Below are positions 1-64,000 of a stretch of 64,000 bases of DNA, piece after piece. The notes under the pieces are model-generated. The model did not search any database and was not told where the DNA came from. It was given only the letters and a program-made list of their open reading frames with translations. This DNA comes from Candidatus Omnitrophota bacterium (GTDB lineage: Bacteria > Omnitrophota > Gorgyraeia > Zapsychrales > Fredricksoniimonadaceae). Location of the stretch: NCBI GenBank assembly GCA_015233165.1, contig JADFYF010000001.1, positions 7,762 to 71,761 of the forward strand. Direction: 5' to 3'. The translations under genes and the position numbers were made by a program. How positions within the stretch are numbered: the stretch's first letter is position 1; each line of letters starts with the position of its first letter.

Positions 1-1
1 G

Positions 2-370
2 AAGAAGATGGAGGAAGCGGGGAACCGTAAGTTGCTGTTAACGGAACGTGGCGTATCTTTTGGTTATAATAATTTGGTGAGTGATTTTCGTAGTTTAGAT
101 GTGATGAGAAAGACAGGTTATCCGGTTGTCTTTGATGCGACTCATAGCGTTCAGCAGCCAGGAGGATTAGGGCATGCATCTGGCGGGAACAGTGAGTATA
201 TTCCTCTCTTAGCCCGTTGTGCTGTGGCAGCAGGAGTAGACAGTATTTTTTTAGAAACGCATCCTAATCCATCCAAGTCGTTGTCGGATGGTCCCAATAT
301 GATCCCATTAAAGAATCTTGAGAAATTGTTAAAAGATTTGATTGCTATCGATAAGGTTATTAAAAAATAA
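2..370 (+). CDS. kdsA: Kdo-8-phosphate synthase (2-dehydro-3-deoxyphosphooctonate aldolase), C-terminal part; 5' end lies upstream of the window
   Basis: The ORF is open to the window edge. The stretch [13 protein letters not shown]...[26 protein letters not shown] matches the conserved C-terminal half of KdsA. It is followed by kdsD/kdsC/lpt genes. Confidence 0.85.
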
Positions 371-1326
371 TGCTAAAACGCGCTGCTGAAGTCATTAATA
401 TTGAAGCCCAGGCTATCAAAGGTTTACTTAAACACCTAGACGCTAATTTTACTCAAGCCGTTGGTTTGATGGCGCAGTGTCAGGGGAGGGTTATTATTAC
501 CGGGATGGGAAAGACAGGGATTGTTGGGCGTAAAATTGCCGCCACGTTATCGTCGACCGGAACTCCTAGTGTTTTTATGCACAGCGCGGAGGCTGTTCAC
601 GGAGATTTAGGTCAGGTGACATCCAAGGATGTCTTAGTTGTTATTTCTCAAAGCGGCGAGACAGAAGAGACGACGAGGCTTTTGCCTTTAATTAAAAAGA
701 TTGGGGCAAAGACCATTGCCATCACAGGTAAATTCAATTCTACCTTAGCGAAACATAGCGATGTGGTTTTGAATGTCGGCGTAGAGAAGGAAGGCTGTCC
801 TCTGGGCTTAGCGCCCATGGCATCCACCACTGCAACCTTGGTGATGGGGGATGCCTTAGCCGCTTGCTTGATTGATCGTAAGAATTTTCGTAAAGAAGAC
901 TTTGCTTTGTATCATCCCGGCGGAAGTTTAGGTCGACGACTGCTCCTTAAGGTTGAAGATATTATGCGTAAGGATAGAGATTTAGCAAAGGTGAAATCCT
1001 CAATGAAGGTTAAAGATGTTTTGTTAGCGATTACTAAAGCGCGTTCAGGCTGCGCTTGTATTTTGGATGCTAAGGAGAAGTTGGTAGGGGTTTTTACGGA
1101 TGGAGATTTACGCAGGCACTTAGAAAAGGACACCCAGGTATTGTCTAGAACCGTCGAAGAGGTTATGACGAAGAAGCCCACCACCATTACTAAGGATCAA
1201 CTTGCCGCAGAAGCTTTTGATATTTTAAAGACAAAGAAAATCGATGAACTTCCGGTTGTTGATAAGAATCATAAATTGGTTGGTTTGGTCGATGTTCAGG
1301 ATCTATTGAAGGCAGGGTTGGTTTAG
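370..1326 (+). CDS. kdsD: Arabinose-5-phosphate isomerase (SIS domain + tandem CBS domains)
   Basis: SIS motifs GMGKTGIVGRKIAATLSSTG and VISQSGET are present, with a C-terminal CBS pair. The ATG overlaps the kdsA stop (TAATG). Context is the Kdo pathway. Confidence 0.9.
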   Translation: MLKRAAEVINIEAQAIKGLLKHLDANFTQAVGLMAQCQGRVIITGMGKTGIVGRKIAATLSSTGTPSVFMHSAEAVHGDLGQVTSKDVLVVISQSGETEETTRLLPLIKKIGAKTIAITGKFNSTLAKHSDVVLNVGVEKEGCPLGLAPMASTTATLVMGDALAACLIDRKNFRKEDFALYHPGGSLGRRLLLKVEDIMRKDRDLAKVKSSMKVKDVLLAITKARSGCACILDAKEKLVGVFTDGDLRRHLEKDTQVLSRTVEEVMTKKPTTITKDQLAAEAFDILKTKKIDELPVVDKNHKLVGLVDVQDLLKAGLV

Positions 1327-1328
1327 AT

Positions 1329-1814
1329 ATGATTCTTTATGGTGAAATTCTAAAAGAGTTTCAGAAACAAGAAGTTAAATATATTATCGTTGGTGGGATG
1401 GCGATTAATTTACATGGGTATTTAAGAAGTACGGCGGATATGGAGGTTTTGGTTGAGATGAGTGAAGTTAATCTTAAAAAGATTGTCACTATTCTTAGGA
1501 AAAAAGGTTATAGAGTTAAACAGCCGGTTGATCCGATGGGGATAGCTGATATGAAGACACGGCGCGATTGGATTCGTAATAAGAATATGAAGGCGTTTAA
1601 TTTTTATAAAGAAAAGGAAATGAAGGAAGTAGATATTATTATCGAATCACCGGTCACTTATGAAGCAGCCCAAAAGAATGTGTTACATTTGAAAATTGAT
1701 AACCTGACAGTCTTTGTTATCTCTATAGGAGATCTTATAAAAATGAAAAGCAAGGCTGGTCGAGAGATAGATCTTGCAGATGTTAAGCAACTTAAGAAGA
1801 TAAGACTATTATGA
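1329..1814 (+). CDS. Nucleotidyltransferase-fold protein (AbiEii/DUF6036-like), function unknown
   Basis: 161-aa ORF starting 2 nt after the kdsD stop. The N-terminal IVGGMAINLHGYLRSTADMEVLV resembles the minimal nucleotidyltransferase GG-x-A...HG...T-x-D-x-D/E pattern. Family assignment is from memory only. Confidence 0.45.
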   Translation: MILYGEILKEFQKQEVKYIIVGGMAINLHGYLRSTADMEVLVEMSEVNLKKIVTILRKKGYRVKQPVDPMGIADMKTRRDWIRNKNMKAFNFYKEKEMKEVDIIIESPVTYEAAQKNVLHLKIDNLTVFVISIGDLIKMKSKAGREIDLADVKQLKKIRLL

Positions 1815-1999
1815 AAAATGAAATAGATTTTGGTTTGAAGTCTGATGAAGATCGTCTGCAAAGATGGGTCAAGTTGTCCCCTAAGAAGAAATTAGAATGG
1901 CTTTATCAAATGCATATGTTTATACGAAAGGCGTATACGCCAAAACAAAAAGAAATATTTTGGAAGCTAAGAGAATCTGGGCAGGTTTCTGGTGCATAA
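1811..1999 (+). CDS. Small basic hypothetical protein (62 aa), translationally coupled to the preceding ORF
   Basis: ATGA overlap with the upstream ORF and an 8-nt overlap with the kdsC start. I recognise no motif. Confidence 0.4.
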   Translation: MKNEIDFGLKSDEDRLQRWVKLSPKKKLEWLYQMHMFIRKAYTPKQKEIFWKLRESGQVSGA

Positions 2000-2501
2000 T
2001 CAATTACAAAAAATCAAGGTTTTGATTGTTGATGTCGACGGTGTTTTGACGGATGGCGGCATTATTATGGATGCTAATGGTGTTGAAACTAAGCGCTTTA
2101 ATGTTCAAGATGGGTTGGGTTTAATTTTATGGAAGAAATGTGGTTATAAAAGCGCTATTATCTCAGCTCGCCAATCAGCGGTTGTAGCCCATCGAGCCAG
2201 TGATTTAAAGATCGATAAGGTTTTTGTAGGAGTTATCCCTAAACTTGGCGCGTATGAAGCTCTTCTCAAAGAGTGGCAAGTCAAGGATGAGGACGTTTGT
2301 TTTATTGGGGATGATTTGCCTGATCTTGAGATTCTCAAACGTGTAGGGTTTTCAGTCTCTGTGGATAATGCTGTTTTTGAAGTAAAGTCGATTGTTCATT
2401 ATGTCAGTCGTAAAAAAGGTGGAGAAGGAGCTGTTCGTGAGATTATTGAATTAATTCTCAAGGCTCAAGGGAAAGATATTACTAAACTTTATGAACATTA
2501 A
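1992..2501 (+). CDS. kdsC: Kdo-8-phosphate phosphatase (HAD superfamily)
   Basis: HAD motif I VDVDGVLTDG and motif GDDLPD, with a GTG start. It sits between kdsD and lptC as in the canonical kdsD-kdsC-lptC-lptA-lptB cluster. Confidence 0.85.
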   Translation: MHNQLQKIKVLIVDVDGVLTDGGIIMDANGVETKRFNVQDGLGLILWKKCGYKSAIISARQSAVVAHRASDLKIDKVFVGVIPKLGAYEALLKEWQVKDEDVCFIGDDLPDLEILKRVGFSVSVDNAVFEVKSIVHYVSRKKGGEGAVREIIELILKAQGKDITKLYEH

Positions 2502-3102
2502 GATTCTATTTTCAATGATGGGGCTGTTCTTTAGTTTTATAATTTCTGCTTATGCGGATAGCGGAATCCAGCAACAGCTGCAGGGCTTTAATTTGAACGG
2601 GTATAACAATACTGGACAAAAGACATGGCAGGTCAATGGAGATAAAGCTGATATCTCGGATGACAAAATTAAGATTACCAATGTTGATGCTAACTTTTAT
2701 GGTAAAGAAAAGGCGAATTTAACGTCGAAGACAGGAACAATTGATAAGATTAGCGGCCAGGTTCACTTGCAGGATGATGTGGTGATTACTTCGGAACGCG
2801 GCACCAAGATGACCACGGATAGTTTGGATTGGAACCGTAATAAAGATTTAATTACAACGAATGATAGGGTTAAGTTCACAGATGAGCAGGGTGTTGTGAC
2901 GGGCAAGGGAATGACGGTTCATCCTAACTTAAAGCAGGGTTCTATTAATGAAAATGTGAAGGCTGTGATGAAAACATCTTCTCATTCCAAAAAACCACTT
3001 GATCCTCAAAAGGTGACGATTACCTGCGATGGGCCTATGCAGATGGACCAGTTGAATTTTCATGCCACCTTCTCTGTGAATGTGATCGCTTCAGAAGAAT
3101 AG
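2491..3102 (+). CDS. lptC: LptC-like LPS export protein whose C-terminus runs into an OstA/LptA-like domain; ends at an in-frame TAG
   Basis: N-terminal membrane anchor or signal sequence, then LptC-like beta-jellyroll sequence (QVHLQDDVVITSERGTKMTTDSLDW...VTGKGM). It holds the lptC position in the kds/lpt cluster. The same reading frame continues into the next ORF after one TAG. Confidence 0.6.
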   Translation: MNIKILFSMMGLFFSFIISAYADSGIQQQLQGFNLNGYNNTGQKTWQVNGDKADISDDKIKITNVDANFYGKEKANLTSKTGTIDKISGQVHLQDDVVITSERGTKMTTDSLDWNRNKDLITTNDRVKFTDEQGVVTGKGMTVHPNLKQGSINENVKAVMKTSSHSKKPLDPQKVTITCDGPMQMDQLNFHATFSVNVIASEE

Positions 3103-3129
3103 ACTGACCGTCATTTATATGCAGACAAG

Positions 3130-3345
3130 ATGGATGTTTGGTTTGATGAAAAGACTAAAAAAATCAAGAAGGTTGTTTGTACAGGACACGTGAAATCGGT
3201 TCAAGGTCAAAATGTTAGTTATTCAGAGGGGATGATATATACGGGAACGGATCAAAAATTAATTATGACGGGTCGTCCCAAGATTGTTTTTGATACAGGT
3301 AGCACTAAAGGTGATGGGATGTTTCAAAAGGTGGGTGAAAAATAA
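3130..3345 (+). CDS. lptA: LptA/OstA-N-like fragment, in frame with the preceding ORF (single TAG at 3100-3102 separates them)
   Basis: (3130-2491) is divisible by 3. The sequence LYADKMDVWFDEKTKKIKKVVCTGHVKSVQGQNVSYSEGMIYTGTDQKLIMTGRPKI has the OstA_N repeat pattern (ad-k-l...a-GnV...). It is too short (71 aa) to be a complete LptA alone. Confidence 0.5.
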   Translation: MDVWFDEKTKKIKKVVCTGHVKSVQGQNVSYSEGMIYTGTDQKLIMTGRPKIVFDTGSTKGDGMFQKVGEK

Positions 3346-4068
3346 ATGCGTTTATTAGAAGCTAGGAATTTAGTAAAAATTTATAATGGTCGTCGTGTCG
3401 TCGATGGTTTAAGTATCACTGTCGGTCGTTCAGAAATTGTTGGACTACTAGGGCCTAATGGGGCTGGAAAAACAACGTCTTTTTATATGGCGGTTGGAAT
3501 CGTCTCTCCGGATGAAGGTCAGATTATTTTTGATCAGGAAGATATTACAAAGAAACCCATTCATGAACGCTGCCGTTTGGGAATGGGCTATTTAGCTCAA
3601 GAATCTTCTATTTTTAGAAAATTAACAGTGGCTCAAAATATCATGGCGATCTTAGAAACCTTGCCCATAGGTCCTGCGGAACGCAAACGGCGTTTAGAGT
3701 CTTTATTGGAAGAATTAAACATTTCTCATTTAGCAAAATCTAAGGCGTACACTCTTTCTGGTGGGGAACGTCGTCGTCTAGAGATTACTCGCGCCTTGGT
3801 GACGAATCCTTCGTTTTTATTGCTAGATGAACCTTTTTCTGGCATAGATCCTATTGTTGTCGCTGAAGCTCAGGAGATTATTAAAGATTTAAAAAAACGT
3901 GGTCTTGGAATTTTGTTAACTGATCATAATGTGCGCGAAACTTTATCCATCACGGATCGGGCTTATTTGGTCGCTGATGGGCGTTTGTTGATTTCGGGAA
4001 CGGCACAGGATTTAATTAATGATCAAAAGGCTAGAAAGATTTATTTGGGTGAGAAGTTTAGTATGTAG
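3346..4068 (+). CDS. lptB: LPS export ABC transporter ATP-binding protein
   Basis: Walker A GPNGAGKTT, ABC signature LSGGERRR and Walker B LLLDEP. Size is 240 aa. Its position directly follows lptC/lptA. Confidence 0.9.
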   Translation: MRLLEARNLVKIYNGRRVVDGLSITVGRSEIVGLLGPNGAGKTTSFYMAVGIVSPDEGQIIFDQEDITKKPIHERCRLGMGYLAQESSIFRKLTVAQNIMAILETLPIGPAERKRRLESLLEELNISHLAKSKAYTLSGGERRRLEITRALVTNPSFLLLDEPFSGIDPIVVAEAQEIIKDLKKRGLGILLTDHNVRETLSITDRAYLVADGRLLISGTAQDLINDQKARKIYLGEKFSM

Positions 4069-4069
4069 T

Positions 4070-4087
4070 GGCCGAGCATGCTCGGCC
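4070..4087 (+). terminator. Perfect 18-nt palindrome GGCCGAGCATGCTCGGCC directly after lptB
   Basis: Read directly from the sequence. No U-tract follows, so it may be an RNA-stability hairpin rather than an intrinsic terminator. Confidence 0.3.
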
Positions 4088-4141
4088 AGTACTGGAATGT
4101 GGTAGATGTTGATCTATCCATAATAATGAAAGGGAAACATA

Positions 4142-5032
4142 ATGAAAGTCGAAGTTAAGAAAGTAGATGCATTAACACGTGAATTAAAATTTGAGGTCCC
4201 TCGTGAGAGAGTTACTAAAGCGATGGATGAAGTTTATAATGAAATTAATAAGCATGCTAAGGTGAAGGGTTTTCGTCCAGGGAAGGTTCCTCGTCATATT
4301 TTAACCGCTTCTCACGGGAAGATGGCTCAGGAAGAAACTATCAAGAAACTTATTCCTGAGGCATATCATCAAGGAATTGGTGAACAACAGTTAGATCCTA
4401 TTGATTTACCAGAGATTAGCGCTGTGGATTTAAAAGATGGAGTCTTAACCTTCATTGCTACATTAGATCTTCGACCTGAAGTCAAAATCGATCATTATAA
4501 GGGTATTAAAGTAAAGCCTCAGGACAATAAGGTTTCTGAAGAAGAGGTTAATAAAACCTTAGAATTCTTCAAAAAAGGCCAGGGAGATAAAGAAGTCACT
4601 GTAGACGATGCTTTTGCTAAAGGAATGGGCTTTCCTTCCTTACAAGATTTCAAGGATGCCTTGAGTCGTCAGCTTCAGATGGATAAGGATCGTAAGAATC
4701 GCATGGAAATAGAAAATCAAATTGTTGAAGAGTTGGTAAAAAATGCTAAATTAACTGTTCCTCAATCCTTGGTTAAGCGTCAATTGATTTATCGTACTCA
4801 GGAGGCCTTAAAACGTTTTAAGAATCATAATTTATCTGCGGATGAGTTAAAGAATAAGGAAGAGGAAATTCGCAAGGAATTAGAGAAGGTTGTCGAGAGA
4901 GACGTAAAGGTTTATCTTATTCTAGAAGAGATTGCAAAGTTAGAGAAAATTGAAGCTAATGAAAAAGGTCAGGTCGCAGGTCAGGTGATCGAACTTTTAC
5001 TCAAAGAAGCTAAATGGGAGGAAACTAAATAA
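4142..5032 (+). CDS. tig: Trigger factor lacking the FKBP PPIase domain (296 aa)
   Basis: N-terminal ribosome-binding domain with the GFRPGKVP signature and a C-terminal chaperone-arm region. It is adjacent to clpP as in many bacteria. About 100 aa of the PPIase domain are absent. Confidence 0.8.
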
Positions 5033-5637
5033 TGGAAAGATCACAGCTTTTAGTCCCAATGGTTGTTGAAAAAAGTAGTCACGGTGAACGTGCGTATGAT
5101 ATTTATTCACGATTGCTGAAAGAACGTATTATTTTCTTAGGCACAGGGATTGATGATCATGTGGCTAATTTAGTCATCGCTCAGTTGCTCTTTTTGCAAT
5201 CCGAAGATAAAGAAAAAGACATTTACATTTATGTGAATTCTCCCGGCGGGTCTGTTACCGCTGGTTTGGCGATTTATGACACCATGCAATATATCAAACC
5301 TGATGTTTCAACGATTTGTATTGGTCAGGCTGCCAGTATGGGTGCCGTCCTTTTAACCGCCGGTACCAAGGGTAAACGGTATGCCTTACCTAATGCTCGT
5401 ATCATGATTCATCAGCCCTGGGGTGGAGCGCAAGGGACAGCTTCTGATATTTCTATTCAAGCTGAAGAAATTCTACGCATGAAAGAAGAGCTTAATAAAA
5501 TTCTTGCTAACCATAGTGGTCAGACTCTCGATCGTCTTAAGAAAGATACAGATCGCGATTTTTTTATGTCCGCTCAGCAAGCGAAGGATTATGGTCTTGT
5601 GGATGGTGTCATTACTCATTTAGGGGAAGCTAAATAG
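5032..5637 (+). CDS. clpP: ATP-dependent Clp protease proteolytic subunit
   Basis: [19 protein letters not shown], catalytic region GQAASMGA and IMIHQP. ATG overlaps the tig stop. Confidence 0.95.
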
Positions 5638-5659
5638 TTTTAATTGAGAAAGGAAGTAT

Positions 5660-6802
5660 ATGAAACGCAATTTGTTGTTAACACCGGGTCCAACTCAAGT
5701 TCCACCGAATCTATGCGCTGCGTTGGGAAAGCCAATCATTCATCATCGGACACCTGCCTTTCAGGATAATATCAAACAGGTGGTCGAAGGTTTGAAGGAA
5801 GTTTATCAAACCAAGAATGATATTTATATTTTAACCTCATCAGGTTCCGGAGCTATGGAAGCGGCTGTCGTTAATTTGGTTTCACCGGGGGATACAGTGA
5901 TTGCGGTTGATGGTGGGAAATTTGGTGAACGCTGGGTTGAATTATGTCAAACCTATAAAGCGAATACCATTGTTCATAAAGTTCAATGGGGGAAGGTTCC
6001 CACAGCAGAAGAGATTAAGAAACTTTTAACAGCTCATCCGGATACCAAGGCTGTCTTTATTACCTTAGCTGAAACATCCACAGGTGTCACACCTCACGTT
6101 AAAGCTATTGGGGACGTTGTCAAAGAGACCAAGGCGGTATTGGTTGTTGACGCTGTTTCTGGTTTGGCTGTACAGGAAATTAAAACGGATGAATGGCATT
6201 GCGATATGGTTGTCTCAGGATCCCACAAAGGTTTGATGTTGCCTCCCGGATTAGCCTTTGTCAGTGCCAGTCCTAAGGCGATTGAGTTGATTAATCAATC
6301 GACGACACCTAAATATTATTTTGATTTGAAAGAGTGTAAGAAGGCGATGGAGAAAACAGATACACCGTTTACTCCGGCGATTGGTGTTTTGATTGCCTTA
6401 GTGGATAGTCTGAATATGATTAAAAAAGAAGGTTTACAGAATATGTTTGCCCGTTATATTCTTTTAGCCAAAGCGACCCGTGCAGGGTGTGCTGCCATTG
6501 GATTAACCATGTTTCCTGATGCGGACTGCGCCACCAATGTGTTAACGGCTGTCAATGTTCCCTCTGGTATCGACGGGGAAAAGTTGACTAAGATCATGCG
6601 TGATACCTATGGAATTACCTTTGCGGGTGGTCAGGATCATCTTAAGGGTAAGGTGATTCGTATGGCTCATATGGGTGCTTTGGATGAATATGATATTCTA
6701 ACTGGATTGGCTTGTTTGGAAAAAGTATTACACCAAATGGGACATAAATTTGAATTAGGGGCAGCCTTGACTGCCGCTCAAAAAGTTCTCAATCAAAAAT
6801 AG
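5660..6802 (+). CDS. Class V aminotransferase (serine-glyoxylate / archaeal-type phosphoserine aminotransferase family)
   Basis: N-terminal LLTPGPT and PLP-lysine region SGSHKGLMLPPG. It lies immediately upstream of serA, suggesting a serC-like role. Confidence 0.7.
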   Translation: MKRNLLLTPGPTQVPPNLCAALGKPIIHHRTPAFQDNIKQVVEGLKEVYQTKNDIYILTSSGSGAMEAAVVNLVSPGDTVIAVDGGKFGERWVELCQTYKANTIVHKVQWGKVPTAEEIKKLLTAHPDTKAVFITLAETSTGVTPHVKAIGDVVKETKAVLVVDAVSGLAVQEIKTDEWHCDMVVSGSHKGLMLPPGLAFVSASPKAIELINQSTTPKYYFDLKECKKAMEKTDTPFTPAIGVLIALVDSLNMIKKEGLQNMFARYILLAKATRAGCAAIGLTMFPDADCATNVLTAVNVPSGIDGEKLTKIMRDTYGITFAGGQDHLKGKVIRMAHMGALDEYDILTGLACLEKVLHQMGHKFELGAALTAAQKVLNQK

Positions 6803-6815
6803 AAATGAGGATGGT

Positions 6816-8402
6816 ATGTATAAGGTTTTAATTAGCGATAAATTAGAAAAAGAAGGTTTGGATATTTTAACGGCTGATAAGAATTTTCAGGTCGATTGCA
6901 AGTTTGGAATTCCAGCAGCTGAATTAAAAAGTATCATCAAAGATTATGATGCATTGATCGTCCGTTCCGGAACTCAGGTCACCGCAGAGATTATTGAAGT
7001 TGCTGATAAGCTGAAGGTGATTGGTCGTGCTGGTGTTGGGTTAGACAATGTCGATTTATCTGCGGCCACTAAAAAAGGTGTTGTGGCGATGAATACTCCT
7101 GCCGGTAATACGACATCCACCGCCGAGCACACGATGAGTATGATCATGGCGTTGTCCCGTAATATTCCGCAAGCTGTTGCTTCTTTAAGAGGTGGTAAGT
7201 GGGAACGTAATAAGTTTACCGGCGTTGAACTTTATGGCAAGACCTTAGGGATTATCGGTTTAGGCCGCATTGGGACAACCGTTGCTAAAATGGCTCAAGC
7301 TTTTGGAATGGTAACGATGGGGTATGATCCTTATCTGTCTGCTGAAATTGCAGCTAAGAATGGTATTCAATTAGCAGAGCTTGATGAAATTTATAAGAGC
7401 GCTGATTACATTACGGTGCATATTCCGAAGACAGATGAAACAACGAATATGATCGGTGACAAGCAGATTGCCTTGATGAAAAAAACAGCGCGTTTAGTTA
7501 ACTGTGCTCGGGGCGGGATTATCGAGGAGAAAGCTTTGATTAAAGCTTTGGAAGAAAAGCGCATCGCGGGCGCAGCGATAGACGTTTATGATGTCGAGCC
7601 TCCTGATTTTACGTCTCCACTTTTTAAATTAGATAATTGCATCACAACTCCTCATTTAGGGGCTTCGACATCTGAGGCTCAGGTGAATGTGGCTATTGAA
7701 ATTGCCCATGCCGTTAAAGATGCTCTTTCAGGTCGAGGAATTCGTAATGCCGCTAATTTCCCCTCGCTGTCTGCCGAAGCTTATAAGGCGATTGAGCCTT
7801 ATTTAGACCTAGCGGATAAAATGGGTAACTTTGCCGGTCAGTTGGTGCAGGGTCGGATCAAAGAAGTAAAGATCACCTACAGCGGCGCTGTGGCTAAAGA
7901 AAAAGTCTCTGCGGTTACGATGGCCGTTGCTAAAGGGTTATTGGCTCCTATCTTAGGTGAAACAGTCAATACCATTAATGCGATGAATCTGATGAAGGAA
8001 CGTGGTATTAATGTTCAGGAAATTGTATCAACCCAAGAAGGGGAGTATGTAAATGCGATCGCTCTGGATGTGAGTACAGATAAAGATCCATTTTCATTAT
8101 TAGGAACACTCTCAAGTAATCAACAGTCTCGTATTGTTAAAATCAATAATGTCTATGTGGAGGCAACTCCGTCGGGGCATATGTTGTTTATCAATAATAA
8201 TGATAAGCCAGGTATTATCGGAGCTATTGGTACTATTTTGGCTCAAGCTAATATTAATATTGCAGGTATTACCTTAGGTCGTGAGAATCAAGAAGGTGTT
8301 GCCGTCAGTGTTGTTAATGTGGATAGTGAAATACCCGAGGCTGTCATTGCTAATTTAAGGCAGACAAAGAATATTTTATTTGTTAAAGCTATTAAGGTTT
8401 AA
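6816..8402 (+). CDS. serA: D-3-phosphoglycerate dehydrogenase (long form with ASB and ACT domains)
   Basis: NAD-binding motif GIIGLGRIG, the 2-hydroxyacid dehydrogenase motif CARGG, and a C-terminal ACT-like region. 528 aa. Confidence 0.9.
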   Translation: MYKVLISDKLEKEGLDILTADKNFQVDCKFGIPAAELKSIIKDYDALIVRSGTQVTAEIIEVADKLKVIGRAGVGLDNVDLSAATKKGVVAMNTPAGNTTSTAEHTMSMIMALSRNIPQAVASLRGGKWERNKFTGVELYGKTLGIIGLGRIGTTVAKMAQAFGMVTMGYDPYLSAEIAAKNGIQLAELDEIYKSADYITVHIPKTDETTNMIGDKQIALMKKTARLVNCARGGIIEEKALIKALEEKRIAGAAIDVYDVEPPDFTSPLFKLDNCITTPHLGASTSEAQVNVAIEIAHAVKDALSGRGIRNAANFPSLSAEAYKAIEPYLDLADKMGNFAGQLVQGRIKEVKITYSGAVAKEKVSAVTMAVAKGLLAPILGETVNTINAMNLMKERGINVQEIVSTQEGEYVNAIALDVSTDKDPFSLLGTLSSNQQSRIVKINNVYVEATPSGHMLFINNNDKPGIIGAIGTILAQANINIAGITLGRENQEGVAVSVVNVDSEIPEAVIANLRQTKNILFVKAIKV

Positions 8403-8407
8403 CATTT

Positions 8408-9058
8408 ATGCCCAATGATCTGTGGTGGGTCCCGTTGGCGGCCGGATTACAGGATGGAATTAACCCCTGCTTTTTGTTGACGGCAGCCTTGATATTATTG
8501 TGGCTCCGTTGGTGTCAGAGGGTAAATATTAATAAACTTTGTCTTCTGTTGTTTTTGTTGTCAATAATATTAACTAAGTTTATATTTAATATTGGACTAT
8601 TAGACAGGATTCTTCTTAATAACTATTTTCAACCCATAGCTAAATGTTTTTATGTTTTAGTAGCTATTGTTGTTGGGTTAAATGGGTTAATGTTTTTAAA
8701 GCAGTGGTTTGGTTTACTAAAGGGGAAGGATGTTAAGGCTGGAGTATTTATTAGTCGATCTTTTTCTTTTGTAGATTTGCTATTGGGGGCGATTCTTGCT
8801 GGTATTGTGTTGGGATCTTTCTTACCGTTATGGCCGGTAAATTATTACATTCTTGCCAGCAGTATTCATATGATGATGCCTGGTCAGGAAATAGCGTTAG
8901 GTTTAATGATTGTGTTTTATACAGTGCTTAGTTTCTGGATGGTCTACGTAATGATATGGGTTTCGTCTTTGGAGTCTTCTAACCAAAGATTGTTTAAGAT
9001 GATGGCTGCTGCCGTCTTATTATCTGCATCCTTAGGTGTCATAACATTATTTTTATGA
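8408..9058 (+). CDS. Polytopic membrane protein, unknown function
   Basis: 216 aa with about 6 hydrophobic segments. The N-terminal GLQDGINPC motif is faintly reminiscent of CcdA/DsbD-type thiol transporters, but I cannot confirm this. Confidence 0.5.
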   Translation: MPNDLWWVPLAAGLQDGINPCFLLTAALILLWLRWCQRVNINKLCLLLFLLSIILTKFIFNIGLLDRILLNNYFQPIAKCFYVLVAIVVGLNGLMFLKQWFGLLKGKDVKAGVFISRSFSFVDLLLGAILAGIVLGSFLPLWPVNYYILASSIHMMMPGQEIALGLMIVFYTVLSFWMVYVMIWVSSLESSNQRLFKMMAAAVLLSASLGVITLFL

Positions 9059-9066
9059 AAGGTTAA

Positions 9067-10344
<1,278 letters not shown>

Positions 10345-10346
10345 GC

Positions 10347-10375
10347 TTGACTTTGATTGTACCCTATGTTAATTT
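10347..10375 (+). promoter_or_regulatory. Sigma70-like promoter candidate (TTGACT-N17-TAATTT)
   Basis: TTGACT at 10347-10352, a 17-nt spacer, and TAATTT at 10370-10375. It lies about 45 nt upstream of the OmpA-like gene, which has a strong AAGGAGG RBS. Confidence 0.35.
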
Positions 10376-10416
10376 GAAACATAAAATTTGATTAATTATT
10401 TTCAAGGAGGAATTCA

Positions 10417-11046
10417 ATGCGTGCTTTTAAAGTGATGTTTACGACCTTTGTTTTAGCTTTGGTGGCTGTTATGGGCCTTTCAGGTTGTACGGTTATTTTT
10501 CAAAAGGGGCGTCGGACTGATATAGAGAAAATTTCTAAATTAAAAAATGATTTATCTGAAATTGAACGGGCTAAGCAGGAATTAGAGAAGCGTTTGCAGG
10601 ATGAAATTAATAACAAACAGGTTAAGGTTGAAATGCAAGATAAGGGTTTGGTTATTACATTCGTCGCTGAGGTTCTTTTTGATTCCGGTAAAGCCAAGCT
10701 TCGTCAATCTTCACTGGGTAAGTTAGAGAAGGTTGCGGGTGTTTTAAACACAACGGTTGCAGATCTTAACATTGGTATTGAAGGTCATACAGATAATCAA
10801 CCTATTAAGAAATCTGGATGGAAATCCAACTGGGAATTATCAACGGCTCGTGCTTTAAGTGTCTTGCATTATTTAAGCGAACAAAAAGTGAATGAACCTC
10901 GTTTGTCAGCTATTGGTTATGGGGAATACAGACCTGTAGAGTCTAATGATACAAAGGCTGGCCGTCAAAAGAATCGTCGTGTTGAAATTGTTATTTTGCC
11001 AAAAGTAGAAAAGACTAAAGCGGAAACTGCTGAATCTGTTCAATAA
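10417..11046 (+). CDS. OmpA/MotB-family peptidoglycan-binding lipoprotein
   Basis: Lipobox LSGC. OmpA_C motifs IEGHTDNQPI, SNWELSTARA and NRRVEIVI. Confidence 0.85.
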   Translation: MRAFKVMFTTFVLALVAVMGLSGCTVIFQKGRRTDIEKISKLKNDLSEIERAKQELEKRLQDEINNKQVKVEMQDKGLVITFVAEVLFDSGKAKLRQSSLGKLEKVAGVLNTTVADLNIGIEGHTDNQPIKKSGWKSNWELSTARALSVLHYLSEQKVNEPRLSAIGYGEYRPVESNDTKAGRQKNRRVEIVILPKVEKTKAETAESVQ

Positions 11047-11068
11047 TATTTAGGTATTTACTGGTTTT

Positions 11069-11467
11069 ATGAGAAAAGATATTATTCTTGTTGTTTTGGT
11101 CTTAGCTTGCATTGGATTAATCATTCTTCTTGTCAGTCTTTTTGAAAAAACTAATAAGGTTACAAAAAGTTTAGATGAAGAGCGTTACAGCCGTATGGTG
11201 GCTGAAGAAAGTTTACAAAGAAACGCAGCTAAATTAAGCACCTTAGAAGCACAATTAAAAAGTGCGAATCAGAAGATGGCCAAGGTTCAGGATCAGATTG
11301 ATCAAGAAAAGTCAACGAATGGTGACTTGCAGAAACAATACGAAGAGCTTTTTAATGTTAAAGCTGATCTAGAAGCCAAGTTAAAGATTGCTTTGGAAGA
11401 AAAACCAGCTCCAGTAACTCCAGCAGCTCCAACACAAGAGCCGCCTCTTGAAAAAGTGAATAAATAA
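11069..11467 (+). CDS. Membrane-anchored coiled-coil protein, unknown function
   Basis: One N-terminal TM helix, then heptad-rich E/K/Q/L sequence and a Pro/Ala/Thr tail. Confidence 0.5.
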   Translation: MRKDIILVVLVLACIGLIILLVSLFEKTNKVTKSLDEERYSRMVAEESLQRNAAKLSTLEAQLKSANQKMAKVQDQIDQEKSTNGDLQKQYEELFNVKADLEAKLKIALEEKPAPVTPAAPTQEPPLEKVNK

Positions 11468-11507
11468 TGGTTTAAGAAGTTAGCCGTTTGAGGTGTGTTT
11501 AAAGGAT

Positions 11508-11534
11508 GGGGGATTTAAATCCCCCATTTTATTT
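11508..11534 (+). terminator. Intrinsic terminator (GGGGGATTTAAATCCCCC + T-rich tail)
   Basis: Perfect palindrome at 11508-11525 followed by ATTTTATTT. It lies inside the N-terminal extension in the ORF track for uppS, which argues for the downstream ATG. Confidence 0.7.
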
Positions 11535-12254
11535 ATGACGATAAATAGTATCCCGCATCATGTTGCAATTATTATGGATGGTAATGGCCGTTGGGCTAAA
11601 GAACATCATTTAATGCGTTCACAGGGGCATTTGGAAGGGGTTAAAAGGGTTGAGGAAATTATTTCTGAAGCTTGTCGTTGTGGTATAAAAGTTTTAACAC
11701 TATATGCCTTTTCTACAGAGAATTGGAATCGCCCTGAAGATGAGGTGTCCTTGCTGATGAGAACCTTAATTTCTGTTTTAGGACAAAAAGCCAAAGATTT
11801 ACATGGTAATGGTATAAGAATTAAATTCATTGGCAGACGTCAGGGGATTCCAACCTCAGTGTTAGAGGCCATGGATAAAGCGATATTTTTGACAGAAAGT
11901 AATGAAAAAATGACTTTGAATATTGCTTTTAATTATGGGGCGAGAGCAGAGATCGTAGACGCTGCAAAAAGAATGTATCAGGAAGTTGTAGACGGTAGAA
12001 TTCAAATTTCTGATGTTGATGAAAAGGGTTTTGGAAAATTCTTATATACAGAAAGAAACTCAGAAGTAGATTTGCTTATTCGTACTTCAGGAGAATATCG
12101 TATTAGTAACTTTTTGCTTTGGCAGATTTCTTATGCTGAATTTTATTTTACATCTAAATATTGGCCTGATTTTACATCAGAAGAATTGCATAAAGCTTTA
12201 AAAGATTTTTCGGGTCGTGAACGTCGATATGGGGGCATTCTATCTGCAGCTTAA
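11535..12254 (+). CDS. uppS: Undecaprenyl diphosphate synthase
   Basis: HVAIIMDGNGRWA, YAFSTENWNRP and LIRTSGE-RISNFLLWQ. The start was moved from 11493 to ATG 11535, downstream of the terminator hairpin. Confidence 0.9.
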   Translation: MTINSIPHHVAIIMDGNGRWAKEHHLMRSQGHLEGVKRVEEIISEACRCGIKVLTLYAFSTENWNRPEDEVSLLMRTLISVLGQKAKDLHGNGIRIKFIGRRQGIPTSVLEAMDKAIFLTESNEKMTLNIAFNYGARAEIVDAAKRMYQEVVDGRIQISDVDEKGFGKFLYTERNSEVDLLIRTSGEYRISNFLLWQISYAEFYFTSKYWPDFTSEELHKALKDFSGRERRYGGILSAA

Positions 12255-12268
12255 GGACAAATAATACT

Positions 12269-13093
12269 ATGTCTCGTCAGCGATTATTTTCTGCAATATT
12301 AATGAGTGTGGTGACAGCTTTGGCTGTTATTAATAACCATGTATTTATTGCTGTTGTTTGTTTCTTGACAGCTGGGGGTCTTTATGAATTCTTCTATATG
12401 GTTAAGAAGAAGGAGGTTCCTATTTATAGTTATGTGGGGATTTTAATCGGTCTTTTAATTCCTATTTCTATTTTTACACGATTTGAGTTGACGAAGAATT
12501 GGGAGTTGTTGTTTATTGTTATCGGTTTTTTGCTTATTTTATTTATGCAGTTTGCCCGTCAAGATAATAAAAATGCTATTTTAGGGTTATCAACGACACT
12601 GTTTGGTGTGTTGTATGTTTCCTGGTTTTTTAGTTTTTTGGTCAAAATCCGTTTATTGTTGCCTGGTTTTGAAGGGATGAAGCTTCTAGGGTTTATTCTG
12701 TTGGTCACTAAGTCTGGTGATATTGGGGCGTTAATTGTTGGAACAGCTATTGGTAAACATCCTCTTATTCCTAAGGTTAGTCCCAATAAATCTGTAGAAG
12801 GTACTCTAGGAGGAATTTTTGTTAGCGCTGCAGTGGCTGTTATTTTTAAAGGATTCTTACCTCCAGAAATTAATTTTCCTTTATGGCAGATCGCTTTAAT
12901 GGGAATGTTTTTTGGTTCTTTAGGACAGCTAGGGGATTTATCGGAATCCTTGATTAAACGTGATTGTGGAGTGAAAGATTCAGGTAAGCTTTTACCAGGT
13001 TTAGGTGGAGTCTTAGATATGATTGACAGTTTATTGTTCTCCGCTCCGGCATTTTATTTATACATCAGTTCAACTCTCAAGGCTTTGCAATAG
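12269..13093 (+). CDS. cdsA: Phosphatidate cytidylyltransferase
   Basis: Polytopic membrane protein with C-terminal SLIKRDCGVKDSGKLLPGLGGVLDMIDS (CdsA signature region, with deviations described in findings). The uppS-cdsA-dxr-rseP order is classical. Confidence 0.8.
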   Translation: MSRQRLFSAILMSVVTALAVINNHVFIAVVCFLTAGGLYEFFYMVKKKEVPIYSYVGILIGLLIPISIFTRFELTKNWELLFIVIGFLLILFMQFARQDNKNAILGLSTTLFGVLYVSWFFSFLVKIRLLLPGFEGMKLLGFILLVTKSGDIGALIVGTAIGKHPLIPKVSPNKSVEGTLGGIFVSAAVAVIFKGFLPPEINFPLWQIALMGMFFGSLGQLGDLSESLIKRDCGVKDSGKLLPGLGGVLDMIDSLLFSAPAFYLYISSTLKALQ

Positions 13094-13097
13094 TGTT

Positions 13098-14249
13098 ATG
13101 ACGCCTCAAGGTTTGGCTATATTAGGTTCAACAGGTTCAATTGGTGTTAATGGACTTAAGGTTGTTGATTGGAATCCTAAACGTTTTAAGGTGGTGGCTT
13201 TAAGCGCTTATAGTAATATTACGTTACTTAAAGAGCAGATTAGAAAATATAAGCCGAAATACGTTGCTGTTAAGATTGAATTTATATCTGAGTTAAAATT
13301 CGAATTTAGTTCTTTGAAAATTAAGTTTTGTGATGTTGAGAAAGAAGCTTCTCAATTAGCAGGTTTAAAAGAAGTGGATATTGTTCTTCTAGCCATGCGT
13401 GGAGCTGGAGCTTTGGAGCCGTTTTTAGAAGCGGTTCGTAAAGGCAAAAGAATTGCCCCTGCAAATAAAGAAGCGTTGGTGATTGCCGGAGATATGATTA
13501 TTACTGAAGCACGTAAGTACAATGCCGTTATTATTCCGGTGGATAGTGAACAAAGTGCAATTTTTCAGTGCCTTGATGGTCAGAAAGCTCCTGTTAAGAA
13601 GGTGCATTTAACAGCATCGGGTGGTGCATTAAGAGATGTTCCTGTAAAAAGTTTTTCTAAGATGACGGTTAAAGATATTTTACGGCATCCTCGTTGGCGT
13701 ATGGGACCTAAAATTACTGTTGATTCAGCCACTTTAATGAATAAAGGTTTTGAATTTATTGAAGCCCAGAAGCTTTTTGGATTATCTTTTGAGCAAATTA
13801 ATATTGTGATTCATCCTGAAGCGATTATCCATTCTATGGTTGAATTTTATGATGGTTCTCTCTTAGCTCAGTTAGCTGTGACCGATATGCGTTTGCCGAT
13901 TCAATATGCCCTGACCTATCCTGAACGTTTAGATTCTGGCCTGAAGCCTTTAGATTTAGTTGCGCTGAAGTCCTTAACATTTCAAAAACCTGATTTAAAG
14001 AAATTTCCGGCGTTAGATTTGGCATTAGAAGTTGCACAAAAGGGCGGAACCTTGCCATGTGTTTTAAATGCTGTTGATGAAGAGGTTGTTGATGCGTTTT
14101 TAAAAGAGAAAATTGTTTTTACATCTATTTATAAAGTTATTGAGAAGGTTGTTTGTCGTCATAAAATCAAGTCTGATCCAACATTAAATGATATTTATGA
14201 AGCAGATAACTGGGCTCGCAGAGAGGCGAAGGAAATATTATGGCGATAA
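13098..14249 (+). CDS. dxr: 1-deoxy-D-xylulose-5-phosphate reductoisomerase
   Basis: N-terminal ILGSTGSIG, plus ANKEALV, DSEQSAIFQC and HPRWRMG. The start was moved from 13023 to ATG 13098, just after the cdsA stop. Confidence 0.9.
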   Translation: MTPQGLAILGSTGSIGVNGLKVVDWNPKRFKVVALSAYSNITLLKEQIRKYKPKYVAVKIEFISELKFEFSSLKIKFCDVEKEASQLAGLKEVDIVLLAMRGAGALEPFLEAVRKGKRIAPANKEALVIAGDMIITEARKYNAVIIPVDSEQSAIFQCLDGQKAPVKKVHLTASGGALRDVPVKSFSKMTVKDILRHPRWRMGPKITVDSATLMNKGFEFIEAQKLFGLSFEQINIVIHPEAIIHSMVEFYDGSLLAQLAVTDMRLPIQYALTYPERLDSGLKPLDLVALKSLTFQKPDLKKFPALDLALEVAQKGGTLPCVLNAVDEEVVDAFLKEKIVFTSIYKVIEKVVCRHKIKSDPTLNDIYEADNWARREAKEILWR

Positions 14250-15352
14250 TCGTTTTTATTATTATTTTAAGTATTCTGATAGTTGTCCATGAATGGGGTC
14301 ATTTTATTACCGCTAAAAAATGCGGTGTTAAAGTCGAGCAGTTTTCTTTAGGTTTTGGTCCTAAATTATTCAGCCGAGTCTTGGATAATACGGAATTTTG
14401 TTTGTGTCTGATCCCTTTAGGCGGGTATGTTAAGATGGCAGGGGATGAGCGAGCTCGTGTCACAGGAAATCCTGAAGAGTTTCTTTCAAAGTCTGTAGGC
14501 CAGAAATCTTTGATTGTTGTTATGGGACCTGTTGTTAATCTACTGTTTGCCTACCTTTGTTTTTGGTTAGTTTTTAATATTGGTAAGGTGGATTTAGATG
14601 CAACAGCAAAGAGGGTTCCTGCTGTTGTAGGGCAGGTCTTAGCAAGCTCTCCAGCTTCAAAAGCAGGCCTAATGGTTAAGGATAAGGTTCTGATCATCAA
14701 TGATCAGCCGATTACCCATTGGCCGGACTTACAGGACTATGTATCGAAATCCAAAACCTCCTCTTTAAAGATTACTTTGAATCGTGATGGACAAACAATT
14801 GTTAAAGAACTTGTTCCCGAAGATCATCTGCAGAAAGATATCTTTGGTCGAGAACATAATATTAGACGTATTGGTGTTGGGCCTTTGCAGGTACAGAACT
14901 CTCAAGATATTGTTATCGTGCGTTATGGGCCTATTGAGTCCTTTGGTCAAGCGGCCATTGAATTATGGGATATTACAATCAAGACGTATTCTGCTTTATA
15001 TGAAATGTTGATAGGTCTTCGTTCTCCTAAAGAAGCGATGGGTATTGTAGGAATGTTTTTTGTTATCAAGTTTGCGTTAACGGTTGGTTTTTCATTTTTA
15101 CTTCATATTCTTGGAGTCATCAGTGCATCATTAGCGCTGTTTAACCTTTTGCCTTTAATTCCTCTCGATGGCGGACATTTGCTTTTGTTTCTTATTGAAA
15201 AGGTACGAGGGAAGGTCTTGTCAGAGAAGGTTGATGGGATCATTGCTAAAGCAGGGGTATCTTTAATTCTCCTTTTAGCGGTGTTTGTTTTTTATGTTGA
15301 TTTTGAGCGTATCGGTTTAATTGATCATGTTTTTAAAATCTTTAGGGGGTAA
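14240..15352 (+). CDS. rseP: Site-2 (RIP) zinc metalloprotease with PDZ domain
   Basis: HEWGHF zinc motif, an internal PDZ-like segment and NLLPLIPLDGGH. Confidence 0.9.
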   Translation: MAIIVFIIILSILIVVHEWGHFITAKKCGVKVEQFSLGFGPKLFSRVLDNTEFCLCLIPLGGYVKMAGDERARVTGNPEEFLSKSVGQKSLIVVMGPVVNLLFAYLCFWLVFNIGKVDLDATAKRVPAVVGQVLASSPASKAGLMVKDKVLIINDQPITHWPDLQDYVSKSKTSSLKITLNRDGQTIVKELVPEDHLQKDIFGREHNIRRIGVGPLQVQNSQDIVIVRYGPIESFGQAAIELWDITIKTYSALYEMLIGLRSPKEAMGIVGMFFVIKFALTVGFSFLLHILGVISASLALFNLLPLIPLDGGHLLLFLIEKVRGKVLSEKVDGIIAKAGVSLILLLAVFVFYVDFERIGLIDHVFKIFRG

Positions 15353-15358
15353 TGGTCT

Positions 15359-16633
15359 ATGGCATCATCTGAGATGAGTGATGTTAAGTCGCGTATTCAC
15401 CATTATTTAATTTCTCGCACTAACTTTCTGGAAGTTAAAGATAAGATGAACGAGGATCAATTGAGAATCTTTGTTGATCAGGCGATTACAACCTTAGCTC
15501 AAGAAAGTAAATTGATTATTTCTTTAGAAGACCGTACTACTGTTATTAGAGAATTGGTGAGTGCTATTACGAGTCTTGGGCCGATACGTCCTTTAGTTGA
15601 AGATCCTTCAATCTCAGAAATTATGATTAACGGTGCTAAGTCCATTTATATTCAGCGTAATGGAAGAATAGAGAAGACAAGTGTTCAGTTTGCGGATAAT
15701 GCAGCGTTGGTTCATACAATTCATAAAATTTTAGCCTCTTCTGGTTCTTCCAGACGAGTGGATGAATCCTCTCCTTATGTGGATTTTTCGATGACGGATG
15801 GTTCTCGTGTGAATGTTCTTTTGCCTCCATTATCATTAAATGGTCCTATTGTGACTATACGTAAATTTTCTCGTGATTTGACCACTGTCGATGAGTTAGT
15901 CGAAAGGCATTCTTTAAACAGACAGATGGCAGATTTTCTAATAGCTTCAATTAAAGCCAAACTTAATATTGTTTTCTGTGGTTCTACAGGAAGCGGTAAG
16001 ACAACGCTGCTTAATGTGTTATCGAGTCATATCCCGGAGCATGAACGCATTATTACGATCGAAGATACCGCTGAACTTCGTTTAATGCAGGAACATGTGG
16101 TATCCTTACAAGCTAAGGCGCCTAATATTGAAGGCAAGGGAGAGGTGACGATCAGAGATTTGTTTATTAATTCTCTGCGTATGCGTCCGGATCGTATTAT
16201 TATCGGTGAAGTCAGGGGTTCTGAAATTTTAGACTTAATTCAGTCTATTTCAAGTGGACATTCAGGCGCTTTGGCCATTGTCCATGCGGATTCTCCGGAA
16301 GAATGTTTTAATCGTATGATTACGATGATGCTGATGTCGGGGATTCGACTTAGCGGAGAACAAATTCAGCAACAAATTGCAACGTCGATTGATCTGATTG
16401 TCTACGTCGAACTTTTTTTAGATGGTATCCGTCGAGTTGTCAACGTTACTGATTTAAGGTTTGATAAGAATACGAAATATATTGCTTTAGAAGATATTTT
16501 TACATTTAAACAAGAGGGAGTTGAGAATGGGAAGGTGTTGGGAAGCTGGGTCATGACGCCTAAGGAACCCTCCTGTTATCATAAGTTTCAAAAAAGAAAT
16601 ATTTCTCTTCCCGATTTTATTACAACAAAATAG
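15359..16633 (+). CDS. CpaF/TadA-type secretion ATPase (type II/IV secretion NTPase family)
   Basis: Walker A GSTGSGKTT, ITIEDTAEL, RPDRIIIGEVRG and the His box SGHSG. No other tad/pil genes are in the window. Confidence 0.75.
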   Translation: MASSEMSDVKSRIHHYLISRTNFLEVKDKMNEDQLRIFVDQAITTLAQESKLIISLEDRTTVIRELVSAITSLGPIRPLVEDPSISEIMINGAKSIYIQRNGRIEKTSVQFADNAALVHTIHKILASSGSSRRVDESSPYVDFSMTDGSRVNVLLPPLSLNGPIVTIRKFSRDLTTVDELVERHSLNRQMADFLIASIKAKLNIVFCGSTGSGKTTLLNVLSSHIPEHERIITIEDTAELRLMQEHVVSLQAKAPNIEGKGEVTIRDLFINSLRMRPDRIIIGEVRGSEILDLIQSISSGHSGALAIVHADSPEECFNRMITMMLMSGIRLSGEQIQQQIATSIDLIVYVELFLDGIRRVVNVTDLRFDKNTKYIALEDIFTFKQEGVENGKVLGSWVMTPKEPSCYHKFQKRNISLPDFITTK

Positions 16634-16644
16634 AAAGAACAATT

Positions 16645-17886
16645 ATGTATTGGTCAAAGTATTTTATTCCCACACTTAAAGAGATTCCTATAGGCACAGA
16701 GGCGATTAGTCATCAGCTATCACTACGGGCTTCGTTGGTCCACATGTTAACCTCAGGAGTGTATTCCTATTTACCAGTGGGCTACAGAGTGTTACGTAAG
16801 GTTGAAGACATTATTCGTCAAGAGATGGATGCGATTGGTTGTTGTGAACTTTTACTGCCCTCGCTGCATCCTATGGAGATTTGGAAGAAAACAGGTCGTG
16901 ATCAGACATTAAAAGAAATCATGATTACTTTTGATAATAAAAAAGGTCAGCATATGTGTTTGGGACCAACCCATGAAGAGATTATCACGACGCTGGCTAA
17001 AGATTATATCCAAAGTTATCGTCAGTTGCCTGTGACGTTGTATCAGATTCAAACCAAATTTCGTGATGAAATGCGTACTCGTTTTGGTATTGTACGCGCC
17101 TGTGAATTTATCATGAAGGATGCGTATAGTTTTGATCGTAATATGGAAGGTTTAAAGAAAAACTATGAACAACAGCTAGCGGCTTATGTCCGAATTTTTA
17201 AGCGTTGCGGATTAGATCCAATCGTAGTGGCAGCGGATAGTGGGGCGATGGGGGGCAGTATTTCTCATGAATTTTTAGTCACAGCCCCTATTGGAGAAGA
17301 TGCGATTTGGGTGAATACCATTAATGGCGAGGTTGTTAAAGATGTGGATGGTACAGCTCCATCTTTAGCAGGAGACTGGGTGAAGAAGGTTGCTATTGAG
17401 CTTGGACACATTTTTCAATTAGGAACTAAGTATAGTGACTCCTTGGGAGCTGTCTTTTTAGATGAAGATGGCAAACAAAAACCTATGATTATGGGGTGTT
17501 ATGGAATTGGCGTCAGCCGTTTGATTGCCGCTATTATTGAATTAAACTCGGATCAGGCGGGAATTATCTGGCCTAAAGATGTCGCTCCATTTGATGTTGA
17601 ACTTCTGCCGGTACAGGCTTCGGATCCAGTGGCTATGGAGTTGGCTCAATCTTATTATACGGAATTAAAAGCAGCTGGAGTTGATGTCTTAATGGATGAT
17701 CGGGATGAAAGTGCTGGACGTAAGTTTAATGATGCAGATCTTATCGGCATTCCTTTAAGGGTCATTATTGGTAAACGTATGTTGGCACAAAACCAGGTTG
17801 AAATTAAAGACAGACGTACAGGAGTGATGACGGCCGTTTCTAAAGATAATCTTAAAGAAGAAATTTTAAAGAGACTAAAAGCATGA
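16645..17886 (+). CDS. proS: Prolyl-tRNA synthetase, bacterial type without the INS editing domain (413 aa)
   Basis: Class II motifs (QIQTKFRDEMRTRFGIVRACEF, MGCYGIGVSRL) and a C-terminal anticodon-binding domain. Only about 35 aa lie between motifs 2 and 3, where the roughly 180-aa INS normally sits. Confidence 0.85.
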   Translation: MYWSKYFIPTLKEIPIGTEAISHQLSLRASLVHMLTSGVYSYLPVGYRVLRKVEDIIRQEMDAIGCCELLLPSLHPMEIWKKTGRDQTLKEIMITFDNKKGQHMCLGPTHEEIITTLAKDYIQSYRQLPVTLYQIQTKFRDEMRTRFGIVRACEFIMKDAYSFDRNMEGLKKNYEQQLAAYVRIFKRCGLDPIVVAADSGAMGGSISHEFLVTAPIGEDAIWVNTINGEVVKDVDGTAPSLAGDWVKKVAIELGHIFQLGTKYSDSLGAVFLDEDGKQKPMIMGCYGIGVSRLIAAIIELNSDQAGIIWPKDVAPFDVELLPVQASDPVAMELAQSYYTELKAAGVDVLMDDRDESAGRKFNDADLIGIPLRVIIGKRMLAQNQVEIKDRRTGVMTAVSKDNLKEEILKRLKA

Positions 17887-18350
17887 CACCTCAGGAACAG
17901 CAAAAGATTATTTACAAGAAGATTGACGGTATTGCCCAATCTTTAAACTTGGAGTTGGTTGAGCTTAAGATTGCTACTCATCAAAAGGATGTTATGATCC
18001 AAGTTTTAGCAGACAAGCCTCGTGGAGGTATCGGCATAGAAGAATGTACCCTTTTAAATCGTTCTATCGTCGAAGCTATTGACAAAGAGGCCTTTTTCAG
18101 TGAAGATGGTTATTCTTTGGAGGTATCTTCCCCTGGTTTAGATAGGCCTCTGGTGACATTTAGAGATTTCTCAAGAAATATCAACCTTGAAGTCAGGGTT
18201 TTACTGAAGGAAAAAGTATTGGGTAAGGGTGAATATGTAGGGGTTGTCAAGTCGGTGACAGAAGATGTCTTAACGTTGTTGACGACCAAGGAACAGAAAG
18301 AAATTAATGTGCCGATAAATCTTATACAACAGGGTTTATTGGTTATTTAG
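17883..18350 (+). CDS. rimP: Ribosome maturation factor RimP
   Basis: LEVSSPGLDRPL motif, in the classical rimP-nusA-infB order. Confidence 0.85.
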   Translation: MTPQEQQKIIYKKIDGIAQSLNLELVELKIATHQKDVMIQVLADKPRGGIGIEECTLLNRSIVEAIDKEAFFSEDGYSLEVSSPGLDRPLVTFRDFSRNINLEVRVLLKEKVLGKGEYVGVVKSVTEDVLTLLTTKEQKEINVPINLIQQGLLVI

Positions 18351-18369
18351 CAAAAGGGGAAAAGAAGTT

Positions 18370-19419
18370 ATGGATAATGAATTATTAACGATTTTAGAAC
18401 AATTGGAACGTGACAAGGGAATCAGCAAGGAAACCTTGATTGAAGCTGTAGAATCTGCGGTGGCATCGGCTGCTCGTAAAATTTGGACCGTCGACAAAGA
18501 AGAAGATATTAAGGTTGTTTTAGACCGTAAATCTGGAAAGATTACCGCTTGGGCTGGTGAAGAAGAAATTCATTCTAGTGAATTCGGACGGATTGCTGCT
18601 CAGACAGCAAAACAGGTGGTTATTCAGAAAATTCGTGAAGCTGAGAAGGATGTTGTCTTTATTGAATACAATGCCCGAGTCGGACAAATTATCAGCGGAG
18701 GTGTTTACCGTTTTGAACGTGGGAATATTATTGTTGATTTAGGAAAATCAGAAGCTTTGATTCCTCGCAGTGAACAATCCAATAAGGAAGAGTTCCGTCA
18801 GGGTGAACGTATTCGTGCGTACTTATTAGAAGTTCGTCGTGATATTCGTGGTCCTCAGATTGTTTTATCTAGAACCAACGTGAATTTCGTCAAACGTTTA
18901 TTTGAATTAGAAGTCCCTGAAATTTATGAAGGAATCATTGAAATAAAAGCGATTGCTCGTGATCCAGGTGAGCGTACCAAAATAGCCGTTTATTCCAAGG
19001 ATGAAAAGATTGACTGCGTTGGTGCTTGTGTGGGGATGCGTGGCAGTCGTGTGAAGAATATTGTCACCGAGCTTCATGGGGAGAAGATTGATATTGTTCG
19101 TTATTCAGATGATATTAAAGAATATATTCAAGCAGCGTTGTCTCCGGCTGAAATTTCTCAAATGCAGTTAATCAGCGAGGAAAAACGTGTTAACATTATT
19201 GTCGATGAAGATCAATTATCCTTGGCTATAGGTAAATATGGTCAGAATGTTCGTTTAGCCAGTAAATTAGTTGGATGGGAATTAGACATCTATTCAGCTA
19301 AACAGTGGGAAGAAAAGCATAAACCGGCTGATGCTAAAGAAGCAAAAGAAGTAAAATCAAAGACCGATATAACTCCTTCTGATGAGGATTCTAAAGAAGA
19401 AGAGGAACAAGAAGGATAG
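18370..19419 (+). CDS. nusA: Transcription termination/antitermination factor NusA (no AR1/AR2 repeats; acidic tail)
   Basis: N-terminal domain, S1 region and two KH regions (GACVGMRGSRV, AIGKYGQNVRLA). Confidence 0.9.
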   Translation: MDNELLTILEQLERDKGISKETLIEAVESAVASAARKIWTVDKEEDIKVVLDRKSGKITAWAGEEEIHSSEFGRIAAQTAKQVVIQKIREAEKDVVFIEYNARVGQIISGGVYRFERGNIIVDLGKSEALIPRSEQSNKEEFRQGERIRAYLLEVRRDIRGPQIVLSRTNVNFVKRLFELEVPEIYEGIIEIKAIARDPGERTKIAVYSKDEKIDCVGACVGMRGSRVKNIVTELHGEKIDIVRYSDDIKEYIQAALSPAEISQMQLISEEKRVNIIVDEDQLSLAIGKYGQNVRLASKLVGWELDIYSAKQWEEKHKPADAKEAKEVKSKTDITPSDEDSKEEEEQEG

Positions 19420-19424
19420 AAAAG

Positions 19425-21962
19425 GTGTTTATGTATATAGCTGACTTAGCAAAAGAATTAAAGATTTCTGAAGACGTCATTTTTAATAAACTCAAGAGTT
19501 TGAAACTTAGAGCTAAAGAGGATGGGTCTATTACGGCTGGCGTTGAAATGATTGTGCGTGACGCTTTGGCGGATGATGGTATTGGTCAACGTGTCGAGGA
19601 CGAAGAGCCTAAAAAGAAAACAACAAAGGCTAAATCGCCCAAAGACGCAACCAAAAGCACAACTAAGAAGGATGAGACTTCTTCTAAGAAAGCAACAACT
19701 TCCGCAGAGAAATCAACAAAGGCCAAGAAGTCGGATGCTTCTGCTAAGGAAAAGGCGACTAAAAAGGTTGTTAAGAAATTTGTTCCTGCATTAGTGAAAG
19801 AAGAAGGGGCTCCTTCGGCGGTTAAGCCAAAAGATTTATCTAAAACAGCAGCCGTTGTCGAAGAAGTCAAACCAACGGTTGTTCCTGTTATTGAACCTGA
19901 AGTTAAGGTTCAAGCTGCAAGTCAGCCTGTTAAGGTTGAGGCTCCCAAGGTTGAAATTCCGGCTGCTCCTGTTGCTGCTAAGCCTGTAGTGGATCTTTCT
20001 AAAATTGAAATTCCTAAAGAAATTATTGCTCCGGTAGACCTTAACAAAAAATCTGTTAAATTTGACGCTCCTTTTGAGACGGTTAAACCCTTGTTGAAGA
20101 AACGTAAGGGTGGACGAGGGGATGAAGCTTTTGGTCATGGTCGTTCGGATGTGAAACCATCGCAGACGATTTCCAGCGCGATGGCGAGCGCTGTACCGGC
20201 AGGTCCTATTCAGGATATTGAAATTACGTTTCCTATTACTGTTAATGGTTTTGCGGTACGGATCAATCAAAAAAGTAATGTTGTTCTTAAGAAGCTTCTG
20301 GATATGCGTGTCTTTGCGAATATCAATCAGAATCTCCCTGAAGAAATTGCAACTAAATTAGCAACCGCCTTTGGTTTTAATTTAATTGTCGGAAAGACTC
20401 AGGAAGAAACGTTGGTGGATGTTCACAAGCAGCAGCAGGAAGATCCTAGCTTATTAAAATCGCGAGCCCCTGTGGTTACGTTTATGGGCCATGTTGATCA
20501 CGGTAAGACGTCGCTGTTAGACCGTATCCGTTCTGCTAAGGTTGCCGATGCTGAGCATGGCGGTATTACTCAGCACATTGGTTCCTATTCTGTGGAAATG
20601 CCTAAAGGGCGAATTACATTCTTAGATACCCCTGGTCACGAAGCCTTTACGGCGATGCGCGCTCGTGGCGCTCATGTGACAGATATTGTTGTTCTGGTTG
20701 TTGCTGCTGATGACGGTATTATGCCGCAGACGATTGAAGCGATTAATCATGCCAGAGCGGCTAATGTTCCTATTGTGGTGGCGTTAAATAAGATTGATAA
20801 GAAGTCGGCCGATTCCGATCGTGTTAAGAAACAATTAATGCAATATGATTTAGCTCCTGAAGATTGGGGTGGTAAAACAGTAGTGGTGGGTGTTTCTGCG
20901 ACAACAGGTCAGGGGGTGGATGAGCTTTTAGAATTGATTCTTCTTGAATCTGAATTGTTGGAATTAAAAGCTAACCCTGACAAGAAAGCCTCTGGTATTG
21001 TTATTGAAGCGCATATTAGTAAGGGGCGTGGACCTGTAGCAACTCTGCTTGTCCAAAGCGGTACATTGCAGGAAGGTGATGGGGTTGTTGTGGGACCTCA
21101 TTTTGGTAGAGTCAAAGCATTATTTGATGATCATAAAAAGCAGGTCAAGTTAGCTGGCCCTTCTACTCCTGTTGAGATTTTAGGTTTGTCCGAAGTTCCT
21201 GCTGCGGGTGAAATGTTTTATGCTGTTCAGGATGAAAAAGCCGCTCGTGAAATTGCTCAAACTCGTCAGGATAAGTTGAAAGAAGAAAGATTATCCGGAA
21301 CAGCCAAGGTGTCCTTAGAGGAGCTTTATACGGCTATTCAGGCAGGTGTTAAAGAACTCCGCGTCATTATCAAGGCAGACGTGCAGGGATCGGTGGAAGC
21401 GATTAAAGAAGCTTTAACTAAAATACCTAATACGGAAGTTAAGGTTCGTATTATGCATGCTGCTGCTGGCGATGTGAATGCTTCTGACGTCATTTTAGCT
21501 GTTGCTTCGGAAGCAATTATTATTGCCTTTAACGTTGCTGTTGATACGAAAGCCAAGGAAGAGTTAGAGAATACACCTGTTGATGTTCGTAAGTATCGTG
21601 TTATATACGACGCTGTCGATGATATCCGAAAAGCTTTAGAAGGTCTTTTAGCCCCTAAACTCAAACGTCATTTTGTGGGTAAGGTGGAGATCCGCAACGT
21701 ATTTAAATTAAGTCGTTCAGGTGTAGTCGCGGGTTGTTACGTCCAAAAAGGCAAGATTCGTTCCAAGAGTCAGATTGATATCTTAAGAAATGGTGAGACG
21801 GTTTATACAGGTCATATTAGTTCCTTAAAACGTTTTAAAGACGATGTCAAAGAAGTGGCCGAGAACTTTGAATGCGGTATTACCATCAATGGTTTTGCCA
21901 ATATTCAAGTGGGAGATATTATCGAAGCCTTCGATATTGAATCTATTGCCCGTAAATTGTAA
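19425..21962 (+). CDS. infB: Translation initiation factor IF-2
   Basis: G domain GHVDHGKTSLLD, DTPGHEAF and NKID, with a K/A/P/T-rich low-complexity N-terminus. The start is GTG 19425 or ATG 19431. Confidence 0.95.
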   Translation: MFMYIADLAKELKISEDVIFNKLKSLKLRAKEDGSITAGVEMIVRDALADDGIGQRVEDEEPKKKTTKAKSPKDATKSTTKKDETSSKKATTSAEKSTKAKKSDASAKEKATKKVVKKFVPALVKEEGAPSAVKPKDLSKTAAVVEEVKPTVVPVIEPEVKVQAASQPVKVEAPKVEIPAAPVAAKPVVDLSKIEIPKEIIAPVDLNKKSVKFDAPFETVKPLLKKRKGGRGDEAFGHGRSDVKPSQTISSAMASAVPAGPIQDIEITFPITVNGFAVRINQKSNVVLKKLLDMRVFANINQNLPEEIATKLATAFGFNLIVGKTQEETLVDVHKQQQEDPSLLKSRAPVVTFMGHVDHGKTSLLDRIRSAKVADAEHGGITQHIGSYSVEMPKGRITFLDTPGHEAFTAMRARGAHVTDIVVLVVAADDGIMPQTIEAINHARAANVPIVVALNKIDKKSADSDRVKKQLMQYDLAPEDWGGKTVVVGVSATTGQGVDELLELILLESELLELKANPDKKASGIVIEAHISKGRGPVATLLVQSGTLQEGDGVVVGPHFGRVKALFDDHKKQVKLAGPSTPVEILGLSEVPAAGEMFYAVQDEKAAREIAQTRQDKLKEERLSGTAKVSLEELYTAIQAGVKELRVIIKADVQGSVEAIKEALTKIPNTEVKVRIMHAAAGDVNASDVILAVASEAIIIAFNVAVDTKAKEELENTPVDVRKYRVIYDAVDDIRKALEGLLAPKLKRHFVGKVEIRNVFKLSRSGVVAGCYVQKGKIRSKSQIDILRNGETVYTGHISSLKRFKDDVKEVAENFECGITINGFANIQVGDIIEAFDIESIARKL

Positions 21963-21969
21963 TCTTCTG

Positions 21970-22004
21970 TAGGGAACGGTTTAAAACCGTTCCCTACTTT
22001 CTTA
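21970..22004 (+). terminator. Intrinsic terminator after infB
   Basis: TAGGGAACGGTT-taaa-AACCGTTCCCTA (12-bp stem) followed by CTTTCTTAT. Confidence 0.7.
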
Positions 22005-22008
22005 TCCC

Positions 22009-23001
22009 ATGACGAAGGAACTCCACAAAATAGTTTTTAGCGCTATGCGGCCAACCGGCAAGTTGCATCTGGGTCATTGGCTGGGAGCCTTACAAAACTG
22101 GGTTACTCTTCAAAAAGAGTACAATTGTGTTTTTGCTGTTGCCGATTGGCATGCTCTGATGGGTGAGTATGAGAACAGCCAGCAATTAAAAGAGTATGGC
22201 ATTGATATGGCTATCGATTGGATAGCTTGCGGCATCGATCCTCAGAAATCTATTCTCTATATCCAATCTGAAGTTCAAGAACACCTAGAGTTACAGATGT
22301 TTTTATCTTGTCTGACACCCCTCGGTTGGTTAGAACGTAATCCTACCTATAAAGAACAGCTTCGAGAAATTACCAGTCGTGATCTGCAAACCTATGCCTT
22401 CTTAGGGTATCCTGTTTTGCAGGCGGCTGATATTTTACTTTATAAATCCACCGCCGTTCCTATCGGGGAGGATCAATTGCCTCATTTGGAACTTTGTCGA
22501 GAAATTGCTCGTCGTTTTAATTTTCTTTATAAAAAAGAGGTCTTTCCAGATTGCAAAGCGATTTTAACAGAGACGTCTAGATTATTAGGTGTTGATAATC
22601 GTAAGATGAGCAAGAGTTATGGTAACGCCATTAATTTATCCGATTCTGTCGAGGAGATTACGAAGAAAACACTGACCATGATTACGGATCCCAAAAGAAT
22701 TCGTAAAACTGATCCTGGTCATCCTGAAGAATGCAATGTCTATAGTTATTACAAGGCCTTGGCTCCTGAGCTGCAGGGTGAAGCACATATCTGGTGCACG
22801 CAGGCAACTAAAGGATGTATTGATTGTAAAAGAACGTTAGCTACTAAGCTAACAGATTACCTAGGTCCGATGAGAGAGAAGCGTGCTCAATTAGAAAAAG
22901 ATAAAGATTATATCCGTGATGTTTTAAATGACGGAGCAAAGAAGGCCAAGTCCATTGCATCACAAACCATGGCTGAAGTTCGTCAGGCTGTCTTTGGGTA
23001 A
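22009..23001 (+). CDS. trpS: Tryptophanyl-tRNA synthetase
   Basis: The class I HIGH-type motif (TGKLHLGH) and KMSKS are both present. 330 aa. Confidence 0.9.
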   Translation: MTKELHKIVFSAMRPTGKLHLGHWLGALQNWVTLQKEYNCVFAVADWHALMGEYENSQQLKEYGIDMAIDWIACGIDPQKSILYIQSEVQEHLELQMFLSCLTPLGWLERNPTYKEQLREITSRDLQTYAFLGYPVLQAADILLYKSTAVPIGEDQLPHLELCREIARRFNFLYKKEVFPDCKAILTETSRLLGVDNRKMSKSYGNAINLSDSVEEITKKTLTMITDPKRIRKTDPGHPEECNVYSYYKALAPELQGEAHIWCTQATKGCIDCKRTLATKLTDYLGPMREKRAQLEKDKDYIRDVLNDGAKKAKSIASQTMAEVRQAVFG

Positions 23002-23005
23002 TCCT

Positions 23006-23767
23006 ATGTCCTATAAAATTCAACTTGATAATTTTGAAGGCCCCCTCGATCTTCTTTTATTTCTGATTAAGAAAAACGATATTGATGTCTGCAATATTCC
23101 TATCGCGACCATTACAGATCAATATATGGAATACATCAGTACGATGCAGCTTCTGAATCTAGAAATTGTCGGTGATTTTCTGGTGATGGCAGCGACCTTA
23201 ATGCAGATTAAGTCCAAGATGTTGCTTCCACCCGATCCTTTAGCTAATGCAGGGGAAGAAGCGGATCCTCGCAGCGAATTGGTTCGTCGCCTGCAGGAGT
23301 ATCAATTATTTAAGCAGGTGGCGGATACTTTAAAAGATAAGGAATCTTTCCGCCAGGATTTATTCAGTCGTTTAGTCGATGAGGAAGCTTTGAATCAAAT
23401 CAAGGAAGATTCTCAGGAAGTTTTTATTGAAGCCAGTCTCTTTGATTTAATCAATGCTCTCAACAGCGCCATTGCCAAGGTTCCGGAAAAGAGGACCTAT
23501 CAGGTTAATGAAGATGAGTTTACGGTGGGAGGACAAATGCACTCTATTCTTCATCTATTGATAGAGTCTCCCAAATTTTCTTTAAAGCAATTATTCTACA
23601 GAGCTTCCTGTAAGACGGAAATTATCTGTACCTTTGTCGCTGTTTTGGAACTGATCAAACAAAAAGAAATTATAGCCTTTCAGCGTCGGGCGTTTGATGA
23701 TATTGAAGTGGTCCGTAATTTTTCTAACGAAACAGTCGCAGATCAAAACAAGGGCGAGGCCATCTAA
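23006..23767 (+). CDS. scpA: Segregation and condensation protein A
   Basis: N-terminal FEGPLDLLLFLIKKNDIDV and C-terminal winged-helix region. The start was moved from 22928 to ATG 23006, after the trpS stop. Confidence 0.8.
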   Translation: MSYKIQLDNFEGPLDLLLFLIKKNDIDVCNIPIATITDQYMEYISTMQLLNLEIVGDFLVMAATLMQIKSKMLLPPDPLANAGEEADPRSELVRRLQEYQLFKQVADTLKDKESFRQDLFSRLVDEEALNQIKEDSQEVFIEASLFDLINALNSAIAKVPEKRTYQVNEDEFTVGGQMHSILHLLIESPKFSLKQLFYRASCKTEIICTFVAVLELIKQKEIIAFQRRAFDDIEVVRNFSNETVADQNKGEAI

Positions 23768-23772
23768 AGATC

Positions 23773-24777
23773 ATGGACGAACTCAAACGTCTGGTCATCA
23801 GCGAACAAACCCAGGAAGATGAGGTTATCAGTCTTTCTCTTCGACCTGCGAAGCTGACGGATTTTATAGGCCAAAAAGATCTGGTATCCGCCCTTAAGAT
23901 TTCTATCGATGCCGCCAAGAAACGCGGTGAACCTTTAGAACACACGTTATTCTCCGGCCCTCCCGGATTAGGCAAAACATCCCTGGCTCACATTGTTGCT
24001 AATGAAATGAATAGTCATATTACGATCACGTCCGGTCCTGCCATTCAGCGGGCAGGAGACTTTATCGGAATTCTGACGAATCTCAATAAAGGCGATATTC
24101 TTTTCGTCGATGAAATTCACAGATTACCAAAGACAGTCGAAGAATTCTTATATCCAGCGATGGAAGGATTTAAGATTGATTTTATCGTCGATAAGGGCCC
24201 TTATGCCAAGACTATTAATTTTAATTTAAAGCCCTTCACCTTAATCGGAGCCACCACAAGAAGCGGATTATTAGCCAGCCCCTTAAGAGATCGCTTTGGC
24301 ATCTTTCATCACTTAGAATTTTATGAGAAATCCGACTTAGCGACGATCATCACGGATACAGCCGCTAAACTGAATGTGGCGATTGATCCATCGGCCGCCA
24401 ACGAAATTGCCAACCGTTCTCGGGGAACACCTCGTATTGCCAACAGACTGCTGCGTCGCGCCAGAGATTATGCTCAGGTGAAGGCAGGGAAGAATCATGT
24501 GGATCTCGATGTGGCTGTGGAATGCATGAAGTCTTTGCGGATCGATGAGTACGGATTAGATGATTTGGATCGAAGACTTCTAAGTATTATGAAAACCCAC
24601 TATCAAGGCGGCCCTGTGGGGATTGATGCGCTCTCAGCAACCCTCAATGAAGAAGTCGACACCCTTGTCGATGTCATTGAACCCTACCTCTTAAAGACAG
24701 GATTTCTACGCCGTACGTCGAGGGGAAGGGAACTAACAGATTTATCCTTGAAACATTTGCTTAAATCTAAATTGTAA
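23773..24777 (+). CDS. ruvB: Holliday junction branch-migration helicase RuvB
   Basis: LRP-L-DFIGQ, Walker A GPPGLGKTS, Walker B VDEIHRL and the sensor GTPRIANRLLRR. Confidence 0.95.
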   Translation: MDELKRLVISEQTQEDEVISLSLRPAKLTDFIGQKDLVSALKISIDAAKKRGEPLEHTLFSGPPGLGKTSLAHIVANEMNSHITITSGPAIQRAGDFIGILTNLNKGDILFVDEIHRLPKTVEEFLYPAMEGFKIDFIVDKGPYAKTINFNLKPFTLIGATTRSGLLASPLRDRFGIFHHLEFYEKSDLATIITDTAAKLNVAIDPSAANEIANRSRGTPRIANRLLRRARDYAQVKAGKNHVDLDVAVECMKSLRIDEYGLDDLDRRLLSIMKTHYQGGPVGIDALSATLNEEVDTLVDVIEPYLLKTGFLRRTSRGRELTDLSLKHLLKSKL

Positions 24778-24816
24778 CAATCAATTTAATTAATTCTTTA
24801 GAGCCACCATTTAGTC

Positions 24817-25348
24817 ATGTTTAAGCTGTTTGTATTAGTCATTCTTATTTTATTCTCCATTTTTAAGGTCGTTTTCGCTCAAACAGAGAGAGCATTGCTT
24901 AAGTATCAAATCCTACCGAATTCTTTTGATAAAATAAATATTCCAAAAGATATTTTAGGTGGTCTTGATCCTAAATCTTTATTAGGGCTTAGAGTTGATT
25001 TAAATGCAGATAGGGTCGATGAGTATATTTTAAGAGATGTTGAGTACAGGTGGATGTGGTTATGAAATTTATGATGGAAAAACCCATAGACTTATATCGG
25101 ATAGAATCTTTGGTAGTCCGATATATGTGTTTGATAAAAAAATAAATGATTATAACATTTTAACAGTCTATAGTCATGGGGGTGCAGCTTCGGGGGTTTA
25201 TGAAACCTATGCCTTCGATGGTAAAAATTATTCCTGTGTTTCACTTGTTGATTTAAAGAATGATTCTCTTGATGATTTTTTCAACACTTACGAAAGTGTT
25301 CCTGAGCTTAATAATCAATTTAATCACACTAATAATAAATCAATTTAA
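24817..25348 (+). pseudogene. Secreted hypothetical protein split by an apparent frameshift near 25035-25050
   Basis: ORF 24817-25065 (signal peptide ...DLNADRVDEYILRDVE) and ORF 25037-25348 (STGGCGYEIYDGK...) overlap in different frames. Together they read as one protein. Confidence 0.5.
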
Positions 25349-25386
25349 TCATGTACTAGTTCAAAACCTTTACTATAATACCAATC

Positions 25387-26067
25387 ATGTCTTTTCAAAT
25401 CTTCGATCTAAGCCGCTCCATTACAAAAAAACAAACCGTTGCTATCACAGGCTTAATGCTCATTTCCTTTGTTCTTGTTCATTTGGCAGGGAATTTATTT
25501 ATTTTTGATGGGCCTAAGCCCTTTAATGAGTATGCGGAACATTTAGAGAGATTTGGTATTTTTAAGAAGATTGCAGAATGGGCTCTCTTTCTAGTTTTTC
25601 TTATTCATATTGAACGCGTCACTTCCTTAGTGGTTCAAAATATTCGTGCAGCTGGTGGTCTTAAACGTTACGCGGTGGATAATTCTCGAGGCCCTCGTTC
25701 ATTGGCTACACGATTGATGCCATTTACAGGAACCTTCCTCTTCCTATACTTAATATGCCATTTGTATGATTTTGCCTGGGCGAATGACCAAGGAATTCGT
25801 AGTATGATTAATGGAAAAAGTTTAGGTTTATATGGATTAGTAGTCAATTCTTTTAAAAACCCTATTCATTGCTGGCTGTATGTGGTGGCAATGTATTGTT
25901 TATGTTTGCATTTGACTCATGGGGTGGAAAGTTTCTTTCAAACATTTGGTATTCAAGATAGTCGATTTACTCTTTTGGTTCGTAAGTTAAGTCGAGTATT
26001 TGCTTTAATGATTATGATAGCGTATAGTTCAATTCCTTTATACGTCTTGTACATTTTAAAAATTTAA
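25387..26067 (+). CDS. sdhC: Succinate dehydrogenase / fumarate reductase cytochrome b subunit (single-subunit, 5-TM type B)
   Basis: 226-aa polytopic protein with conserved His residues in TM helices ([23 protein letters not shown]). It lies directly upstream of sdhA/sdhB. Confidence 0.8.
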
Positions 26068-26099
26068 TTGGGATAAAGGCAATATGCCTTTACAAAGCT

Positions 26100-28013
26100 A
26101 TGTTAGATTCTAAAATTCCACCGGGTGCAATGAGCGATAAATGGACTGATTTTAAATTCCATGCCAAGCTTGTTAATCCAGCCAATAAACGTAAATATAA
26201 GGTTATAGTCGTCGGAACAGGTTTAGCTGGTGCTTCCGCTGCGGCTTCTTTGAGTGAATTAGGATATCAGGTCGAAAGCTTTTTCTTTCAGGATTCTCCT
26301 CGTCGCGCCCATTCCATTGCCGCTCAGGGTGGTATCAATGCGGCTAAGAACTATCCCAATGATGGCGACAGTATCAAACGATTGTTTTATGATACCGTCA
26401 AAGGTGGGGACTTTCGTTCTCGTGAAGCCAATGTGCATCGTTTGGCTGAAGTCAGTAATAGTATTATTGATCAATGCGTGGCGCAGGGTGTTCCTTTTGC
26501 CCGTGAGTACAGTGGCTATTTAGATAATCGTTCCTTTGGTGGGGCTCAGGTGTCTCGTACTTTTTATGCTCGTGGACAAACAGGGCAGCAGCTTCTACTG
26601 GGAGCTTATCAGGCCTTGATGAAGGAAGTCTCTAAGGGCAGCATTAAGCTTCACTCTCGTACGGAGATGCTAGATTTAGTTGTGATTGATGGCGTGGCTC
26701 GAGGGATTATTACACGTAATTTGGTAACAGGCTTGATAGAGTCACATATGGGGGATGCCGTTGTTCTTGGTACTGGTGGTTATGGAAATGTTTTTTATCT
26801 GTCAACGAATGCCAAGGGAAGCAATGTAACAGCCACCTGGCGTGCTCATAAAAAGGGCGCGTTTTTTGCCAACCCTTGTTTTACTCAAATTCATCCCACC
26901 TGCATTCCTGTCCACGGTGATTATCAAAGCAAGCTAACCTTGATGAGTGAGTCTTTACGTAACGATGGTCGTGTTTGGGTTCCCAAAACTCCTGGGGACC
27001 AACGTAAGCCTACTGATATTCCTGAAGCAGAGCGTGATTATTTCTTAGAAAGAAAATATCCCAGTTTTGGTAACTTAGTTCCTCGGGATATTGCCTCTCG
27101 TAACGCCAAGGAACAGTGTGATGCTGGTCGTGGCGTTGGGGCATCGGGTCAGGCTGTTTATCTGGACTTAGCGGATTCTATTAAGCGCTTGGGTAAGGAA
27201 ACCATTAAGCAGCGTTATGGTAACCTGATTGATATGTATCAGAAGATTGTCGACGACAATCCTTATGAGACACCGATGATGATTTATCCGGCTGTCCATT
27301 ACACCATGGGAGGCTTGTGGGTGGATTATAATTTAATGAGTAATCTCCCTGGGCTGTTTGTGATTGGTGAAGCCAATTTCTCAGATCATGGAGCGAATCG
27401 TTTGGGAGCTAGTGCTCTGATGCAGGGATTGGCAGATGGCTATTTTGTTTTACCTTATACAATTAGTGATTATTTGGCAAAGAATAAACCAGTTGATCCT
27501 AAACTCAAAGAGCATGCGGAATTTAAGAAATGTGAGAAGGATGTAGCGAATTACATCCAGAAGTTGTTGTCCATTAAGGGTAAGCGCACGGTGGATGATT
27601 TTCATCGTCAATTAGGAAAATTGTTGTGGGATAAATGTGGGATGGCACGTACGGAAGCTGGATTAAAGGAAGCCTTGGTACAGATTCCTAAAATTCGTGA
27701 AGAATTTTGGAAGGATGTCAATGTTTTGGGCTCAGGAGAAGAATTTAATCAGGCGTTAGAACGTGCCGGGCGTGTGGCCGACTTCTTGGAATTTGGAGAG
27801 CTTTTGGTTAAAGATGCTTTAGATAGAGCCGAGTCCTGTGGTGGGCATTTCAGAGAAGAGTATCAAACTCCTGAAGGTGAAGCGCTTCGTCGAGATGATT
27901 TGTATTCCTATGTGGCGGCCTGGCAGTTTAATGGGGTTGGGCAAGTACCAACCTTACATAAAGAAGAATTAAAATTTGAAGAAGTCCATTTAGCACAGAG
28001 ATCTTATAAATAA
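26100..28013 (+). CDS. sdhA: Succinate dehydrogenase / fumarate reductase flavoprotein subunit
   Basis: FAD motif [12 protein letters not shown], the covalent-FAD His region [10 protein letters not shown], and the C-terminal [10 protein letters not shown]. Confidence 0.95.
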
Positions 28014-28019
28014 ATATTC

Positions 28020-28098
28020 TGTCATTCCCGAATGCTTTTGTCGGGAATCCAGAGATGGCAAACTACTAGGTCCCCGACTAAAACATTCGGGGACGACA
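28020..28098. repeat. 79-bp palindromic intergenic repeat, copy 1 (between sdhA and sdhB)
   Basis: TGTCATTCCCGAATGCTTTTGTCGGGAATCCAGAG...GTCCCCGACTAAAACATTCGGGGACGACA, with termini TGTCA/TGACA. Related copies lie at 30410-30488 (inverted) and 60493-60573. Confidence 0.85.
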
Positions 28099-28104
28099 AA
28101 GATT

Positions 28105-28857
28105 ATGTCCAAAAAAATAAATTTAACACTTAAAGTCTGGCGTCAGAAAAATTGTAAATCTCCGGGTGCTTTTGAAGTTTATGAAGCTAAGGGTATTGAT
28201 ACGGATATGTCTTTCTTGGAAATGCTCGATGTGGTTAATGAGCGTTTGACTAAAGAAAATATAGACCCCATTTCTTTTGACCATGACTGCCGTGAGGGGA
28301 TTTGTGGGACGTGTGGATCTGTAGTTAATGGTCAGGCGCATGGACCTGTAAAAGGAACAACGCTTTGTCAGCTGCATATGCGTAATTTTACCGACGGTCA
28401 GTTGATTGTTATTGAGCCGTTTCGCGCTAAAGCCTTCCCAGTGATCAATGACCTTGCTGTGGATCGTTCATCGTTTGACCGCATTATTCAATCCGGTGGT
28501 TTTATCTCTATCAAAACAGGTCAGGCCCCTGATGCTCATTCCTTGCCTGTTCTTAAGGGTAGATCCGATTCGGCGATGGACGCTGCCCAATGTATTGGTT
28601 GTGGTGCTTGTGTGGCTGCTTGTCCTAATGCTGCCGCAATGCTCTTTGTGTCTGCTAAGGTCTATCATCTTAATATCTTACCTCAAGGGGAACCTGAACT
28701 TAAAACCCGTACCATTAATATGGTCAAACAAATGGATAAGGAAGGTTTTGGTAACTGCTCAAACGAATACGAATGTGAAGCTGCCTGTCCTAAAGAAATC
28801 AGTGTTTCGCATATCGCCCGCCTTAATCAACAACATCGTAAATCTAATTTTACATAA
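28105..28857 (+). CDS. sdhB: Succinate dehydrogenase / fumarate reductase iron-sulfur subunit
   Basis: [2Fe-2S] [10 protein letters not shown]; [4Fe-4S]/[3Fe-4S] motifs [12 protein letters not shown] and CEAACP. Confidence 0.95.
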
Positions 28858-28932
28858 TATTACTTCTGTAATATACGTATATCCAGGAGGCATTGATATA
28901 ACTCCTAGTTGTTAATGAATAATATGAATGTG

Positions 28933-28961
28933 TTGACTTTTATATTAAAAATCATTAATCT
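28933..28961 (+). promoter_or_regulatory. Sigma70-like promoter candidate (TTGACT-N17-TAATCT) upstream of hemN
   Basis: TTGACT at 28933-28938 and TAATCT at 28956-28961, in a 165-bp AT-rich gap. Confidence 0.35.
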
Positions 28962-29022
28962 TTCCATCCATAAGTTTGTTAAAATCTTTTATAAATTCGT
29001 CTAATTCTTAGGTTGTGTTTTT

Positions 29023-30399
29023 ATGTCTTTACCTATTGATAAACAAACTTTAACCAAATACGATGTCGCAGGTCCTCGCTACACCAGCTATCCAACGGCT
29101 CCAGAATGGTCTAAGGAGATCCGTGTTCAAACCTATATTGATAAATTGAAGGATTTTGGACAAAACGACAAGACATTATCGTTGTATATTCATATTCCTT
29201 TTTGTGAAAGTCTTTGCTATTTCTGTGCCTGCAATAAGGTTATTCGGGCTAATGAAGAGAGTGTGGGCGATGAGTTTTTGACACATTTATTTAAAGAGAT
29301 GGAGATGGTCGCTGCTCATATTGGTCCCCGTAAGATGATCCGTCAGTTGCATTGGGGAGGCGGGACACCTACTTATTTATCTGAGGCTCAGATTCAGAGG
29401 CTCTTTGCCAAGATCCAGTCGTTGTTTGATGTTGATTTTGATGGGGAGATTGCCATTGAGGTCGATCCTCGCACAGTTCCTTATAATAAGCTCAAGCTGT
29501 TGCGTGATATTGGCTTTAACAGGATTTCTTTAGGGGTTCAAGATTTTGATGATAAGGTGATGGATGATATCAATCGTATTCAGCCTTTTTCTCAGGTGAA
29601 ACAAATTACTGAGTGGTGCCGTGAGCTTCAGTATGCTTCTATCAATTTTGATGTGGTTTACGGCCTACCGTATCAGACAAGTGAGACATTTAAGAAAACC
29701 ATCGATGCTGTTATTTCTCTGTTGCCAGACCGCATCGCCATGTATAGTTTTGCCTATGTGCCCTGGCTTTCTAAACCTCAGAACAAGTTTAATCTTGAGG
29801 CGATCGCTCTTCATGAGGAGAAGTTAGATATCTTCATTCAGTCCCGCAACAACTTGTTAGAACACGGGTATCAGGCGATTGCCATGGATCATTTTGCGTT
29901 AAAGACGGACGGGATGGCTAAAGCCTTTAATGAGGGGTGTCTGCACCGTAATTTTATGGGGTATACACTTAAACCTGCTGATGAGTTTATTGGTCTGGGG
30001 CCTTCCGCGATTGGTTTTGTGGAAAATACGTATATCCAGAACGTGAAGGTTCTTCCCGAATACTACGCTTTGCTCTCAGAGAACACCTTGCCGGTAGAGC
30101 GTGGTAAGATCTTAACTCAGGATGACCGTATTCGTCAGTGGGTGATTAATCATCTGATGTGTCAGTTTGAAGTGGATAAGGATGAGTTTTTTAAGACATT
30201 TGGATTTGAATTTGAAGATTATTTTATGGAAGAATCCAGCCATCTTCGTAATTGTGTGGAGGATGGTCTTATTAGAGAAGACTATAAGGCCATTAAGGTG
30301 ACAGATCTGGGGCGTATTTTTGTCCGCAATGTCTGTATGGGCTTTGATTGGTATCTGCGTCAGAAAGACGGGCATAAGAGATTTTCTAGGACTGTTTAA
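29023..30399 (+). CDS. hemN: Oxygen-independent coproporphyrinogen III oxidase (radical SAM)
   Basis: Radical SAM cluster motif CESLCYFCAC, HWGGGTPTYL and an HemN C-terminal domain. 458 aa. Confidence 0.9.
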   Translation: MSLPIDKQTLTKYDVAGPRYTSYPTAPEWSKEIRVQTYIDKLKDFGQNDKTLSLYIHIPFCESLCYFCACNKVIRANEESVGDEFLTHLFKEMEMVAAHIGPRKMIRQLHWGGGTPTYLSEAQIQRLFAKIQSLFDVDFDGEIAIEVDPRTVPYNKLKLLRDIGFNRISLGVQDFDDKVMDDINRIQPFSQVKQITEWCRELQYASINFDVVYGLPYQTSETFKKTIDAVISLLPDRIAMYSFAYVPWLSKPQNKFNLEAIALHEEKLDIFIQSRNNLLEHGYQAIAMDHFALKTDGMAKAFNEGCLHRNFMGYTLKPADEFIGLGPSAIGFVENTYIQNVKVLPEYYALLSENTLPVERGKILTQDDRIRQWVINHLMCQFEVDKDEFFKTFGFEFEDYFMEESSHLRNCVEDGLIREDYKAIKVTDLGRIFVRNVCMGFDWYLRQKDGHKRFSRTV

Positions 30400-30409
30400 T
30401 TTTAATAGT

Positions 30410-30488
30410 TGTCACCCCCGAATGTTTTAGTCGGGGGGCCAGAGTTGCTATAACTCTGGATTCCCGACAAAAGCATTCGAGAATGACA
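30410..30488. repeat. 79-bp palindromic intergenic repeat, copy 2 (between hemN and hemE), inverted relative to copy 1
   Basis: Its reverse complement aligns with copy 1 arm for arm. The 35-nt left arm differs at 1 position. Confidence 0.85.
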
Positions 30489-30501
30489 AAAAGGAGAAAA
30501 A

Positions 30502-31506
30502 GTGGCTAAAAATGTAAAGACAACAGAAGAACAAAGTAACTTCTTATTAGCATTTGAAGGAAAGAACAAACAAGTTCCTGTTTGGTTTATGCGTCAAGCG
30601 GGGCGTTATTTGCCTCAATATCAGGCCCTGAAGGCTAAGACTCCCTTAAGAGACTTGTTTCGTAATCCCGAAATTGCAGGTGCGATCACCTTGCAACCTC
30701 TTGAGATTCTTGGGGTGGATGCTGCTATTCTATTTGCCGATATCATGACCATGCCCTCCGGGATGGGATTTGATATCGATTTTGTGGATGGTAAAGGCCC
30801 TGTGATTAGTAATCCTATCTATACCGTGGCGGATCTAAAGCGTTTGGGAAAATATAGCGGACTTGAATATGTGACCCGGACCATTCAGTTGATTAATGCG
30901 GTTCTGCCGCCATCCATTCCTTTAATTGGGTTTGCCGGTTCTCCCTATACCGTTTTAACGTATTTATGTCATAAACAGAATCGTCTGATGTTTGCCGACC
31001 CCAAAGCCTTCCATAAATTTATGGACTTGTTAACAGACAATACGATCACCTATCTTAAACAGCAACAGAAGGCAGGGGTTAAGTCCTTTCAATTGTTTGA
31101 CACTTGGGCTGGCACCTTACGCCATGAAGATTACAAGGTTTTTGTTCTGCCCTATGTGCAGAGAATATTCAATTCTGTGGATCTACCATCCATTTACTAT
31201 CTAAAGAACTGCGCTCATTTGATGGATTTGATGGATAAAAGTGGAGCAGACATGCTTTCCGTTTGTGAAACGGTCAATATTGCCAATATTAAAACAACTA
31301 AAGGTATCCAAGGAAACTTCCTTAACAGCCTGCTCTATGCGGATGAAGCTGTGATAGTTGCTGAAACCAGAAAGCTTCTGAAAGCCGCTAAAGCGAATCA
31401 CCGCAAATACGTTTTTAACTTAAATCATGGTGTGATGCCAGATGTTGATCCCTTGAAGCTGAAGTTGATTGTGGAAGAAGTTCACAATTTTTCCTGGAGT
31501 AAGTAG
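30502..31506 (+). CDS. hemE: Uroporphyrinogen decarboxylase
   Basis: PVWFMRQAGRYLPQY signature. GTG start with an AAGGAG RBS. Confidence 0.9.
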   Translation: MAKNVKTTEEQSNFLLAFEGKNKQVPVWFMRQAGRYLPQYQALKAKTPLRDLFRNPEIAGAITLQPLEILGVDAAILFADIMTMPSGMGFDIDFVDGKGPVISNPIYTVADLKRLGKYSGLEYVTRTIQLINAVLPPSIPLIGFAGSPYTVLTYLCHKQNRLMFADPKAFHKFMDLLTDNTITYLKQQQKAGVKSFQLFDTWAGTLRHEDYKVFVLPYVQRIFNSVDLPSIYYLKNCAHLMDLMDKSGADMLSVCETVNIANIKTTKGIQGNFLNSLLYADEAVIVAETRKLLKAAKANHRKYVFNLNHGVMPDVDPLKLKLIVEEVHNFSWSK

Positions 31507-31534
31507 AAATTTCAAGGAATAAGCATAGAATTCC

Positions 31535-31672
31535 ATACTGCACACATATATGCAGTATTGGCAGTATAAGGAATAATAGTTCTTAATACTGCATAAAGTT
31601 GAAATAAGTTAAAATATATTTTTGCATTATTGATGCAGTATTATTAAGTGTTTTTGCAGTATTTTGCAGTAT
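31535..31672. promoter_or_regulatory. Array of TGCAGTAT octamers (6 perfect, 2 one-mismatch) in the hemE-hemY intergenic region
   Basis: Perfect + strand copies start at 31551, 31634, 31655 and 31665. Perfect - strand copies are at 31535-31542 and 31586-31593. Variants are GGCAGTAT at 31560 and TGCATTAT at 31623. The first pair forms ATACTGCA-N8-TGCAGTAT. Confidence 0.6.
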
Positions 31673-31684
31673 TAAAAGGGGTTT

Positions 31685-32905
31685 ATGAAGAAAATAATTA
31701 TCATTGGTGGTGGGATTTCTGGCCTGGCTGTTTTACATTATATCAAGAAACGCTACCAAGAGACCGTTGAGGTGACTCTTATAGAAAAGAATTCGGATGT
31801 GGGAGGAACCATCGCCTCCTTTGAAAGTCAGGGTTCCATCTTTGAAACTGGTCCTAATGGATTTCTGACCAATCAACCCAATACCCTTGAATTTATCAAA
31901 GATCTTGGATTCTTAGATCAATTAATTGAGGCCAATGAGGATTCCAAGCGTCGTTATATTCAGATGAACGGCAAACTGCATCTTCTACCAATGGATCCTG
32001 TCAATTTCTTTAAAACACCTTTGTTGTCAGCAACAGAAAAGATTCGTCTTATTCAGGGATTATTTAAGAAAAATATTTCTAAAGATCAAAGTGTTTATGA
32101 TTATACAGCAGAACGTTTTGGTCCCGCTGTTGCCAGTCGACTGGTGGATCCTTTTTTAACAGGAATTTATGCCGGGGATATTAAACGTTTACACATGGGC
32201 GCAGCTTTTCCTAAGATGGGAACGCCTAAGGGCCAGCCTAAGGCGAAAATGTGTTCCTTTGTTAATGGAATGGGGAGTTTGATTGGGCAGCTGGCTTTGA
32301 AGTACAAGTCTTCGATTCAGATAGGAGTGGAGGTTAAGGATCTTGCTGAACTTAAGGCGGATACGATTATTTGTGCTACCCCGGCCTATGTGGCAGCAGA
32401 GTTGTTTGGAATGCCGATTCTTCAAGATATTTATTATTCTCCGGTTGCCGTAGTGGGAATGCTCATCAAGAAGGACTCTTTTAAAAGGCTGCCGGATGGT
32501 TTTGGTTATCTGATTCCTTCTGGCGAAGGCAAGGAAGTTTTAGGCGTTCTGATTGAGAGCAATGTCTATACCCGTCAAACATCTAAGGATCAGATCTTCC
32601 TTCGCGTTATGATGGGAGGGGCTCATCATCCGGGGATAGCTTCTTATACTAAGGAACAGCTTCAGGTTTTAGCGTTGAAAGAGATTGATGAAATTTACGG
32701 ACTCAAAGAAGATTCTAGTAGCATTTCTGTTAAATTATGGACCAAGGGTATTCCTCAGTATGAGCTGGATTATCCGGCGATTCGTCAAGCTATTACAGAA
32801 GAATTAAAGAAAAAACAGAACCTGTTTTTATGCGCTAATTACCTGGATGGCATTTCATTTAACGACTGTATCAAGAATGCAAAAGAGTTGGTGGATTCGT
32901 TGTAA
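31685..32905 (+). CDS. hemY: Protoporphyrinogen/coproporphyrinogen oxidase, FAD-dependent (HemY/CgoX family)
   Basis: N-terminal dinucleotide fold IIIIGGGISGLA...EKNSDVGG, amine-oxidase-like length, and haem-biosynthesis context. Confidence 0.75.
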   Translation: MKKIIIIGGGISGLAVLHYIKKRYQETVEVTLIEKNSDVGGTIASFESQGSIFETGPNGFLTNQPNTLEFIKDLGFLDQLIEANEDSKRRYIQMNGKLHLLPMDPVNFFKTPLLSATEKIRLIQGLFKKNISKDQSVYDYTAERFGPAVASRLVDPFLTGIYAGDIKRLHMGAAFPKMGTPKGQPKAKMCSFVNGMGSLIGQLALKYKSSIQIGVEVKDLAELKADTIICATPAYVAAELFGMPILQDIYYSPVAVVGMLIKKDSFKRLPDGFGYLIPSGEGKEVLGVLIESNVYTRQTSKDQIFLRVMMGGAHHPGIASYTKEQLQVLALKEIDEIYGLKEDSSSISVKLWTKGIPQYELDYPAIRQAITEELKKKQNLFLCANYLDGISFNDCIKNAKELVDSL

Positions 32906-32959
32906 AAGAGTTAAGATTTCACTATTTTATAAACAAACTTATGATAGGATGGAGCAATT

Positions 32960-34162
32960 ATGAAATGGATTATTTGTGTTTTTCTATTAGTCTTTAGCGG
33001 TTGTCAGCAATCTTCCAAAGAGAATCATTATACGGAAGTTGTTCCTCAAGCCCCTGCTCCAACTGTTCCAGCTACTCCTAAAATGGATTCTAGTGCTGAT
33101 CCTCACGCGGGGATGGATATGGATATGTCTGCGATGGGTGGAATGATGCCTGGTCTAGAAAATTCTGTGGCTAAGAATATCAGCTACGGTTGGACAGTTC
33201 CAGAAGGATGGAAGGAAGAAGCAGGTCAAGGCATGCGTTTAGCAACCTTTCATTTAACGTCAGATGAAAAAGCCATTGATTCTTCGATTGTCTCATTAGC
33301 TGGTGTGGCGGGAGGTTTAGAGGCTAATTTAAAACGTTGGATGGGACAAATCGGTTTAGAATCTTCGGCGACTGATTTAACAGGACTCATTAATGCAGCA
33401 TCTTCTATTAAGATTAAGGGTGGTCAAGAAGGCAAGGTTTTTGACTTCACAACGATTCAATTACAGGGTAAACCAACTGATAAAAGTATGATTGTTGTTA
33501 TGCTTCCTATGAATAACGCCACCTTGTTTGTCAAGGTGACTGGCACCCTGGAAACAGTTAAGAAGAACAAAGATGATTTCTTTAAGCTCGTGCAATCCAT
33601 CGAACCTAAGGGGGATGCCAGTTCAGTGACTGCTAATCCATTGGTTGGTGGTGACATGAAGGATCCTCATGCAGGAATGAATATGAATTCCGTGGGATCT
33701 ATGATGGAAAAATTAGGACCTCCAGTCAGCAATATTTCATGGGCTGTTCCTGAAGGGTGGAAGGAAGAAGCTGCTAAACATATGCGTATGGCTACTTTTC
33801 ATTTGGCCAGCGATCCTACGCTCATCGATTGTGGCATGATTGCTCTTGCCGGTGCTGCGGGTGGAGTTGAGCCTAATTTAGCCCGTTGGGCAGGACAATT
33901 AGGTTTGTCTGATTCTCCAGATACAATCGCAAAGCTAATGGCTGCTGCAATGGCAGTAAAGACTAAGGATGGCAAGGATGTTCAAGTCTATGACTTTACG
34001 GCGATTCAAACCAATGCTCAGAGTACAGATAAAAGTATGATTGCGGCCATATTATCGGTCGACAATTTAAGTATTTTTATTAAAATGACAGGCACTCTGG
34101 ACGCTATTAAGAAAAACAAAGAATCTTACTTAAAATTAATTAGCTCCATAGCCCATAAATAA
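32960..34162 (+). CDS. Lipoprotein made of two tandem ~175-aa repeats, each preceded by a His/Met-rich motif; unknown function
   Basis: Lipobox VFSGC. Repeat 1 is DPHAGMDMDMSAMGGMM...WTVPEGWKEEAGQGMRLATFHL...TGTLETVKKNKDDFFKLVQSI. Repeat 2 is DPHAGMNMNSVGSMM...WAVPEGWKEEAAKHMRMATFHL...TGTLDAIKKNKESYLKLISSI. Confidence 0.7.
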   Translation: MKWIICVFLLVFSGCQQSSKENHYTEVVPQAPAPTVPATPKMDSSADPHAGMDMDMSAMGGMMPGLENSVAKNISYGWTVPEGWKEEAGQGMRLATFHLTSDEKAIDSSIVSLAGVAGGLEANLKRWMGQIGLESSATDLTGLINAASSIKIKGGQEGKVFDFTTIQLQGKPTDKSMIVVMLPMNNATLFVKVTGTLETVKKNKDDFFKLVQSIEPKGDASSVTANPLVGGDMKDPHAGMNMNSVGSMMEKLGPPVSNISWAVPEGWKEEAAKHMRMATFHLASDPTLIDCGMIALAGAAGGVEPNLARWAGQLGLSDSPDTIAKLMAAAMAVKTKDGKDVQVYDFTAIQTNAQSTDKSMIAAILSVDNLSIFIKMTGTLDAIKKNKESYLKLISSIAHK

Positions 34163-34167
34163 ACTTT

Positions 34168-35271
34168 ATGATGAAATTTTTAAGCTCAACACGTATTACG
34201 GTGGTTTGTCTGTTTCTGTTATTTATTTTAACCTTCTGGGGGACGATTGCCCAAGTCCAGCAAGGGTTATATAGCGCCCAGGAACGGTTTTTTAATTCTT
34301 TTTATTTTCTAGCTGCAGGTTTTATTCCTTTCCCAGGGGCTCAACTCGTTCTTTGGGTCTTATTTATCAATTTACTTTGCATGTTTATATTGTCTTATAA
34401 GAAATTCTTCCAGTGGTCGAATTTGGGCAATCTTATAATTCATTTGGGGATTCTTCTTTACTTTGTAGCTGCTTTTATGGTTTTTCATGTTTCAAGTGAG
34501 TCCTATATCCGTTTTACTGAGGGGCAGACAACAAATGTCTCTAATTCTTATACGGATTGGGAGGTTGCTTTTTGGGTTGATACCAATGGAAAGAAGCGCG
34601 AAATAACAGCCGTTGATACAAAGGTTTTTAAACCGGAGTACATCATTCCTACGGATACCAAAGATTTTTCTTTAACTGTCAAACAATACTATTCCAATAG
34701 TGACGCGTTTAGTGATGGAAGTGGAAAGAAAAACCCAAGAATTCTTAATGAAGAAGGAATTACTCTTTTAACTCCCAAGCCTATTCTTAAAGAAAGAGAA
34801 CAGAATGTGGCGGGTGGAGTTTTTAATATCAAATTCGATGGAAAGTCCTATACCTTAATCCTCTATGGCATTGAAGTAAATCCTACGGAAGTGATGATCG
34901 CTGGGAAGAAGTATAACTTTATTTTACGTCATAAGCATTTCCCCTTGCCCTTTACTCTAAAATTAGATCACTTTAAAACAGAGTTTTATCCTGGAATGGA
35001 TATGGCTAAGAGTTACGAAAGTCTGGTTACGATTTCAACAGGAACTTTGGAGCGACAGGTAAGGATTTATATGAATAATCCTTTAAGATATAACGATTAC
35101 ACCGTCTACCAAGCGTCCTATGATGCGGATAGTACTGGTCGACAATATACCACCTTAGCGGTGGTTCGGAATTCAGCTCGGATAATGCCTTATGTGTCTT
35201 GTTTAGTTGTTTTCTTTGGGCTGGCCCTACATTTCTTAATGCAGGCATTTATTTCAAGAATAAAACCATGA
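34168..35271 (+). CDS. ccsB: System II cytochrome c biogenesis protein CcsB/ResB-like (short, 367 aa)
   Basis: N-terminal TM helices, a periplasmic domain, C-terminal NDYTVYQASYD and a final TM. ATGA overlap with ccsA. Confidence 0.7.
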   Translation: MMKFLSSTRITVVCLFLLFILTFWGTIAQVQQGLYSAQERFFNSFYFLAAGFIPFPGAQLVLWVLFINLLCMFILSYKKFFQWSNLGNLIIHLGILLYFVAAFMVFHVSSESYIRFTEGQTTNVSNSYTDWEVAFWVDTNGKKREITAVDTKVFKPEYIIPTDTKDFSLTVKQYYSNSDAFSDGSGKKNPRILNEEGITLLTPKPILKEREQNVAGGVFNIKFDGKSYTLILYGIEVNPTEVMIAGKKYNFILRHKHFPLPFTLKLDHFKTEFYPGMDMAKSYESLVTISTGTLERQVRIYMNNPLRYNDYTVYQASYDADSTGRQYTTLAVVRNSARIMPYVSCLVVFFGLALHFLMQAFISRIKP

Positions 35272-37130
35272 AAATAAAAATACTCTTAACAATTGCTTTC
35301 ATATTATCTTCTTTTCATATGGCTTTTGCTGAGCCGGGGATTAAAGATTTTAAGATTTTTAAGAATATCCCTGTTCTTGATCAAGGGCGACTTAAACCTA
35401 TAGATACTTTTGCTCGCAGCTTATTGACGCAGTTTTCAGGTAAGGATCATTATGAGAAACAAGATGCGTCCTCTTGGTTAGCCTCGTTGTTTTTTAATCC
35501 TGATTCAACCGTCAATGACAAGATTTTTCAAATCAATAATCCTGATACCGCAACAGCACTAGGGATTACACCTGACCAGCACCGTCGTTATACTCCTGCT
35601 CAACTTCAAAAAGCCTATCCCAAGTTAGTGGAACTTCAAGATGCGGCCAGAAAGATTCCTGAAAAAGAACGCAATCTGGTGGAAAATGAAATCTTAAGAG
35701 TCTTTGAAAATATCAATATTTACGCAGACCTATCTCGTTCATTTTTATTTACATCCCCTCAAAAAGATTTAACGATCACCTCAAAAGCTTTAAAAACTAA
35801 GATGGGTTTACCGCTGGAACAGAATGAATTTAGTTTTATCGATATAGCATTAAAAGCGGATGTCATGACTGAAATGGCTCAGTCCTTAGAGAAAAAGTCT
35901 CAAAGTCAATTTACAGCAGATGAGTTAGAAATTTATAACGTTACTAATAATCTTTTTGGCATGTCTCAAAAATATAAAGAGATGCCTTCTTTTACGGTTC
36001 TTCCATCAGCGACAGAAAAAGGACGATGGTTAAATCCGTGGGATGCTCTTATTTTAGACTTTAGCAATCAACAAACCCGACAGCTGTTATCTTATTGGAA
36101 TACTATGGCAATTAGCTTTAGACAGGATAATGGGGTGGAGTTTAATGTTGCTGCGCATTTATATATGAACCAAATTAAGGATGCCTTGTCTAACGACGAA
36201 CTTAAAAGTTTCAATAAATTTCCATTAGAGTTGTTTTATCATTCGGCGAGTCCGTTTACCTTGTCGATTATGTTTTACATTTTAACCTTTATTTTCTTTA
36301 TTATTTCCTTTTCATCCTCGAAGCAGATCTGGTATACGTTGGCAATGTGGAGTACCTTTGCTGGATTTGCGATTCATACGATAGGTTTACTGATGCGTAT
36401 CATCATTATGGCGCGCCCTCCGGTGTCGAGCCTTTATGAAACCTTTATCTTTGTTGGTTTTATTACCGTGTTATTAGGCTTAATTATTGAACACTTCAAT
36501 AGACAATGGTTGGGATTTGTGACAGCAGCGATTAGTGGGACAGCATTATTATTTATTGCAAATAAATATAGTGCCGAAGGAGATACGCTTAAGATGCTCG
36601 TTGCTGTTCTTAATTCTAACTTTTGGTTAGCGACCCATGTGACAACAATTACGATGGGTTACGCTGCGACCTGGGTTGGGGGAGTATTGGGTCATATTTG
36701 GTTGTTACAGGCCGTTTTTGGTAAGGACAATGAAACTCTGGATAAAACCTACAAAACAACCTTAGGAATTCTAGGAGTAGCTCTGACGTTAACCTTCCTT
36801 GGAACTAATCTTGGTGGTATCTGGGCAGATCAAAGCTGGGGGAGATTCTGGGGGTGGGATCCAAAAGAGAACGGAGCATTAATGATTGTTCTCTGGACAG
36901 CTTTATTATTTCACGCCAAGGTGGCTAAGATGATAGGACCTTTAGGGATGGCTGTCGGCGCTGTCTTTGGTATGATGGTCGTGATGTGGGCGTGGTTTGG
37001 TGTCAATCTATTAAGCGTGGGGCTTCATTCCTATGGTTTTACTGCCGGTATTGCAACAACCTTGATCGCTTACGCTGTGATTGAAATTGTTTTTATGATG
37101 GTAACCATTTGGTTTATTTCTAGAAAATAA
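35268..37130 (+). CDS. ccsA: System II cytochrome c biogenesis protein CcsA/ResC with ~320-aa N-terminal periplasmic extension
   Basis: WWD-type haem-handling motif WGRFWGWDPKENGAL and multiple TM helices in the C-terminal half. The start was moved from 35199 to ATG 35268 (signal peptide MKIKILLTIAFILSSFHMAFA). Confidence 0.85.
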   Translation: MKIKILLTIAFILSSFHMAFAEPGIKDFKIFKNIPVLDQGRLKPIDTFARSLLTQFSGKDHYEKQDASSWLASLFFNPDSTVNDKIFQINNPDTATALGITPDQHRRYTPAQLQKAYPKLVELQDAARKIPEKERNLVENEILRVFENINIYADLSRSFLFTSPQKDLTITSKALKTKMGLPLEQNEFSFIDIALKADVMTEMAQSLEKKSQSQFTADELEIYNVTNNLFGMSQKYKEMPSFTVLPSATEKGRWLNPWDALILDFSNQQTRQLLSYWNTMAISFRQDNGVEFNVAAHLYMNQIKDALSNDELKSFNKFPLELFYHSASPFTLSIMFYILTFIFFIISFSSSKQIWYTLAMWSTFAGFAIHTIGLLMRIIIMARPPVSSLYETFIFVGFITVLLGLIIEHFNRQWLGFVTAAISGTALLFIANKYSAEGDTLKMLVAVLNSNFWLATHVTTITMGYAATWVGGVLGHIWLLQAVFGKDNETLDKTYKTTLGILGVALTLTFLGTNLGGIWADQSWGRFWGWDPKENGALMIVLWTALLFHAKVAKMIGPLGMAVGAVFGMMVVMWAWFGVNLLSVGLHSYGFTAGIATTLIAYAVIEIVFMMVTIWFISRK

Positions 37131-37913
37131 ATGGCAGATTCCTTCAAATATGTTTTTGGTCCCGTTCATTCCTGGCGTCTAGGTCGATCCTTAGGAATTG
37201 ATCCACTCTCTTTGGAAAAGAAAATCTGCAACATGGATTGTATTTATTGTCAGTTAGGACGATCGTCCCAGCTAGCGCATGACCGTGAAGTTTTTATACC
37301 TACCCAAGAAGTGCTCGATGAATTAAAACAGATACCGTTAAATTCCGTAGATCATATCACCTTTTCAGGACGAGGTGAGCCCACCTTAGCTTTAAATCTT
37401 GGCGAGATGATCAGGGCTGTTAAAGTAATTCGCCCGGAGAAGGTGGCGGTCATTACTAACTCTTCTTTGATGAACAGGGAAGAGGTTCGTCATGATTTAA
37501 TGGCCGCAGATTATGTTTTAGCTAAATTAGACGCTGGTAATCAAATGGATTTTGAGATGGTGGATCAAGGGCAGACTCTTGATTTATCCAAAATTATTCA
37601 AGGCATTTCTGATTTTCGAAAAGTTTTTAAAGGCAGGTTGGCCCTACAAATAATGCTGGTCGACGATAATATTAAAAATGTCGAAGAGATTGCTAAGGTC
37701 TCTCGTCAAATAAAAGCGGATGAAGTTCAATTGGATACTCCACTAAGACCATCAGGAGTTCAACCTTTATCCAAAGAACGAATTTTTTGGGCCAAAGAAT
37801 ATTTTAAAGATATGACTGTTGTTACTGTTTATGATTTGCCTCTTCAAGATTATAGCCCCATGGACGATAAAGCAACACAGAGACGACATGGGAATTATAA
37901 AAAGAGGCTTTAA
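37131..37913 (+). CDS. Radical SAM protein of unknown specificity
   Basis: CNMDCIYC (CX3CX2C) cluster motif after FGPVHSWRLGRSLGIDP. The ATG is immediately adjacent to the ccsA stop. Confidence 0.7.
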   Translation: MADSFKYVFGPVHSWRLGRSLGIDPLSLEKKICNMDCIYCQLGRSSQLAHDREVFIPTQEVLDELKQIPLNSVDHITFSGRGEPTLALNLGEMIRAVKVIRPEKVAVITNSSLMNREEVRHDLMAADYVLAKLDAGNQMDFEMVDQGQTLDLSKIIQGISDFRKVFKGRLALQIMLVDDNIKNVEEIAKVSRQIKADEVQLDTPLRPSGVQPLSKERIFWAKEYFKDMTVVTVYDLPLQDYSPMDDKATQRRHGNYKKRL

Positions 37914-37960
37914 TTGCGTAATAGTACGTAGCATGTTAGGTAGTTCGCCTACTATTAATA

Positions 37961-37990
37961 TTGATTATAACCTTTACAATACATTATAAT
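37961..37990 (+). promoter_or_regulatory. Sigma70-like promoter candidate (TTGATT-N18-TATAAT) upstream of hemA-1 and the cytochrome cluster
   Basis: TTGATT at 37961-37966 and consensus TATAAT at 37985-37990, about 60 nt upstream of the hemA-1 ATG. Confidence 0.45.
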
Positions 37991-38052
37991 TTAAGTCCGT
38001 TACAGTTGTGAAATTTTCAACCCCGTTATCATAAATTGATCTAAGGATAAGA

Positions 38053-39105
38053 ATGAAAATACTCACAGTAGGTATTAATCATAAAACTTCTTCCATTGAT
38101 TTACGTGAAAAGTTTTATTTGTCGCCCCTGGAACGTGAACTTTTAATTTCAGACTTTAAAACTGATCCCTCTGTAGTATCCGCAGTCATTTTATCTACAT
38201 GTAATCGATGCGAAATATATGCGACAGTTGTCGATGATTGTCAACCCAAGAGTCTTTTGGATAAACTCTTTCGTGTTAAACGTCAGGCCATGAGTTTAGA
38301 CCTTCAGCAAATGTTCTATTTTATAGAGGGAGCTGAAGCGGTTAAACATTTCTTACAAGTTGCTTGTGGGTTAGATTCTTTAATCTTAGGAGAGAAACAA
38401 ATTTTAGGTCAAATTAAAGAGGCCGTGGCTTTATCGAGACAAAACGGTTTAATGGACAAGGTTCTCAATATCCTAACTAATTTTGTTTTAGAGACGGGCA
38501 AGAAAGCGCGTCAAGATACGCAAATTGATTTTGGCGGAGTATCGGTGAGTGCGGCTGCTGTTAATATGGCTAACAACATTTTAGGTGGCCTAGAGGATAA
38601 AACAGTTTTAGTTCTCGGCTCTGGAAAAATGGGACAATTAGCCTTGAATAATTTACAACAGAAAAAGGTTAAGCAGGTGTTTTTAATGAATAGGACAACT
38701 GAAAAAGCTGTTGTTGTCGCCGAGGAATTTAAGGCGGAGTGTGTGCCCTTCTGGAATATGAAGGAAAACTTAGCTAAGGTGGATGTGTGCATTTGTTCCT
38801 CAGGAGCTCCTCATTATTTAATTTCCAAAGATTTAGTTGCCAGTATTATGGCCACACGCTTTACACCTCTAGTGTTGGTCGATATTTCCATGCCACGCAA
38901 TATTGATCCCGCCGTCGCTGAAGTTTCTAATACCCGATTGATCGCCTTAGACGATTTAGATAAAGTCATCGAGGGGAATCTTCAAAAACGCAAGGATGCT
39001 GTCATCTTGGTCAATAATTTAATTTCACGTAAGGTGGAAGAATTTTATAAAGCGATATCAAAGATTGAAGCACTGAGTTCTGAGAAAATTTTATTATCAA
39101 AATAA
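38053..39105 (+). CDS. hemA: Glutamyl-tRNA reductase, paralogue 1 (350 aa)
   Basis: LSTCNRCEIY (catalytic Cys), GLDSLILGEKQILGQIK and the NADPH fold LVLGSGKMG. Confidence 0.9.
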   Translation: MKILTVGINHKTSSIDLREKFYLSPLERELLISDFKTDPSVVSAVILSTCNRCEIYATVVDDCQPKSLLDKLFRVKRQAMSLDLQQMFYFIEGAEAVKHFLQVACGLDSLILGEKQILGQIKEAVALSRQNGLMDKVLNILTNFVLETGKKARQDTQIDFGGVSVSAAAVNMANNILGGLEDKTVLVLGSGKMGQLALNNLQQKKVKQVFLMNRTTEKAVVVAEEFKAECVPFWNMKENLAKVDVCICSSGAPHYLISKDLVASIMATRFTPLVLVDISMPRNIDPAVAEVSNTRLIALDDLDKVIEGNLQKRKDAVILVNNLISRKVEEFYKAISKIEALSSEKILLSK

Positions 39106-39132
39106 AATTCACATTAGCGAGGACGATAGGTT

Positions 39133-39411
39133 ATGAAAAGAAAACAAATTATTATTTTAGGAATCGGTTTAATCTTCACAATGATGACTATTCCTGCTCA
39201 AGCGAGTTTATCAGAAGTTAAGAAATACAAAGAGGCGTTTGCTGATGCAAAGCCTAAATGTGTCGAATGCCACGTCGATGCAATGCCTAAGAAGGCGGAT
39301 GGACAGCATGAATTAAATTCCTATGGTAAGGCGGTTGTTGCAGTCGCAGCGCAGCCAACGGCAGATACTTATAAAAAGGTTGGAAGCATTGAAAGTTTTG
39401 GTAAGAAATAA
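39133..39411 (+). CDS. Small secreted monohaem c-type cytochrome, paralogue A (92 aa precursor)
   Basis: Signal peptide ...IPAQA and a single CVECH. The conserved block is YKEAFADAKPKCVECHVDAMPKKADGQHELNSYGKA. GAGGA RBS. Confidence 0.75.
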   Translation: MKRKQIIILGIGLIFTMMTIPAQASLSEVKKYKEAFADAKPKCVECHVDAMPKKADGQHELNSYGKAVVAVAAQPTADTYKKVGSIESFGKK

Positions 39412-39430
39412 AAAATAACAGGAGACCGCT

Positions 39431-39712
39431 ATGATAAACACAAATTCTAAGATTTTTTACTTTTTATTAGCAGCTGTACTGGTTCTTGGTTTTTCTATTC
39501 CGGCCCAAGCCAATATGAAAATTGTTAAAGCTTACAAAGAAGCTTATCCAGATGAAAAGCCAAAATGTATTGGTTGCCATGTGGACGCCATGCCCAAAAA
39601 AGATGGCGCGCATGACCCCAATGATTATGGTAAGGCTTTAAAAGCAGCAGCAGCGGAAGTAACAGTGGATTCAATTAAGAAGGTTGGAAAGATCGAAGAT
39701 TTTAAGAAATAA
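39431..39712 (+). CDS. Small secreted monohaem c-type cytochrome, paralogue B (93 aa precursor)
   Basis: Signal peptide ...IPAQA and a single CIGCH. It shares the YKEAYPDEKPKC..CHVDAMPKK...H..N.YGKA block. AGGAG RBS. Confidence 0.75.
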   Translation: MINTNSKIFYFLLAAVLVLGFSIPAQANMKIVKAYKEAYPDEKPKCIGCHVDAMPKKDGAHDPNDYGKALKAAAAEVTVDSIKKVGKIEDFKK

Positions 39713-39743
39713 GAGCGAAATAACAACAGTAACGGGAGGGCTT

Positions 39744-40520
39744 ATGATAGCCAAGGAAAGAATATTAAGTACCATTAAAGCGCTGGTTTTAGTTTTTGCG
39801 CTGACCTTAGGAGGGGTTTTGACATTGGGCATTCCTTCTGTCCATGCGAATCAGACCAAGGTCAATGAAATGTTGTATTTAAAGAAGGCCACGTATGTGG
39901 GAATGGACGTTTGCGTCACCTGTCATGATAAGGAATATAAGGAATACAAGCTTTCAACCCATGCACGTATCAATATTAAGAATGATACGACGGGTGCTGA
40001 AGGGTGTGAGGCTTGCCATGGCCCAGGTTCCATTCACGTGGATAACGGTGGTGGCAAGGGGACTATGATTAACCCTAAGAAAGATCCGGAAGTCTGTTTC
40101 AGTTGCCATACGGATAAAAAGATTCAATTCCGCCTGCCATATCATCACCCCGTTCTTGAAGGTAAGATGACCTGTACGGATTGCCATGATGCTCATGGTA
40201 TGGATGTTAGACCTTGGACAGCGACCTCTGAAAAGGGCGTTAATGAAACCTGTTTCAAGTGCCATTCAGATAAACGCGGACCGTTTGTCTTTGCTCATGA
40301 CGCGATGAGAGACGGCTGTACAACTTGCCATCAGGTTCATGGTTCAGTTAATGACAAGATGTTGTTGGCAAGGGATGTTAATCTCTGCTTACGTTGTCAT
40401 GCTTATCCAAGTTACGCAAACGGGCATTATGACGACTTTGCTAGAGGCGGAGCATGCTGGGCAGCTGGATGTCATCAGCAAATTCATGGGTCTAATTTTT
40501 ATCCAAGATTCACCTACTAA
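39744..40520 (+). CDS. Periplasmic octahaem c-type cytochrome, MtrA/DmsE/OmaB-like
   Basis: Seven CXXCH motifs (CVTCH, CEACH, CFSCH, CTDCH, CFKCH, CTTCH, CLRCH) plus a c3-type CX4CH (CWAAGCH). The doubled-CXXCH pattern CFKCHSDKRGPFVFAHDAMRDGCTTCHQVHGS is typical of MtrA. The start was moved to ATG 39744 behind a GGGAGGG RBS. Confidence 0.8.
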   Translation: MIAKERILSTIKALVLVFALTLGGVLTLGIPSVHANQTKVNEMLYLKKATYVGMDVCVTCHDKEYKEYKLSTHARINIKNDTTGAEGCEACHGPGSIHVDNGGGKGTMINPKKDPEVCFSCHTDKKIQFRLPYHHPVLEGKMTCTDCHDAHGMDVRPWTATSEKGVNETCFKCHSDKRGPFVFAHDAMRDGCTTCHQVHGSVNDKMLLARDVNLCLRCHAYPSYANGHYDDFARGGACWAAGCHQQIHGSNFYPRFTY

Positions 40521-40542
40521 TTCTTAACGTGAGGAATAACAT

Positions 40543-42708
40543 ATGAGAAGTCTTAGAGTAATACTCTCAATAGCAATAACAGTTTACCTTTCAGGAATAG
40601 GGAATCTGGTGGTGTTTGCTCAAGAAACAACACCTGCCCTTAGTGTCACTGTTGCTCCTGTGCAATATGCTAGTGTCAACGGGAGTGTGGCCAAATTCAG
40701 AGCGCTTAACTGGACAAAGGATGGAGGAGATGCTGGCATTTCCGATATAACCTTCCTCAAACAAATTAACAAGGATATCTCCATAGAAGCCGAAGGGAGT
40801 GCTTTCTTAAAGACAAATAACAATACTGGACACCTGCTACTTAAAAAAGATGATCTTGCCTTCTTACAGATCGATTATAATGCGTTTAGAAAGTATTATG
40901 ATGGAACAGGCGGGGTCTATCCTTATGAAATTAATACTAGTAGTACTAGTGATCTCACTACTTATGTTGATTATGGCAAAATTCCGGATCAATATCAAGC
41001 AGCTCAACCCAGCAGTCCAGATCTTCAGATGGATGTCAGTTTCTTCAAATTAGAAGCTGGTTTAGGGCCAGTGAATGATCCTTTTTTGGATGTAGCCTAT
41101 CAACATAATTCCAAGGATGGAAATAAATCGCTTTTACAGTGGGTTTATGCTTACCCTTCTCTTAACGGTACTCCCAAAACTGTTTCACAATCCTATAGGA
41201 AAATTGGACCAGCTTGGGCTGCGGTCAATAATTATACGGATACTGTTACTCTGAAAGAAAAGAAGGAAATTGCAGGAATTACCTTTAAAGGAGTGCAGAC
41301 GGCTGAATTTGATTACAATCACAGTTTGACGTATATGCAGTATTTGAATGATACTGTTTCAGGTTCACAAAATCAACTTAACACTGTTTATGATAATCCA
41401 GATGCTAAGTTGTTTGGTTCAGGCGTAAGAGCTGAAAAATGGATGCTCAATGATAAAACCTTTGCAGCCTTGGGGTATCATTACAGCCATATACACTCTA
41501 CAGATATTCTGCAAAGAATGGTCTATACTTCTGCGACTCTTGGTGGAGTAGCAACGGCTTTACCTACCAATTCAAGTGCCAGTGGTTGGAGTCTTGCTCA
41601 GGCTTTACAAGATAGTCATGTCTGGGTAGGAAATGTTAACTCTGAATTGACTTCAAACTTAACCTTTCTTGCAGACACCAGATATGAGCATAGTGGTGCC
41701 GAGGCAAATTCACAGTATTACCCTGGCACTGCTTTAACAACGGCCAATAATGAAGCTATGGAAAATCATCAGGATAACGTCGGCGAACATCTTGCTTTAC
41801 ATTATTCTGGCATTAGTCATACGACTTTGTATGCTGAAACCGATTTTCAACAAGGTAGGAATTGGGTCAGTGATCAGTTTAATACAGGTAGTGGTTCTAA
41901 TCCTGGTACTGATTTTTTAACCAGGCTTAATAGAATGCAAAGTGCTTCTTGGACTGCTGGAGGTAGAATCGTTCCTAACAGATTCTTTACCTTTACAACA
42001 CAGGTTAAAGCCCACGATAGAGTGGATAATTACGATACAATTTCAGATACGATAACTAAACCAGGTGGTAGCACTTTTAGTGATAGGATTATTCTGCTAT
42101 CTTCTTTGAGAGTCAGAGGAGTAGAAGAAAGTTCTACGCTTGGCTGGAAGCCTTATCGCTGGCTCCAAAATTCTTTTAGGTATCAGTTCTCTGATAATGT
42201 TTATAGCCCAGTGGGTATTGCAGCTACACCTTCTGATATATCTGTAAATCATATGCTCACATCGAAGTATACCTATGAAATTACAGTACAGCCGATAGAT
42301 CCTCTTTTATTCATGCTATCTTATTCGCATGTGCAGGATTATATCAGGAGCATTACAGCATCAAATCCTGAAGCGACAAATTACAATACAACACCGAATA
42401 TTCCGACTTTCAACTCAGGGTACAATAGCTGGGTGTTTTCATCAAGCTATTCTCCAAGAGGGGATTTGACTTGGAATAATACGGTAAGCTATACAATTTC
42501 TCCTAATTACGTCAATTTTACTAACGGCATTCCTTTAGGTTCAGATTTTAGGGAGCTTGATTTTGGCACAGGGCTTGATTGGTCTTATCGTAAGTGGTTG
42601 AAGGTTAGTCCAGGGTATGAACATGCTTCTTACCGTGATAATGCTTTAACTGGAGCCGGTAATTATTCAGCGAATATTTTCAAATTAAGCCTTAGCTGTA
42701 AGTGGTAA
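40543..42708 (+). CDS. Large outer-membrane beta-barrel protein, candidate MtrB/PioB-like sheath for the upstream cytochrome
   Basis: Signal peptide ending VFAQE. 721 aa, rich in alternating aromatic/polar beta-strand-like segments, G/N/S/T/Y-rich, with a C-terminal ...KLSLSCKW (aromatic terminal residue). It starts 22 nt after the MtrA-like gene. Confidence 0.6.
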   Translation: MRSLRVILSIAITVYLSGIGNLVVFAQETTPALSVTVAPVQYASVNGSVAKFRALNWTKDGGDAGISDITFLKQINKDISIEAEGSAFLKTNNNTGHLLLKKDDLAFLQIDYNAFRKYYDGTGGVYPYEINTSSTSDLTTYVDYGKIPDQYQAAQPSSPDLQMDVSFFKLEAGLGPVNDPFLDVAYQHNSKDGNKSLLQWVYAYPSLNGTPKTVSQSYRKIGPAWAAVNNYTDTVTLKEKKEIAGITFKGVQTAEFDYNHSLTYMQYLNDTVSGSQNQLNTVYDNPDAKLFGSGVRAEKWMLNDKTFAALGYHYSHIHSTDILQRMVYTSATLGGVATALPTNSSASGWSLAQALQDSHVWVGNVNSELTSNLTFLADTRYEHSGAEANSQYYPGTALTTANNEAMENHQDNVGEHLALHYSGISHTTLYAETDFQQGRNWVSDQFNTGSGSNPGTDFLTRLNRMQSASWTAGGRIVPNRFFTFTTQVKAHDRVDNYDTISDTITKPGGSTFSDRIILLSSLRVRGVEESSTLGWKPYRWLQNSFRYQFSDNVYSPVGIAATPSDISVNHMLTSKYTYEITVQPIDPLLFMLSYSHVQDYIRSITASNPEATNYNTTPNIPTFNSGYNSWVFSSSYSPRGDLTWNNTVSYTISPNYVNFTNGIPLGSDFRELDFGTGLDWSYRKWLKVSPGYEHASYRDNALTGAGNYSANIFKLSLSCKW

Positions 42709-42750
42709 ACAAGAAATAAATTATTATTTTCTTAGCAATAAAGAGAGATA

Positions 42751-42794
42751 AAAGATAGAATAAGATTCATTTCGGTGGGTTTTATTCTATCTTT
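42751..42794 (+). terminator. 13-bp perfect-stem hairpin with T-tail between the barrel gene and the nonahaem cytochrome gene
   Basis: AAAGATAGAATAA (42751-42763) pairs with TTATTCTATCTTT (42782-42794) across an 18-nt loop. This could be a partial terminator or an mRNA-stability element. Confidence 0.5.
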
Positions 42795-42812
42795 TTGTTG
42801 AGTCCAAAATTT

Positions 42813-44033
42813 ATGCGTATATTTTTTCTAATAGCTTTTTTTATAGGATACCCATTAAGTTTGGGCTTTGCTCAAGACGTTTCAAAGAATTACTGTATCT
42901 CTTGCCACGATGATCAGTGGCAGGATTTAAAAAATAGTATCCATGGGAAACAGGGGATTACCTGTGAGAAATGTCATGGGGGGGATTCTACCCAAAAAGA
43001 TAAAGAGTTAGCCAAAGCTCCTTCCACGGGATACGTTGGCGTTCCTGATAAAAATCAAATTGTTCAAATCTGTGGTACCTGCCATTCCAACGTCGAAGCC
43101 ATGAATTTTTATGGTATTCGCACCGACCAGCTTGCTAGATATAAAACCAGCATGCATGGCAAGAAACTTTTTAATGACAACGACAAAAATGTACCCGTGT
43201 GCAGTGATTGTCATGGGTATCATGATGTCGTCGATGTCACAGATCCTACCAGTCCTGTCTATCCTTTAAATGTTCCTAAAACATGCAATCGTTGTCATGG
43301 TAATGAGAAGCTCATGAAGCCCTATGGGATTCAGATGGACATGTTTGCAAAATATAAAGACAGCGTCCATGGTAAGGCTTTATTTGAAAAGAAAGATATT
43401 GGGGTTGCTACCTGTGTCAGTTGTCACGGAAGTCATGGAGCTTTGCCACCTGGCGTCAAACAGGTCGCTGATGCCTGTGGCAAATGTCATATGAATGAGA
43501 AGGATAACTTCCTTAAAAGTCCTCATGCTAAACTTATTGATCAAGGTAATTTTCCTCAATGCGTAGCTTGTCATAGTAATCATGGCATCCAACCTGTTGC
43601 TGTAACGTTGTACGATCAGGCTTGTGTTAAATGTCACCAGCCACAAACAGTTGCTTTTAAAGAAGGTCAGAAAATTAAAGGACTTTTAAGCAAAGCTCAA
43701 CAGGACTTACAAACGACACAACAGATTGTCAAACAAGCATCCATTGATGGTCTTTTTGTCGAGGAAGAAACAGCTATTTTAGAAGAGGCGAAGACTAAAG
43801 TTTTTGAAATGGGGCCAATGCAACATACTTTGTCCTATACTAATGTCGCCGAATTAGCCAAACAGGTCGATACGAAAACCAAGGATGTCCAAAATACGAT
43901 TCATGAAAAAAGACAAAGTTTGCAAATGCGTAAGATTGCCCTATGGCCCTTGTGGATCTTTATCATTATCATGATGACTGTTTTGTGTATTAGATATAAA
44001 CAATTAAGTTCTAACCACGATAAAAAACACTAA
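42813..44033 (+). CDS. Nonahaem c-type cytochrome with C-terminal membrane anchor; probable cytochrome c subunit of the adjacent Rieske/cyt b complex
   Basis: Nine CXXCH motifs (CISCH, CEKCH, CGTCH, CSDCH, CNRCH, CVSCH, CGKCH, CVACH, CVKCH). A signal peptide, a coiled-coil-like stretch and a C-terminal TM (IALWPLWIFIIIMMTVLCI) are present. Its stop overlaps the Rieske ATG. The start is ATG 42813, or possibly TTG 42795. Confidence 0.8.
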   Translation: MRIFFLIAFFIGYPLSLGFAQDVSKNYCISCHDDQWQDLKNSIHGKQGITCEKCHGGDSTQKDKELAKAPSTGYVGVPDKNQIVQICGTCHSNVEAMNFYGIRTDQLARYKTSMHGKKLFNDNDKNVPVCSDCHGYHDVVDVTDPTSPVYPLNVPKTCNRCHGNEKLMKPYGIQMDMFAKYKDSVHGKALFEKKDIGVATCVSCHGSHGALPPGVKQVADACGKCHMNEKDNFLKSPHAKLIDQGNFPQCVACHSNHGIQPVAVTLYDQACVKCHQPQTVAFKEGQKIKGLLSKAQQDLQTTQQIVKQASIDGLFVEEETAILEEAKTKVFEMGPMQHTLSYTNVAELAKQVDTKTKDVQNTIHEKRQSLQMRKIALWPLWIFIIIMMTVLCIRYKQLSSNHDKKH

Positions 44034-44512
44034 TGACAAAAGAAAATAACTCAACTCACGATGATCAAAATCCATCCTGCAAAATTAATCCTGAATTAAG
44101 TCGCAGGGATTTTATTGGCACTGTGATTCGCATTGGAATGCTGGCAACCTTGGCAGGCATGGTTTATCCAGCTCTTTCGTATCTGGCTCCTATTACCAAA
44201 CGAGGTCCTGCGGGGGGGCTTTCTGATGTTGGTGCGGTGGATGATATTGCCGTCGGTGACGCTAAAAAAGTTATTGTGGCTGGAAGTGCGGTCATGATTA
44301 TTCGTACTGCGCAAGGATTTAAAGCTTTATCCGCTGTCTGTACCCATCTAGGATGCTTAGTAGGGTGGGAAAAAGCTCGTCAACAGATTGTCTGTCCATG
44401 TCATGGGGGAACATTTGATATTGAAGGGAAGGTTGTTTCAGGACCTCCTCCTAAGGGATTGCCTCCTCATGATGTTAGCGTCATTAATGGACGAATCATG
44501 GTTAAAGTTTAG
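44033..44512 (+). CDS. Rieske [2Fe-2S] protein with Tat signal
   Basis: Twin-arginine SRRDFIG. Cluster boxes CTHLGC and CPCHGG. Confidence 0.9.
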   Translation: MTKENNSTHDDQNPSCKINPELSRRDFIGTVIRIGMLATLAGMVYPALSYLAPITKRGPAGGLSDVGAVDDIAVGDAKKVIVAGSAVMIIRTAQGFKALSAVCTHLGCLVGWEKARQQIVCPCHGGTFDIEGKVVSGPPPKGLPPHDVSVINGRIMVKV

Positions 44513-44524
44513 GAATAGATAAAA

Positions 44525-45685
44525 ATGATAAAGAAAACAATTGGTGCATGGTTTGAAAAACGATTTGATGTCAAGGCAATTCAAGAGCCTTTAGAATATC
44601 AATTACGAAAACCTCTTCCAGGTCACATTAGCTGGTTTCACACCTTAGGTAGTATGTCCCTATTTCTTTTTGCCAGCCAGATCGTCACAGGCATCTTACT
44701 TTTAATCTATTACCGTCCCACCGCTGACGAAGCTTTCGAGAGTGTTAAGTTTATCATGACTAAACCCTACATGGGATGGCTCTTTCGTCAGATCCATGCC
44801 TGGGGTGCCAACTTAATGATCTTGATCGTCTTTTTACATATGTTAAGAACTTTTATTACAGGTTCCTTCAAAAAACCTCGAGAATTAACATGGATGATAG
44901 GGGTTGGTTTATTTATTTTAACCTTAATTTTTGGTTTTACGGGTTATCTGCTTCCATGGAATCAGTTGGCCTATTGGGCAACAACCGTTGGAACTGAGAT
45001 TGCAGGGGCAGTTCCATTGATTGGTGAACCCATGAAGCTTTTCATGCGTGGTGGTCCCGTCGTCGGTGGAGAGACGCTTTCGCGATTCTTTGTTATTCAT
45101 GTTATTATTCTGCCTTGGTTAGTATTTTTTCTGGTCGCTGTTCACTTGTTTCTGGTCCGTTTCCAAGGGATGTCCACCATGGACCCAGTGGACAAAGAAA
45201 AACCCGTCAAAAAGGGAGAGGGAATTCCATTTTTTCCACACCATATTGTTAAAGAGGGAGTTGTTTTCTTTTTTGTTTTGGGAGTTTTAATTACTTTATC
45301 CATTATGCTTCCTTTTGAATTGGGAGAAAAGGCGGATCCTCTTAAAACTCCTGATGGAATCAAACCTGAATGGTATTTTATGTCGATGTATCAGGTGATT
45401 AAATATTTTCCAAAATTAGTAGGTATTTTTGTTGTTGGTTTGGCTCCTATGTTATTATTGATTTGGCCATTTATGGATAAGAGTTCACAGCGCGTTCCTT
45501 CTAAAAGGCCTGTTTCAATGTTAGTAGGTGTTTTGACAATATTATCTTTGTTAATCTTTGGAATCCTTGGAACTCTTTCAGAAACAAAACAAACATTCTT
45601 TGGCAAGACGTATGACTTTGATATTTACGGCGTGCCACATTTAATCAATAATTCACCTGTTAAAGCAAATATAGAACATCATTAA
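44525..45685 (+). CDS. Cytochrome b (fused b6 + subunit IV type) of a bc/b6f-like complex
   Basis: Haem-ligand His pairs sit in TM helices (RQIHAWGAN...FLHMLR; FVIHVIILP...VAVHLFL). The Qo-site motif PEWYF is present. 386 aa. Confidence 0.9.
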   Translation: MIKKTIGAWFEKRFDVKAIQEPLEYQLRKPLPGHISWFHTLGSMSLFLFASQIVTGILLLIYYRPTADEAFESVKFIMTKPYMGWLFRQIHAWGANLMILIVFLHMLRTFITGSFKKPRELTWMIGVGLFILTLIFGFTGYLLPWNQLAYWATTVGTEIAGAVPLIGEPMKLFMRGGPVVGGETLSRFFVIHVIILPWLVFFLVAVHLFLVRFQGMSTMDPVDKEKPVKKGEGIPFFPHHIVKEGVVFFFVLGVLITLSIMLPFELGEKADPLKTPDGIKPEWYFMSMYQVIKYFPKLVGIFVVGLAPMLLLIWPFMDKSSQRVPSKRPVSMLVGVLTILSLLIFGILGTLSETKQTFFGKTYDFDIYGVPHLINNSPVKANIEHH

Positions 45686-45699
45686 AATAAAGGAGACAT

Positions 45700-45996
45700 A
45701 TGAAACGCATTAATAGTCTTTTAGTTCTTTCAACAATTTTATCCGTCGGTGTTTCAAGTAGTTTAGTCCTAGCTAATCCAACAATGATTAAAGCTTATAA
45801 ATCTGTCTATCCTGATGCTAAGCTGAAATGTAATATGTGTCATGTGGATGCCTTACCTAAGAAGGCTGAAGGATCTCATGAATGGAATGCCTATGGTTTA
45901 GCAGTTAAGAAAGCGGCTAAAGATGCTGGCTTAGAACATCCCACAGAAGATACATTTAAAGCTGCGGGCAAGATAGAAGATTTCAAAGGCAAGTAA
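45700..45996 (+). CDS. Small secreted monohaem c-type cytochrome, paralogue C (98 aa precursor)
   Basis: Signal peptide ...LVLA and a single CNMCH. It carries the same YKSVYPDAKLKC..CHVDALPKKAEGSHEWNAYG block as paralogues A and B. AGGAG RBS. Confidence 0.75.
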   Translation: MKRINSLLVLSTILSVGVSSSLVLANPTMIKAYKSVYPDAKLKCNMCHVDALPKKAEGSHEWNAYGLAVKKAAKDAGLEHPTEDTFKAAGKIEDFKGK

Positions 45997-46021
45997 ACAA
46001 AAGTCAATATTTTCTCACAAT

Positions 46022-46052
46022 AAAAATACTCCTAGTGCATAGGAGTATTTTT
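46022..46052 (+). terminator. Intrinsic terminator after the Rieske/cyt b/cytochrome unit
   Basis: TACTCCTA-gtgca-TAGGAGTA is flanked by an A-run upstream and TTTTT downstream, so it is potentially bidirectional. Confidence 0.7.
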
Positions 46053-46147
46053 ATTAATAACAACTATATCGAAAAAATTATTGTTATATAATGTTAAGAG
46101 TTTGATTTAAGTCTTATTAATTTCTATTATCAATCAGGTATAGACTA

Positions 46148-47659
46148 ATGACAATCGATCCCAAACGACGTAAACAAAGATTTTCAGATAATTTCTATAA
46201 TACAACAACCTATATCGGTGTTGTCCTGTCGCTGATTGTGCTTTTTTCTGAAACAATTCTTTTTTGGGTTGATTTTTTCTCTCCATCTAAAAGTGACTAC
46301 ATTGGAATTCTAGCCTATCTGATTTTACCTCCACTACTTGTTATTGGATTTATTTTAATTCCGTTGGGAGCGAAATGGAAACGAGAGAGAATTAGTAAGG
46401 GTCTTGAAGATAAGACGCGAAAAGCCATACATATTGATTTGTCTAACCCTAAACATCAAAACGCATTGATGATCTTTCTATTTGTCACTATTGCAGGAAT
46501 GCTCGTCGCTGCTATTTGTTCATATAAGGCTTTTACTTATACTGAATCTGATCGTTTTTGTGGAGTAGCCTGTCATCAGATTATGAATCCGGAATACGTG
46601 GCTCATATGCATTCATCGCACGCTAAGATTAAATGTGTAGAGTGTCACATTGGATCTGGAGCGGGTTGGTATGTGCACTACAAAATGGCTGGTGTCCGTA
46701 TGTTGCTTAAAAAAATTCAAGGAACCTATGCCCGACCAATCCCTACTCCTGTGACAACTTTACGTCCAGCCAAAGAAATTTGTGAGGAATGTCATTGGCC
46801 TGGAAAGACCTACAACGCTATTCAAATTAAAAGAACATATTTTGCTGATGATCCATCAAAAACTCCTAAGTGGACGATTCAATTACTTATGCATATTGGA
46901 GGCAAATCCAAAGATTCATCAGGTATTCATGCGCATATGTACAATGATAATGAAGTTTATTATGCTGCTGATGATGAAAAACGTCAGAAAATTTCATGGG
47001 TAAAGACTGTTAGTAAATCTGGAGAAGAAAAGATTTATATGACTAAAACATCTCCTTATAAAGATAAGGCTCCTGCTCCTTCAAAAATTCGTAAAATGGA
47101 TTGTATGGATTGTCATAATCGACCAGCCCATCATTTTGAAGCCCCTGAGGTCTTAATTAATCGAGCGTTAGAAGATGATAATATAAGCCCAACCATTCCT
47201 ATGATTAAGGCTAAGGCTGTGGAAGTTCTTTCTAAGGAGTATAAGAGTGAAGGTGAGGCTGTTGAAAAGATAGAATCCATTATTACTTCTTATTATATTA
47301 AATCTCAGGTTAAATATTATGCAACGCATCAGCAGAAAATTAAAGAAGCGATAGCTGTGATTATTACGTTATATAAAAATAACTTTTTTCCTGAAATGAA
47401 GGCCCGTTGGGATGTTTATCCTTATGATATAGGGCATAGAATCTCTAATGGATGTTTCCGTTGTCATGATGATGAGCATCAATCTAAAAGTGGAGAGATA
47501 ATTCCCAGGGCATGTACAACGTGTCATACAATAACGGAACAAGGTTCTGGTGATAATATACAGAAAAATGCTAATGGTCTGGATTTCCAACACCCTTTTG
47601 AAGACGATGGCTCTTGGAAGACGATGAATTGTTCTGATTGCCACAATGGGGGCGCATAA
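46148..47659 (+). CDS. Membrane-anchored heptahaem cytochrome with NapC/NirT-like N-terminal haem region (ImcH-like candidate quinol dehydrogenase)
   Basis: About 3 N-terminal TM helices. Next comes FCGVACHQIMNPEYVAHMHSSHAKIKCVECHIG, a NapC/NirT-like spacing but with a CX3CH first site. Then CEECH, CMDCH, CFRCH, CTTCH and CSDCH. Confidence 0.65.
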   Translation: MTIDPKRRKQRFSDNFYNTTTYIGVVLSLIVLFSETILFWVDFFSPSKSDYIGILAYLILPPLLVIGFILIPLGAKWKRERISKGLEDKTRKAIHIDLSNPKHQNALMIFLFVTIAGMLVAAICSYKAFTYTESDRFCGVACHQIMNPEYVAHMHSSHAKIKCVECHIGSGAGWYVHYKMAGVRMLLKKIQGTYARPIPTPVTTLRPAKEICEECHWPGKTYNAIQIKRTYFADDPSKTPKWTIQLLMHIGGKSKDSSGIHAHMYNDNEVYYAADDEKRQKISWVKTVSKSGEEKIYMTKTSPYKDKAPAPSKIRKMDCMDCHNRPAHHFEAPEVLINRALEDDNISPTIPMIKAKAVEVLSKEYKSEGEAVEKIESIITSYYIKSQVKYYATHQQKIKEAIAVIITLYKNNFFPEMKARWDVYPYDIGHRISNGCFRCHDDEHQSKSGEIIPRACTTCHTITEQGSGDNIQKNANGLDFQHPFEDDGSWKTMNCSDCHNGGA

Positions 47660-47755
47660 CTTAAGGGTTTTCAACGTTCTTGCTCATTTTTCTTATTTAT
47701 GAGATAATCCTTTTATTGATACCACTTTATCTACCTTGACCACCGAAAGTAACCG

Positions 47756-48940
47756 ATGATATCTGTTTATCAAGCCGAACATATTGTTTTAAATAGTGTT
47801 AAATCTGCGCCTATTGAAATTGTTCCTTTATCACAGGCGAATGGCCGTTTGTTAAGAGAGCCTATTCGAAGCGACCGGGATCAACCTTCTTTTGATAAAG
47901 CGCTGATGGATGGCATTGCTATTCATAGCTCTAGTTATGAAAAAGGGGTGAGGGAGTTTCCTATTGAAAAGACTGTCGCTGCAGGGGATAAACCTTATAA
48001 ATTAAAGAATCCCGCATATTGTGTGGAAATTATGACAGGAGCCGTTCTTCCCTCGGGTTGTAATGCGGTTATCCCTATGGAACAGGTGGGTATTGAAGGG
48101 GATAATGCAAGTTTAAAGGGGTGGACCCTGGTTAAGCCTCGACAAAATATAAGTTTTAAGGGGGCGGATTCTAAAAAAGGCCAGATGCTCATTAAAGATC
48201 CCTGCCGTCTTTTGACACCTCATATTTCGATTTTGGCCTCTGTGGGTAAGACAAAGGTTAAGGTCAGTAGTATCCCTAATATCGCCATCATTTCCACCGG
48301 TGATGAGCTGGTAGAGATCGATAAACAGCCCAAAGACTATCAAACCAGGCTTTCGAATAGCCATACGCTTAAATCTTTAATCGAGGGAAGCGGTTTAGCT
48401 AAAGGAACAATATTCCACTATCCTGACGACAAGAAAAGGCTTCTTAAGGGGGTAGGTCAGAATTTAAAAGATTTTGATATGTTGATATTAAGCGGTGGTG
48501 TATCTATGGGGCAGTTTGACTATGTTCCTGAAGTTCTAAAAGAGTTGGGAATTAAGGAGCTGTTTCATAAGGTTGCTCAAAAACCAGGAAAACCATTTTG
48601 GTTTGGTAATAGCCGAACAGGTAAGGCTGTCTTTGCTTTACCAGGAAATCCTGTTTCAACTCAAATTTGTGCCTATCGTTTTGTAATTCCATTTTTAAAG
48701 AAAACAGCAGGAATCAAGGTGACACAAGAACTTGTTCAATTGTCTCAAGTGCCTCAAAAACCTGGCGATAATACGGAATTTATACCTGTAAAGATTTCAG
48801 AGAAGAATGGAACTCGTTTTGCTCAGCCTATTCAGATAGGCGGTTCTGGAGATTTTGCGGCTCTAGCGGATGCCGATGGATTTATTGAATATGACCAAAA
48901 TCAAAAATCTTTATGGCCTTATTTTAGCTGGCGGGTTTAG
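47756..48940 (+). CDS. moeA: Molybdopterin molybdenumtransferase
   Basis: MoeA motifs MDGIA, IISTGDEL, LILSGGVSMGQFDYV and LPGNPVS. Confidence 0.85.
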   Translation: MISVYQAEHIVLNSVKSAPIEIVPLSQANGRLLREPIRSDRDQPSFDKALMDGIAIHSSSYEKGVREFPIEKTVAAGDKPYKLKNPAYCVEIMTGAVLPSGCNAVIPMEQVGIEGDNASLKGWTLVKPRQNISFKGADSKKGQMLIKDPCRLLTPHISILASVGKTKVKVSSIPNIAIISTGDELVEIDKQPKDYQTRLSNSHTLKSLIEGSGLAKGTIFHYPDDKKRLLKGVGQNLKDFDMLILSGGVSMGQFDYVPEVLKELGIKELFHKVAQKPGKPFWFGNSRTGKAVFALPGNPVSTQICAYRFVIPFLKKTAGIKVTQELVQLSQVPQKPGDNTEFIPVKISEKNGTRFAQPIQIGGSGDFAALADADGFIEYDQNQKSLWPYFSWRV

Positions 48941-49481
48941 TAAACGAATGGGGCAGGACAAGGCCCTTTTGAATTACCACGGCAAGCCTCAAATTCAACA
49001 CGTTCATGATCTTCTTGAAAGTAACTGCGAGAAGGTTTTTCTTTCCAAACGATCTGATCAGTCAACCTATACAAATTTAATTTCTATCGATGATGATCCT
49101 GGGCTTCTCGGAATTGGCCCCCTAGGAGGGATTCTCTCAGCAATGAAGGCCTATCCTGAAGCGGCTTGGTTAATTATGGCTTGTGATTTGCCTTTTATAA
49201 CTCAAGAGGCTGTGCAAGAGCTTATTAGCTGTCGAAGTACACATAAAATGGCGACAGCGTTTAAAAGCATCTACAATGGCTTACCTGAACCTTTATGTGC
49301 TATTTGGGAATCTACGGCGTATTCTAAAGTTTTAGAATTCAAAGATAAAGGTGTCTATTGTCCCCGTCAGATTCTTATTAATAGTGACGTTTGTTTAATA
49401 GAGCAAAGAAATTCTCGCTGGTTGGATAACGTCAATGATTTAAAAGAATTTAAAGAAGCTATCGATTTCTTTAAGAATTAG
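48891..49481 (+). CDS. mobA: Molybdenum cofactor guanylyltransferase
   Basis: LILAGGFSKRMGQDKALL N-terminal motif. Start chosen at ATG 48891, a 50-nt overlap with moeA; the ORF track start is 48870. Confidence 0.75.
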   Translation: MTKIKNLYGLILAGGFSKRMGQDKALLNYHGKPQIQHVHDLLESNCEKVFLSKRSDQSTYTNLISIDDDPGLLGIGPLGGILSAMKAYPEAAWLIMACDLPFITQEAVQELISCRSTHKMATAFKSIYNGLPEPLCAIWESTAYSKVLEFKDKGVYCPRQILINSDVCLIEQRNSRWLDNVNDLKEFKEAIDFFKN

Positions 49482-49493
49482 GAGTTTGTTATC

Positions 49494-49916
49494 TTGAATT
49501 TTCTTATTCCATTACATCCTAAACTTGTTCATTTTCCTATTGCTCTTTTTATGACAGCGTTAGTTTTTGAGATTTTAGGTCGGGTTTTTAAGAAAAACCT
49601 TCTTTCAGAAGCGTCTTTTTTGATTTATTGTTTCGCTGCTGTTTTGACTCCGGTAATTGTTTATAGTGGGTTATTGGAACAAACTCGAATTCATTTGAAT
49701 CACCCTATTTTAACGCAACACAAGAATTTTGCTTTTCTGACCATGTGGATAGCTTTAATCTCTTTGCCAATTCTTTGGGGATTGCGCAAGATTTCCGATA
49801 AAACTTTTAGAAATTTCTATTTCCTTTTGGTATCAGTTTTAACACTAACAGTAACGATGGCAGGATATTACGGTGGGAAAATGGTTTATGAGTATTCTGT
49901 AGGAGTCGGTTCATAA
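49494..49916 (+). CDS. Small 4-TM membrane protein (DUF2231-like)
   Basis: HPKLVHFPIALF N-terminal motif and four hydrophobic segments. TTG start. Confidence 0.5.
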   Translation: MNFLIPLHPKLVHFPIALFMTALVFEILGRVFKKNLLSEASFLIYCFAAVLTPVIVYSGLLEQTRIHLNHPILTQHKNFAFLTMWIALISLPILWGLRKISDKTFRNFYFLLVSVLTLTVTMAGYYGGKMVYEYSVGVGS

Positions 49917-49919
49917 AGT

Positions 49920-50978
49920 ATGTTAATTATTGGATTAAACCACAAGACTGCCCCTATCGAAGTTCGTGAGAAGTTCTTTTTAAATCCAGCTCAACAGGAC
50001 CTTTTATTATTAGAACTCAAAAATAATCCTTTGGTCAATGAGGCTTTTGTTCTTTCAACCTGTAATCGGGTGGAGGTTTATTTAAAAAGATCGAATGAGT
50101 CTATTGATCGTGATTTTGTCGTCAGTATGATAGCTAAGGTCAGAAAGACTTCCGTTGACTCTAAGTTAACTCATCATGTTTATAGTTATGAGAATACAGA
50201 GGCTGTGGAACACCTTTTTAGAGTTGCTACAGGATTAGATTCTCTAGTTCTTGGCGAAAAACAAATTTTAGGTCAGCTTAAACATTCTGTAGATCGTGCT
50301 CGTGAACTAGGGTTGTTGTCTAGATATTTTAACATTTTAAGTAATGTGGCTATCCGTACAGGGAAGAAGGCTCAAACAGAAACAGATATCAGTTTTGGAG
50401 GTTCTTCGGTCAGTTGGGCGGCCATTGAAATGGCTAAACAGACCTTAGGGACGTTGGCTGAGAAATCTGTTTTGATTATTGGTGCCGGTAAGATGGGGGA
50501 GTTGGCTTTAACGAATCTTAATAATCATTCTGTCTCCAAGATTTATTTGATGAATCGGACTGGTGAGAAGGCGGATGTTTTAGCTCAACAATATAGAGGG
50601 ATAGCTGTCTCTTTTTGGGATATTAAGGATATTTTAACGGAAGTTGACCTATGTTTTTGCTCTGTAGGGGCACCTCATTACATTTTAGATCAGGAAAAAA
50701 TGGCCCAAATTATGGCCCTTCGTCGTGGACGACGATTGGTTTTGGTGGATATTTCTATGCCGCGCAATATTGATCCTGCTGTAGCCCAAATACCCAACGT
50801 TCATTTAAGCTCTATTGATGCTCTTGATGGAGTCGTTCAGGCCAATATGAAGAAGCGACAAGAGGCTATTTCCCAGGTTAAAGAAATCATCTCTCAGAAA
50901 ATCGTTGAGTTTAATCAGAAATGGGAGAAGCTGCAGTCTTTAAATGATTCTGATTTTTTTGAAATCACTCAATCCTAA
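49920..50978 (+). CDS. hemA: Glutamyl-tRNA reductase, paralogue 2 (352 aa)
   Basis: LSTCNRVEVY, GLDSLVLGEKQILGQLK and IIGAGKMG. It shares LVLVDISMPRNIDPAVA exactly with paralogue 1 and is roughly half identical overall by eye. Confidence 0.9.
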   Translation: MLIIGLNHKTAPIEVREKFFLNPAQQDLLLLELKNNPLVNEAFVLSTCNRVEVYLKRSNESIDRDFVVSMIAKVRKTSVDSKLTHHVYSYENTEAVEHLFRVATGLDSLVLGEKQILGQLKHSVDRARELGLLSRYFNILSNVAIRTGKKAQTETDISFGGSSVSWAAIEMAKQTLGTLAEKSVLIIGAGKMGELALTNLNNHSVSKIYLMNRTGEKADVLAQQYRGIAVSFWDIKDILTEVDLCFCSVGAPHYILDQEKMAQIMALRRGRRLVLVDISMPRNIDPAVAQIPNVHLSSIDALDGVVQANMKKRQEAISQVKEIISQKIVEFNQKWEKLQSLNDSDFFEITQS

Positions 50979-51004
50979 TCGATATATTTTATTGAAATAA
51001 AAAG

Positions 51005-51169
51005 ATGACTATGAATTATTATGCGGGTTTTGGAATCATCTTACTATTCTTTGGCGGTTATTATTTAGACCAGAATTTTCATACAGGTAATCTTTGGGCC
51101 TTTGTGGGTCTTGGATTAGGGGTTACTTACGTAGCGTATGAGATCTGGAAAAGTATACGTAAGAATTAA
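51005..51169 (+). CDS. AtpZ/AtpR-like small membrane protein preceding the ATP synthase operon (54 aa; absent from the ORF track)
   Basis: My translation is MTMNYYAGFGIILLFFGGYYLDQNFHTGNLWAFVGLGLGVTYVAYEIWKSIRKN. It has two hydrophobic helices with the G-x-x-LD...W...G...G pattern of the putative F0F1-ATPase subunit family. Confidence 0.55.
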   Translation: MTMNYYAGFGIILLFFGGYYLDQNFHTGNLWAFVGLGLGVTYVAYEIWKSIRKN

Positions 51170-51179
51170 GTAATTATTC

Positions 51180-51208
51180 TTGCACAAAAATAGGTTGTCG
51201 TCTATCAT
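51180..51208 (+). promoter_or_regulatory. Sigma70-like promoter candidate (TTGCAC-N17-TATCAT) upstream of atpB
   Basis: TTGCAC at 51180-51185 and TATCAT at 51203-51208. Confidence 0.3.
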
Positions 51209-51243
51209 ATCCATTTCGTAATTATCTATTTGTATAAAATTTT

Positions 51244-52017
51244 ATGAATGAATCTCCCCATAGTTTTCAATTAGATCAATATATTTTGCGTCACGTCATG
51301 GATTCTCACGAATGGCATCTGCCATTCTTACCTCCGGTTCAATTACCAACTTTTTTAAGTTTACACTCATTAATGGTCATTCTCTGTGCCGTTATTTTAC
51401 TTGTTCTTTTTTGTGTTTTTTATCGTAAGAATGATCGAGTTCCGACAGGGATCACTAATTTATTGGAAGTTTTTGTTCAATTTGTCAGAGATGAAATTGC
51501 TATTCCTTCTTTGGGAGAGGAGGATGGTCAGAAATTAACCCCTTTATTTTGTACTTTTTTCTTTTTTATTCTGGGTCTTAATTTAATGGGGCAAATACCT
51601 ATTTTTTCGACAGCAACAGCTAATATAGGTGTTACGGCTCCCTTAGCCTTGATTACATTCTTTCTAATGACCTTTGGAGCTATTCAAAAGAATGGCTTTG
51701 GTGGATTTTTAAAGGCTTTTATGCCTGCTGGTGTCCCAAAACTGATTATGCCTTTTATCTTTTTTTTAGAATTATTAGGTGTTTTTATTAAAACCTTTGC
51801 CTTGATGGTTCGTCTTTTTGCCAACATGTTGGCAGGGCATATGGTTGTCTTGGCATTATTAGGCCTGGTCGTTTTATTTGGTGCGTGGGCTTTACCAGCT
51901 ATTGTTTTAGCTGTAGGTATTTCTTTACTTGAGATTCTGGTTGTTTTTCTACAGGCGTATATTTTTGTACTTTTATCAGCCGTATTTATAGGTCAAATGT
52001 ATCATCCAGAACATTAA
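51244..52017 (+). CDS. atpB: F-type ATP synthase Fo subunit a
   Basis: Polytopic protein with the conserved Arg helix LMVRLFANMLAGH. Confidence 0.9.
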   Translation: MNESPHSFQLDQYILRHVMDSHEWHLPFLPPVQLPTFLSLHSLMVILCAVILLVLFCVFYRKNDRVPTGITNLLEVFVQFVRDEIAIPSLGEEDGQKLTPLFCTFFFFILGLNLMGQIPIFSTATANIGVTAPLALITFFLMTFGAIQKNGFGGFLKAFMPAGVPKLIMPFIFFLELLGVFIKTFALMVRLFANMLAGHMVVLALLGLVVLFGAWALPAIVLAVGISLLEILVVFLQAYIFVLLSAVFIGQMYHPEH

Positions 52018-52041
52018 TACAACAAACGAAAGGAATTACAG

Positions 52042-52281
52042 ATGCAACCAACCATGGAAATAGCTCATTTAGGAAGACTTTTAGTCGGTATTGGTTTTGG
52101 TCTTTGTGCCGTTGGGGCTGGTATTGGGGTCGGACAAATTGTTGCTGCCGCTTTAAATGGGATTGCCCGTCAGCCGGAACAAGCAGGTAAGATTCAAACA
52201 GTCATGTTTATCGGTGCAGCTCTGGTTGAAGGGGTTGCCTTATTGTGCGCCGTGTTCTGTTTCTTAGCACTTCAATCCTAA
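52042..52281 (+). CDS. atpE: F-type ATP synthase Fo subunit c
   Basis: 79-aa hairpin with the loop ARQPE and the carboxylate helix FIGAALVEGVALL. Confidence 0.9.
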   Translation: MQPTMEIAHLGRLLVGIGFGLCAVGAGIGVGQIVAAALNGIARQPEQAGKIQTVMFIGAALVEGVALLCAVFCFLALQS

Positions 52282-52303
52282 ACATATACATTAGGAAATA
52301 ATT

Positions 52304-52831
52304 ATGGAAAATACAGCAATGGAACATAGTGCTGCTGCCAGCTCTGGAGCAAATATATTAACTCCGGATATACTCATGGTTGTTTTAACATGGGTGACAT
52401 TTTTTATTCTTCTTTTTATTCTTCAAAAGTTTGCGTTTAAGCCAATTATGGAAAATTTGCAGAAACGCGAGAAGGATATTCGTGAGGCTTTAGAGAATGC
52501 TGATAAAGCTAAAGCTCAGATAGCTGAAATTGAAGCAGAAAAACAAAGAATTCTCATCGAAGCCAAGGTTCAAGCCTCCTTGATTATTGATGGAGCTCGA
52601 AAGGCAGCCAAAGAATTAGCCGCAGATGTTGAGGCTAAAAGCAAGCAACAGGCACAGGATATTGTTAAAGCTGCTCACGAGGAAATCATCGGAGAACGTC
52701 AAAGACTCTTAAAATCTTTGCGTCAGGAAAGCGCTGAAGTGGCTATTTCACTGGCAAGTAAGATTATTCAAGAAAATATGGATCAGGATAAAAATCGTCG
52801 TTTGGTTCAGGATGCAATTGAAAAATTATGA
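52304..52831 (+). CDS. atpF: F-type ATP synthase Fo subunit b
   Basis: A single N-terminal TM followed by a long charged helix, in the expected operon position. Confidence 0.8.
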   Translation: MENTAMEHSAAASSGANILTPDILMVVLTWVTFFILLFILQKFAFKPIMENLQKREKDIREALENADKAKAQIAEIEAEKQRILIEAKVQASLIIDGARKAAKELAADVEAKSKQQAQDIVKAAHEEIIGERQRLLKSLRQESAEVAISLASKIIQENMDQDKNRRLVQDAIEKL

Positions 52832-53364
52832 GTCAATCTCAAATTACCTATAGGTATGCTCGGGCCCTGTTTGAATTAGCTCAAACGCAGAATAGTCTTG
52901 ATCCTGTTTTTGTGTCTTTGTGGGAAATCAACAATATGTTGAAGAATAAAACAGAACTTTCTTCTTTTATTCATAATCCTTTGCTATCTTCAGAAGGAAG
53001 AGCATCCATTCTTTATAAAGTTTTTGAAAATAAAATACCTGATCTTCTTTTAAAATTCTTATTATTTTTGAATGCTAAAAATCGTTTAAATGAGTTAAGT
53101 GGTGTTTTTGAAAGCTTTGATGACCTTTATCTTCAAAAAAATAATCAAATGCGTGTTAATTTGCAAACACCTTTCATTCTCAAGGAAGACCAAAAAGAGA
53201 ATATCCAAAACAGATTAAACCGTAAGCATCATAAAGAAATTTCATTGGAATGTCAGACTAAACCGGAACTCTTAGGAGGTTTTCGTTTATTGGTAGAGGG
53301 TGTACTCTTTGATGGAACTATTAAAACCCAATTAGAACAATTTAGACAAAAGGTATTAGCATAA
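52828..53364 (+). CDS. atpH: F-type ATP synthase F1 subunit delta (OSCP)
   Basis: [12 protein letters not shown]-terminus and C-terminal LLGGFRL-VEG-LFDGTIK. ATGA overlap with atpF. Confidence 0.85.
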
Positions 53365-53380
53365 AAAGAAAAGGCTAGGT

Positions 53381-54895
53381 ATGGCACAACATTTGAATCC
53401 CGAAGAAATCACAAGTATTCTTAAAAAAGAATTAGCTACATTTGAAGGTAAGATCCAAACCTATGAAATAGGAACAGTTCTTAATGTGGGCGACGGTATT
53501 GCTCGTGTCTATGGTTTAAATAATGTTATGTCCGGCGAGTTGGTTGAATTTAGTAATGGGATTCGCGGGATTGCTCTTAACCTAGAACAGGATAACGTGG
53601 GTGTGGCTATTTTTGGTAGTGATAGTGATATTAAAGAAGGGGATGAAGTTAAACGTACCGGAAGAATTGCTTCTGTTTCTGTAGGGGACGCTCTTTTAGG
53701 ACGCATCCTTGATGGTTTAGGTAATGCGATTGACGGTAAAGAACCGATTGTAGCCAAAGAGTTTCGCCAAATTGAACTTAAAGCCCCAGGGATTATTGAT
53801 CGTAAAAACGTTCATGAACCTTTGCAGACGGGAACCAAGGTTATCGACGCTTTAACGCCCGTCGGTCGTGGTCAGCGTGAACTTATTATTGGGGATCGTA
53901 AAACAGGAAAGACTACCCTAGCCATTGATACGATTATCAACCAAAAGGGCAAAGGTGTATTTTGTTTTTATGTGGCCATTGGACAAAAGCGTTCTACTGT
54001 TGTTGGCGTCTATGAAAAGCTCCGTAAGTATGGAGCGATGGAATACACAACTATTATCGCTGCAACCGCATCTGATCCCGCTCCTATGCAATTTTTATCC
54101 GCTTACTCAGCAACAGCTATGGCGGAATATTACCGTGACACCGGTCGTCATGCTTTGATTATTTATGATGATTTAACTAAACAAGCTCAGGCCTATCGTC
54201 AAATGTCGTTATTGTTACGTCGTCCACCAGGTCGTGAAGCTTATCCTGGAGATATATTCTATTTACATTCACGTCTTTTGGAACGTGCTTGTAAGTTAAG
54301 CGATGTTAAGGGGGCTGGGAGCTTAACGGCTTTGCCTATTATTGAAACGCAGGCGGGTGATGTGTCTGCATATATTCCAACCAACGTTATCTCTATTACG
54401 GATGGCCAGATTTTCTTAGATGTGGATCTTTTTAACGCGGGTCAACGTCCTGCCATCAATGCTGGTCTTTCTGTTTCCCGCGTTGGAGGAGATGCTCAAG
54501 TTAAAGCTATGAAACAAACCGCTGGGTCTTTACGTTTAGAATTAGCTCAGTACCGGGAACTCGCTGCGTTTTCTCAGTTTGCTTCTGATTTGGATGCAGC
54601 AACCAAGAAACAATTGGATCGTGGTAAGCGTCTGATGGAAATTATTAAGCAGGGGATTCAGGTTCCCTTACCCGTTGTGAAACAAGTCGCTATTATTTTT
54701 GCTGCTGTTAATGGATATTTGGATGATCTTCCGGTTAATAAAATCAAAGCATTTGAAGATCACCTAGGTATACAGCTAGATAGCAAATATACCGATTATG
54801 TTAAATTATTTAATAACACGTTAGTTATGACAGATGAAATTAAAACAGCCCTCAAGAAAATCTTAGAGGAAGTTAAGTCAACCTTTTTAGCATGA
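53381..54895 (+). CDS. atpA: F-type ATP synthase F1 subunit alpha
   Basis: P-loop GDRKTGKT, and [20 protein letters not shown]. Confidence 0.97.
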
Positions 54896-54908
54896 TTCTC
54901 TTTAATAG

Positions 54909-57196
<2,288 letters not shown>

Positions 57197-57207
57197 GGAC
57201 CTTAAGA

Positions 57208-57468
57208 ATGTTTCAATTATCTATTGTTACACCCTCTGGTAAAGTTTTTGAAGAAACAGTGGAGAGTCTGGCGGCTCCTGGGTTAATGGGTGGTTTAGAG
57301 GTCTATTCGAATCACGAACCTATGCTTTGTGCTCTTAAAGGGGGTTTGGTGCGTATTAGAAAAGATGGAAAGAATATTAAAGTTCTGACTATCGATAGCG
57401 GAGTTCTTGAAGTCGATGCCACCCACAATGTCTTATTATTAGCAGATCAAATTACGGAGTCCTTTTAA
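57208..57468 (+). CDS. atpC: F-type ATP synthase F1 subunit epsilon, beta-sandwich domain only (86 aa)
   Basis: The N-terminal epsilon fold sequence (LSIVTP...APGLMGGLEVYSNHEPML) is present. The C-terminal two-helix regulatory hairpin is absent. Confidence 0.8.
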   Translation: MFQLSIVTPSGKVFEETVESLAAPGLMGGLEVYSNHEPMLCALKGGLVRIRKDGKNIKVLTIDSGVLEVDATHNVLLLADQITESF

Positions 57469-57507
57469 TCTTCCGTTTTTTTAAATCCATTTAAGGTTAA
57501 AATCAAA

Positions 57508-58770
57508 ATGCAAAAACGTCGTGTCGTGATCACCGGTCTTGGAGTTGTGGCTTGTAATGGTATTGGCAAAGAAGATTTCTGGAAAGCTAATATTGAGGGT
57601 CGTTCAGGAATAGATGTCATTACCGCCTTTGATCATCAAGACTTTGATTGTCATATTGCCGGTGAAGTTAAGAATTTTGTTCCTTCCCAATATATGCCTT
57701 CCCAAGTAGTTTCCAAGGTTGACCGATTTGTTCATTTTGGTTTAGCAGCTTCTAAGATGGCTATCGATGATAGTCGTTTAGACATGACCCAGGAAGATAA
57801 GTATCGTGTGGGTGTTGTGATGGGTTCTGGTTTAGGGGGATGTATCTTTCATGAAGAACAGATGATAGCTGCTTTTGATAAAGGTGCTCATCGGATGAAT
57901 CCATTATGTGTTCCTAAAATTACTCCTAATGCTGTTTCTAGCCATATTGCGATTGTCAATGGTTTCTTTGGTCATAATATGGTAATTTCAACAGCCTGTG
58001 CTTCTGGAACTCAGGCGATTGGGGAAGCTCTTCGTAAAATTCAATGTTCAGATTTGGATGTTTGTATCACCGGCGGCGTTGAAGCTTCTTTAACAAGATT
58101 TACTTTTGGGGCTTATTGTTCTTTACGTGTTATTTCCAAAGGTAAGGGTTTACCTTCGGAAGCTTCCAGGCCTTTTGATCGGCTTAGAGATGGTTTTGTA
58201 TTAGCTGAGGGTGGAGGAGTACTGATTTTAGAAGAATTAGAACATGCTTTAAAACGTAACGCTCATATTTATGCAGAAGTAACTGGATATGCCGGAAATT
58301 CTGGAGCGTATCATATTGTGATGCCTGATCCCGAAGGCCAGGATGCCACACGTGCGATGGCGGGTGCTGTTAAAGATGCTGCTTTAAAACCAGAGGATAT
58401 TGATTATATTAATGCTCATGCAACCTCGACATCAGCGAATGATCAGGCAGAAACCAAGGCTATTAAGAATGTCTTTGGTGAAAGGGCGTATCAAATTCCT
58501 GTCTCATCAACCAAATCAATGATAGGCCACAGTATTGGCGCCGCAGGCGGGATTGAAGGGGTTGTTTGTGCTTTAACCATCGAAAATCAATTTATTCCAC
58601 CAACAATTAATTATCAAGAAAAGGATCCTGCCTGTGATTTGGATTACGTGTCAAATAAGGGTAGAAGTGCTAAAATAAATCATGTATTATCAAATTCGTT
58701 TGGATTTGGCAACTGTAACGCTTGCTTAGTTTTTTCGAAATTGTCAGCCAAAGGCTTCAGCAATAACTGA
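57508..58770 (+). CDS. fabF: 3-oxoacyl-ACP synthase II
   Basis: Active-site ACASG, the His motifs NAHATST and GHSIGAAG, and C-terminal SNSFGFGN. Confidence 0.9.
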   Translation: MQKRRVVITGLGVVACNGIGKEDFWKANIEGRSGIDVITAFDHQDFDCHIAGEVKNFVPSQYMPSQVVSKVDRFVHFGLAASKMAIDDSRLDMTQEDKYRVGVVMGSGLGGCIFHEEQMIAAFDKGAHRMNPLCVPKITPNAVSSHIAIVNGFFGHNMVISTACASGTQAIGEALRKIQCSDLDVCITGGVEASLTRFTFGAYCSLRVISKGKGLPSEASRPFDRLRDGFVLAEGGGVLILEELEHALKRNAHIYAEVTGYAGNSGAYHIVMPDPEGQDATRAMAGAVKDAALKPEDIDYINAHATSTSANDQAETKAIKNVFGERAYQIPVSSTKSMIGHSIGAAGGIEGVVCALTIENQFIPPTINYQEKDPACDLDYVSNKGRSAKINHVLSNSFGFGNCNACLVFSKLSAKGFSNN

Positions 58771-58824
58771 TCAGCAAAATAGTTAAGATCCGCCTTTGGC
58801 GGAAAAGGAAGAAGGGTGTTTATT

Positions 58825-59073
58825 ATGTCCGATGTTAATGTGGAACAAACAGTCAAAGAAGTTCTAGCTCAACAATTAAGCATTGACGTGAATACAATCA
58901 AAATTGAATCTCGTTTAGCTGAAGACTTAAATCTAGATTCTTTCGGTGCTGTGGAGTTAGCATTTGCTTTAGAAGACAGATTCGGATTTAAAATCTCAGA
59001 TGACGCTGTTTATACAGCTAAAACGGTCGAAGATATTATTAAATACATCTCCAATCAAATTTCTTCAAAGTAA
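58825..59073 (+). CDS. acpP: Acyl carrier protein
   Basis: Phosphopantetheine attachment region LNLDSFGAVELAFALEDRFG. Start chosen at ATG 58825 behind an AAGGAAGAAGGG RBS. Confidence 0.8.
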   Translation: MSDVNVEQTVKEVLAQQLSIDVNTIKIESRLAEDLNLDSFGAVELAFALEDRFGFKISDDAVYTAKTVEDIIKYISNQISSK

Positions 59074-59095
59074 AATAATAATCAGATTTCAACCC

Positions 59096-59124
59096 TTTAC
59101 AGAAATCTTAAGCTTTGGTATAGT
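59096..59124 (+). promoter_or_regulatory. Sigma70-like promoter candidate (TTTACA-N17-TATAGT) upstream of the aldolase gene
   Basis: TTTACA at 59096-59101 and TATAGT at 59119-59124. Confidence 0.35.
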
Positions 59125-59169
59125 ATCGCTTTATTTTTGCAATATAAAAGTCATCTAAGGAGGATTCAA

Positions 59170-60492
59170 ATGTCAGTTAATACAGTATTTGATATCGATG
59201 CAGCCGTTCAAAAGTTAGTTTTAACCGATAATATTAAAGAAAAAGAGACGATTGCCCGTGAAATTCAGGCTCAAGCCAAAGCTAAGGGAGCTTATTTAGC
59301 TTCTATTCAGGATGTCTATATGGCTCGCGGTAAGGGACAGGGAAAGAATTTTACTGTACCGGCCATGAACTTAAGATCTTTAACCTACTTCTTAGCCCGT
59401 GCAATTTTTCGTACTGCTAATAAATTAAAGGCTGGCGCTTTCATTTTTGAAATTGCTAAGTCCGAAATGGGATATACCGGTCAGCCACCCATTGAATACG
59501 TCGGTGTTATTTTAGGTGCTGCAATTAAAGAAAATTATTCCGGCCCCGTATTTATCCAAGGCGATCACTGTCAAATCAAGGCTAGCGCTTATTTTGAAAA
59601 TAAAAATAAGGAAGTGACCGCTTTAAAAGATATGGTGGCTGATTGCGTCGCCGCTGGTTTCTATAATATTGATATTGATTCATCAACCACTGTTAAATTA
59701 GATCGCCCAACCTTAACTGAACAGCAAAGAGATAATTTTGAAGTCTGTGCGGATATAGCTGCTTTTATTCGTAAAATTCAGCCTAAGGGTATTGAGATTT
59801 CTATCGGTGGTGAGATTGGTGAAGTTGGTCATAAAAATAGTACCGTCGAAGAATTAGTAGCTTTTACTGAAGGTTTTAATAAGTCTTTGTCTAAGGGATT
59901 ACATGGTTTAAGCAAGATTTCTGTCCAAACGGGTACTTCCCATGGGGGAACAGTATTGCCTGATGGAACTATTGCTAAAGCTACCGTGGATTTTAAGACT
60001 TTGAAAGATATTTCTGCTGCTGCTCAAAAGCAATTTGGTATGGGGGGGGCTGTTCAGCATGGTGCTTCAACCTTGACTGACGATCAGTTTAATAAATTCC
60101 CTGAAGTTAATACCATTGAAATTCATTTAGCCACCAGCTTCCAGAATAAAACTTTAGACAGCAAATTGTTTCCTAAAGATCTTTATACAAAAATGGTTGA
60201 GTGGACTAAGGTGAATTGTTTAAGTGAACGTAAGGCAACGGATACTGATGAGCAATATATTTATAAGGCTCGTAAACGTGCCTTAGGTCAATTTAAAAAA
60301 GAAATTATGTCTATGCCTTTGAATGTGAAAGAAGGCATTGCGGCTGAATTAGAACATAGCTTTGAATTTCTATTCAAACAACTTAATGTCTCTGACACTA
60401 AGGATTTTGTTGCGTCTATTATCAAACCTGTCGATGTTAAAATTGGTCTTCGTGATACCCAGGCTCATTTAGATGGCGAAGGCGACGATTAA
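59170..60492 (+). CDS. Class II fructose/tagatose-bisphosphate aldolase family protein (long form)
   Basis: FTVPAMNLRS, VFIQGDHCQ, and GGEIGEVG...VQTGTSHGG metal/phosphate-binding-like motifs. Start chosen at ATG 59170 behind a TAAGGAGG RBS. Confidence 0.6.
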   Translation: MSVNTVFDIDAAVQKLVLTDNIKEKETIAREIQAQAKAKGAYLASIQDVYMARGKGQGKNFTVPAMNLRSLTYFLARAIFRTANKLKAGAFIFEIAKSEMGYTGQPPIEYVGVILGAAIKENYSGPVFIQGDHCQIKASAYFENKNKEVTALKDMVADCVAAGFYNIDIDSSTTVKLDRPTLTEQQRDNFEVCADIAAFIRKIQPKGIEISIGGEIGEVGHKNSTVEELVAFTEGFNKSLSKGLHGLSKISVQTGTSHGGTVLPDGTIAKATVDFKTLKDISAAAQKQFGMGGAVQHGASTLTDDQFNKFPEVNTIEIHLATSFQNKTLDSKLFPKDLYTKMVEWTKVNCLSERKATDTDEQYIYKARKRALGQFKKEIMSMPLNVKEGIAAELEHSFEFLFKQLNVSDTKDFVASIIKPVDVKIGLRDTQAHLDGEGDD

Positions 60493-60573
60493 GAATAACT
60501 TTTGTCATGCCCGAATGCTTTAGTCGGGCATCTAGAACTTATCGCAAACCCTGGATCCCCGATAAAAACATTC
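60493..60573. repeat. 81-bp palindromic intergenic repeat, copy 3 (between the aldolase gene and ilvC)
   Basis: TGTCATGCCCGAATGCTTTAGTCGGGCATCTAGAA...CTGGATCCCCGATAAAAACATTCGGGGATGACA. It begins at the first base after the aldolase stop codon. Confidence 0.85.
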
Positions 60574-60606
60574 GGGGATGACAGGAAAAAAATATAAAGG
60601 AACAAA

Positions 60607-61599
60607 ATGGCTAAAATTTATTATGATAAAGATTGCAACATTAATGACATTAAAAATAAAACGGTCGCTGTGGTGGGATATGGAATTCAAGGTCGTGGTC
60701 AGGCTTTGAATTTACGTGACAGCGGTTTGAAGGTTATTGTCGCACAGCGTCCAGGTGGACCTAATTATGACAAAGCCATTCAGGATGGTTTTAAACCCAT
60801 GTCTGTTGAAGAAGCAACCAAGTTGGCGGATGTCATGATTATCTTAACCCAGGATCATCTGCAAGCCGACATCTACCATAAATCCATTGCTCCTTTTTTA
60901 ACCAAGGGCAAGGCATTAGCCTTCTCTCATGGGTTTAATATTCATTTTAAGTTAATCGTTCCTCCTAAGGATGTTGATGTCTTCATGATTGCTCCTAAGG
61001 GACCAGGTTCCTTGGTTCGTCGTCAGTATGAAGAGGGCAAAGGGGTTCCTTGCCTGGTGGCAATTCATCAAAATGCAACGAAGAATGCCTTAAAGATTGC
61101 TTTGGCTTATGCCAAGGGCGTCGGTGGTTCTCGTGCGGGTATCATCCAAACAACCTTCCAGGAAGAAACGGAAACCGATTTGTTTGGTGAACAAGCGGTC
61201 TTGTGCGGCGGCGCTAGTGAATTGATCAAGGCAGGTTTTGAAACCTTGGTGAAGGCTGGTTACCAACCTGAGATTGCTTATTTTGAATGTTTGCACGAAT
61301 TGAAATTGATTGTAGATATCATTTATGAAGAAGGTATTCAGGGAATGCGTAAGAAGGTTTCTGATACCGCTGAATATGGTGATTTGACACGTGGTCCACG
61401 TATTGTGACTGCTAAGACACGTGCTGAGATGCAAAAAATCTTAAAAGAAATCCAAACAGGCAAATTCGCTAAGGAATGGATGGCTGAGAATAAAAACGGC
61501 CGTAAGAACTTCCTTCAAATGCGTAAAGCCGGTGATGCTCACCCGATTGAAAAGGTGGGAGCTCGACTACGTTCCATGATGAGTTGGATGAAAAAATAA
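60607..61599 (+). CDS. ilvC: Ketol-acid reductoisomerase (class I)
   Basis: [23 protein letters not shown] fold, plus FSHGFNIHF and [14 protein letters not shown]. Confidence 0.95.
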
Positions 61600-61640
61600 T
61601 GTAAGATACGGATAAAATCTCAGGAAAAATGCTACAATTA

Positions 61641-61670
61641 CCCTGTACCGTTCTGGTACAGGGTTTTTTA
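61641..61670 (+). terminator. Intrinsic terminator CCCTGTACC-gttct-GGTACAGGG + TTTTTTATT, ending 15 nt before the leuA ATG
   Basis: A 9-bp GC-rich stem with a 6-T run. No room for a promoter remains before leuA. Confidence 0.75.
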
Positions 61671-61684
61671 TTAAGGATAATATT

Positions 61685-63208
61685 ATGAAAAAAAATGATA
61701 AGGTTTTGATATTTGATACAACGTTAAGAGACGGGGAACAAGCCCCCGGCGCTACGATGAATCAGGCAGAAAAGTTAGAAATTGCTTTTGCCTTGGAACG
61801 TTTGGGTGTGGATATCATTGAAGCCGGATTTGCGATCTCTTCGAAAGGGGATTTTGATTCGGTTCAGAATATCGCTAAGCATATTAAAAAATCGACGGTT
61901 TGCTCCTTGGCGCGTTCCTTGCCTAAGGATATCGATGCCGCCGCGGATGCGATTAAACCGGCAAAGAATGGACGTATCCATATCTTCTTAGCGACATCGA
62001 AGATTCATTTGGAGCATAAGTTTAAAAAGAGTCAGGATCAAATCTTGGATATGGCTATTAGCGCGGTCAAGTATGCCCGCAAACGTTGTGACAATTTGGA
62101 ATTCTCTCCGGAAGATGCTTCGCGTACAGAGAAGGAATTCTTGTATCGCGTCTTGGAAGCGGTTATTAAAGCAGGAGCAACAACGGTAAATATTCCTGAT
62201 ACCGTCGGTTATAGCACACCGGCTGAGTATGGCGCTGTTATTGCAGGGATTATGAATCATGTTCCTAATATCAACAAAGCGATCATCTCTACCCATTGCC
62301 ACGACGATTTGGGTTTGGCAGTGGCGAATTCCTTGGCTGGCGTCGTCAATGGCGCTCGTCAGGTCGAATGCACTATTAACGGGATTGGGGAGCGGGCCGG
62401 CAATGCGTCGATGGAAGAAATCGTTATGGCGATCCGAACACGGAAAGACTTCTATAGCTTAGATACCAACATTAATGCTAAAGAGTTCTATCGGATTTCA
62501 CGGATGGTTTCTAAGGCGACAGGTTTTATTGTCCCGCCGAATAAAGCGATTGTGGGAGCCAATGCGTTTCGTCATGAATCGGGTATTCATCAAGACGGTG
62601 TTTTGAAAGAAAAACGCACGTATGAAATTATGGATGCGGAGTCCGTCGGTGTTCCTCCTAATGAAGGATTGGTCTTGGGAAAGCATTCCGGTCGTCATGC
62701 GTTTACGAATCGTTTAAAGGTTTTAAACATTCATTTGTCCGACGCAGATACCGATAAGGCTTTTGCCCGTTTTAAGGATTTAGCGGATAAAAAGAAGGAA
62801 ATTTACGACGAGGATTTGATTGCGATCGCCGAAGATGAAGGTCATTTGGTGGCTGAAATCTATACCTTGATGGATTACCATGTAACCAGCGGGACCAAGG
62901 TTGCCCCTGAGGTGAATATCACCTTGAAGTACAAGGGAAAGAAGATTGTCAAGAAATCGACGGGAGATGGTCCGGTGGATGCGTGTTACAAAGCCATTGA
63001 AAAGGCAACTTCGTTGAAGATTCAATTGATGGATTACGGTATTCAATCCGTCAGTCAGGGGGAAGATGCCTTAGGCGAAGTGAAGGTCAAGGCTGTCGTC
63101 GAAGGAAAGACAGTTATGGGGCGTGGGGCAAGCACAGATATTATTGAAGCATCTGCCAAAGCCTACGTGAACGCGGTTAATAACTATTTAGCGCAAAGTC
63201 AAAAATAA
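61685..63208 (+). CDS. leuA: 2-isopropylmalate synthase (citramalate synthase cannot be excluded)
   Basis: DTTLRDGEQ, the HCHDDLGLAVANS metal site, and a C-terminal LeuA-dimer regulatory domain. 507 aa. Confidence 0.85.
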   Translation: MKKNDKVLIFDTTLRDGEQAPGATMNQAEKLEIAFALERLGVDIIEAGFAISSKGDFDSVQNIAKHIKKSTVCSLARSLPKDIDAAADAIKPAKNGRIHIFLATSKIHLEHKFKKSQDQILDMAISAVKYARKRCDNLEFSPEDASRTEKEFLYRVLEAVIKAGATTVNIPDTVGYSTPAEYGAVIAGIMNHVPNINKAIISTHCHDDLGLAVANSLAGVVNGARQVECTINGIGERAGNASMEEIVMAIRTRKDFYSLDTNINAKEFYRISRMVSKATGFIVPPNKAIVGANAFRHESGIHQDGVLKEKRTYEIMDAESVGVPPNEGLVLGKHSGRHAFTNRLKVLNIHLSDADTDKAFARFKDLADKKKEIYDEDLIAIAEDEGHLVAEIYTLMDYHVTSGTKVAPEVNITLKYKGKKIVKKSTGDGPVDACYKAIEKATSLKIQLMDYGIQSVSQGEDALGEVKVKAVVEGKTVMGRGASTDIIEASAKAYVNAVNNYLAQSQK

Positions 63209-63209
63209 T

Positions 63210-64000
63210 ATGCTGAGCGAACCACCCGCCATTTATGGAATTATAGGGACGCCTCTGGCTCACAGTTTGTCACCCTTGATGCACAATGCCGCCTTTAAGG
63301 CTCTTAAAGTCAACGCGGTGTACAAGACCTTCGAATTGGTCGATGACGAGGAGCTCAAGTTGTTTTTCGAAGATTTACGCGAGAAGGATAATCCGACCTT
63401 TGGCCTGAATGTCACCGTTCCTTATAAGGAGAAGGTTTTGCCGTATATTGATGTGATTGATCCCTTCGCTGATAAGGTGGGCGCGGTCAATACTCTTGTG
63501 ATTGACCATCAGCGTAAGATTTTCGGATTTAATACAGACGGTCCTGGTTTTTTAAGTCATCTGGAAGAATTGAAATTTAATCCTAAAGACAAACGCATCG
63601 TTATTTTAGGGGCGGGGGGAACAACGCGTTCTATTTTAAGCGTCCTGTGTTTGATTAATCAGAAGCCCACAAATATTAAAATTTTTAATCGTACCTACAG
63701 CAAGGCGAAAGCCCTGGTGGATTCATTGTCGTCTAAGATTGATATGAGTAACGTCGAGGTGGTGGATAATATCGAGGATCTCAATGTTGAGTTGGCGGAT
63801 TTATTAATTAATACCACCTCCGTGGGTCTTAAAGGCGAAGAGAAGTTTCTTATTGATACGACGACGCTTCATAAGGACATGCTGGTTTACGATGTGATTT
63901 ATAACCCCAAGGAAACTCCCTTGCTTAAGGCGGCCAAGGCTAAGGGGGCTCAGACGGCTAATGGGTTGAGTATGCTGTTCTATCAGGGAGTTTTGGCATT
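63210..64000 (+). CDS. aroE: Shikimate dehydrogenase, 3' end beyond the window
   Basis: My translation from ATG 63210 is MLSEPPAIYGIIGTPLAHSLSPLMHNAAFKAL...VTVPYKE...NTDGPGF...LGAGGTTRS. The frame is open to the window end, so it is absent from the ORF track. Confidence 0.85.
   Translation, partial: MLSEPPAIYGIIGTPLAHSLSPLMHNAAFKALKVNAVYKTFELVDDEELKLFFEDLREKDNPTFGLNVTVPYKEKVLPYIDVIDPFADKVGAVNTLVIDHQRKIFGFNTDGPGFLSHLEELKFNPKDKRIVILGAGGTTRSILSVLCLINQKPTNIKIFNRTYSKAKALVDSLSSKIDMSNVEVVDNIEDLNVELADLLINTTSVGLKGEEKFLIDTTTLHKDMLVYDVIYNPKETPLLKAAKAKGAQTANGLSMLFYQGVLA

Follow-up and report, generated by a model that had tools for sequence, protein, structure and literature searches.

Intercistronic repeats of an Omnitrophota genome as probable doublets of inverted SRM/NTS-family hairpins

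The described hairpin repeats closest to those reported here come from Neisseria. The oriented hairpin NTS (CGTCATTCCCGCGMAVGCGGGAATCYRG) is a subset of the neisserial dRS3 repeats and has been generalized as the Ssn-related motif (SRM), with the published search sequence HGTCWYN(0-2)YYVSBRHN(0-5)WNVSBRGN(0-2)RNCYNB (Chenal et al. 2025, Nat Commun 16:2388, PMC11893778). SsnA, a 94-aa single-domain GIY-YIG protein, binds NTS as single-stranded DNA (ssDNA) only and cuts a few nt upstream; Ssn does not bind RNA, and cleavage occurs only upstream of forward units (PMC11893778). In N. meningitidis, cleavage is governed by the three bases 5' of the palindrome, and for Ssn binding the most critical base is the C directly 3' of it (PMC11893778). 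The ssn genes are typically flanked by SRMs, Rickettsia is among the SRM-rich genera, and the demonstrated role of Ssn in Neisseria is the restriction of incoming NTS-bearing ssDNA (PMC11893778). A further neisserial arrangement, the NIME (dRS3-RS-dRS3), forms long arrays with many RS families and has been described as absent outside Neisseria (Bentley et al. 2007, PMC1797815).

Other repeats with a comparable architecture are the REP/BIME/REPIN elements mobilized by RAYT, bacterial MITEs such as the Correia elements, and the Rickettsia palindromic elements (RPE). A GTAG or GTGG tetranucleotide head is typical of RAYT-bound REPs, and work by Nunvar in 2010 and Ton-Hoang in 2012 is said to have described these heads. 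The RPE, reportedly described by Ogata et al. in 2000, are said to be readable in frame inside protein-coding genes.

Here we analyzed a 64-kb stretch of DNA from an Omnitrophota genome (the window), which contains three repeat copies of about 80 bp at 28020-28098, 30410-30488 and 60503-60583. We consider it probable that these copies are doublets of two inverted hairpins of the SRM/NTS family, and thus a DNA-level repeat and not a gene-specific RNA element. What is new here is the long-loop unit type in doublet form, which the published motif misses; the Ssn/SRM family itself has been known since 2025. The main text of Chenal et al. contains no mention of REPIN, doublet, Omnitroph- or Planctomyc- (PMC11893778).

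Position and structure of the three doublets

An initial annotation of the window had identified three copies of a palindromic repeat, and these are genuine repeats. The 17-mer core CCGAATGYTTTWRTCGG gave six matches in the window at 0-1 mismatch and one extra match at 3 mismatches that is attributable to chance; the expectation is about 0.96 matches even with 3 mismatches allowed, and none of 100 shuffles reached seven. When a covariance model was trained on 83 units from other genomes, with the window units left out, it revealed exactly six matches in the window (46.8-59.2 bits, E 1e-11 to 1e-15), two per copy and one on each strand, and the next best match in the window scored 13.5 bits. 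No further or degenerate copies, and no other SRM-like hairpin type, were detected in a structure-aware scan of the window. The coordinates given initially were correct for copies 1 and 2, but copy 3 had been placed 10 bases too far left (60493-60573); it is 81 bp long and extends from 60503 to 60583. The ends proposed for all copies, TGTCA...TGACA, also require one amendment, as copy 1 ends in CGACA and not in TGACA.

Every copy consists of two hairpin units of about 33 nt in inverted orientation, forming a doublet in which the TGTC ends face outward. On its own strand, a unit reads TGTC-[8-bp stem]-ATGYTTTWR-[stem]-CYAG. All three doublets lie between co-directional genes, the ribosome-binding sites are outside the elements or preserved in every case, and Pfam agrees with the gene names assigned initially (sdhA|sdhB, hemN|hemE and aldolase|ilvC).

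Doublet 1 (28020..28098, 79 bp), matched by the covariance model and facing an empty site in relatives, is located between the stop codon of sdhA at 28013 and the ATG of sdhB at 28105. Its 5' neighbor encodes the SdhA flavoprotein (26100..28013, + strand; Pfam FAD_binding_2 and Succ_DH_flav_C) and its 3' neighbor the Fe-S subunit SdhB (28105..28857, + strand; Pfam Fer2_3 / Fer4). The left unit (28020..28052, + strand) has the sequence TGTC-ATTCCCGA-ATGCTTTTG-TCGGGAAT-CCAG (59.2 bits; ssDNA hairpin of -9.0 kcal/mol) and the right unit (28066..28098, - strand) the sequence TGTC-GTCCCCGA-ATGTTTTAG-TCGGGGAC-CTAG (51.9 bits; -8.9 kcal/mol).

Doublet 2 (30410..30488, 79 bp), again matched by the covariance model and with an empty site in relatives, is positioned between the stop codon of hemN at 30399 and the GTG of hemE at 30502; the AGGAG at 30492-30496 is outside the element. 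The upstream gene (29023..30399, + strand) is of the hemN-type radical SAM class (Pfam Radical_SAM and HemN_C), and the product of the downstream hemE gene (30502..31506, + strand) is 100% identical to a Candidatus Omnitrophica MAG protein (NCBI). The left unit (30410..30442, + strand) reads TGTC-ACCCCCGA-ATGTTTTAG-TCGGGGGG-CCAG (48.7 bits; ssDNA hairpin of -8.5 kcal/mol). The right unit (30456..30488, - strand) reads TGTC-ATTCTCGA-ATGCTTTTG-TCGGGAAT-CCAG and scores 46.8 bits; a C-to-T change in its stem (ATTCTCGA) introduces 1 mismatch, and its ssDNA hairpin reaches -3.3 kcal/mol (z -1.1) compared with -8.5 to -10.8 kcal/mol in the other five arms. Because of this single stem mismatch, the right arm of copy 2 is partly decayed. 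Six of six arms have 8-bp stems, this one stem carrying a mismatch. Doublet 2 is inverted relative to doublet 1, its ATT-stem arm being on the right, and the 38-nt arm of copy 2 shows 95% complementarity with the left arm of copy 1; the element therefore occurs in both orientations, as noted initially.

Doublet 3 (60503..60583, 81 bp), also matched by the covariance model, lies between the stop codon of a class-II aldolase family gene at 60492 and the ATG of ilvC at 60607. The aldolase gene (59137..60492, + strand) was assigned by Pfam F_bP_aldolase and ilvC (60607..61599, + strand) by KARI_N and KARI_C. The left unit (60503..60535, + strand) is TGTC-ATGCCCGA-ATGCTTTAG-TCGGGCAT-CTAG (54.3 bits; ssDNA hairpin of -8.7 kcal/mol) and the right unit (60551..60583, - strand) is TGTC-ATCCCCGA-ATGTTTTTA-TCGGGGAT-CCAG (58.9 bits; -10.8 kcal/mol).

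When folded as RNA, each whole copy formed one long hairpin (-36 to -47 kcal/mol, z -5.2 to -9.9). Terminator and promoter scans at the three copies called none, no T-run follows the copies, and Rfam at gathering thresholds gave no match for them. Sub-threshold Rfam matches reflected a generic hairpin likeness to miRNA precursors and were far below threshold; a match to Wolbachia sRNA 46 at 25.8 bits, below the Rfam gathering threshold, was rejected as a family assignment.

The variation among arms distinguishes the two structures that a doublet can adopt. The stem variants differ between the two arms in every window copy (ATT/GTC, ACC/ATT and ATG/ATC), and each is compensated within its own arm. 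In the listed loci of other genomes, the two arms had a common stem variant in 12 of 89 doublets and were identical in 1 of 89. Across 125 unique units from these loci, in which three stem positions were left free by the search pattern, the three free pairs were Watson-Crick in 116, 124 and 121 units, with up to four pair types. In alignment A2, 98.5% of cells were paired compared with 91.3% in shuffles, 54 cells were changed on both sides compared with 12.5, and the covariation score was 0.218 compared with 0.065; none of 500 shuffles reached this score, which was also above all slid controls. Variation is compensated within arms and not between them, and therefore the conserved structure is the hairpin of the single arm, as opposed to the long one formed between arms. 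Selection thus acts on a hairpin of about 33 nt with asymmetric flanks. Folding of the copies as ssDNA gave approximately equal energies for the long inter-arm form and the two local hairpins in copies 1 and 3, and favored the long form in copy 2. In a doublet that is single-stranded throughout, competition between the long hairpin and the local hairpins is thus predicted, and this counts against a reading in terms of Ssn.

Relationship to the NTS/SRM hairpins of Ssn nucleases

The resemblance of the units to neisserial dRS3 led, through a literature search, to the study of Chenal et al. 2025. In all six window arms, an 8-bp, ATTCCC/GGGAAT-like palindrome with the core CCCG/CGGG is immediately preceded by GTC and immediately followed by a C, after which comes a YNB tail. 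The base after the palindrome, a position left free in the search pattern, was C in 117 of the 125 unique units of other genomes. The units are oriented, with window arms scoring 46.8-59.2 bits forward compared with no more than 11 bits on the reverse strand. The window unit and the NTS/SRM hairpins (PMC11893778) are alike in their head, core and tail (HGTCAY...CCCG-loop-CGGG...ATCYRG), and both are directional and mostly intergenic. They differ in the loop, which is 9-11 nt long with a conserved ATGYTTTWR in the window unit and about 4-6 nt long in NTS, and in the dominant form of the window unit, an isolated inverted doublet of 78-80 bp.

When the published SRM pattern was applied, it matched none of the six arms and had no matches in the window, and canonical NTS test sequences did match; the failure of the arms to match weighs against the assignment to SRM. 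The window arms are missed because an A-T pair closes the longer loop. Relaxing the loop-closing pair from B:V to N:N recovered five of the six arms, and also allowing G after GTC recovered all six, with no extra matches in the window. The long-loop model in turn scored gonococcal NTS copies at 21-22 bits. In many of the listed loci the long-loop unit was partnered with canonical NTS-type units such as CTGGATTCCCGCTTTCGCGGGAATGACA, and the density of strict SRMs was 0.87 per 10 kb in unit-bearing loci compared with 0.04 in control loci, a difference of about 20-fold.

The doublets share with NIMEs the arrangement of two inverted ATTCCC-N8-GGGAAT-type hairpins around a variable spacer, and around the ssn gene of the gonococcus, units of forward and reverse orientation follow one another in alternation at a spacing of about 75 nt. 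In contrast to the long arrays of NIMEs, the elements described here occur singly, as isolated doublets whose spacers measure 4-38 nt, and in another phylum. A likeness to RPE, which is one of architecture and not of sequence comparison, is seen in the in-frame read-through of a doublet in L006 and of single units in L202; all three window copies, in contrast, are intergenic.

Distribution, neighboring genes and empty junctions

The initial annotation had treated the copies as members of a repeat family, and the same unit does occur elsewhere; with the family reaching well past this genome, the refuting condition set initially fails. The exact 26-nt pattern TGTCRNNCCCGAATGYTTTWRTCGGG, scanned in one genome per species (596 Gb), was found in at least 116 loci of other genomes, compared with about 0.07 expected by chance according to our own arithmetic (a pattern of 20 fixed and 4 two-fold positions, counted on both strands with equal base frequencies). 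The listed loci, mostly 78-80-bp doublets, carry the labels of more than 10 phyla, including Omnitrophota, Planctomycetota, Ignavibacteriota, Calditrichota, Nitrospirota, Desulfobacterota/'Deltaproteobacteria', Binatia, Dadabacteria, KSB1, Bacteroidota, Elusimicrobiota and Gammaproteobacteria; labels of metagenome-assembled genomes (MAGs) are partly unreliable, L204 being labeled Planctomycetales yet syntenic with the window. Iodobacter arcticus and Alteromonas sp. are cultured carriers of the unit. Over some stretches the window is collinear with L006, L042 and L103, which are Omnitrophota contigs, and the proteins share 34-85% identity. Among adjacent unit pairs in the listed loci, 89 of 103 had the TGTC-outward arrangement, and these doublets had a modal total length of 78-80 bp, which is the form present in the window. 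A scan of viral contigs revealed only 3 matches on 2 contigs, with no phage link.

All open reading frames within 1 kb of a unit were clustered across the 116 loci listed. Besides spurious reading frames derived from the repeat itself, the top recurrent family was a 94-109-aa single-domain GIY-YIG protein, present in L052, L059, L063 and L082; the other small clusters represented unrelated housekeeping-type genes and no transposase. In L082 and in L059, the latter from Omnitrophota, the GIY-YIG gene is bracketed by one forward and one reverse unit whose TGTC ends point away from it. The start codon of the gene is directly adjoined by a unit in L052, and in L063 a doublet lies 5' of the gene and three direct units lie 3' of it. 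Compared with the product of the single 94-aa GIY-YIG gene of N. gonorrhoeae, the four proteins show 54-62% identity (E 1e-33 to 1e-41). The gonococcal gene is embedded in an NTS array and retains Y6, Y17 and E64, which are the positions mutated in the study of SsnA (PMC11893778). Pfam assigns the unit-flanked proteins to GIY-YIG only, the ssn criterion being cd10448-type, and neither an Ssn-specific NCBIfam model nor a PDB structure was found. No ssn-type GIY-YIG gene was identified in the control loci. Only 4 of the 116 listed loci have ssn beside the unit, which is a point against a reading in terms of Ssn. Analysis of all long open reading frames of the 64-kb window revealed housekeeping genes throughout and no GIY-YIG/ssn, RAYT, Y1 or other transposase gene; the lack of ssn in these 64 kb also weighs against a reading in terms of Ssn. 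By analogy, a doublet looks like a cassette of forward unit, ssn and reverse unit minus the gene, and because the architecture is the same our preferred interpretation is that of a non-autonomous version of the cassette.

Junctions equivalent to sdhA|sdhB and hemN|hemE were compared in relatives. Close relatives were found through a HemE search; a metagenome scan with SdhB gave only distant ones (no more than 73% identity). In L199, L200 and L202, which have the same gene order and HemE proteins 82-85% identical to that of the window, the sdhA|sdhB junction is TAA-T-ATG, with 1 nt between the genes. The hemN|hemE junction measures 13 nt in L199 and L200 and is an overlap in L202. The genes overlap at both junctions in L201 (83%), and in L204 (80%) hemN and hemE are 15 nt apart. 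An ATGA/GTGA overlap is present at sdhA|sdhB in five relatives that are more distant, and across 72 measurable metagenome loci the gap at this junction is mostly -4 to about 40 nt. With the element excised in silico, the window junctions shrink to 12 nt (sdhA|sdhB) and 23 nt (hemN|hemE). Because the relatives have 1-nt, 13-15-nt or overlapping junctions, the copies at sdhA|sdhB and hemN|hemE are insertions, and the earlier description of a gene-less REP-type repeat inserted into operon junctions is borne out by these empty sites. In the Omnitrophota contig L006, a doublet is read in frame over 27 codons of a mobA-like gene whose ortholog in the window (48870-49481) is free of it. GTAG-headed hairpins of a different family were observed at sdhA|sdhB in L198, L203 and L204 and at hemN|hemE in L198.

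Alternative origins and a possible route of spread

The copies might have been selected as intercistronic RNA hairpins in the sdh, hem and ilv operons (stabilizers, RNase processing sites or translation decouplers), with the DNA repeat serving merely as a vehicle. We regard this as unlikely. The RNA hairpins are predicted to be highly stable (-36 to -47 kcal/mol, z -5 to -10), yet such energies arise from any inverted repeat, and the compensation within arms and not across them, with a common stem variant in only 12 of 89 doublets, is not what a long transcript hairpin would preserve. The position between co-directional genes with intact ribosome-binding sites would suit an RNA role; however, the unit is found in unrelated gene contexts in many phyla, beside ssn genes and read through inside coding genes, and close relatives function with 1-nt and overlapping junctions. 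No terminator-like tail or Rfam family speaks for such a role, and Ssn does not bind RNA (PMC11893778). On the other side, the unrelated GTAG-headed hairpins at the same junctions in L198, L203 and L204 make it conceivable that an intercistronic hairpin is selected for in its own right, and other palindromes are present at sdhA|sdhB in distant loci. An effect of the hairpins on the operon mRNAs, if any, would be a by-product of the DNA repeat.

An origin as classical REP/REPIN elements mobilized by RAYT (TnpA-REP, an IS200/IS605-like Y1 transposase) is very unlikely, even though the architecture is REPIN-like: both systems have hairpin units in inverted doublets, lack target-site duplications, are intergenic within operons, involve (for our unit type, in other genomes) a single-copy cognate enzyme gene flanked by repeats and presumably rely on ssDNA recognition. 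They differ in the enzyme, a GIY-YIG nuclease as opposed to an HUH/Y1 transposase, and in the head, GTC as opposed to GTAG/GTGG; six of six arms have a TGTC[A/G] head with an NTS-type core, and the GTAG-headed hairpins of sister genomes belong to a different family. The TnpA(REP)/IS200-like partner envisaged in the initial annotation is absent from the window, which encodes no Y1/HUH transposase, and among the 116 loci listed the genes within 1 kb of the unit include no recurrent family of this kind, whereas the Ssn-type GIY-YIG does. A RAYT might be encoded outside the 64-kb window, and the neighbor test, which covered the window and 1 kb around each unit, would let a single RAYT elsewhere in the genome escape. 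MITEs derived from a DDE-transposase insertion sequence with TGTCA terminal inverted repeats would share with our elements, as with Correia elements, the short gene-less form, the terminal inverted repeats and the location between co-transcribed genes, and the TGTCA...TGACA ends, the fairly uniform length of 78-80 bp and the presence/absence polymorphism between relatives all fit such an origin. It is nevertheless highly improbable. When 89 doublets were examined for target-site duplications (k 2-8, boundary offsets 0-4), the counts equaled the shuffled expectation at every offset. Each 'terminal inverted repeat' is in itself a hairpin that folds on its own and covaries, the surroundings of the units in the 116 loci listed contain no recurrent transposase family that could serve as a DDE partner, and the full-length counterpart encodes a 94-aa GIY-YIG protein and not a transposase. 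The label 'MITE-like' is thus apt for the architecture only. Chance palindromes or an assembly artifact can be virtually dismissed: some related MAGs are of low coverage, and nothing else points that way, whereas none of 100 shuffles reached the observed count, the six model matches have E values below 1e-11, and the exact 26-nt pattern recurs in at least 116 independent loci against the roughly 0.07 expected in 596 Gb.

For the favored assignment to SRM/NTS-family doublets, a route of spread can be outlined. Whenever either strand became single-stranded, its 5' unit would be expected to fold into an 8-bp hairpin preceded by GTC and followed by C. Such a hairpin would be the type of substrate that Ssn-family nucleases bind and cut a few nt upstream, and the action of Ssn would be confined to ssDNA and to one strand. 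The source genome would encode a cognate Ssn that nicks just outside the element on the forward unit, and Ssn activity, combined with host repair or recombination after the cuts, may spread the units. The doublets entered short intercistronic spacers of the Omnitrophota genome with no duplication of the target. Restriction of incoming ssDNA could, by analogy with Neisseria, also apply here. To our knowledge, cleavage by Ssn or other GIY-YIG enzymes involves no covalent intermediate, and we know of no DNA joining or strand-transfer chemistry associated with it. One-sided cutting without joining is a difficulty for the idea that Ssn copies a doublet. We put forward only tentatively, and with considerable doubt, that SRM doublets are REPIN-like non-autonomous elements propagated in trans by a GIY-YIG ssDNA nuclease, with one long-loop type distributed across more than 10 nominal phyla and tolerated in frame.

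If true, this would represent a new route of repeat proliferation, by nuclease plus repair. Linked to it is the possibility that intercistronic junctions, sdhA|sdhB for example, attract hairpin repeats of unrelated families as hot spots or are selected to carry them. The equivalence of doublet and cassette, the lack of target-site duplications and the clean empty sites make the multiplication of Ssn-linked repeats directly testable. The published SRM pattern misses at least one abundant cross-phylum unit type, so that Ssn-linked repeats are under-counted. Many more Ssn/motif pairs need characterizing for ssDNA tools (PMC11893778); the covariance model provides a handle on such units, and the cassettes of L059 and L082 are candidate natural pairs of substrate and enzyme. 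In genome annotation, the units yield spurious open reading frames and in-frame inserts (VIPAKAGIQ, SFPNAF.GNP) and should be masked.

Forms of the SRM doublet outside the window

Analysis of a locus downstream of an ssn homologue (L063 5499-5818) revealed three units of the Ssn-related motif (SRM), spaced at exactly 146 nt. These units lie on the same strand, as direct repeats, in contrast to the usual doublet, in which the two units are inverted. In contigs L018, L043, L044, L053, L062 and L104, the doublet was enclosed by a larger palindromic element with conserved, TTGCAAAAGT-like outer flanks on both sides, and this embedding suggests that they are composite elements. Near-identical doublets with the common spacer CCAGTCCGAGTTTCGCCTGG and similar flanks were identified in L026, L032, L036, L041, L047, L094, L098, L107, L113 and L116, metagenome-assembled genomes (MAGs) labelled as Binatia, Deltaproteobacteria and Verrucomicrobiia. 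The spurious ORF common to these loci (…SFPHAFSGNPGETRTGPPIKTFGGD…) arises from the doublets themselves.

SRM units were also read through inside coding genes. In Omnitrophota nzgw308, a doublet (L006 6637-6720) contributes 27 codons in frame to a MobA-like NTP_transf_3 protein, and the window ortholog of this gene (48870-49481) carries no doublet. This read-through resembles that of the in-frame Rickettsia palindromic elements. Two single units, one of the canonical NTS type and one of the long-loop type, were located within a called 2269-aa ORF (L202 7590-7612 and 8051-8078); their stop-free translations read VIPAKAGIQ and MSSPNALVGDPD.

Taxonomic and database context

Contig L204 / L002 (CAZOXU01), labelled 'uncultured Planctomycetales', was syntenic with the Omnitrophota window, with 80% identity in HemE; the labelled phylum is therefore doubtful for some of the MAGs listed as carrying the unit. 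Among the 2.9 million viral contigs of IMG/VR, the exact unit pattern was found only three times (L205-L207), on two contigs. The gonococcal ssn locus and its NTS array were taken from PLSDB records NZ_CP119140.1 and NZ_CP119142.1 (L197), which are 2.17-Mb chromosomes despite their labelling as N. gonorrhoeae plasmids.

We also compared window 28003-28114, spanning the doublet between sdhA and sdhB, with Rfam, and this gave a sub-threshold match to Wolbachia sRNA 46 (25.8 bits; gathering score 65.3). Wolbachia is one of the SRM-rich genera reported by Chenal et al. 2025 (PMC11893778). Given this match and the SRM-rich status of the genus, Wolbachia sRNA 46 may overlap an SRM doublet.

Palindromes at the doublet-bearing junctions

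GTAG-headed single palindromes unrelated to the SRM doublets were identified in sister Omnitrophota contigs (L198 7726-7769 and 9951-10000; L203 2374-2408; L204 1223-1259), at the sdhA|sdhB junction in L198, L203 and L204 and at the hemN|hemE junction in L198. In L199, L200 and L202, the genes at these junctions overlap or are separated by 1 nt or 13 nt. Other unrelated palindromic or repeated inserts were observed at sdhA|sdhB in distant lineages (metagenome contigs L121, L133, L138 and L140). Selection may account for the GTAG-headed palindromes; alternatively, their junctions may be a hot spot or a permissive site.

Other features of the window

Three short, overlapping ORFs in different frames (24817-25508) had no Pfam match. 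The equivalent position in relatives L198 and L199 is occupied by a PEBP (PF01161) gene of 171-173 aa, and the window segment may be a frameshifted or decayed gene. Two paralogs of hemA, encoding glutamyl-tRNA reductase, lie at 38053-39105 and 49920-50978. Two small ORFs, each about 95 aa long (39133-39411 and 45700-45996), are 72% identical over a common 95-nt segment. All four were found among multihaem cytochrome, Rieske/cytochrome b, ResB/CcsA and haem-biosynthesis genes. Across window 1-64000, all Pfam-matched long ORFs lie on the + strand, and GC skew was positive in 16/16 bins (+0.07 to +0.25).

Follow-up and report, generated by a model that had tools for sequence, protein, structure and literature searches.

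Direct repeats at one-turn spacing are typical of the sites bound by winged-helix response regulators and by ribbon-helix-helix (iteron-binding) proteins. Two such sites, the HssR box of Staphylococcus and the HemR hem-box of Leptospira, are haem-related operators of the OmpR/PhoB type. Boxes of 7–8 bp, repeated many times in both orientations over more than 100 bp, form the NarL/NarP arrays in front of narG, nrfA and nirB. The units of iteron and centromere arrays are tandem, 8–11 bp long, and covered by a cooperative protein filament, as in ParR–parC of plasmid R1, the omega heptads and the MetJ metboxes.

The locus analysed here is an array of copies of the 8-base word TGCAGTAT, located between the genes hemE and hemY of a Candidatus Omnitrophota bacterium. 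The DNA that was analysed is a stretch of 64,000 nucleotides, referred to as the window, and all coordinates are positions within it. The geometry of the array is consistent with a DNA-binding protein that occupies one face of the double helix, which is consistency and not proof.

The octamer array of the hemE–hemY spacer

The array is part of an operon with the gene order sdhCAB–hemN–hemE–hemY–resB–ccsA, which is followed past the CcsA-like gene by a radical-SAM gene and then by hemA. All genes of the window are on the + strand, and 91% of the window is coding. The assignment of the flanking genes as hemE and hemY in the original prediction was correct, and ResB-like and CcsA-like genes are located downstream. 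The HemY protein encoded in the window is identical to the NCBI protein MBF0489025.1 from a Candidatus Omnitrophota MAG. The features of the spacer and its surroundings are as follows:

30502–31506, + strand: hemE (uroporphyrinogen decarboxylase), the upstream cistron (Pfam URO-D, E = 1e-92)
31507–31684: hemE–hemY spacer, 178 bp, 27% G+C
31535–31542, − strand: box 1, perfect TGCAGTAT
31551–31558, + strand: box 2, perfect TGCAGTAT; forms ATACTGCA-N8-TGCAGTAT with box 1 at 31535–31558
31560–31567, + strand: box 3, GGCAGTAT, one mismatch; 9 bp after box 2
31586–31593, − strand: box 4, perfect; forms a 13-bp stem with box 3
31623–31630, + strand: box 5, TGCATTAT, one mismatch; exactly 6.0 helical turns past box 3
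31634–31641, + strand: box 6, perfect TGCAGTAT
31655–31662, + strand: box 7, perfect TGCAGTAT
31665–31672, + strand: box 8, perfect; ends 12 nt before the hemY start codon
31674–31687, + strand: Shine-Dalgarno-like AAAAGGGG (31674–31681), then the ATG of hemY (31685); read from the sequence, with the start supported by homologue alignment
31685–32905, + strand: hemY, FAD amine-oxidase-type protoporphyrinogen oxidase (Pfam and homologues)
31685–37130, + strand: hemY, a lipoprotein-like ORF, and ResB-like and CcsA-like (cytochrome c assembly) genes, which would be the targets of the array

The segment 31535–31672 contains six perfect and two one-mismatch copies of the octamer. The positions, strands, mismatch copies and spacings that had been predicted were all confirmed, together with the palindrome formed by the first two copies; the starts of the + strand boxes are separated by 9, 63, 11, 21 and 10 bp. 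Box 4 lies in the second half of a perfect 11-nt inverted repeat, which is composed of TATGCAGTATT at 31549–31559 and AATACTGCATA at 31585–31595. About 1.5 copies of the octamer are expected in the whole 64 kb, and six were found within 138 bp. The window contains seven perfect copies, compared with 1.47 ± 1.11 expected, and none of 100 shuffles reached seven. The Poisson probability of at least six copies in 178 bp is ~2e-17 at the base composition of the spacer, and the array is by far the densest word cluster of the window in a scan of all 7- to 10-mers. Across the window, copies with one mismatch are about as numerous as expected (46 found, 48 expected). The alternative named with the prediction, that the octamer is a common repeat of intergenic DNA, does not hold within the 64 kb: no intergenic copy was found beyond the hemE–hemY spacer, either in the other intergenic regions, which include those of several cytochrome operons, or upstream of hemN, hemE and both copies of hemA. 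The extreme enrichment, confined to a single site, counts for a binding array. A literature search for the octamer returned primers and unrelated sequences only.

The sole other copy of TGCAGTAT in the window is at 41334–41356, where TATGCAGTATT is followed after 7 nt by ATACTG, an inverted half. The site is positioned within ORF 40543–42708 (721 amino acids, no Pfam match), between genes for multihaem cytochromes. One perfect octamer outside the spacer corresponds to the chance expectation, and the status of this site is uncertain.

The quality of the boxes is bimodal. The eight copies match the octamer at seven or eight of its eight positions, and no copies with six matches were found elsewhere in the spacer, compared with 1.1 expected; therefore, boxes are either intact or absent. 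A satellite in passive decay would not be expected to look like this. When the eight copies are aligned, the information content is confined to the 8-mer and falls sharply outside it, the flanks having a weak T-rich bias. A longer duplicated unit was rejected, because neighbouring boxes alone account for the similarity of the flanks between boxes.

The spacer contains no ORF of at least 20 residues, and the few ORFs that touch it extend into hemE or hemY. Mini-ORFs starting from ATG codons inside the boxes (MQYWQYKE and MQYY) were rejected, as neither is preceded by a Shine-Dalgarno sequence. No intrinsic terminator was predicted in the region 31300–31900, where neither of the two hairpins of the spacer precedes a T-run, and hemY would therefore otherwise be expected to be read through from hemE. 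No convincing sigma-70 promoter was found inside or downstream of the array; the sole sigma-70-like match is the weak TAGAAA-16-TAGAAT at 31504–31531, upstream of the array.

The head of the operon contains a repeat of its own. The 13-mer ATCAATTTAATCA occurs in two exact copies (25314–25326 and 25339–25351), 25 bp apart, the pair ending 36 bp before the sdhC start codon at 25387, and a one-mismatch copy is located at 24780–24792. The 13-mer was not found in the relatives, and the pair may serve the first genes of the operon as an operator or promoter element.

Eight related loci, with HemY proteins 58–69% identical to that of the window (69% for the nearest homologue), were compared. In all eight, hemY abuts or overlaps its upstream gene, with a gap of at most 23 bp:

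L003, L004, L005: hemE directly before hemY, gap of 1–2 bp
L131: hemE directly before hemY, the genes overlapping
L001, L002: prfC, Band_7 and sometimes DUF1643 between hemE and hemY; hemY at most 23 bp from its upstream neighbour
L130 and the JGI locus: another gene 9–19 bp before hemY

The order of the genes from hemY through the CcsA-like gene is also found in relatives. The spacer boundaries 31507–31684 are sound, because the C-terminus of HemE and the N-terminus of HemY align with those of the relatives. No cluster of the octamer was found in the relatives, and a single chance copy occurs in ~100 kb comprising the DNA of seven relatives and three further loci. Since the relatives have neither a spacer at the hemY junction nor an octamer cluster, the spacer and its array are evidently a novelty of the source lineage. 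On this comparison of sequences, the 178-bp spacer with its array is a lineage-specific insertion in an operon that is otherwise conserved and tightly packed. No second copy of the spacer was found in the 64-kb window or in the relatives, and a search of metagenome contigs with HemY yielded only four loci, of 30–53% identity, with no closer relative among them. The possibility that the spacer is a deletion scar of prfC and Band_7 was rejected, because tblastn detected no remnant of these genes, and neither is present elsewhere in the window.

Helical phasing and the origin of the array

The spacing of the boxes by near-multiples of a helical turn, as originally predicted, was borne out. The six + strand boxes have a Rayleigh R of 0.95 at 10.4–10.5 bp. 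No other period from 5 to 25 bp does better, and R falls to 0.42 at 10.0 bp and to 0.36 at 11.0 bp. Approximately 0.3% of random non-overlapping placements phase as well (p about 0.003, the statistic having been computed only after the pattern had been noticed). Five of the six + strand boxes are within 0.05 turn of each other. The boxes form three close pairs (9, 11 and 10 bp), which are whole helical turns apart, and the phase is kept across the 63-bp stretch, equal to 6.0 turns, that has no + strand box and contains only the inverted box 4. The two − strand boxes are about half a turn out of phase with the + strand boxes.

The 3′ half of the spacer has the character of a tandem repeat, detected by TRF:

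31620–31673, + strand: degenerate tandem array, period ~10–10.4 bp, 5.2 units, 71% matches, score 48 (weak)

This segment, which includes boxes 5–8 and in-phase T-tracts, is the only tandem array of the window with more than 2.2 copies. TRF detected a second 10-bp duplication at 31596–31616, and in boxes 7 and 8 TTTGCAGTAT is repeated exactly, in tandem, with a period of 10 bp. A degenerate 10–11-bp tandem duplication, with units of 10, 11, 10, 11 and 10 bp, can explain most of the phasing in the 3′ half. The 63-bp gap of 6.0 turns is not explained by tandem duplication. As a constant-period head-to-tail VNTR, the segment 31620–31673 qualifies weakly, and the 5′ half of the spacer has inverted copies and irregular gaps.

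The duplications bear on the explanation that the spacer is non-adaptive repeat DNA without a dedicated binder. Slippage would have produced the 9–11-bp duplications and template switching the inverted copies; the product would have been tolerated since hemY has its own ribosome-binding site, and the phasing would be a by-product of the ~10.4-bp unit. We consider this origin, the main rival of a binding array, possible but rather doubtful. The period-10 array, the second duplication and the duplicated boxes 7 and 8 are what it would leave behind, and the restriction of the spacer to the source lineage, as well as the failure to find a regulon or a regulator within 64 kb, agrees with it. The 185,579 species genomes searched for three direct copies of TGCAGTAT with gaps of 1–30 bp contain at least 119 matching loci, in unrelated phyla, and among the matches listed nearly every array with at least three copies is a simple tandem repeat. 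However, slippage and switching do not readily account for the absence of partly decayed boxes, and the perfect copies at either end of the spacer and on both strands would require several independent recent events. Furthermore, even across the 63-bp box-free gap the boxes are a whole number of helical repeats apart, and the array is the sole one of its kind in the densely coding window.

Repeat DNA of another kind has entered the same operon. A self-complementary MITE/REP-like element of ~80 bp, TGTCATTCCCGAATGCTTTTGTCGGGAATCCAGAG...CTCTGGATCCCCGACTAAAACATTCGGGGATGACA, is present in three copies, all of them in intercistronic spacers:

28020–28098: copy at the sdhA–sdhB junction
30410–30488: copy at the hemN–hemE junction
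60503–60583: third copy

The core of the element, CCCCGA-N9-TCGGGG, occurs three times in the window compared with zero expected, and the element is absent from the loci of the relatives. The two inserts within the operon speak for a non-adaptive origin of the hemE–hemY spacer: because selfish repeats have expanded two other junctions of the operon, a repeat-rich insert at a third junction is unsurprising. The element is unrelated to the octamer array. With the three-copy element as a positive control, the array itself does not resemble a MITE or REP family: it has no second copy in the 64 kb or in the relatives, a terminal inverted identity of 8 bp only, and no visible target-site duplication.

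The reading that we favour, although tentatively and short of calling it probable, is that of an array of recent origin, bound by protein on one face of the helix, which provides hemY–ccsBA with a control point of its own. A one-face geometry is supported by the tight phasing, the eight sharp-edged boxes without decayed intermediates, and the presence of both orientations. Four features favour a function: the quality of the boxes is bimodal, perfect copies occur on both strands, the phase on one face is kept exactly across a gap without repeats, and the array lies against the ribosome-binding site of hemY. Against a function are the lack of conservation in the eight relatives and of a regulon or regulator in the 64 kb; the absence of a convincing sigma-70 promoter inside or downstream of the boxes, the tandem repeat of the 3′ half, the tolerance of repeat inserts at other junctions of the operon, and the post hoc calculation of the phasing statistic also count against a binding array.

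If the spacer is a binding array, several copies of one sequence-specific DNA-binding protein would occupy the in-phase boxes cooperatively and may form a nucleoprotein filament or a bend over the 50 bp that precede the ribosome-binding site. Binding would block read-through from hemE or control a weak internal promoter, and hemY, together with the genes for cytochrome c maturation, would be expressed independently of the upstream sdh–hemN–hemE genes. The array was probably built by short 9–11-bp duplications, after which the boxes would have been kept while the flanks drifted. A bolder proposal, which we regard as speculative and rather unlikely, is that the spacer records the recent birth of an operator: phased boxes arising from 9–11-bp duplications would have placed protoporphyrinogen oxidase and cytochrome c maturation under new control, by a novel regulator that recognizes an 8-bp word.

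The array is a single locus in a single MAG. If it is bound by a protein, it would be a clean natural example of a new regulatory node arising inside an old operon, with the ancestral spacerless state visible in the relatives and the building duplications still legible. It would also offer a first way into the study of gene regulation in Omnitrophota, which are known almost wholly from uncultivated organisms. If the spacer is filler produced by slippage, it is a caution that boxes can come to be phased at one turn, and motifs to have sharp edges, in DNA that has no function.

Candidate regulators, RNA structure and mobile DNA

The original prediction was a cooperative binding array for a transcription factor that controls hemY, and perhaps the downstream ccs genes, in response to haem, iron or redox state. 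The cooperative array stands in part: its geometry fits a one-face protein, whereas conservation, recurrence and a regulator in the 64 kb were not found. A conserved regulon for haem, iron or redox state is made less likely by these results, and a haem, iron or redox signal is pure conjecture. No gene for a DNA-binding regulator or transcription factor was found among 50 of the 57 large non-nested ORFs, which were scanned with Pfam, or among the small ORFs, which were inspected by eye; the ORFs outside the Pfam scan are the ATP-synthase subunit genes at 53381–57196 and the ORFs at 60607–63208. Operator consensus sequences were matched against the spacer. Those of Fur, PerR, Irr, FNR, LexA, NarL, IHF, parS and sigma-54 gave no match or chance-level matches with 3–4 mismatches, and those of HemR and HssR gave none even at generous mismatch limits. 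A sigma-54 promoter was rejected because the GG-N10-GC spacing is not present. A replication origin was also rejected, since there is no DnaA box (TTATNCACA, at most one mismatch) and the cumulative GC skew rises steadily with no switch of sign.

The window contains two paralogues of hemA (glutamyl-tRNA reductase), at 38053–39105 and 49920–50978, 11 kb apart. The second is in a MoeA–MobA–DUF2231–hemA context, as in the relatives. The first belongs to a block at ~37.1–47.7 kb that contains radical-SAM, hemA, multihaem cytochrome and Rieske/cytochrome b genes and is absent at the corresponding position in the relative L004. Three paralogous small ORFs of 92–98 amino acids (39133–39411, 39431–39712 and 45700–45996) encode proteins whose N-terminus resembles a signal peptide and which have one CxxCH motif each (KCxxCHVDAMPKK); the ORFs flank the genes for multihaem cytochromes and a bc-type complex. 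Just 3′ of a small cytochrome ORF, at 46019–46054, is a near-perfect long palindrome, AATAAAAATACTCCTAG...CATAGGAGTATTTTTATT (−18.5 kcal/mol), which looks like a terminator. At the beginning of the window, a DUF6036 nucleotidyltransferase-like ORF (1329–1814) is overlapped by an ORF of 62 amino acids (1811–1999), and the pair may be a toxin–antitoxin module.

The inverted boxes give the spacer the potential to fold as RNA. Boxes 1 and 2 form a hairpin at 31530–31562 with an 8-bp stem and an 8-nt loop (−11 kcal/mol, z −3.3), and boxes 3 and 4 form one at 31558–31597 with a 13-bp stem (−14 kcal/mol, z −5.5). The element may act in RNA, with the two hairpins past the hemE stop codon protecting or processing the upstream transcript in the manner of stabiliser or REP-like hairpins. 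Alternative pairing of the sense-strand UGCAGUAU repeats of the hemY leader, either with the two AUACUGCA segments or with a factor acting in trans, would tune the translation of hemY. Both hairpins are stable, the second stem reaching 6 bp beyond the boxes, and the spacer as a whole folds at z −2.65; box 4 can pair alternatively with box 8, the last before the ribosome-binding site (−21 kcal/mol). Strong hairpins are common in the other intercistronic spacers of this genome, and without a predicted terminator the spacer would be transcribed. However, no significant structure was predicted for the 3′ half and its four boxes (z +0.26). The structure scores are a trivial consequence of a word being present in inverted copies, and phasing at 10.4–10.5 bp is meaningful in duplex DNA and not in RNA. 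No family of Rfam 15 matched the spacer (best 23.7 bits against a threshold of 178), and there are no homologues for an analysis of covariation. We consider a role in RNA improbable.

A segment of the spacer, TTTTGCATTATTGATGCAGT (31620–31639, boxes 5–6), is identical at 18 of 20 positions to the reverse complement of 32865–32884, which is the conserved 3′ coding end of hemY (the DCIKNAK region). The match is borderline, with a window-wide E of about 0.5, and 0.13% of random chunks of the window score as high. An inverted duplication may have left this match, or it may reflect long-range pairing within the mRNA.

The arrangement of the boxes also invites comparison with mobile DNA. The array would then be the remnant or the end of a mobile or recombination element, with boxes that bind a transposase, an integrase or a partition protein, modelled on subterminal repeats, arm-type sites or centromere-like iterons. 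Boxes 1 and 8, the outermost ones (31535 and 31665), are mutually inverted like 8-bp terminal repeats, the internal boxes are paired as in arm-type or subterminal sites, and the spacer is an insertion relative to the relatives. The presence of prfC and Band_7 at the junction in two relatives indicates that it has been rearranged before. Nevertheless, such an origin is highly improbable. The terminal identity stops at 8 bp and there is no target-site duplication; no transposase, integrase, rep, par or ribbon-helix-helix gene was found among the scanned ORFs of the window; and the array has no second copy in the 64 kb, compared with three copies of the real MITE family. A blastn search of the spacer against plasmids and phages gave chance-level AT-rich matches only. 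In viral contigs, the 11-mer inverted repeat had no match, and the inverted–direct–inverted box pattern had three, which is about the number expected by chance.

Two of these three matches are irregular clusters of three copies of TGCAGTAT in mixed orientation, in AT-rich intergenic DNA of two IMG/VR contigs (L132, 518–567, and L133, 8355–8424). One of the clusters is upstream of small HTH-like phage early ORFs, and the other is upstream of an ORF judged by eye to resemble a small terminase subunit.

Comparison with known systems

The palindromic REP/BIME and MITE elements resemble the array in that inverted copies form hairpins between cistrons, and the operon contains true MITE-like elements. 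The array differs from them as a single locus in the 64 kb, with no long terminal inverted repeat, target-site duplication or overall palindrome. The resemblance to a VNTR or minisatellite lies in the 5-unit, ~10-bp repeat of the 3′ half detected by TRF, and the octamer arrays listed from other genomes are, almost without exception, regular tandem repeats. By contrast, the spacing of the array is irregular, two of its perfect copies are inverted, it has no decayed units, and its phase continues across a 63-bp non-repeat gap.

Iteron and centromere arrays share with the spacer a period of about one helical turn, and proteins of the omega type tolerate mixed orientations. They differ in that the spacer belongs to a core chromosomal operon, its boxes are not all contiguous, and no rep, par or ribbon-helix-helix gene was found nearby. 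The NarL/NarP arrays provide a likeness in the number, size and mixed orientation of the boxes, in the extent of the array, and in the position before respiratory or cytochrome-related genes. However, the consensus, TACYYMT or its 7-2-7 arrangement, is not matched here (4 of 14 positions mismatched at best), no LuxR-type regulator was seen in the window, and the array is not conserved in the relatives.

The operators of the OmpR/PhoB type differ from the array in sequence: the array corresponds neither to TGACA-N6-TGACA nor to GTTCATATT-N2-GTTCATATT, the consensus sequences of these operators. The array has eight boxes and not two, and some of them are inverted; it abuts a ribosome-binding site and not a recognizable −35 element, and no response-regulator gene was found in the 64 kb. 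What the spacer shares with these operators is direct repeats on one face of the helix, approximately one turn apart (9–11 bp), by a gene of the haem pathway; its three pairs of boxes, at 9, 11 and 10 bp, have the centre-to-centre spacing of about 10–11 bp that is expected for response regulators.

Follow-up and report, generated by a model that had tools for sequence, protein, structure and literature searches.

System II is regarded as the minimal pathway of cytochrome c maturation, consisting of the synthase CcsBA and a thiol-reduction branch. Thioether formation in this pathway requires that haem be kept reduced; the axial ligands of c-type haems are His and Met, and Met ligation favours Fe(II). 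ResA/CcsX and CcdA/DsbD, which act on the periplasmic side and whose genes in many bacteria accompany ccsBA or lie close to it, are thiol-disulfide proteins, built either as a thioredoxin fold with CXXC or as a membrane electron shuttle. In System I, membrane-tethered periplasmic helpers deal with haem (CcmE, an OB-fold protein that forms a covalent His-haem bond) and with the apocytochrome (CcmI, a TPR protein). We know of no described System II equivalent of these two, and targeted literature searches found none. A further point of comparison is CyanoP, a lipid-anchored extrinsic protein located on the outer face of an energy-transducing membrane, beside a large membrane complex, and endowed with a functionally important flexible N-terminal arm. 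LpqN, DcrB and Apa/Mtc28, which are either lipoproteins or secreted, serve machines of the inner membrane, LpqN together with MmpL transporters and DcrB in lipoprotein maturation.

The locus analysed here lies in a window of 64,000 nucleotides (the whole stretch of DNA that was studied) from a Candidatus Omnitrophota bacterium, in which a 400-residue lipoprotein is encoded directly upstream of ccsB and ccsA. Like ResA/CcsX and CcdA/DsbD, it is thus encoded beside the synthase and would act on the periplasmic side. A thiol-redox role of the ResA/CcsX type was nevertheless rejected because the lipoprotein has no CXXC, and its predicted fold is PsbP-like and not that of thioredoxin. The lipobox Cys is the sole Cys conserved in the alignments of the lipoprotein and its homologues; that of an AIDC sequence is semi-conserved, repeat 1 of the window protein having Ser in its place and Fibrobacterota lacking it. 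The features of the locus are as follows.

31685..32905, plus strand: protoporphyrinogen oxidase (HemY type), upstream of the lipoprotein gene; TIGR00562, 233 bits against a cut-off of 98
32951..32954, plus strand: Shine-Dalgarno-like GGAG, 5 nt ahead of the lipoprotein ATG, read from the sequence
32960..34162, plus strand: gene for the 400-aa lipoprotein with tandem predicted PsbP-fold domains, from the ORF list; ATG start
32960..33004, plus strand: putative signal peptide and lipobox (MKWIICVFLLVFSG-C15) of the lipoprotein, from the sequence
33026..33043, plus strand: post-anchor segment HYTEVV, conserved in nearly all homologues
33044..33181, plus strand: arm 1, a predicted disordered acidic His/Met linker with DPHAGMDMDMSAMGGMM (motif at 33098-33127; pLDDT <50 over aa 29-72)
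33182..33604, plus strand: globular domain 1 (aa about 75-215), PsbP/Mog1-like by AF2 (pLDDT >90) and Foldseek
33605..33733, plus strand: arm 2, a predicted disordered linker with DPHAGMNMNSVGSMM (motif at 33662-33688; pLDDT <50 over aa 221-252)
33734..34159, plus strand: globular domain 2 (aa about 259-400), PsbP/Mog1-like by repeat alignment, AF2 and Foldseek
34168..35271, plus strand: ccsB/resB, 367 aa; Pfam ResB PF05140, E 3.4e-19
35271..37130, plus strand: ccsA, 619 aa from the ATG at 35271, with WWD motif WGRFWGWDPKENG; PF01578, E 1.4e-20
37131..37913, plus strand: 260-aa radical SAM protein abutting the ccsA stop, by Pfam; NCBIfam scores far below cut-offs and no equivalog

The first-pass annotation had described a lipoprotein made of tandem repeats, whose gene ends 5 nt before ccsB. 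Both statements hold: the stop ends at 34162 and the ccsB ATG begins at 34168, and the two following products match ResB and CcsA in Pfam. The packing continues downstream, ccsA overlapping the ccsB stop by 1 nt and being separated by 0 nt from the next gene. The N-terminus of the lipoprotein (MKWIICVFLLVFSGC) is a short hydrophobic signal followed by the lipobox FSGC, with Cys15 as the putative lipidation site; it agrees with the signal peptidase II pattern [LVI/F][ASTVI][GAS]C, and the feature appears to be kept in homologues (a lipobox-like motif was found with a crude pattern in 118 of 143 family representatives). The HYTEVV segment behind the anchor, for which the AF2 model gives a pLDDT of about 55, corresponds to a family-wide motif R/H-x-Y-x-E-V/I (KVYRVAKE in Verrucomicrobia). 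In a Candidatus Omnitrophica MAG, a hypothetical protein shows 100% identity to the lipoprotein, which has 97 homologues.

The two repeats (about aa 45-218 and 233-400) are 51% identical, with 70% positives and a BLASTP E value of 5e-61, a similarity far beyond chance. Each consists of a disordered acidic arm rich in His and Met, carrying DPHAG[ML]DM, followed by a globular domain, and the motifs first quoted for the repeats, W(T/A)VPEGWKEEA, MR(L/M)ATFHL, GG(L/V)E(A/P)NL(K/A)RW(M/A)GQ(I/L)GL, TDKSMI and TGTL..KKNK, are all present. The arm motif had been given as DPHAGM. This is correct for the window, where DPHAGMDMDM lies at aa 47-56 and DPHAGMNMN at aa 235-243, but only D-P-H-A-G is invariant among homologues, in which the next residue is more often Leu than Met (DPHAGLD 78 times, DPHAGMD 21 times); a short motif, D-P-H-A-G-[LM]-D-M, can be defined. 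The core is kept across phyla in 1-4 copies per arm, and Met-rich stretches and the variants PxGHP and DDIHA form a wider trend in composition. Per 42 residues, the arms of members linked to ccs genes contain 3.0 Met, 1.1 His, 4.2 Asp plus Glu and 1.8 Lys plus Arg, a net acidic composition; Met and His are lower in the few unlinked members, and some ccs-linked members have arms devoid of His or Met. A protein search with a query made of four DPHAG repeats only, probably too low in complexity, gave no matches.

Both globular domains are modelled by AF2 with pLDDT >90. Foldseek gave 22 matches in the PDB at E<=1e-3, led by PsbP, CyanoP, Apa, BT_1490 and the Jonesia protein 3lyd (best E 5.6e-6; TM-score normalized to the target about 0.45-0.66), with LpqN, Tsi3, Mog1 and DcrB just below this threshold and EagT6 also matched. 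On these models, the domains would be alpha-beta-alpha sandwiches with a central antiparallel beta-sheet, belonging to the Mog1/PsbP-like superfamily. At the sequence level, no PsbP, PsbP_2, Lpp-LpqN or DcrB Pfam match above threshold was obtained for the window lipoprotein or 20 members of the family, Lpp-LpqN reaching E 0.1 only, for one member. A distant relative (P0110) does pass PsbP_2, with 29.1 bits against a cut-off of 27, so that the relation to PsbP is to be understood as superfamily-level only. Pfam PKD_6 (PF19408) was reached by the window protein with 25.9 bits against a cut-off of 25, over profile positions 27-64 of 82 only; the match covers the W-x-x-P-x-G-W strand alone, the predicted fold is not a PKD beta-sandwich, and it was discarded as a partial or chance match. 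PDB sequence searches, with a single sequence or a profile, returned chance matches only. Thus, a match of the repeat to a characterised family with no link to metal or haem, the outcome that the first-pass annotation had named as contrary to its proposal, was obtained at the level of the fold (PsbP/Mog1) only, and the window lipoprotein falls within no sequence family of Pfam, NCBIfam or the PDB.

The lipoprotein shares its predicted sandwich fold with PsbP, CyanoP and PsbP-like proteins, and with LpqN, DcrB and Apa/Mtc28 among bacterial proteins. It differs from the former in being a tandem duplication with His/Met arms and in having, to judge by synteny, a haem lyase and no photosystem as partner; it differs from the latter, which lack such arms, in its partner machine. 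The PsbP/Mog1 fold is mostly used for docking to membrane complexes and is not a recognised metal or haem fold. Any ligand binding would therefore fall to the disordered His/Met arms.

The lipoprotein belongs to a family of about 1,500 clusters at E<=1e-30, within a wider one of about 9,600 50%-identity clusters at E<=1e-3, the core members of which have no Pfam or NCBIfam model. Linkage to ccsBA across genomes, which had been proposed as a check, proved to be conserved in both directions: ResB and CcsA, or a fused ResB-CcsA, adjoin the lipoprotein in 39 of 45 evaluable GTDB loci (downstream in 38, upstream in 1), and the lipoprotein gene lies immediately upstream in 66 of 76 evaluable metagenome loci found through this ResB subtype, these counts being non-dereplicated and both samples having been drawn with a single peptide pattern. 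The linked loci span Omnitrophota, Verrucomicrobiota, Kiritimatiellia, Planctomycetota and Fibrobacterota. These lineages possess many multihaem cytochromes, and most of their ccsBA loci include the lipoprotein gene; multihaem cytochromes are also abundant at the carrier loci. Ten further loci (L001-L008, L010, L060) agree, with mutually unrelated genes on the other side of the lipoprotein, and the linkage is kept by one-, two- and three-domain versions. By its conserved co-location and co-orientation across divergent genomes, the lipoprotein gene can be considered a putative member of the System II ccsB-ccsA operon. Its position directly ahead of ccsB-ccsA in at least five phyla indicates that the protein probably assists the machine that attaches haem to cytochrome c, the System II synthase, as a helper overlooked so far. 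Literature searches on the DPHAG motif, on CcsBA accessory lipoproteins and on PsbP-like proteins in connection with ccsA, haem or the periplasm retrieved no description of it, and a survey of System II in anammox bacteria makes no mention of a lipoprotein (PMC4222556).

A clue to the location of the arms comes from Fibrobacterota. The lipoprotein arms of this phylum contain Met and no His, and in CcsA the stretch LPDGHP..DPHAGMGMGPHGHG lies behind the signal peptide and ahead of the periplasmic domain. A pattern built on the arm motif matched 58 of 129 ORFs of the family and 12 CcsA ORFs, versus 29 of 3,090 other ORFs. The presence of DPHAG/PxGHP motifs on the CcsA of organisms whose arms lack His puts the arms on the periplasmic side of the synthase and, together with the adjacency to ccsB-ccsA in at least five phyla, strongly supports the association with cytochrome c assembly that was first proposed. 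The metal or haem chaperone proposed along with it is a candidate function. In one clade, the lipoprotein gene has been lost from an otherwise syntenic locus and, in all members but one, about 125 aa of the ResB periplasmic domain are lost as well; the two losses together count as a single evolutionary event. A sister locus (L075) has no lipoprotein, yet a full-length ResB. The size of the CcsA periplasmic insertion (about aa 195-278 of window CcsA) was also considered and does not track the presence of the lipoprotein or its domain number, one-domain carriers occurring with and without the insertion.

Our preferred reading, held tentatively, is that the lipoprotein is a lineage-specific periplasmic accessory of the CcsB-CcsA synthase, whose arms offer His and Met to ferrous haem. 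The N-terminal lipid would tether it to a membrane, inner or outer, and the two PsbP/Mog1-fold domains would dock on the periplasmic domains of the synthase, as CyanoP/PsbP do on photosystem II. The flexible acidic arms, with DPHAG[LM]DM and Met-rich stretches, could then, at the external active site, provide a soft metal centre with His and Met, this centre being most likely the Fe(II) of exported haem or of a haem just attached to a nascent (multi)haem cytochrome. Such ligation might keep the haem reduced and soluble until native ligands take over. We infer both the contact with CcsBA and the nature of the arm ligand. The proposed role would be analogous to that of CcmE (haem) or CcmI (apocytochrome) as a membrane-tethered periplasmic helper, the lipoprotein being homologous to neither. 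Several points weigh on it. In the AF2 model, the arms do not dock on the domains. The net acidic composition of the arms argues against haem, since it favours cations and disfavours contact with haem propionates. The members whose arms lack His or Met imply that the arms cannot be the universal function of the family. Finally, the window CcsA and ResB carry the canonical transmembrane and periplasmic histidines (ResB transmembrane H92 is invariant in the alignments), so that no ligand is obviously missing.

A bolder version, possible but which we regard as doubtful, makes System II of the PVC group and Fibrobacterota a three-component machine, with the PsbP-fold lipoprotein as a required subunit and its arms as transient axial ligands. 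From the WWD site, the arms would receive ferrous haem or, in multihaem cytochromes, each freshly attached haem, in a periplasmic hand-off step that has no counterpart in the current CcsBA model; the His-arm motifs of Fibrobacterota CcsA would represent a cis version of this device. More generally, a third gene conserved at these loci would extend the System II pathway by one component. It might also provide a handle on how exported haem stays reduced and is passed on at the periplasmic face, and on how a synthase deals with numerous CXXCH sites or with thiophilic metals. The finding also places a very large family that lacks annotation in a functional context for the first time.

In a close rival of the haem reading, the arms would be a local sink for Cu(I) or another soft metal. 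They would sequester Cu(I) (or Zn/Cd) beside the active site and thereby spare the reduced CXXCH thiols of the apocytochrome and the ferrous haem from poisoning or oxidation, the PsbP-fold domains only holding the arms. D-H-x-x-M-x-M-type repeats are typical of periplasmic Cu-binding proteins, which counts against haem, and in ligand set and composition the arms match the Cu(I) sites of CusF and the Met/His repeats of CopA/PcoA and SilE/PcoE. DPHAGMDM indeed reads H-x-x-M-x-M, and the acidic, Met-rich, repetitive disorder of the arms is shared with CusF, CopC/PcoC, the Met-rich repeats of CopA/PcoA, SilE/PcoE and CopI. The commonest variant, however, has Leu at the first Met position, and a strict D-P-H-A-G in which Leu is the commoner next residue is more specific than degenerate Met-rich Cu motifs. 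The fold also differs from that of the periplasmic Cu(I) proteins (no Pfam or NCBIfam match to the CusF, CopC, PCuAC or Sco families was found in the lipoprotein), and the genomic context is one of haem synthesis and haem lyase, not of cop/cus genes: among the neighbours inspected at ccs-linked loci, there was no copA, cusF or multicopper oxidase gene. A haem lyase with a Cu-buffering subunit would be, to our knowledge, without precedent. On the other hand, copper toxicity has the assembly of c-type cytochromes among its documented periplasmic targets (PMC4600104). An RND/CusB-like efflux cluster is found 1.4-3 kb from one unlinked paralogue, and the synteny and the CcsA motif fit Cu(I) and haem equally well. 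On balance, a metal sink seems to us possible rather than likely.

That the lipoprotein is a holdase or escort of apocytochrome c, the System II counterpart of CcmI, is unlikely. Its PsbP-fold domains and Met-rich arms would bind the unfolded apocytochrome, or a partly matured multihaem polypeptide, and feed it to CcsBA. The Foldseek relatives EagT6, LpqN and Tsi3 bind hydrophobic partners or peptides, Met-rich flexible segments can be peptide-binding surfaces, as in the M domain of SRP54, and both the wealth of multihaem cytochromes at carrier loci and a domain copy number of 1 to 3 would suit a multivalent holdase. This would leave unexplained the invariant His in its acidic D-P-H-A-G context and the placement of the His motif on Fibrobacterota CcsA, and no substrate-like partner was identified.

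We consider it quite improbable that the lipoprotein is a purely structural or assembly subunit, stabilizing or gating the periplasmic domains of CcsB and CcsA, with DPHAG as a short linear motif that docks into a pocket of a protein and not as a metal or haem ligand. AF2 shows no docking of the motif on the lipoprotein's own domains in the single-chain model, and the Met-rich stretches, PxGHP and DDIHA variants look like ligand chemistry more than like one peptide epitope. Such a role would nonetheless agree with the fold match, PsbP-family proteins being extrinsic stabilizing or assembly factors of membrane complexes and CyanoP a lipoprotein. It would also fit a motif whose copy number varies like that of an avidity motif and which can sit on either partner, lipoprotein or CcsA, as well as the concurrent loss of the gene and of a part of the periplasmic domain of ResB.

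Least probable is a lipoprotein with a general role in the envelope, having nothing to do with cytochrome c maturation and only incidentally adjacent to ccsBA: the PsbP fold does have many unrelated uses, and distant homologues in Kangiella, Pyrinomonadaceae, a Planctomycetaceae MAG and Lujinxingia do not adjoin ccs genes (at the unlinked loci examined, L045, L053 and L056, in Kangiella, Pyrinomonadaceae and Lujinxingia, the neighbours are housekeeping genes, uninformative on function), but the two-way linkage in five phyla with changing neighbours on the other side, the operon-like intergenic spacing and the similar arm motif on CcsA speak against it.

Some minor observations concern the genes of the locus. 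The Pfam Cytochrom_C_asm match of window CcsA spans aa 386-586, with about 385 residues ahead of it, and the NCBIfam match (TIGR03144) is partial. The periplasmic segment of window ResB lies at about aa 128-253. A scan of 28800-39200 for promoters and terminators gave nothing above shuffled controls. One sequence, P0199, appeared as a fusion of protoporphyrinogen oxidase and lipoprotein; because a signal peptide and lipobox occur at the junction, the gene caller most likely joined two separate genes that lie in frame. Protoporphyrinogen oxidase also adjoins the lipoprotein gene in two other loci (L003 and L062), and a radical SAM-like gene is found directly after ccsA in L001 and one gene further downstream in L005.

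The lipoprotein gene lies immediately upstream of ccsB (resB) and ccsA, whose products form the System II cytochrome c synthase (CcsBA), and the protein is very probably coupled to this synthase in function. The features concerned are:

32960..34162, + strand: lipoprotein gene, 400-aa ORF, GGAG 5 nt before the ATG
33026-33043: segment HYTEVV (aa 23-28), conserved across the whole lipoprotein family
34168-35271: ccsB/resB, 367 aa, ResB by Pfam (E 3.4e-19)
35271-37130: ccsA, 619 aa, CcsA core by Pfam (E 1.4e-20)
37131-37913: radical SAM protein, 260 aa, starting directly after the ccsA stop
39133-39411 and 39431-39712: small secreted monohaem c-type cytochromes, tandem paralogues of 92 and 93 aa, with CVECH and CIGCH
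39684-47659: respiratory cluster (multihaem cytochrome with paired CXXCH, 721-aa protein, second multihaem cytochrome, Rieske, cytochrome b, NapC/NirT-like multihaem protein)

As the first-pass annotation had stated, the gene ends just before ccsB (the stop ends at 34162, ccsB starts at 34168), and ccsB and ccsA share one base, between the ccsB stop and the ccsA ATG (35271); this spacing is operon-like. The product, which matches a hypothetical protein from a Candidatus Omnitrophica MAG at 100% identity, begins with a short signal peptide, MKWIICVFLLVFSGC, with the lipobox at its end. All motifs listed in that annotation are present, and the internal duplication it described is borne out by BLASTP, the two repeats being 51% identical (E 5e-61). 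The conserved segment, 5-10 residues past the lipidated Cys, reads R/H-x-Y-x-E-V/I, or KVYRVAKE or ITxYxVPKE in Verrucomicrobia/Planctomycetes; in Gemmata-type forms a remnant mini-domain, made up of two strands and one helix, comes next.

An AlphaFold2 model built from a 43-sequence alignment (mean pLDDT 80.8) comprises two globular domains, at about aa 75-215 and 259-400 (pLDDT >90), and two disordered segments, aa 29-72 and 221-252 (pLDDT <50), within which the DPHAG motifs fall. By Foldseek against the PDB, both domains have a Mog1/PsbP-like fold, matching PsbP, cyanobacterial PsbP, Apa, BT_1490 and Jonesia 3lyd and, lower, LpqN, Tsi3, Mog1 and DcrB (top E-value 5.6e-6; target-normalised TM-scores 0.45-0.66). 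The domain had not been recognised from the sequence, and no covering family emerged from Pfam (sole match a partial PKD_6 of 38 residues, at threshold), NCBIfam (no match) or PDB sequence and profile searches. By the profile and structure checks proposed for the putative metal or haem chaperone, the globular repeat thus does not correspond to any recognised metal or haem domain. The lipoprotein shares the superfamily fold of the named Mog1/PsbP-like families but fails their sequence thresholds; a distant multi-domain relative, P0110, exceeds the Pfam PsbP_2 cut-off (29.1 bits vs 27) and thus makes the connection to that superfamily at sequence level. Little or no variation is seen across the domain alignment in W-x-x-P-x-G-W, M-R-x-A-x-F, G-x-A-G-G-x-x-x-N-x-x-R-W-x-G-Q, one Asp and F-x-K-x-x-G. 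An identity with CcmE or CcmI was ruled out, as was membership of a copper chaperone family, no such Pfam or NCBIfam family being matched; nor is the lipoprotein ResA/CcsX, as it has no CXXC.

A single-domain profile retrieved 9,589 representatives of 50%-identity clusters at E<=1e-3, 6,087 at E<=1e-10 and 1,533 at E<=1e-30. Family members have one, two or three domains, a crude pattern finds a lipobox in 118 of 143 family representatives, and no other known domain type was found in ten long members. One relative, P0199 (locus L062, 6001-7791, 596 aa), joins a protoporphyrinogen oxidase to the lipoprotein in one reading frame and is probably two merged genes, since a signal peptide and the lipobox VWGC lie at about aa 410-420; L062 has the gene order of the window (sdhAB, hemN, hemE, PPO, lipoprotein, resB, ccsA).

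Linkage to ccsBA, for which a co-occurrence check had been proposed, is upheld in both directions, in 39 of 45 evaluable loci forward and 66 of 76 in reverse, counted without de-replication and with a single peptide pattern per scan. The forward scan, of GTDB genomes with the domain alignment, gave 48 loci, whose ORFs were screened by phmmer; three cut by contig ends were left out. ResB and CcsA, or their fusion, lie immediately downstream of the lipoprotein in 38, and ResB and CcsA immediately upstream in one; they are absent from six (two Pyrinomonadaceae, two Kangiella-type, one Planctomycetaceae, one Lujinxingia). The reverse scan, of metagenomes with an alignment of the window ResB subtype, gave 80 loci, evaluable where the sequence upstream reached 700 nt or more; the family was scored immediately upstream of resB. 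Loci with the linkage come from Omnitrophota, Verrucomicrobiota, Kiritimatiellia, Planctomycetota and Fibrobacterota. Individual look-ups placed the gene directly 5' of ResB and CcsA in Omnitrophota-type contigs and an Akkermansiaceae MAG, and likewise for a locus with fused ResB-CcsA and for the three-domain form; neighbours on the other side vary by lineage. A 508-aa paralogue, P0076 (L009 8001-9527, Methylacidiphilales MAG), is unlinked to ccs genes, and sits about 1.4-3 kb upstream of an OEP/CusB-like adaptor/RND pump cluster.

The window synthase is of an unusual subtype, with a long CcsA and a ResB of only 367 aa. About 385 residues (signal/anchor and a periplasmic region without Pfam match) precede the Cytochrom_C_asm core of CcsA. 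Every ccs-linked locus has long CcsA and short ResB, or the two fused into a protein of about 1,320 aa. In one clade (L114-L116, L119, L121, L124), the periplasmic domain of ResB is missing about 125 aa (corresponding to aa about 128-253 of the window ResB), and no lipoprotein gene was found in the upstream sequence of L114, L115, L121 and L124; L115 otherwise keeps the synteny of loci that have the lipoprotein, for example L001, and its upstream flank includes CNNM and a YceI-like gene. The sister locus L075 has no lipoprotein, yet a full-length ResB. As a single evolutionary event, the combined loss and truncation are only suggestive of a tie between protein and synthase.

The linkers preceding the globular domains (arms) carry one to four copies of a D-P-H-A-G core before almost every domain among the 97 homologues that the first search gave, with DPHAGLD found 78 times vs 21 for DPHAGMD. 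A wider sample added DPHAF[LM], MPxDDIHA and LPPGHP, and one Gemmata-group form (Frigoriglobus, L047) has a C-terminal MMPPGHP. Over the 42 residues preceding each domain, 129 ccs-linked linkers average 3.0 Met and 1.1 His and are net acidic (D+E 4.2 vs K+R 1.8); for the six linkers of members without ccs linkage, the averages are 1.0 Met and 0.7 His. In Fibrobacterota (L026-L041), the lipoprotein arms have Met/Gly/Pro-rich stretches without His, and the neighbouring CcsA carries His motifs after its signal peptide and ahead of its conserved periplasmic domain (among them LPDGHPDVSGDPHAGMGMGPHGHGSMP, LPDGHPDISNDPHTGNG, DPHAGMGMGPHGHG, MDPHGGAGMP, PGSHPP, LPDGHP). The His-motif pattern occurs in 12 CcsA ORFs, 58 of 129 lipoprotein ORFs and 29 of 3,090 other ORFs of the same loci. 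A similar motif is therefore carried by either partner, which argues that it works at the periplasmic face of the synthase.

Targeted literature searches found neither a PsbP-fold lipoprotein in ccsBA operons nor a third conserved gene of any kind described for them. With the failure at named-family thresholds, this suggests that System II here is the known pathway plus an additional conserved periplasmic component, and a large unannotated family gains its first functional context.

The PsbP-fold domains would dock on periplasmic parts of CcsB/CcsA, much as CyanoP/PsbP do on photosystem II, and the arms would supply a soft metal centre with His/Met ligands. In c-type haem the axial ligands are His and Met; ligation by Met favours Fe(II), the state that System II has to maintain. 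For these reasons, and because the genomic context combines haem synthesis with haem lyase, we favour, tentatively and as a possibility that may well fail, ferrous haem iron at an external site, either exported haem or haem freshly attached to the nascent cytochrome. The haem synthesis genes are hemN (TIGR00538, 530 bits), hemE and a HemY-type protoporphyrinogen oxidase (TIGR00562, 233 bits), which follow sdhC, sdhA and sdhB upstream; hemE, like hemA downstream, was assigned by reading translations. The nearest competing reading is a Cu(I) sink shielding CXXCH thiols, for which the chemical case is at least as strong: the H-x-x-M-x-M of the acidic, repetitive arms is reminiscent of CopA/PcoA and SilE motifs, and copper is known to target cytochrome c assembly in the periplasm (PMC4600104). 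The protein might also be an apocytochrome holdase, or its role might be purely structural, DPHAG then serving as a docking peptide. An envelope role unrelated to the synthase is unlikely, given the synteny with ccsBA.

The radical SAM protein has no NCBIfam equivalog, its best matches (MoaA-like, tungsten-cofactor maturase) being far below cut-offs; in L001 a similar gene (about 262 aa) comes next after ccsA, and in L005 one lies a gene further downstream, then nrdD/nrdG. Beyond it come hemA, the two small c-type cytochromes (no NCBIfam family match), the multihaem cytochromes and the Rieske/cytochrome b pair. The 721-aa protein (40543-42708) has no Pfam or NCBIfam match; the same respiratory order, including an unannotated protein of about 660-720 aa, lies upstream of the lipoprotein in L003 and is partly present in L006/L007.
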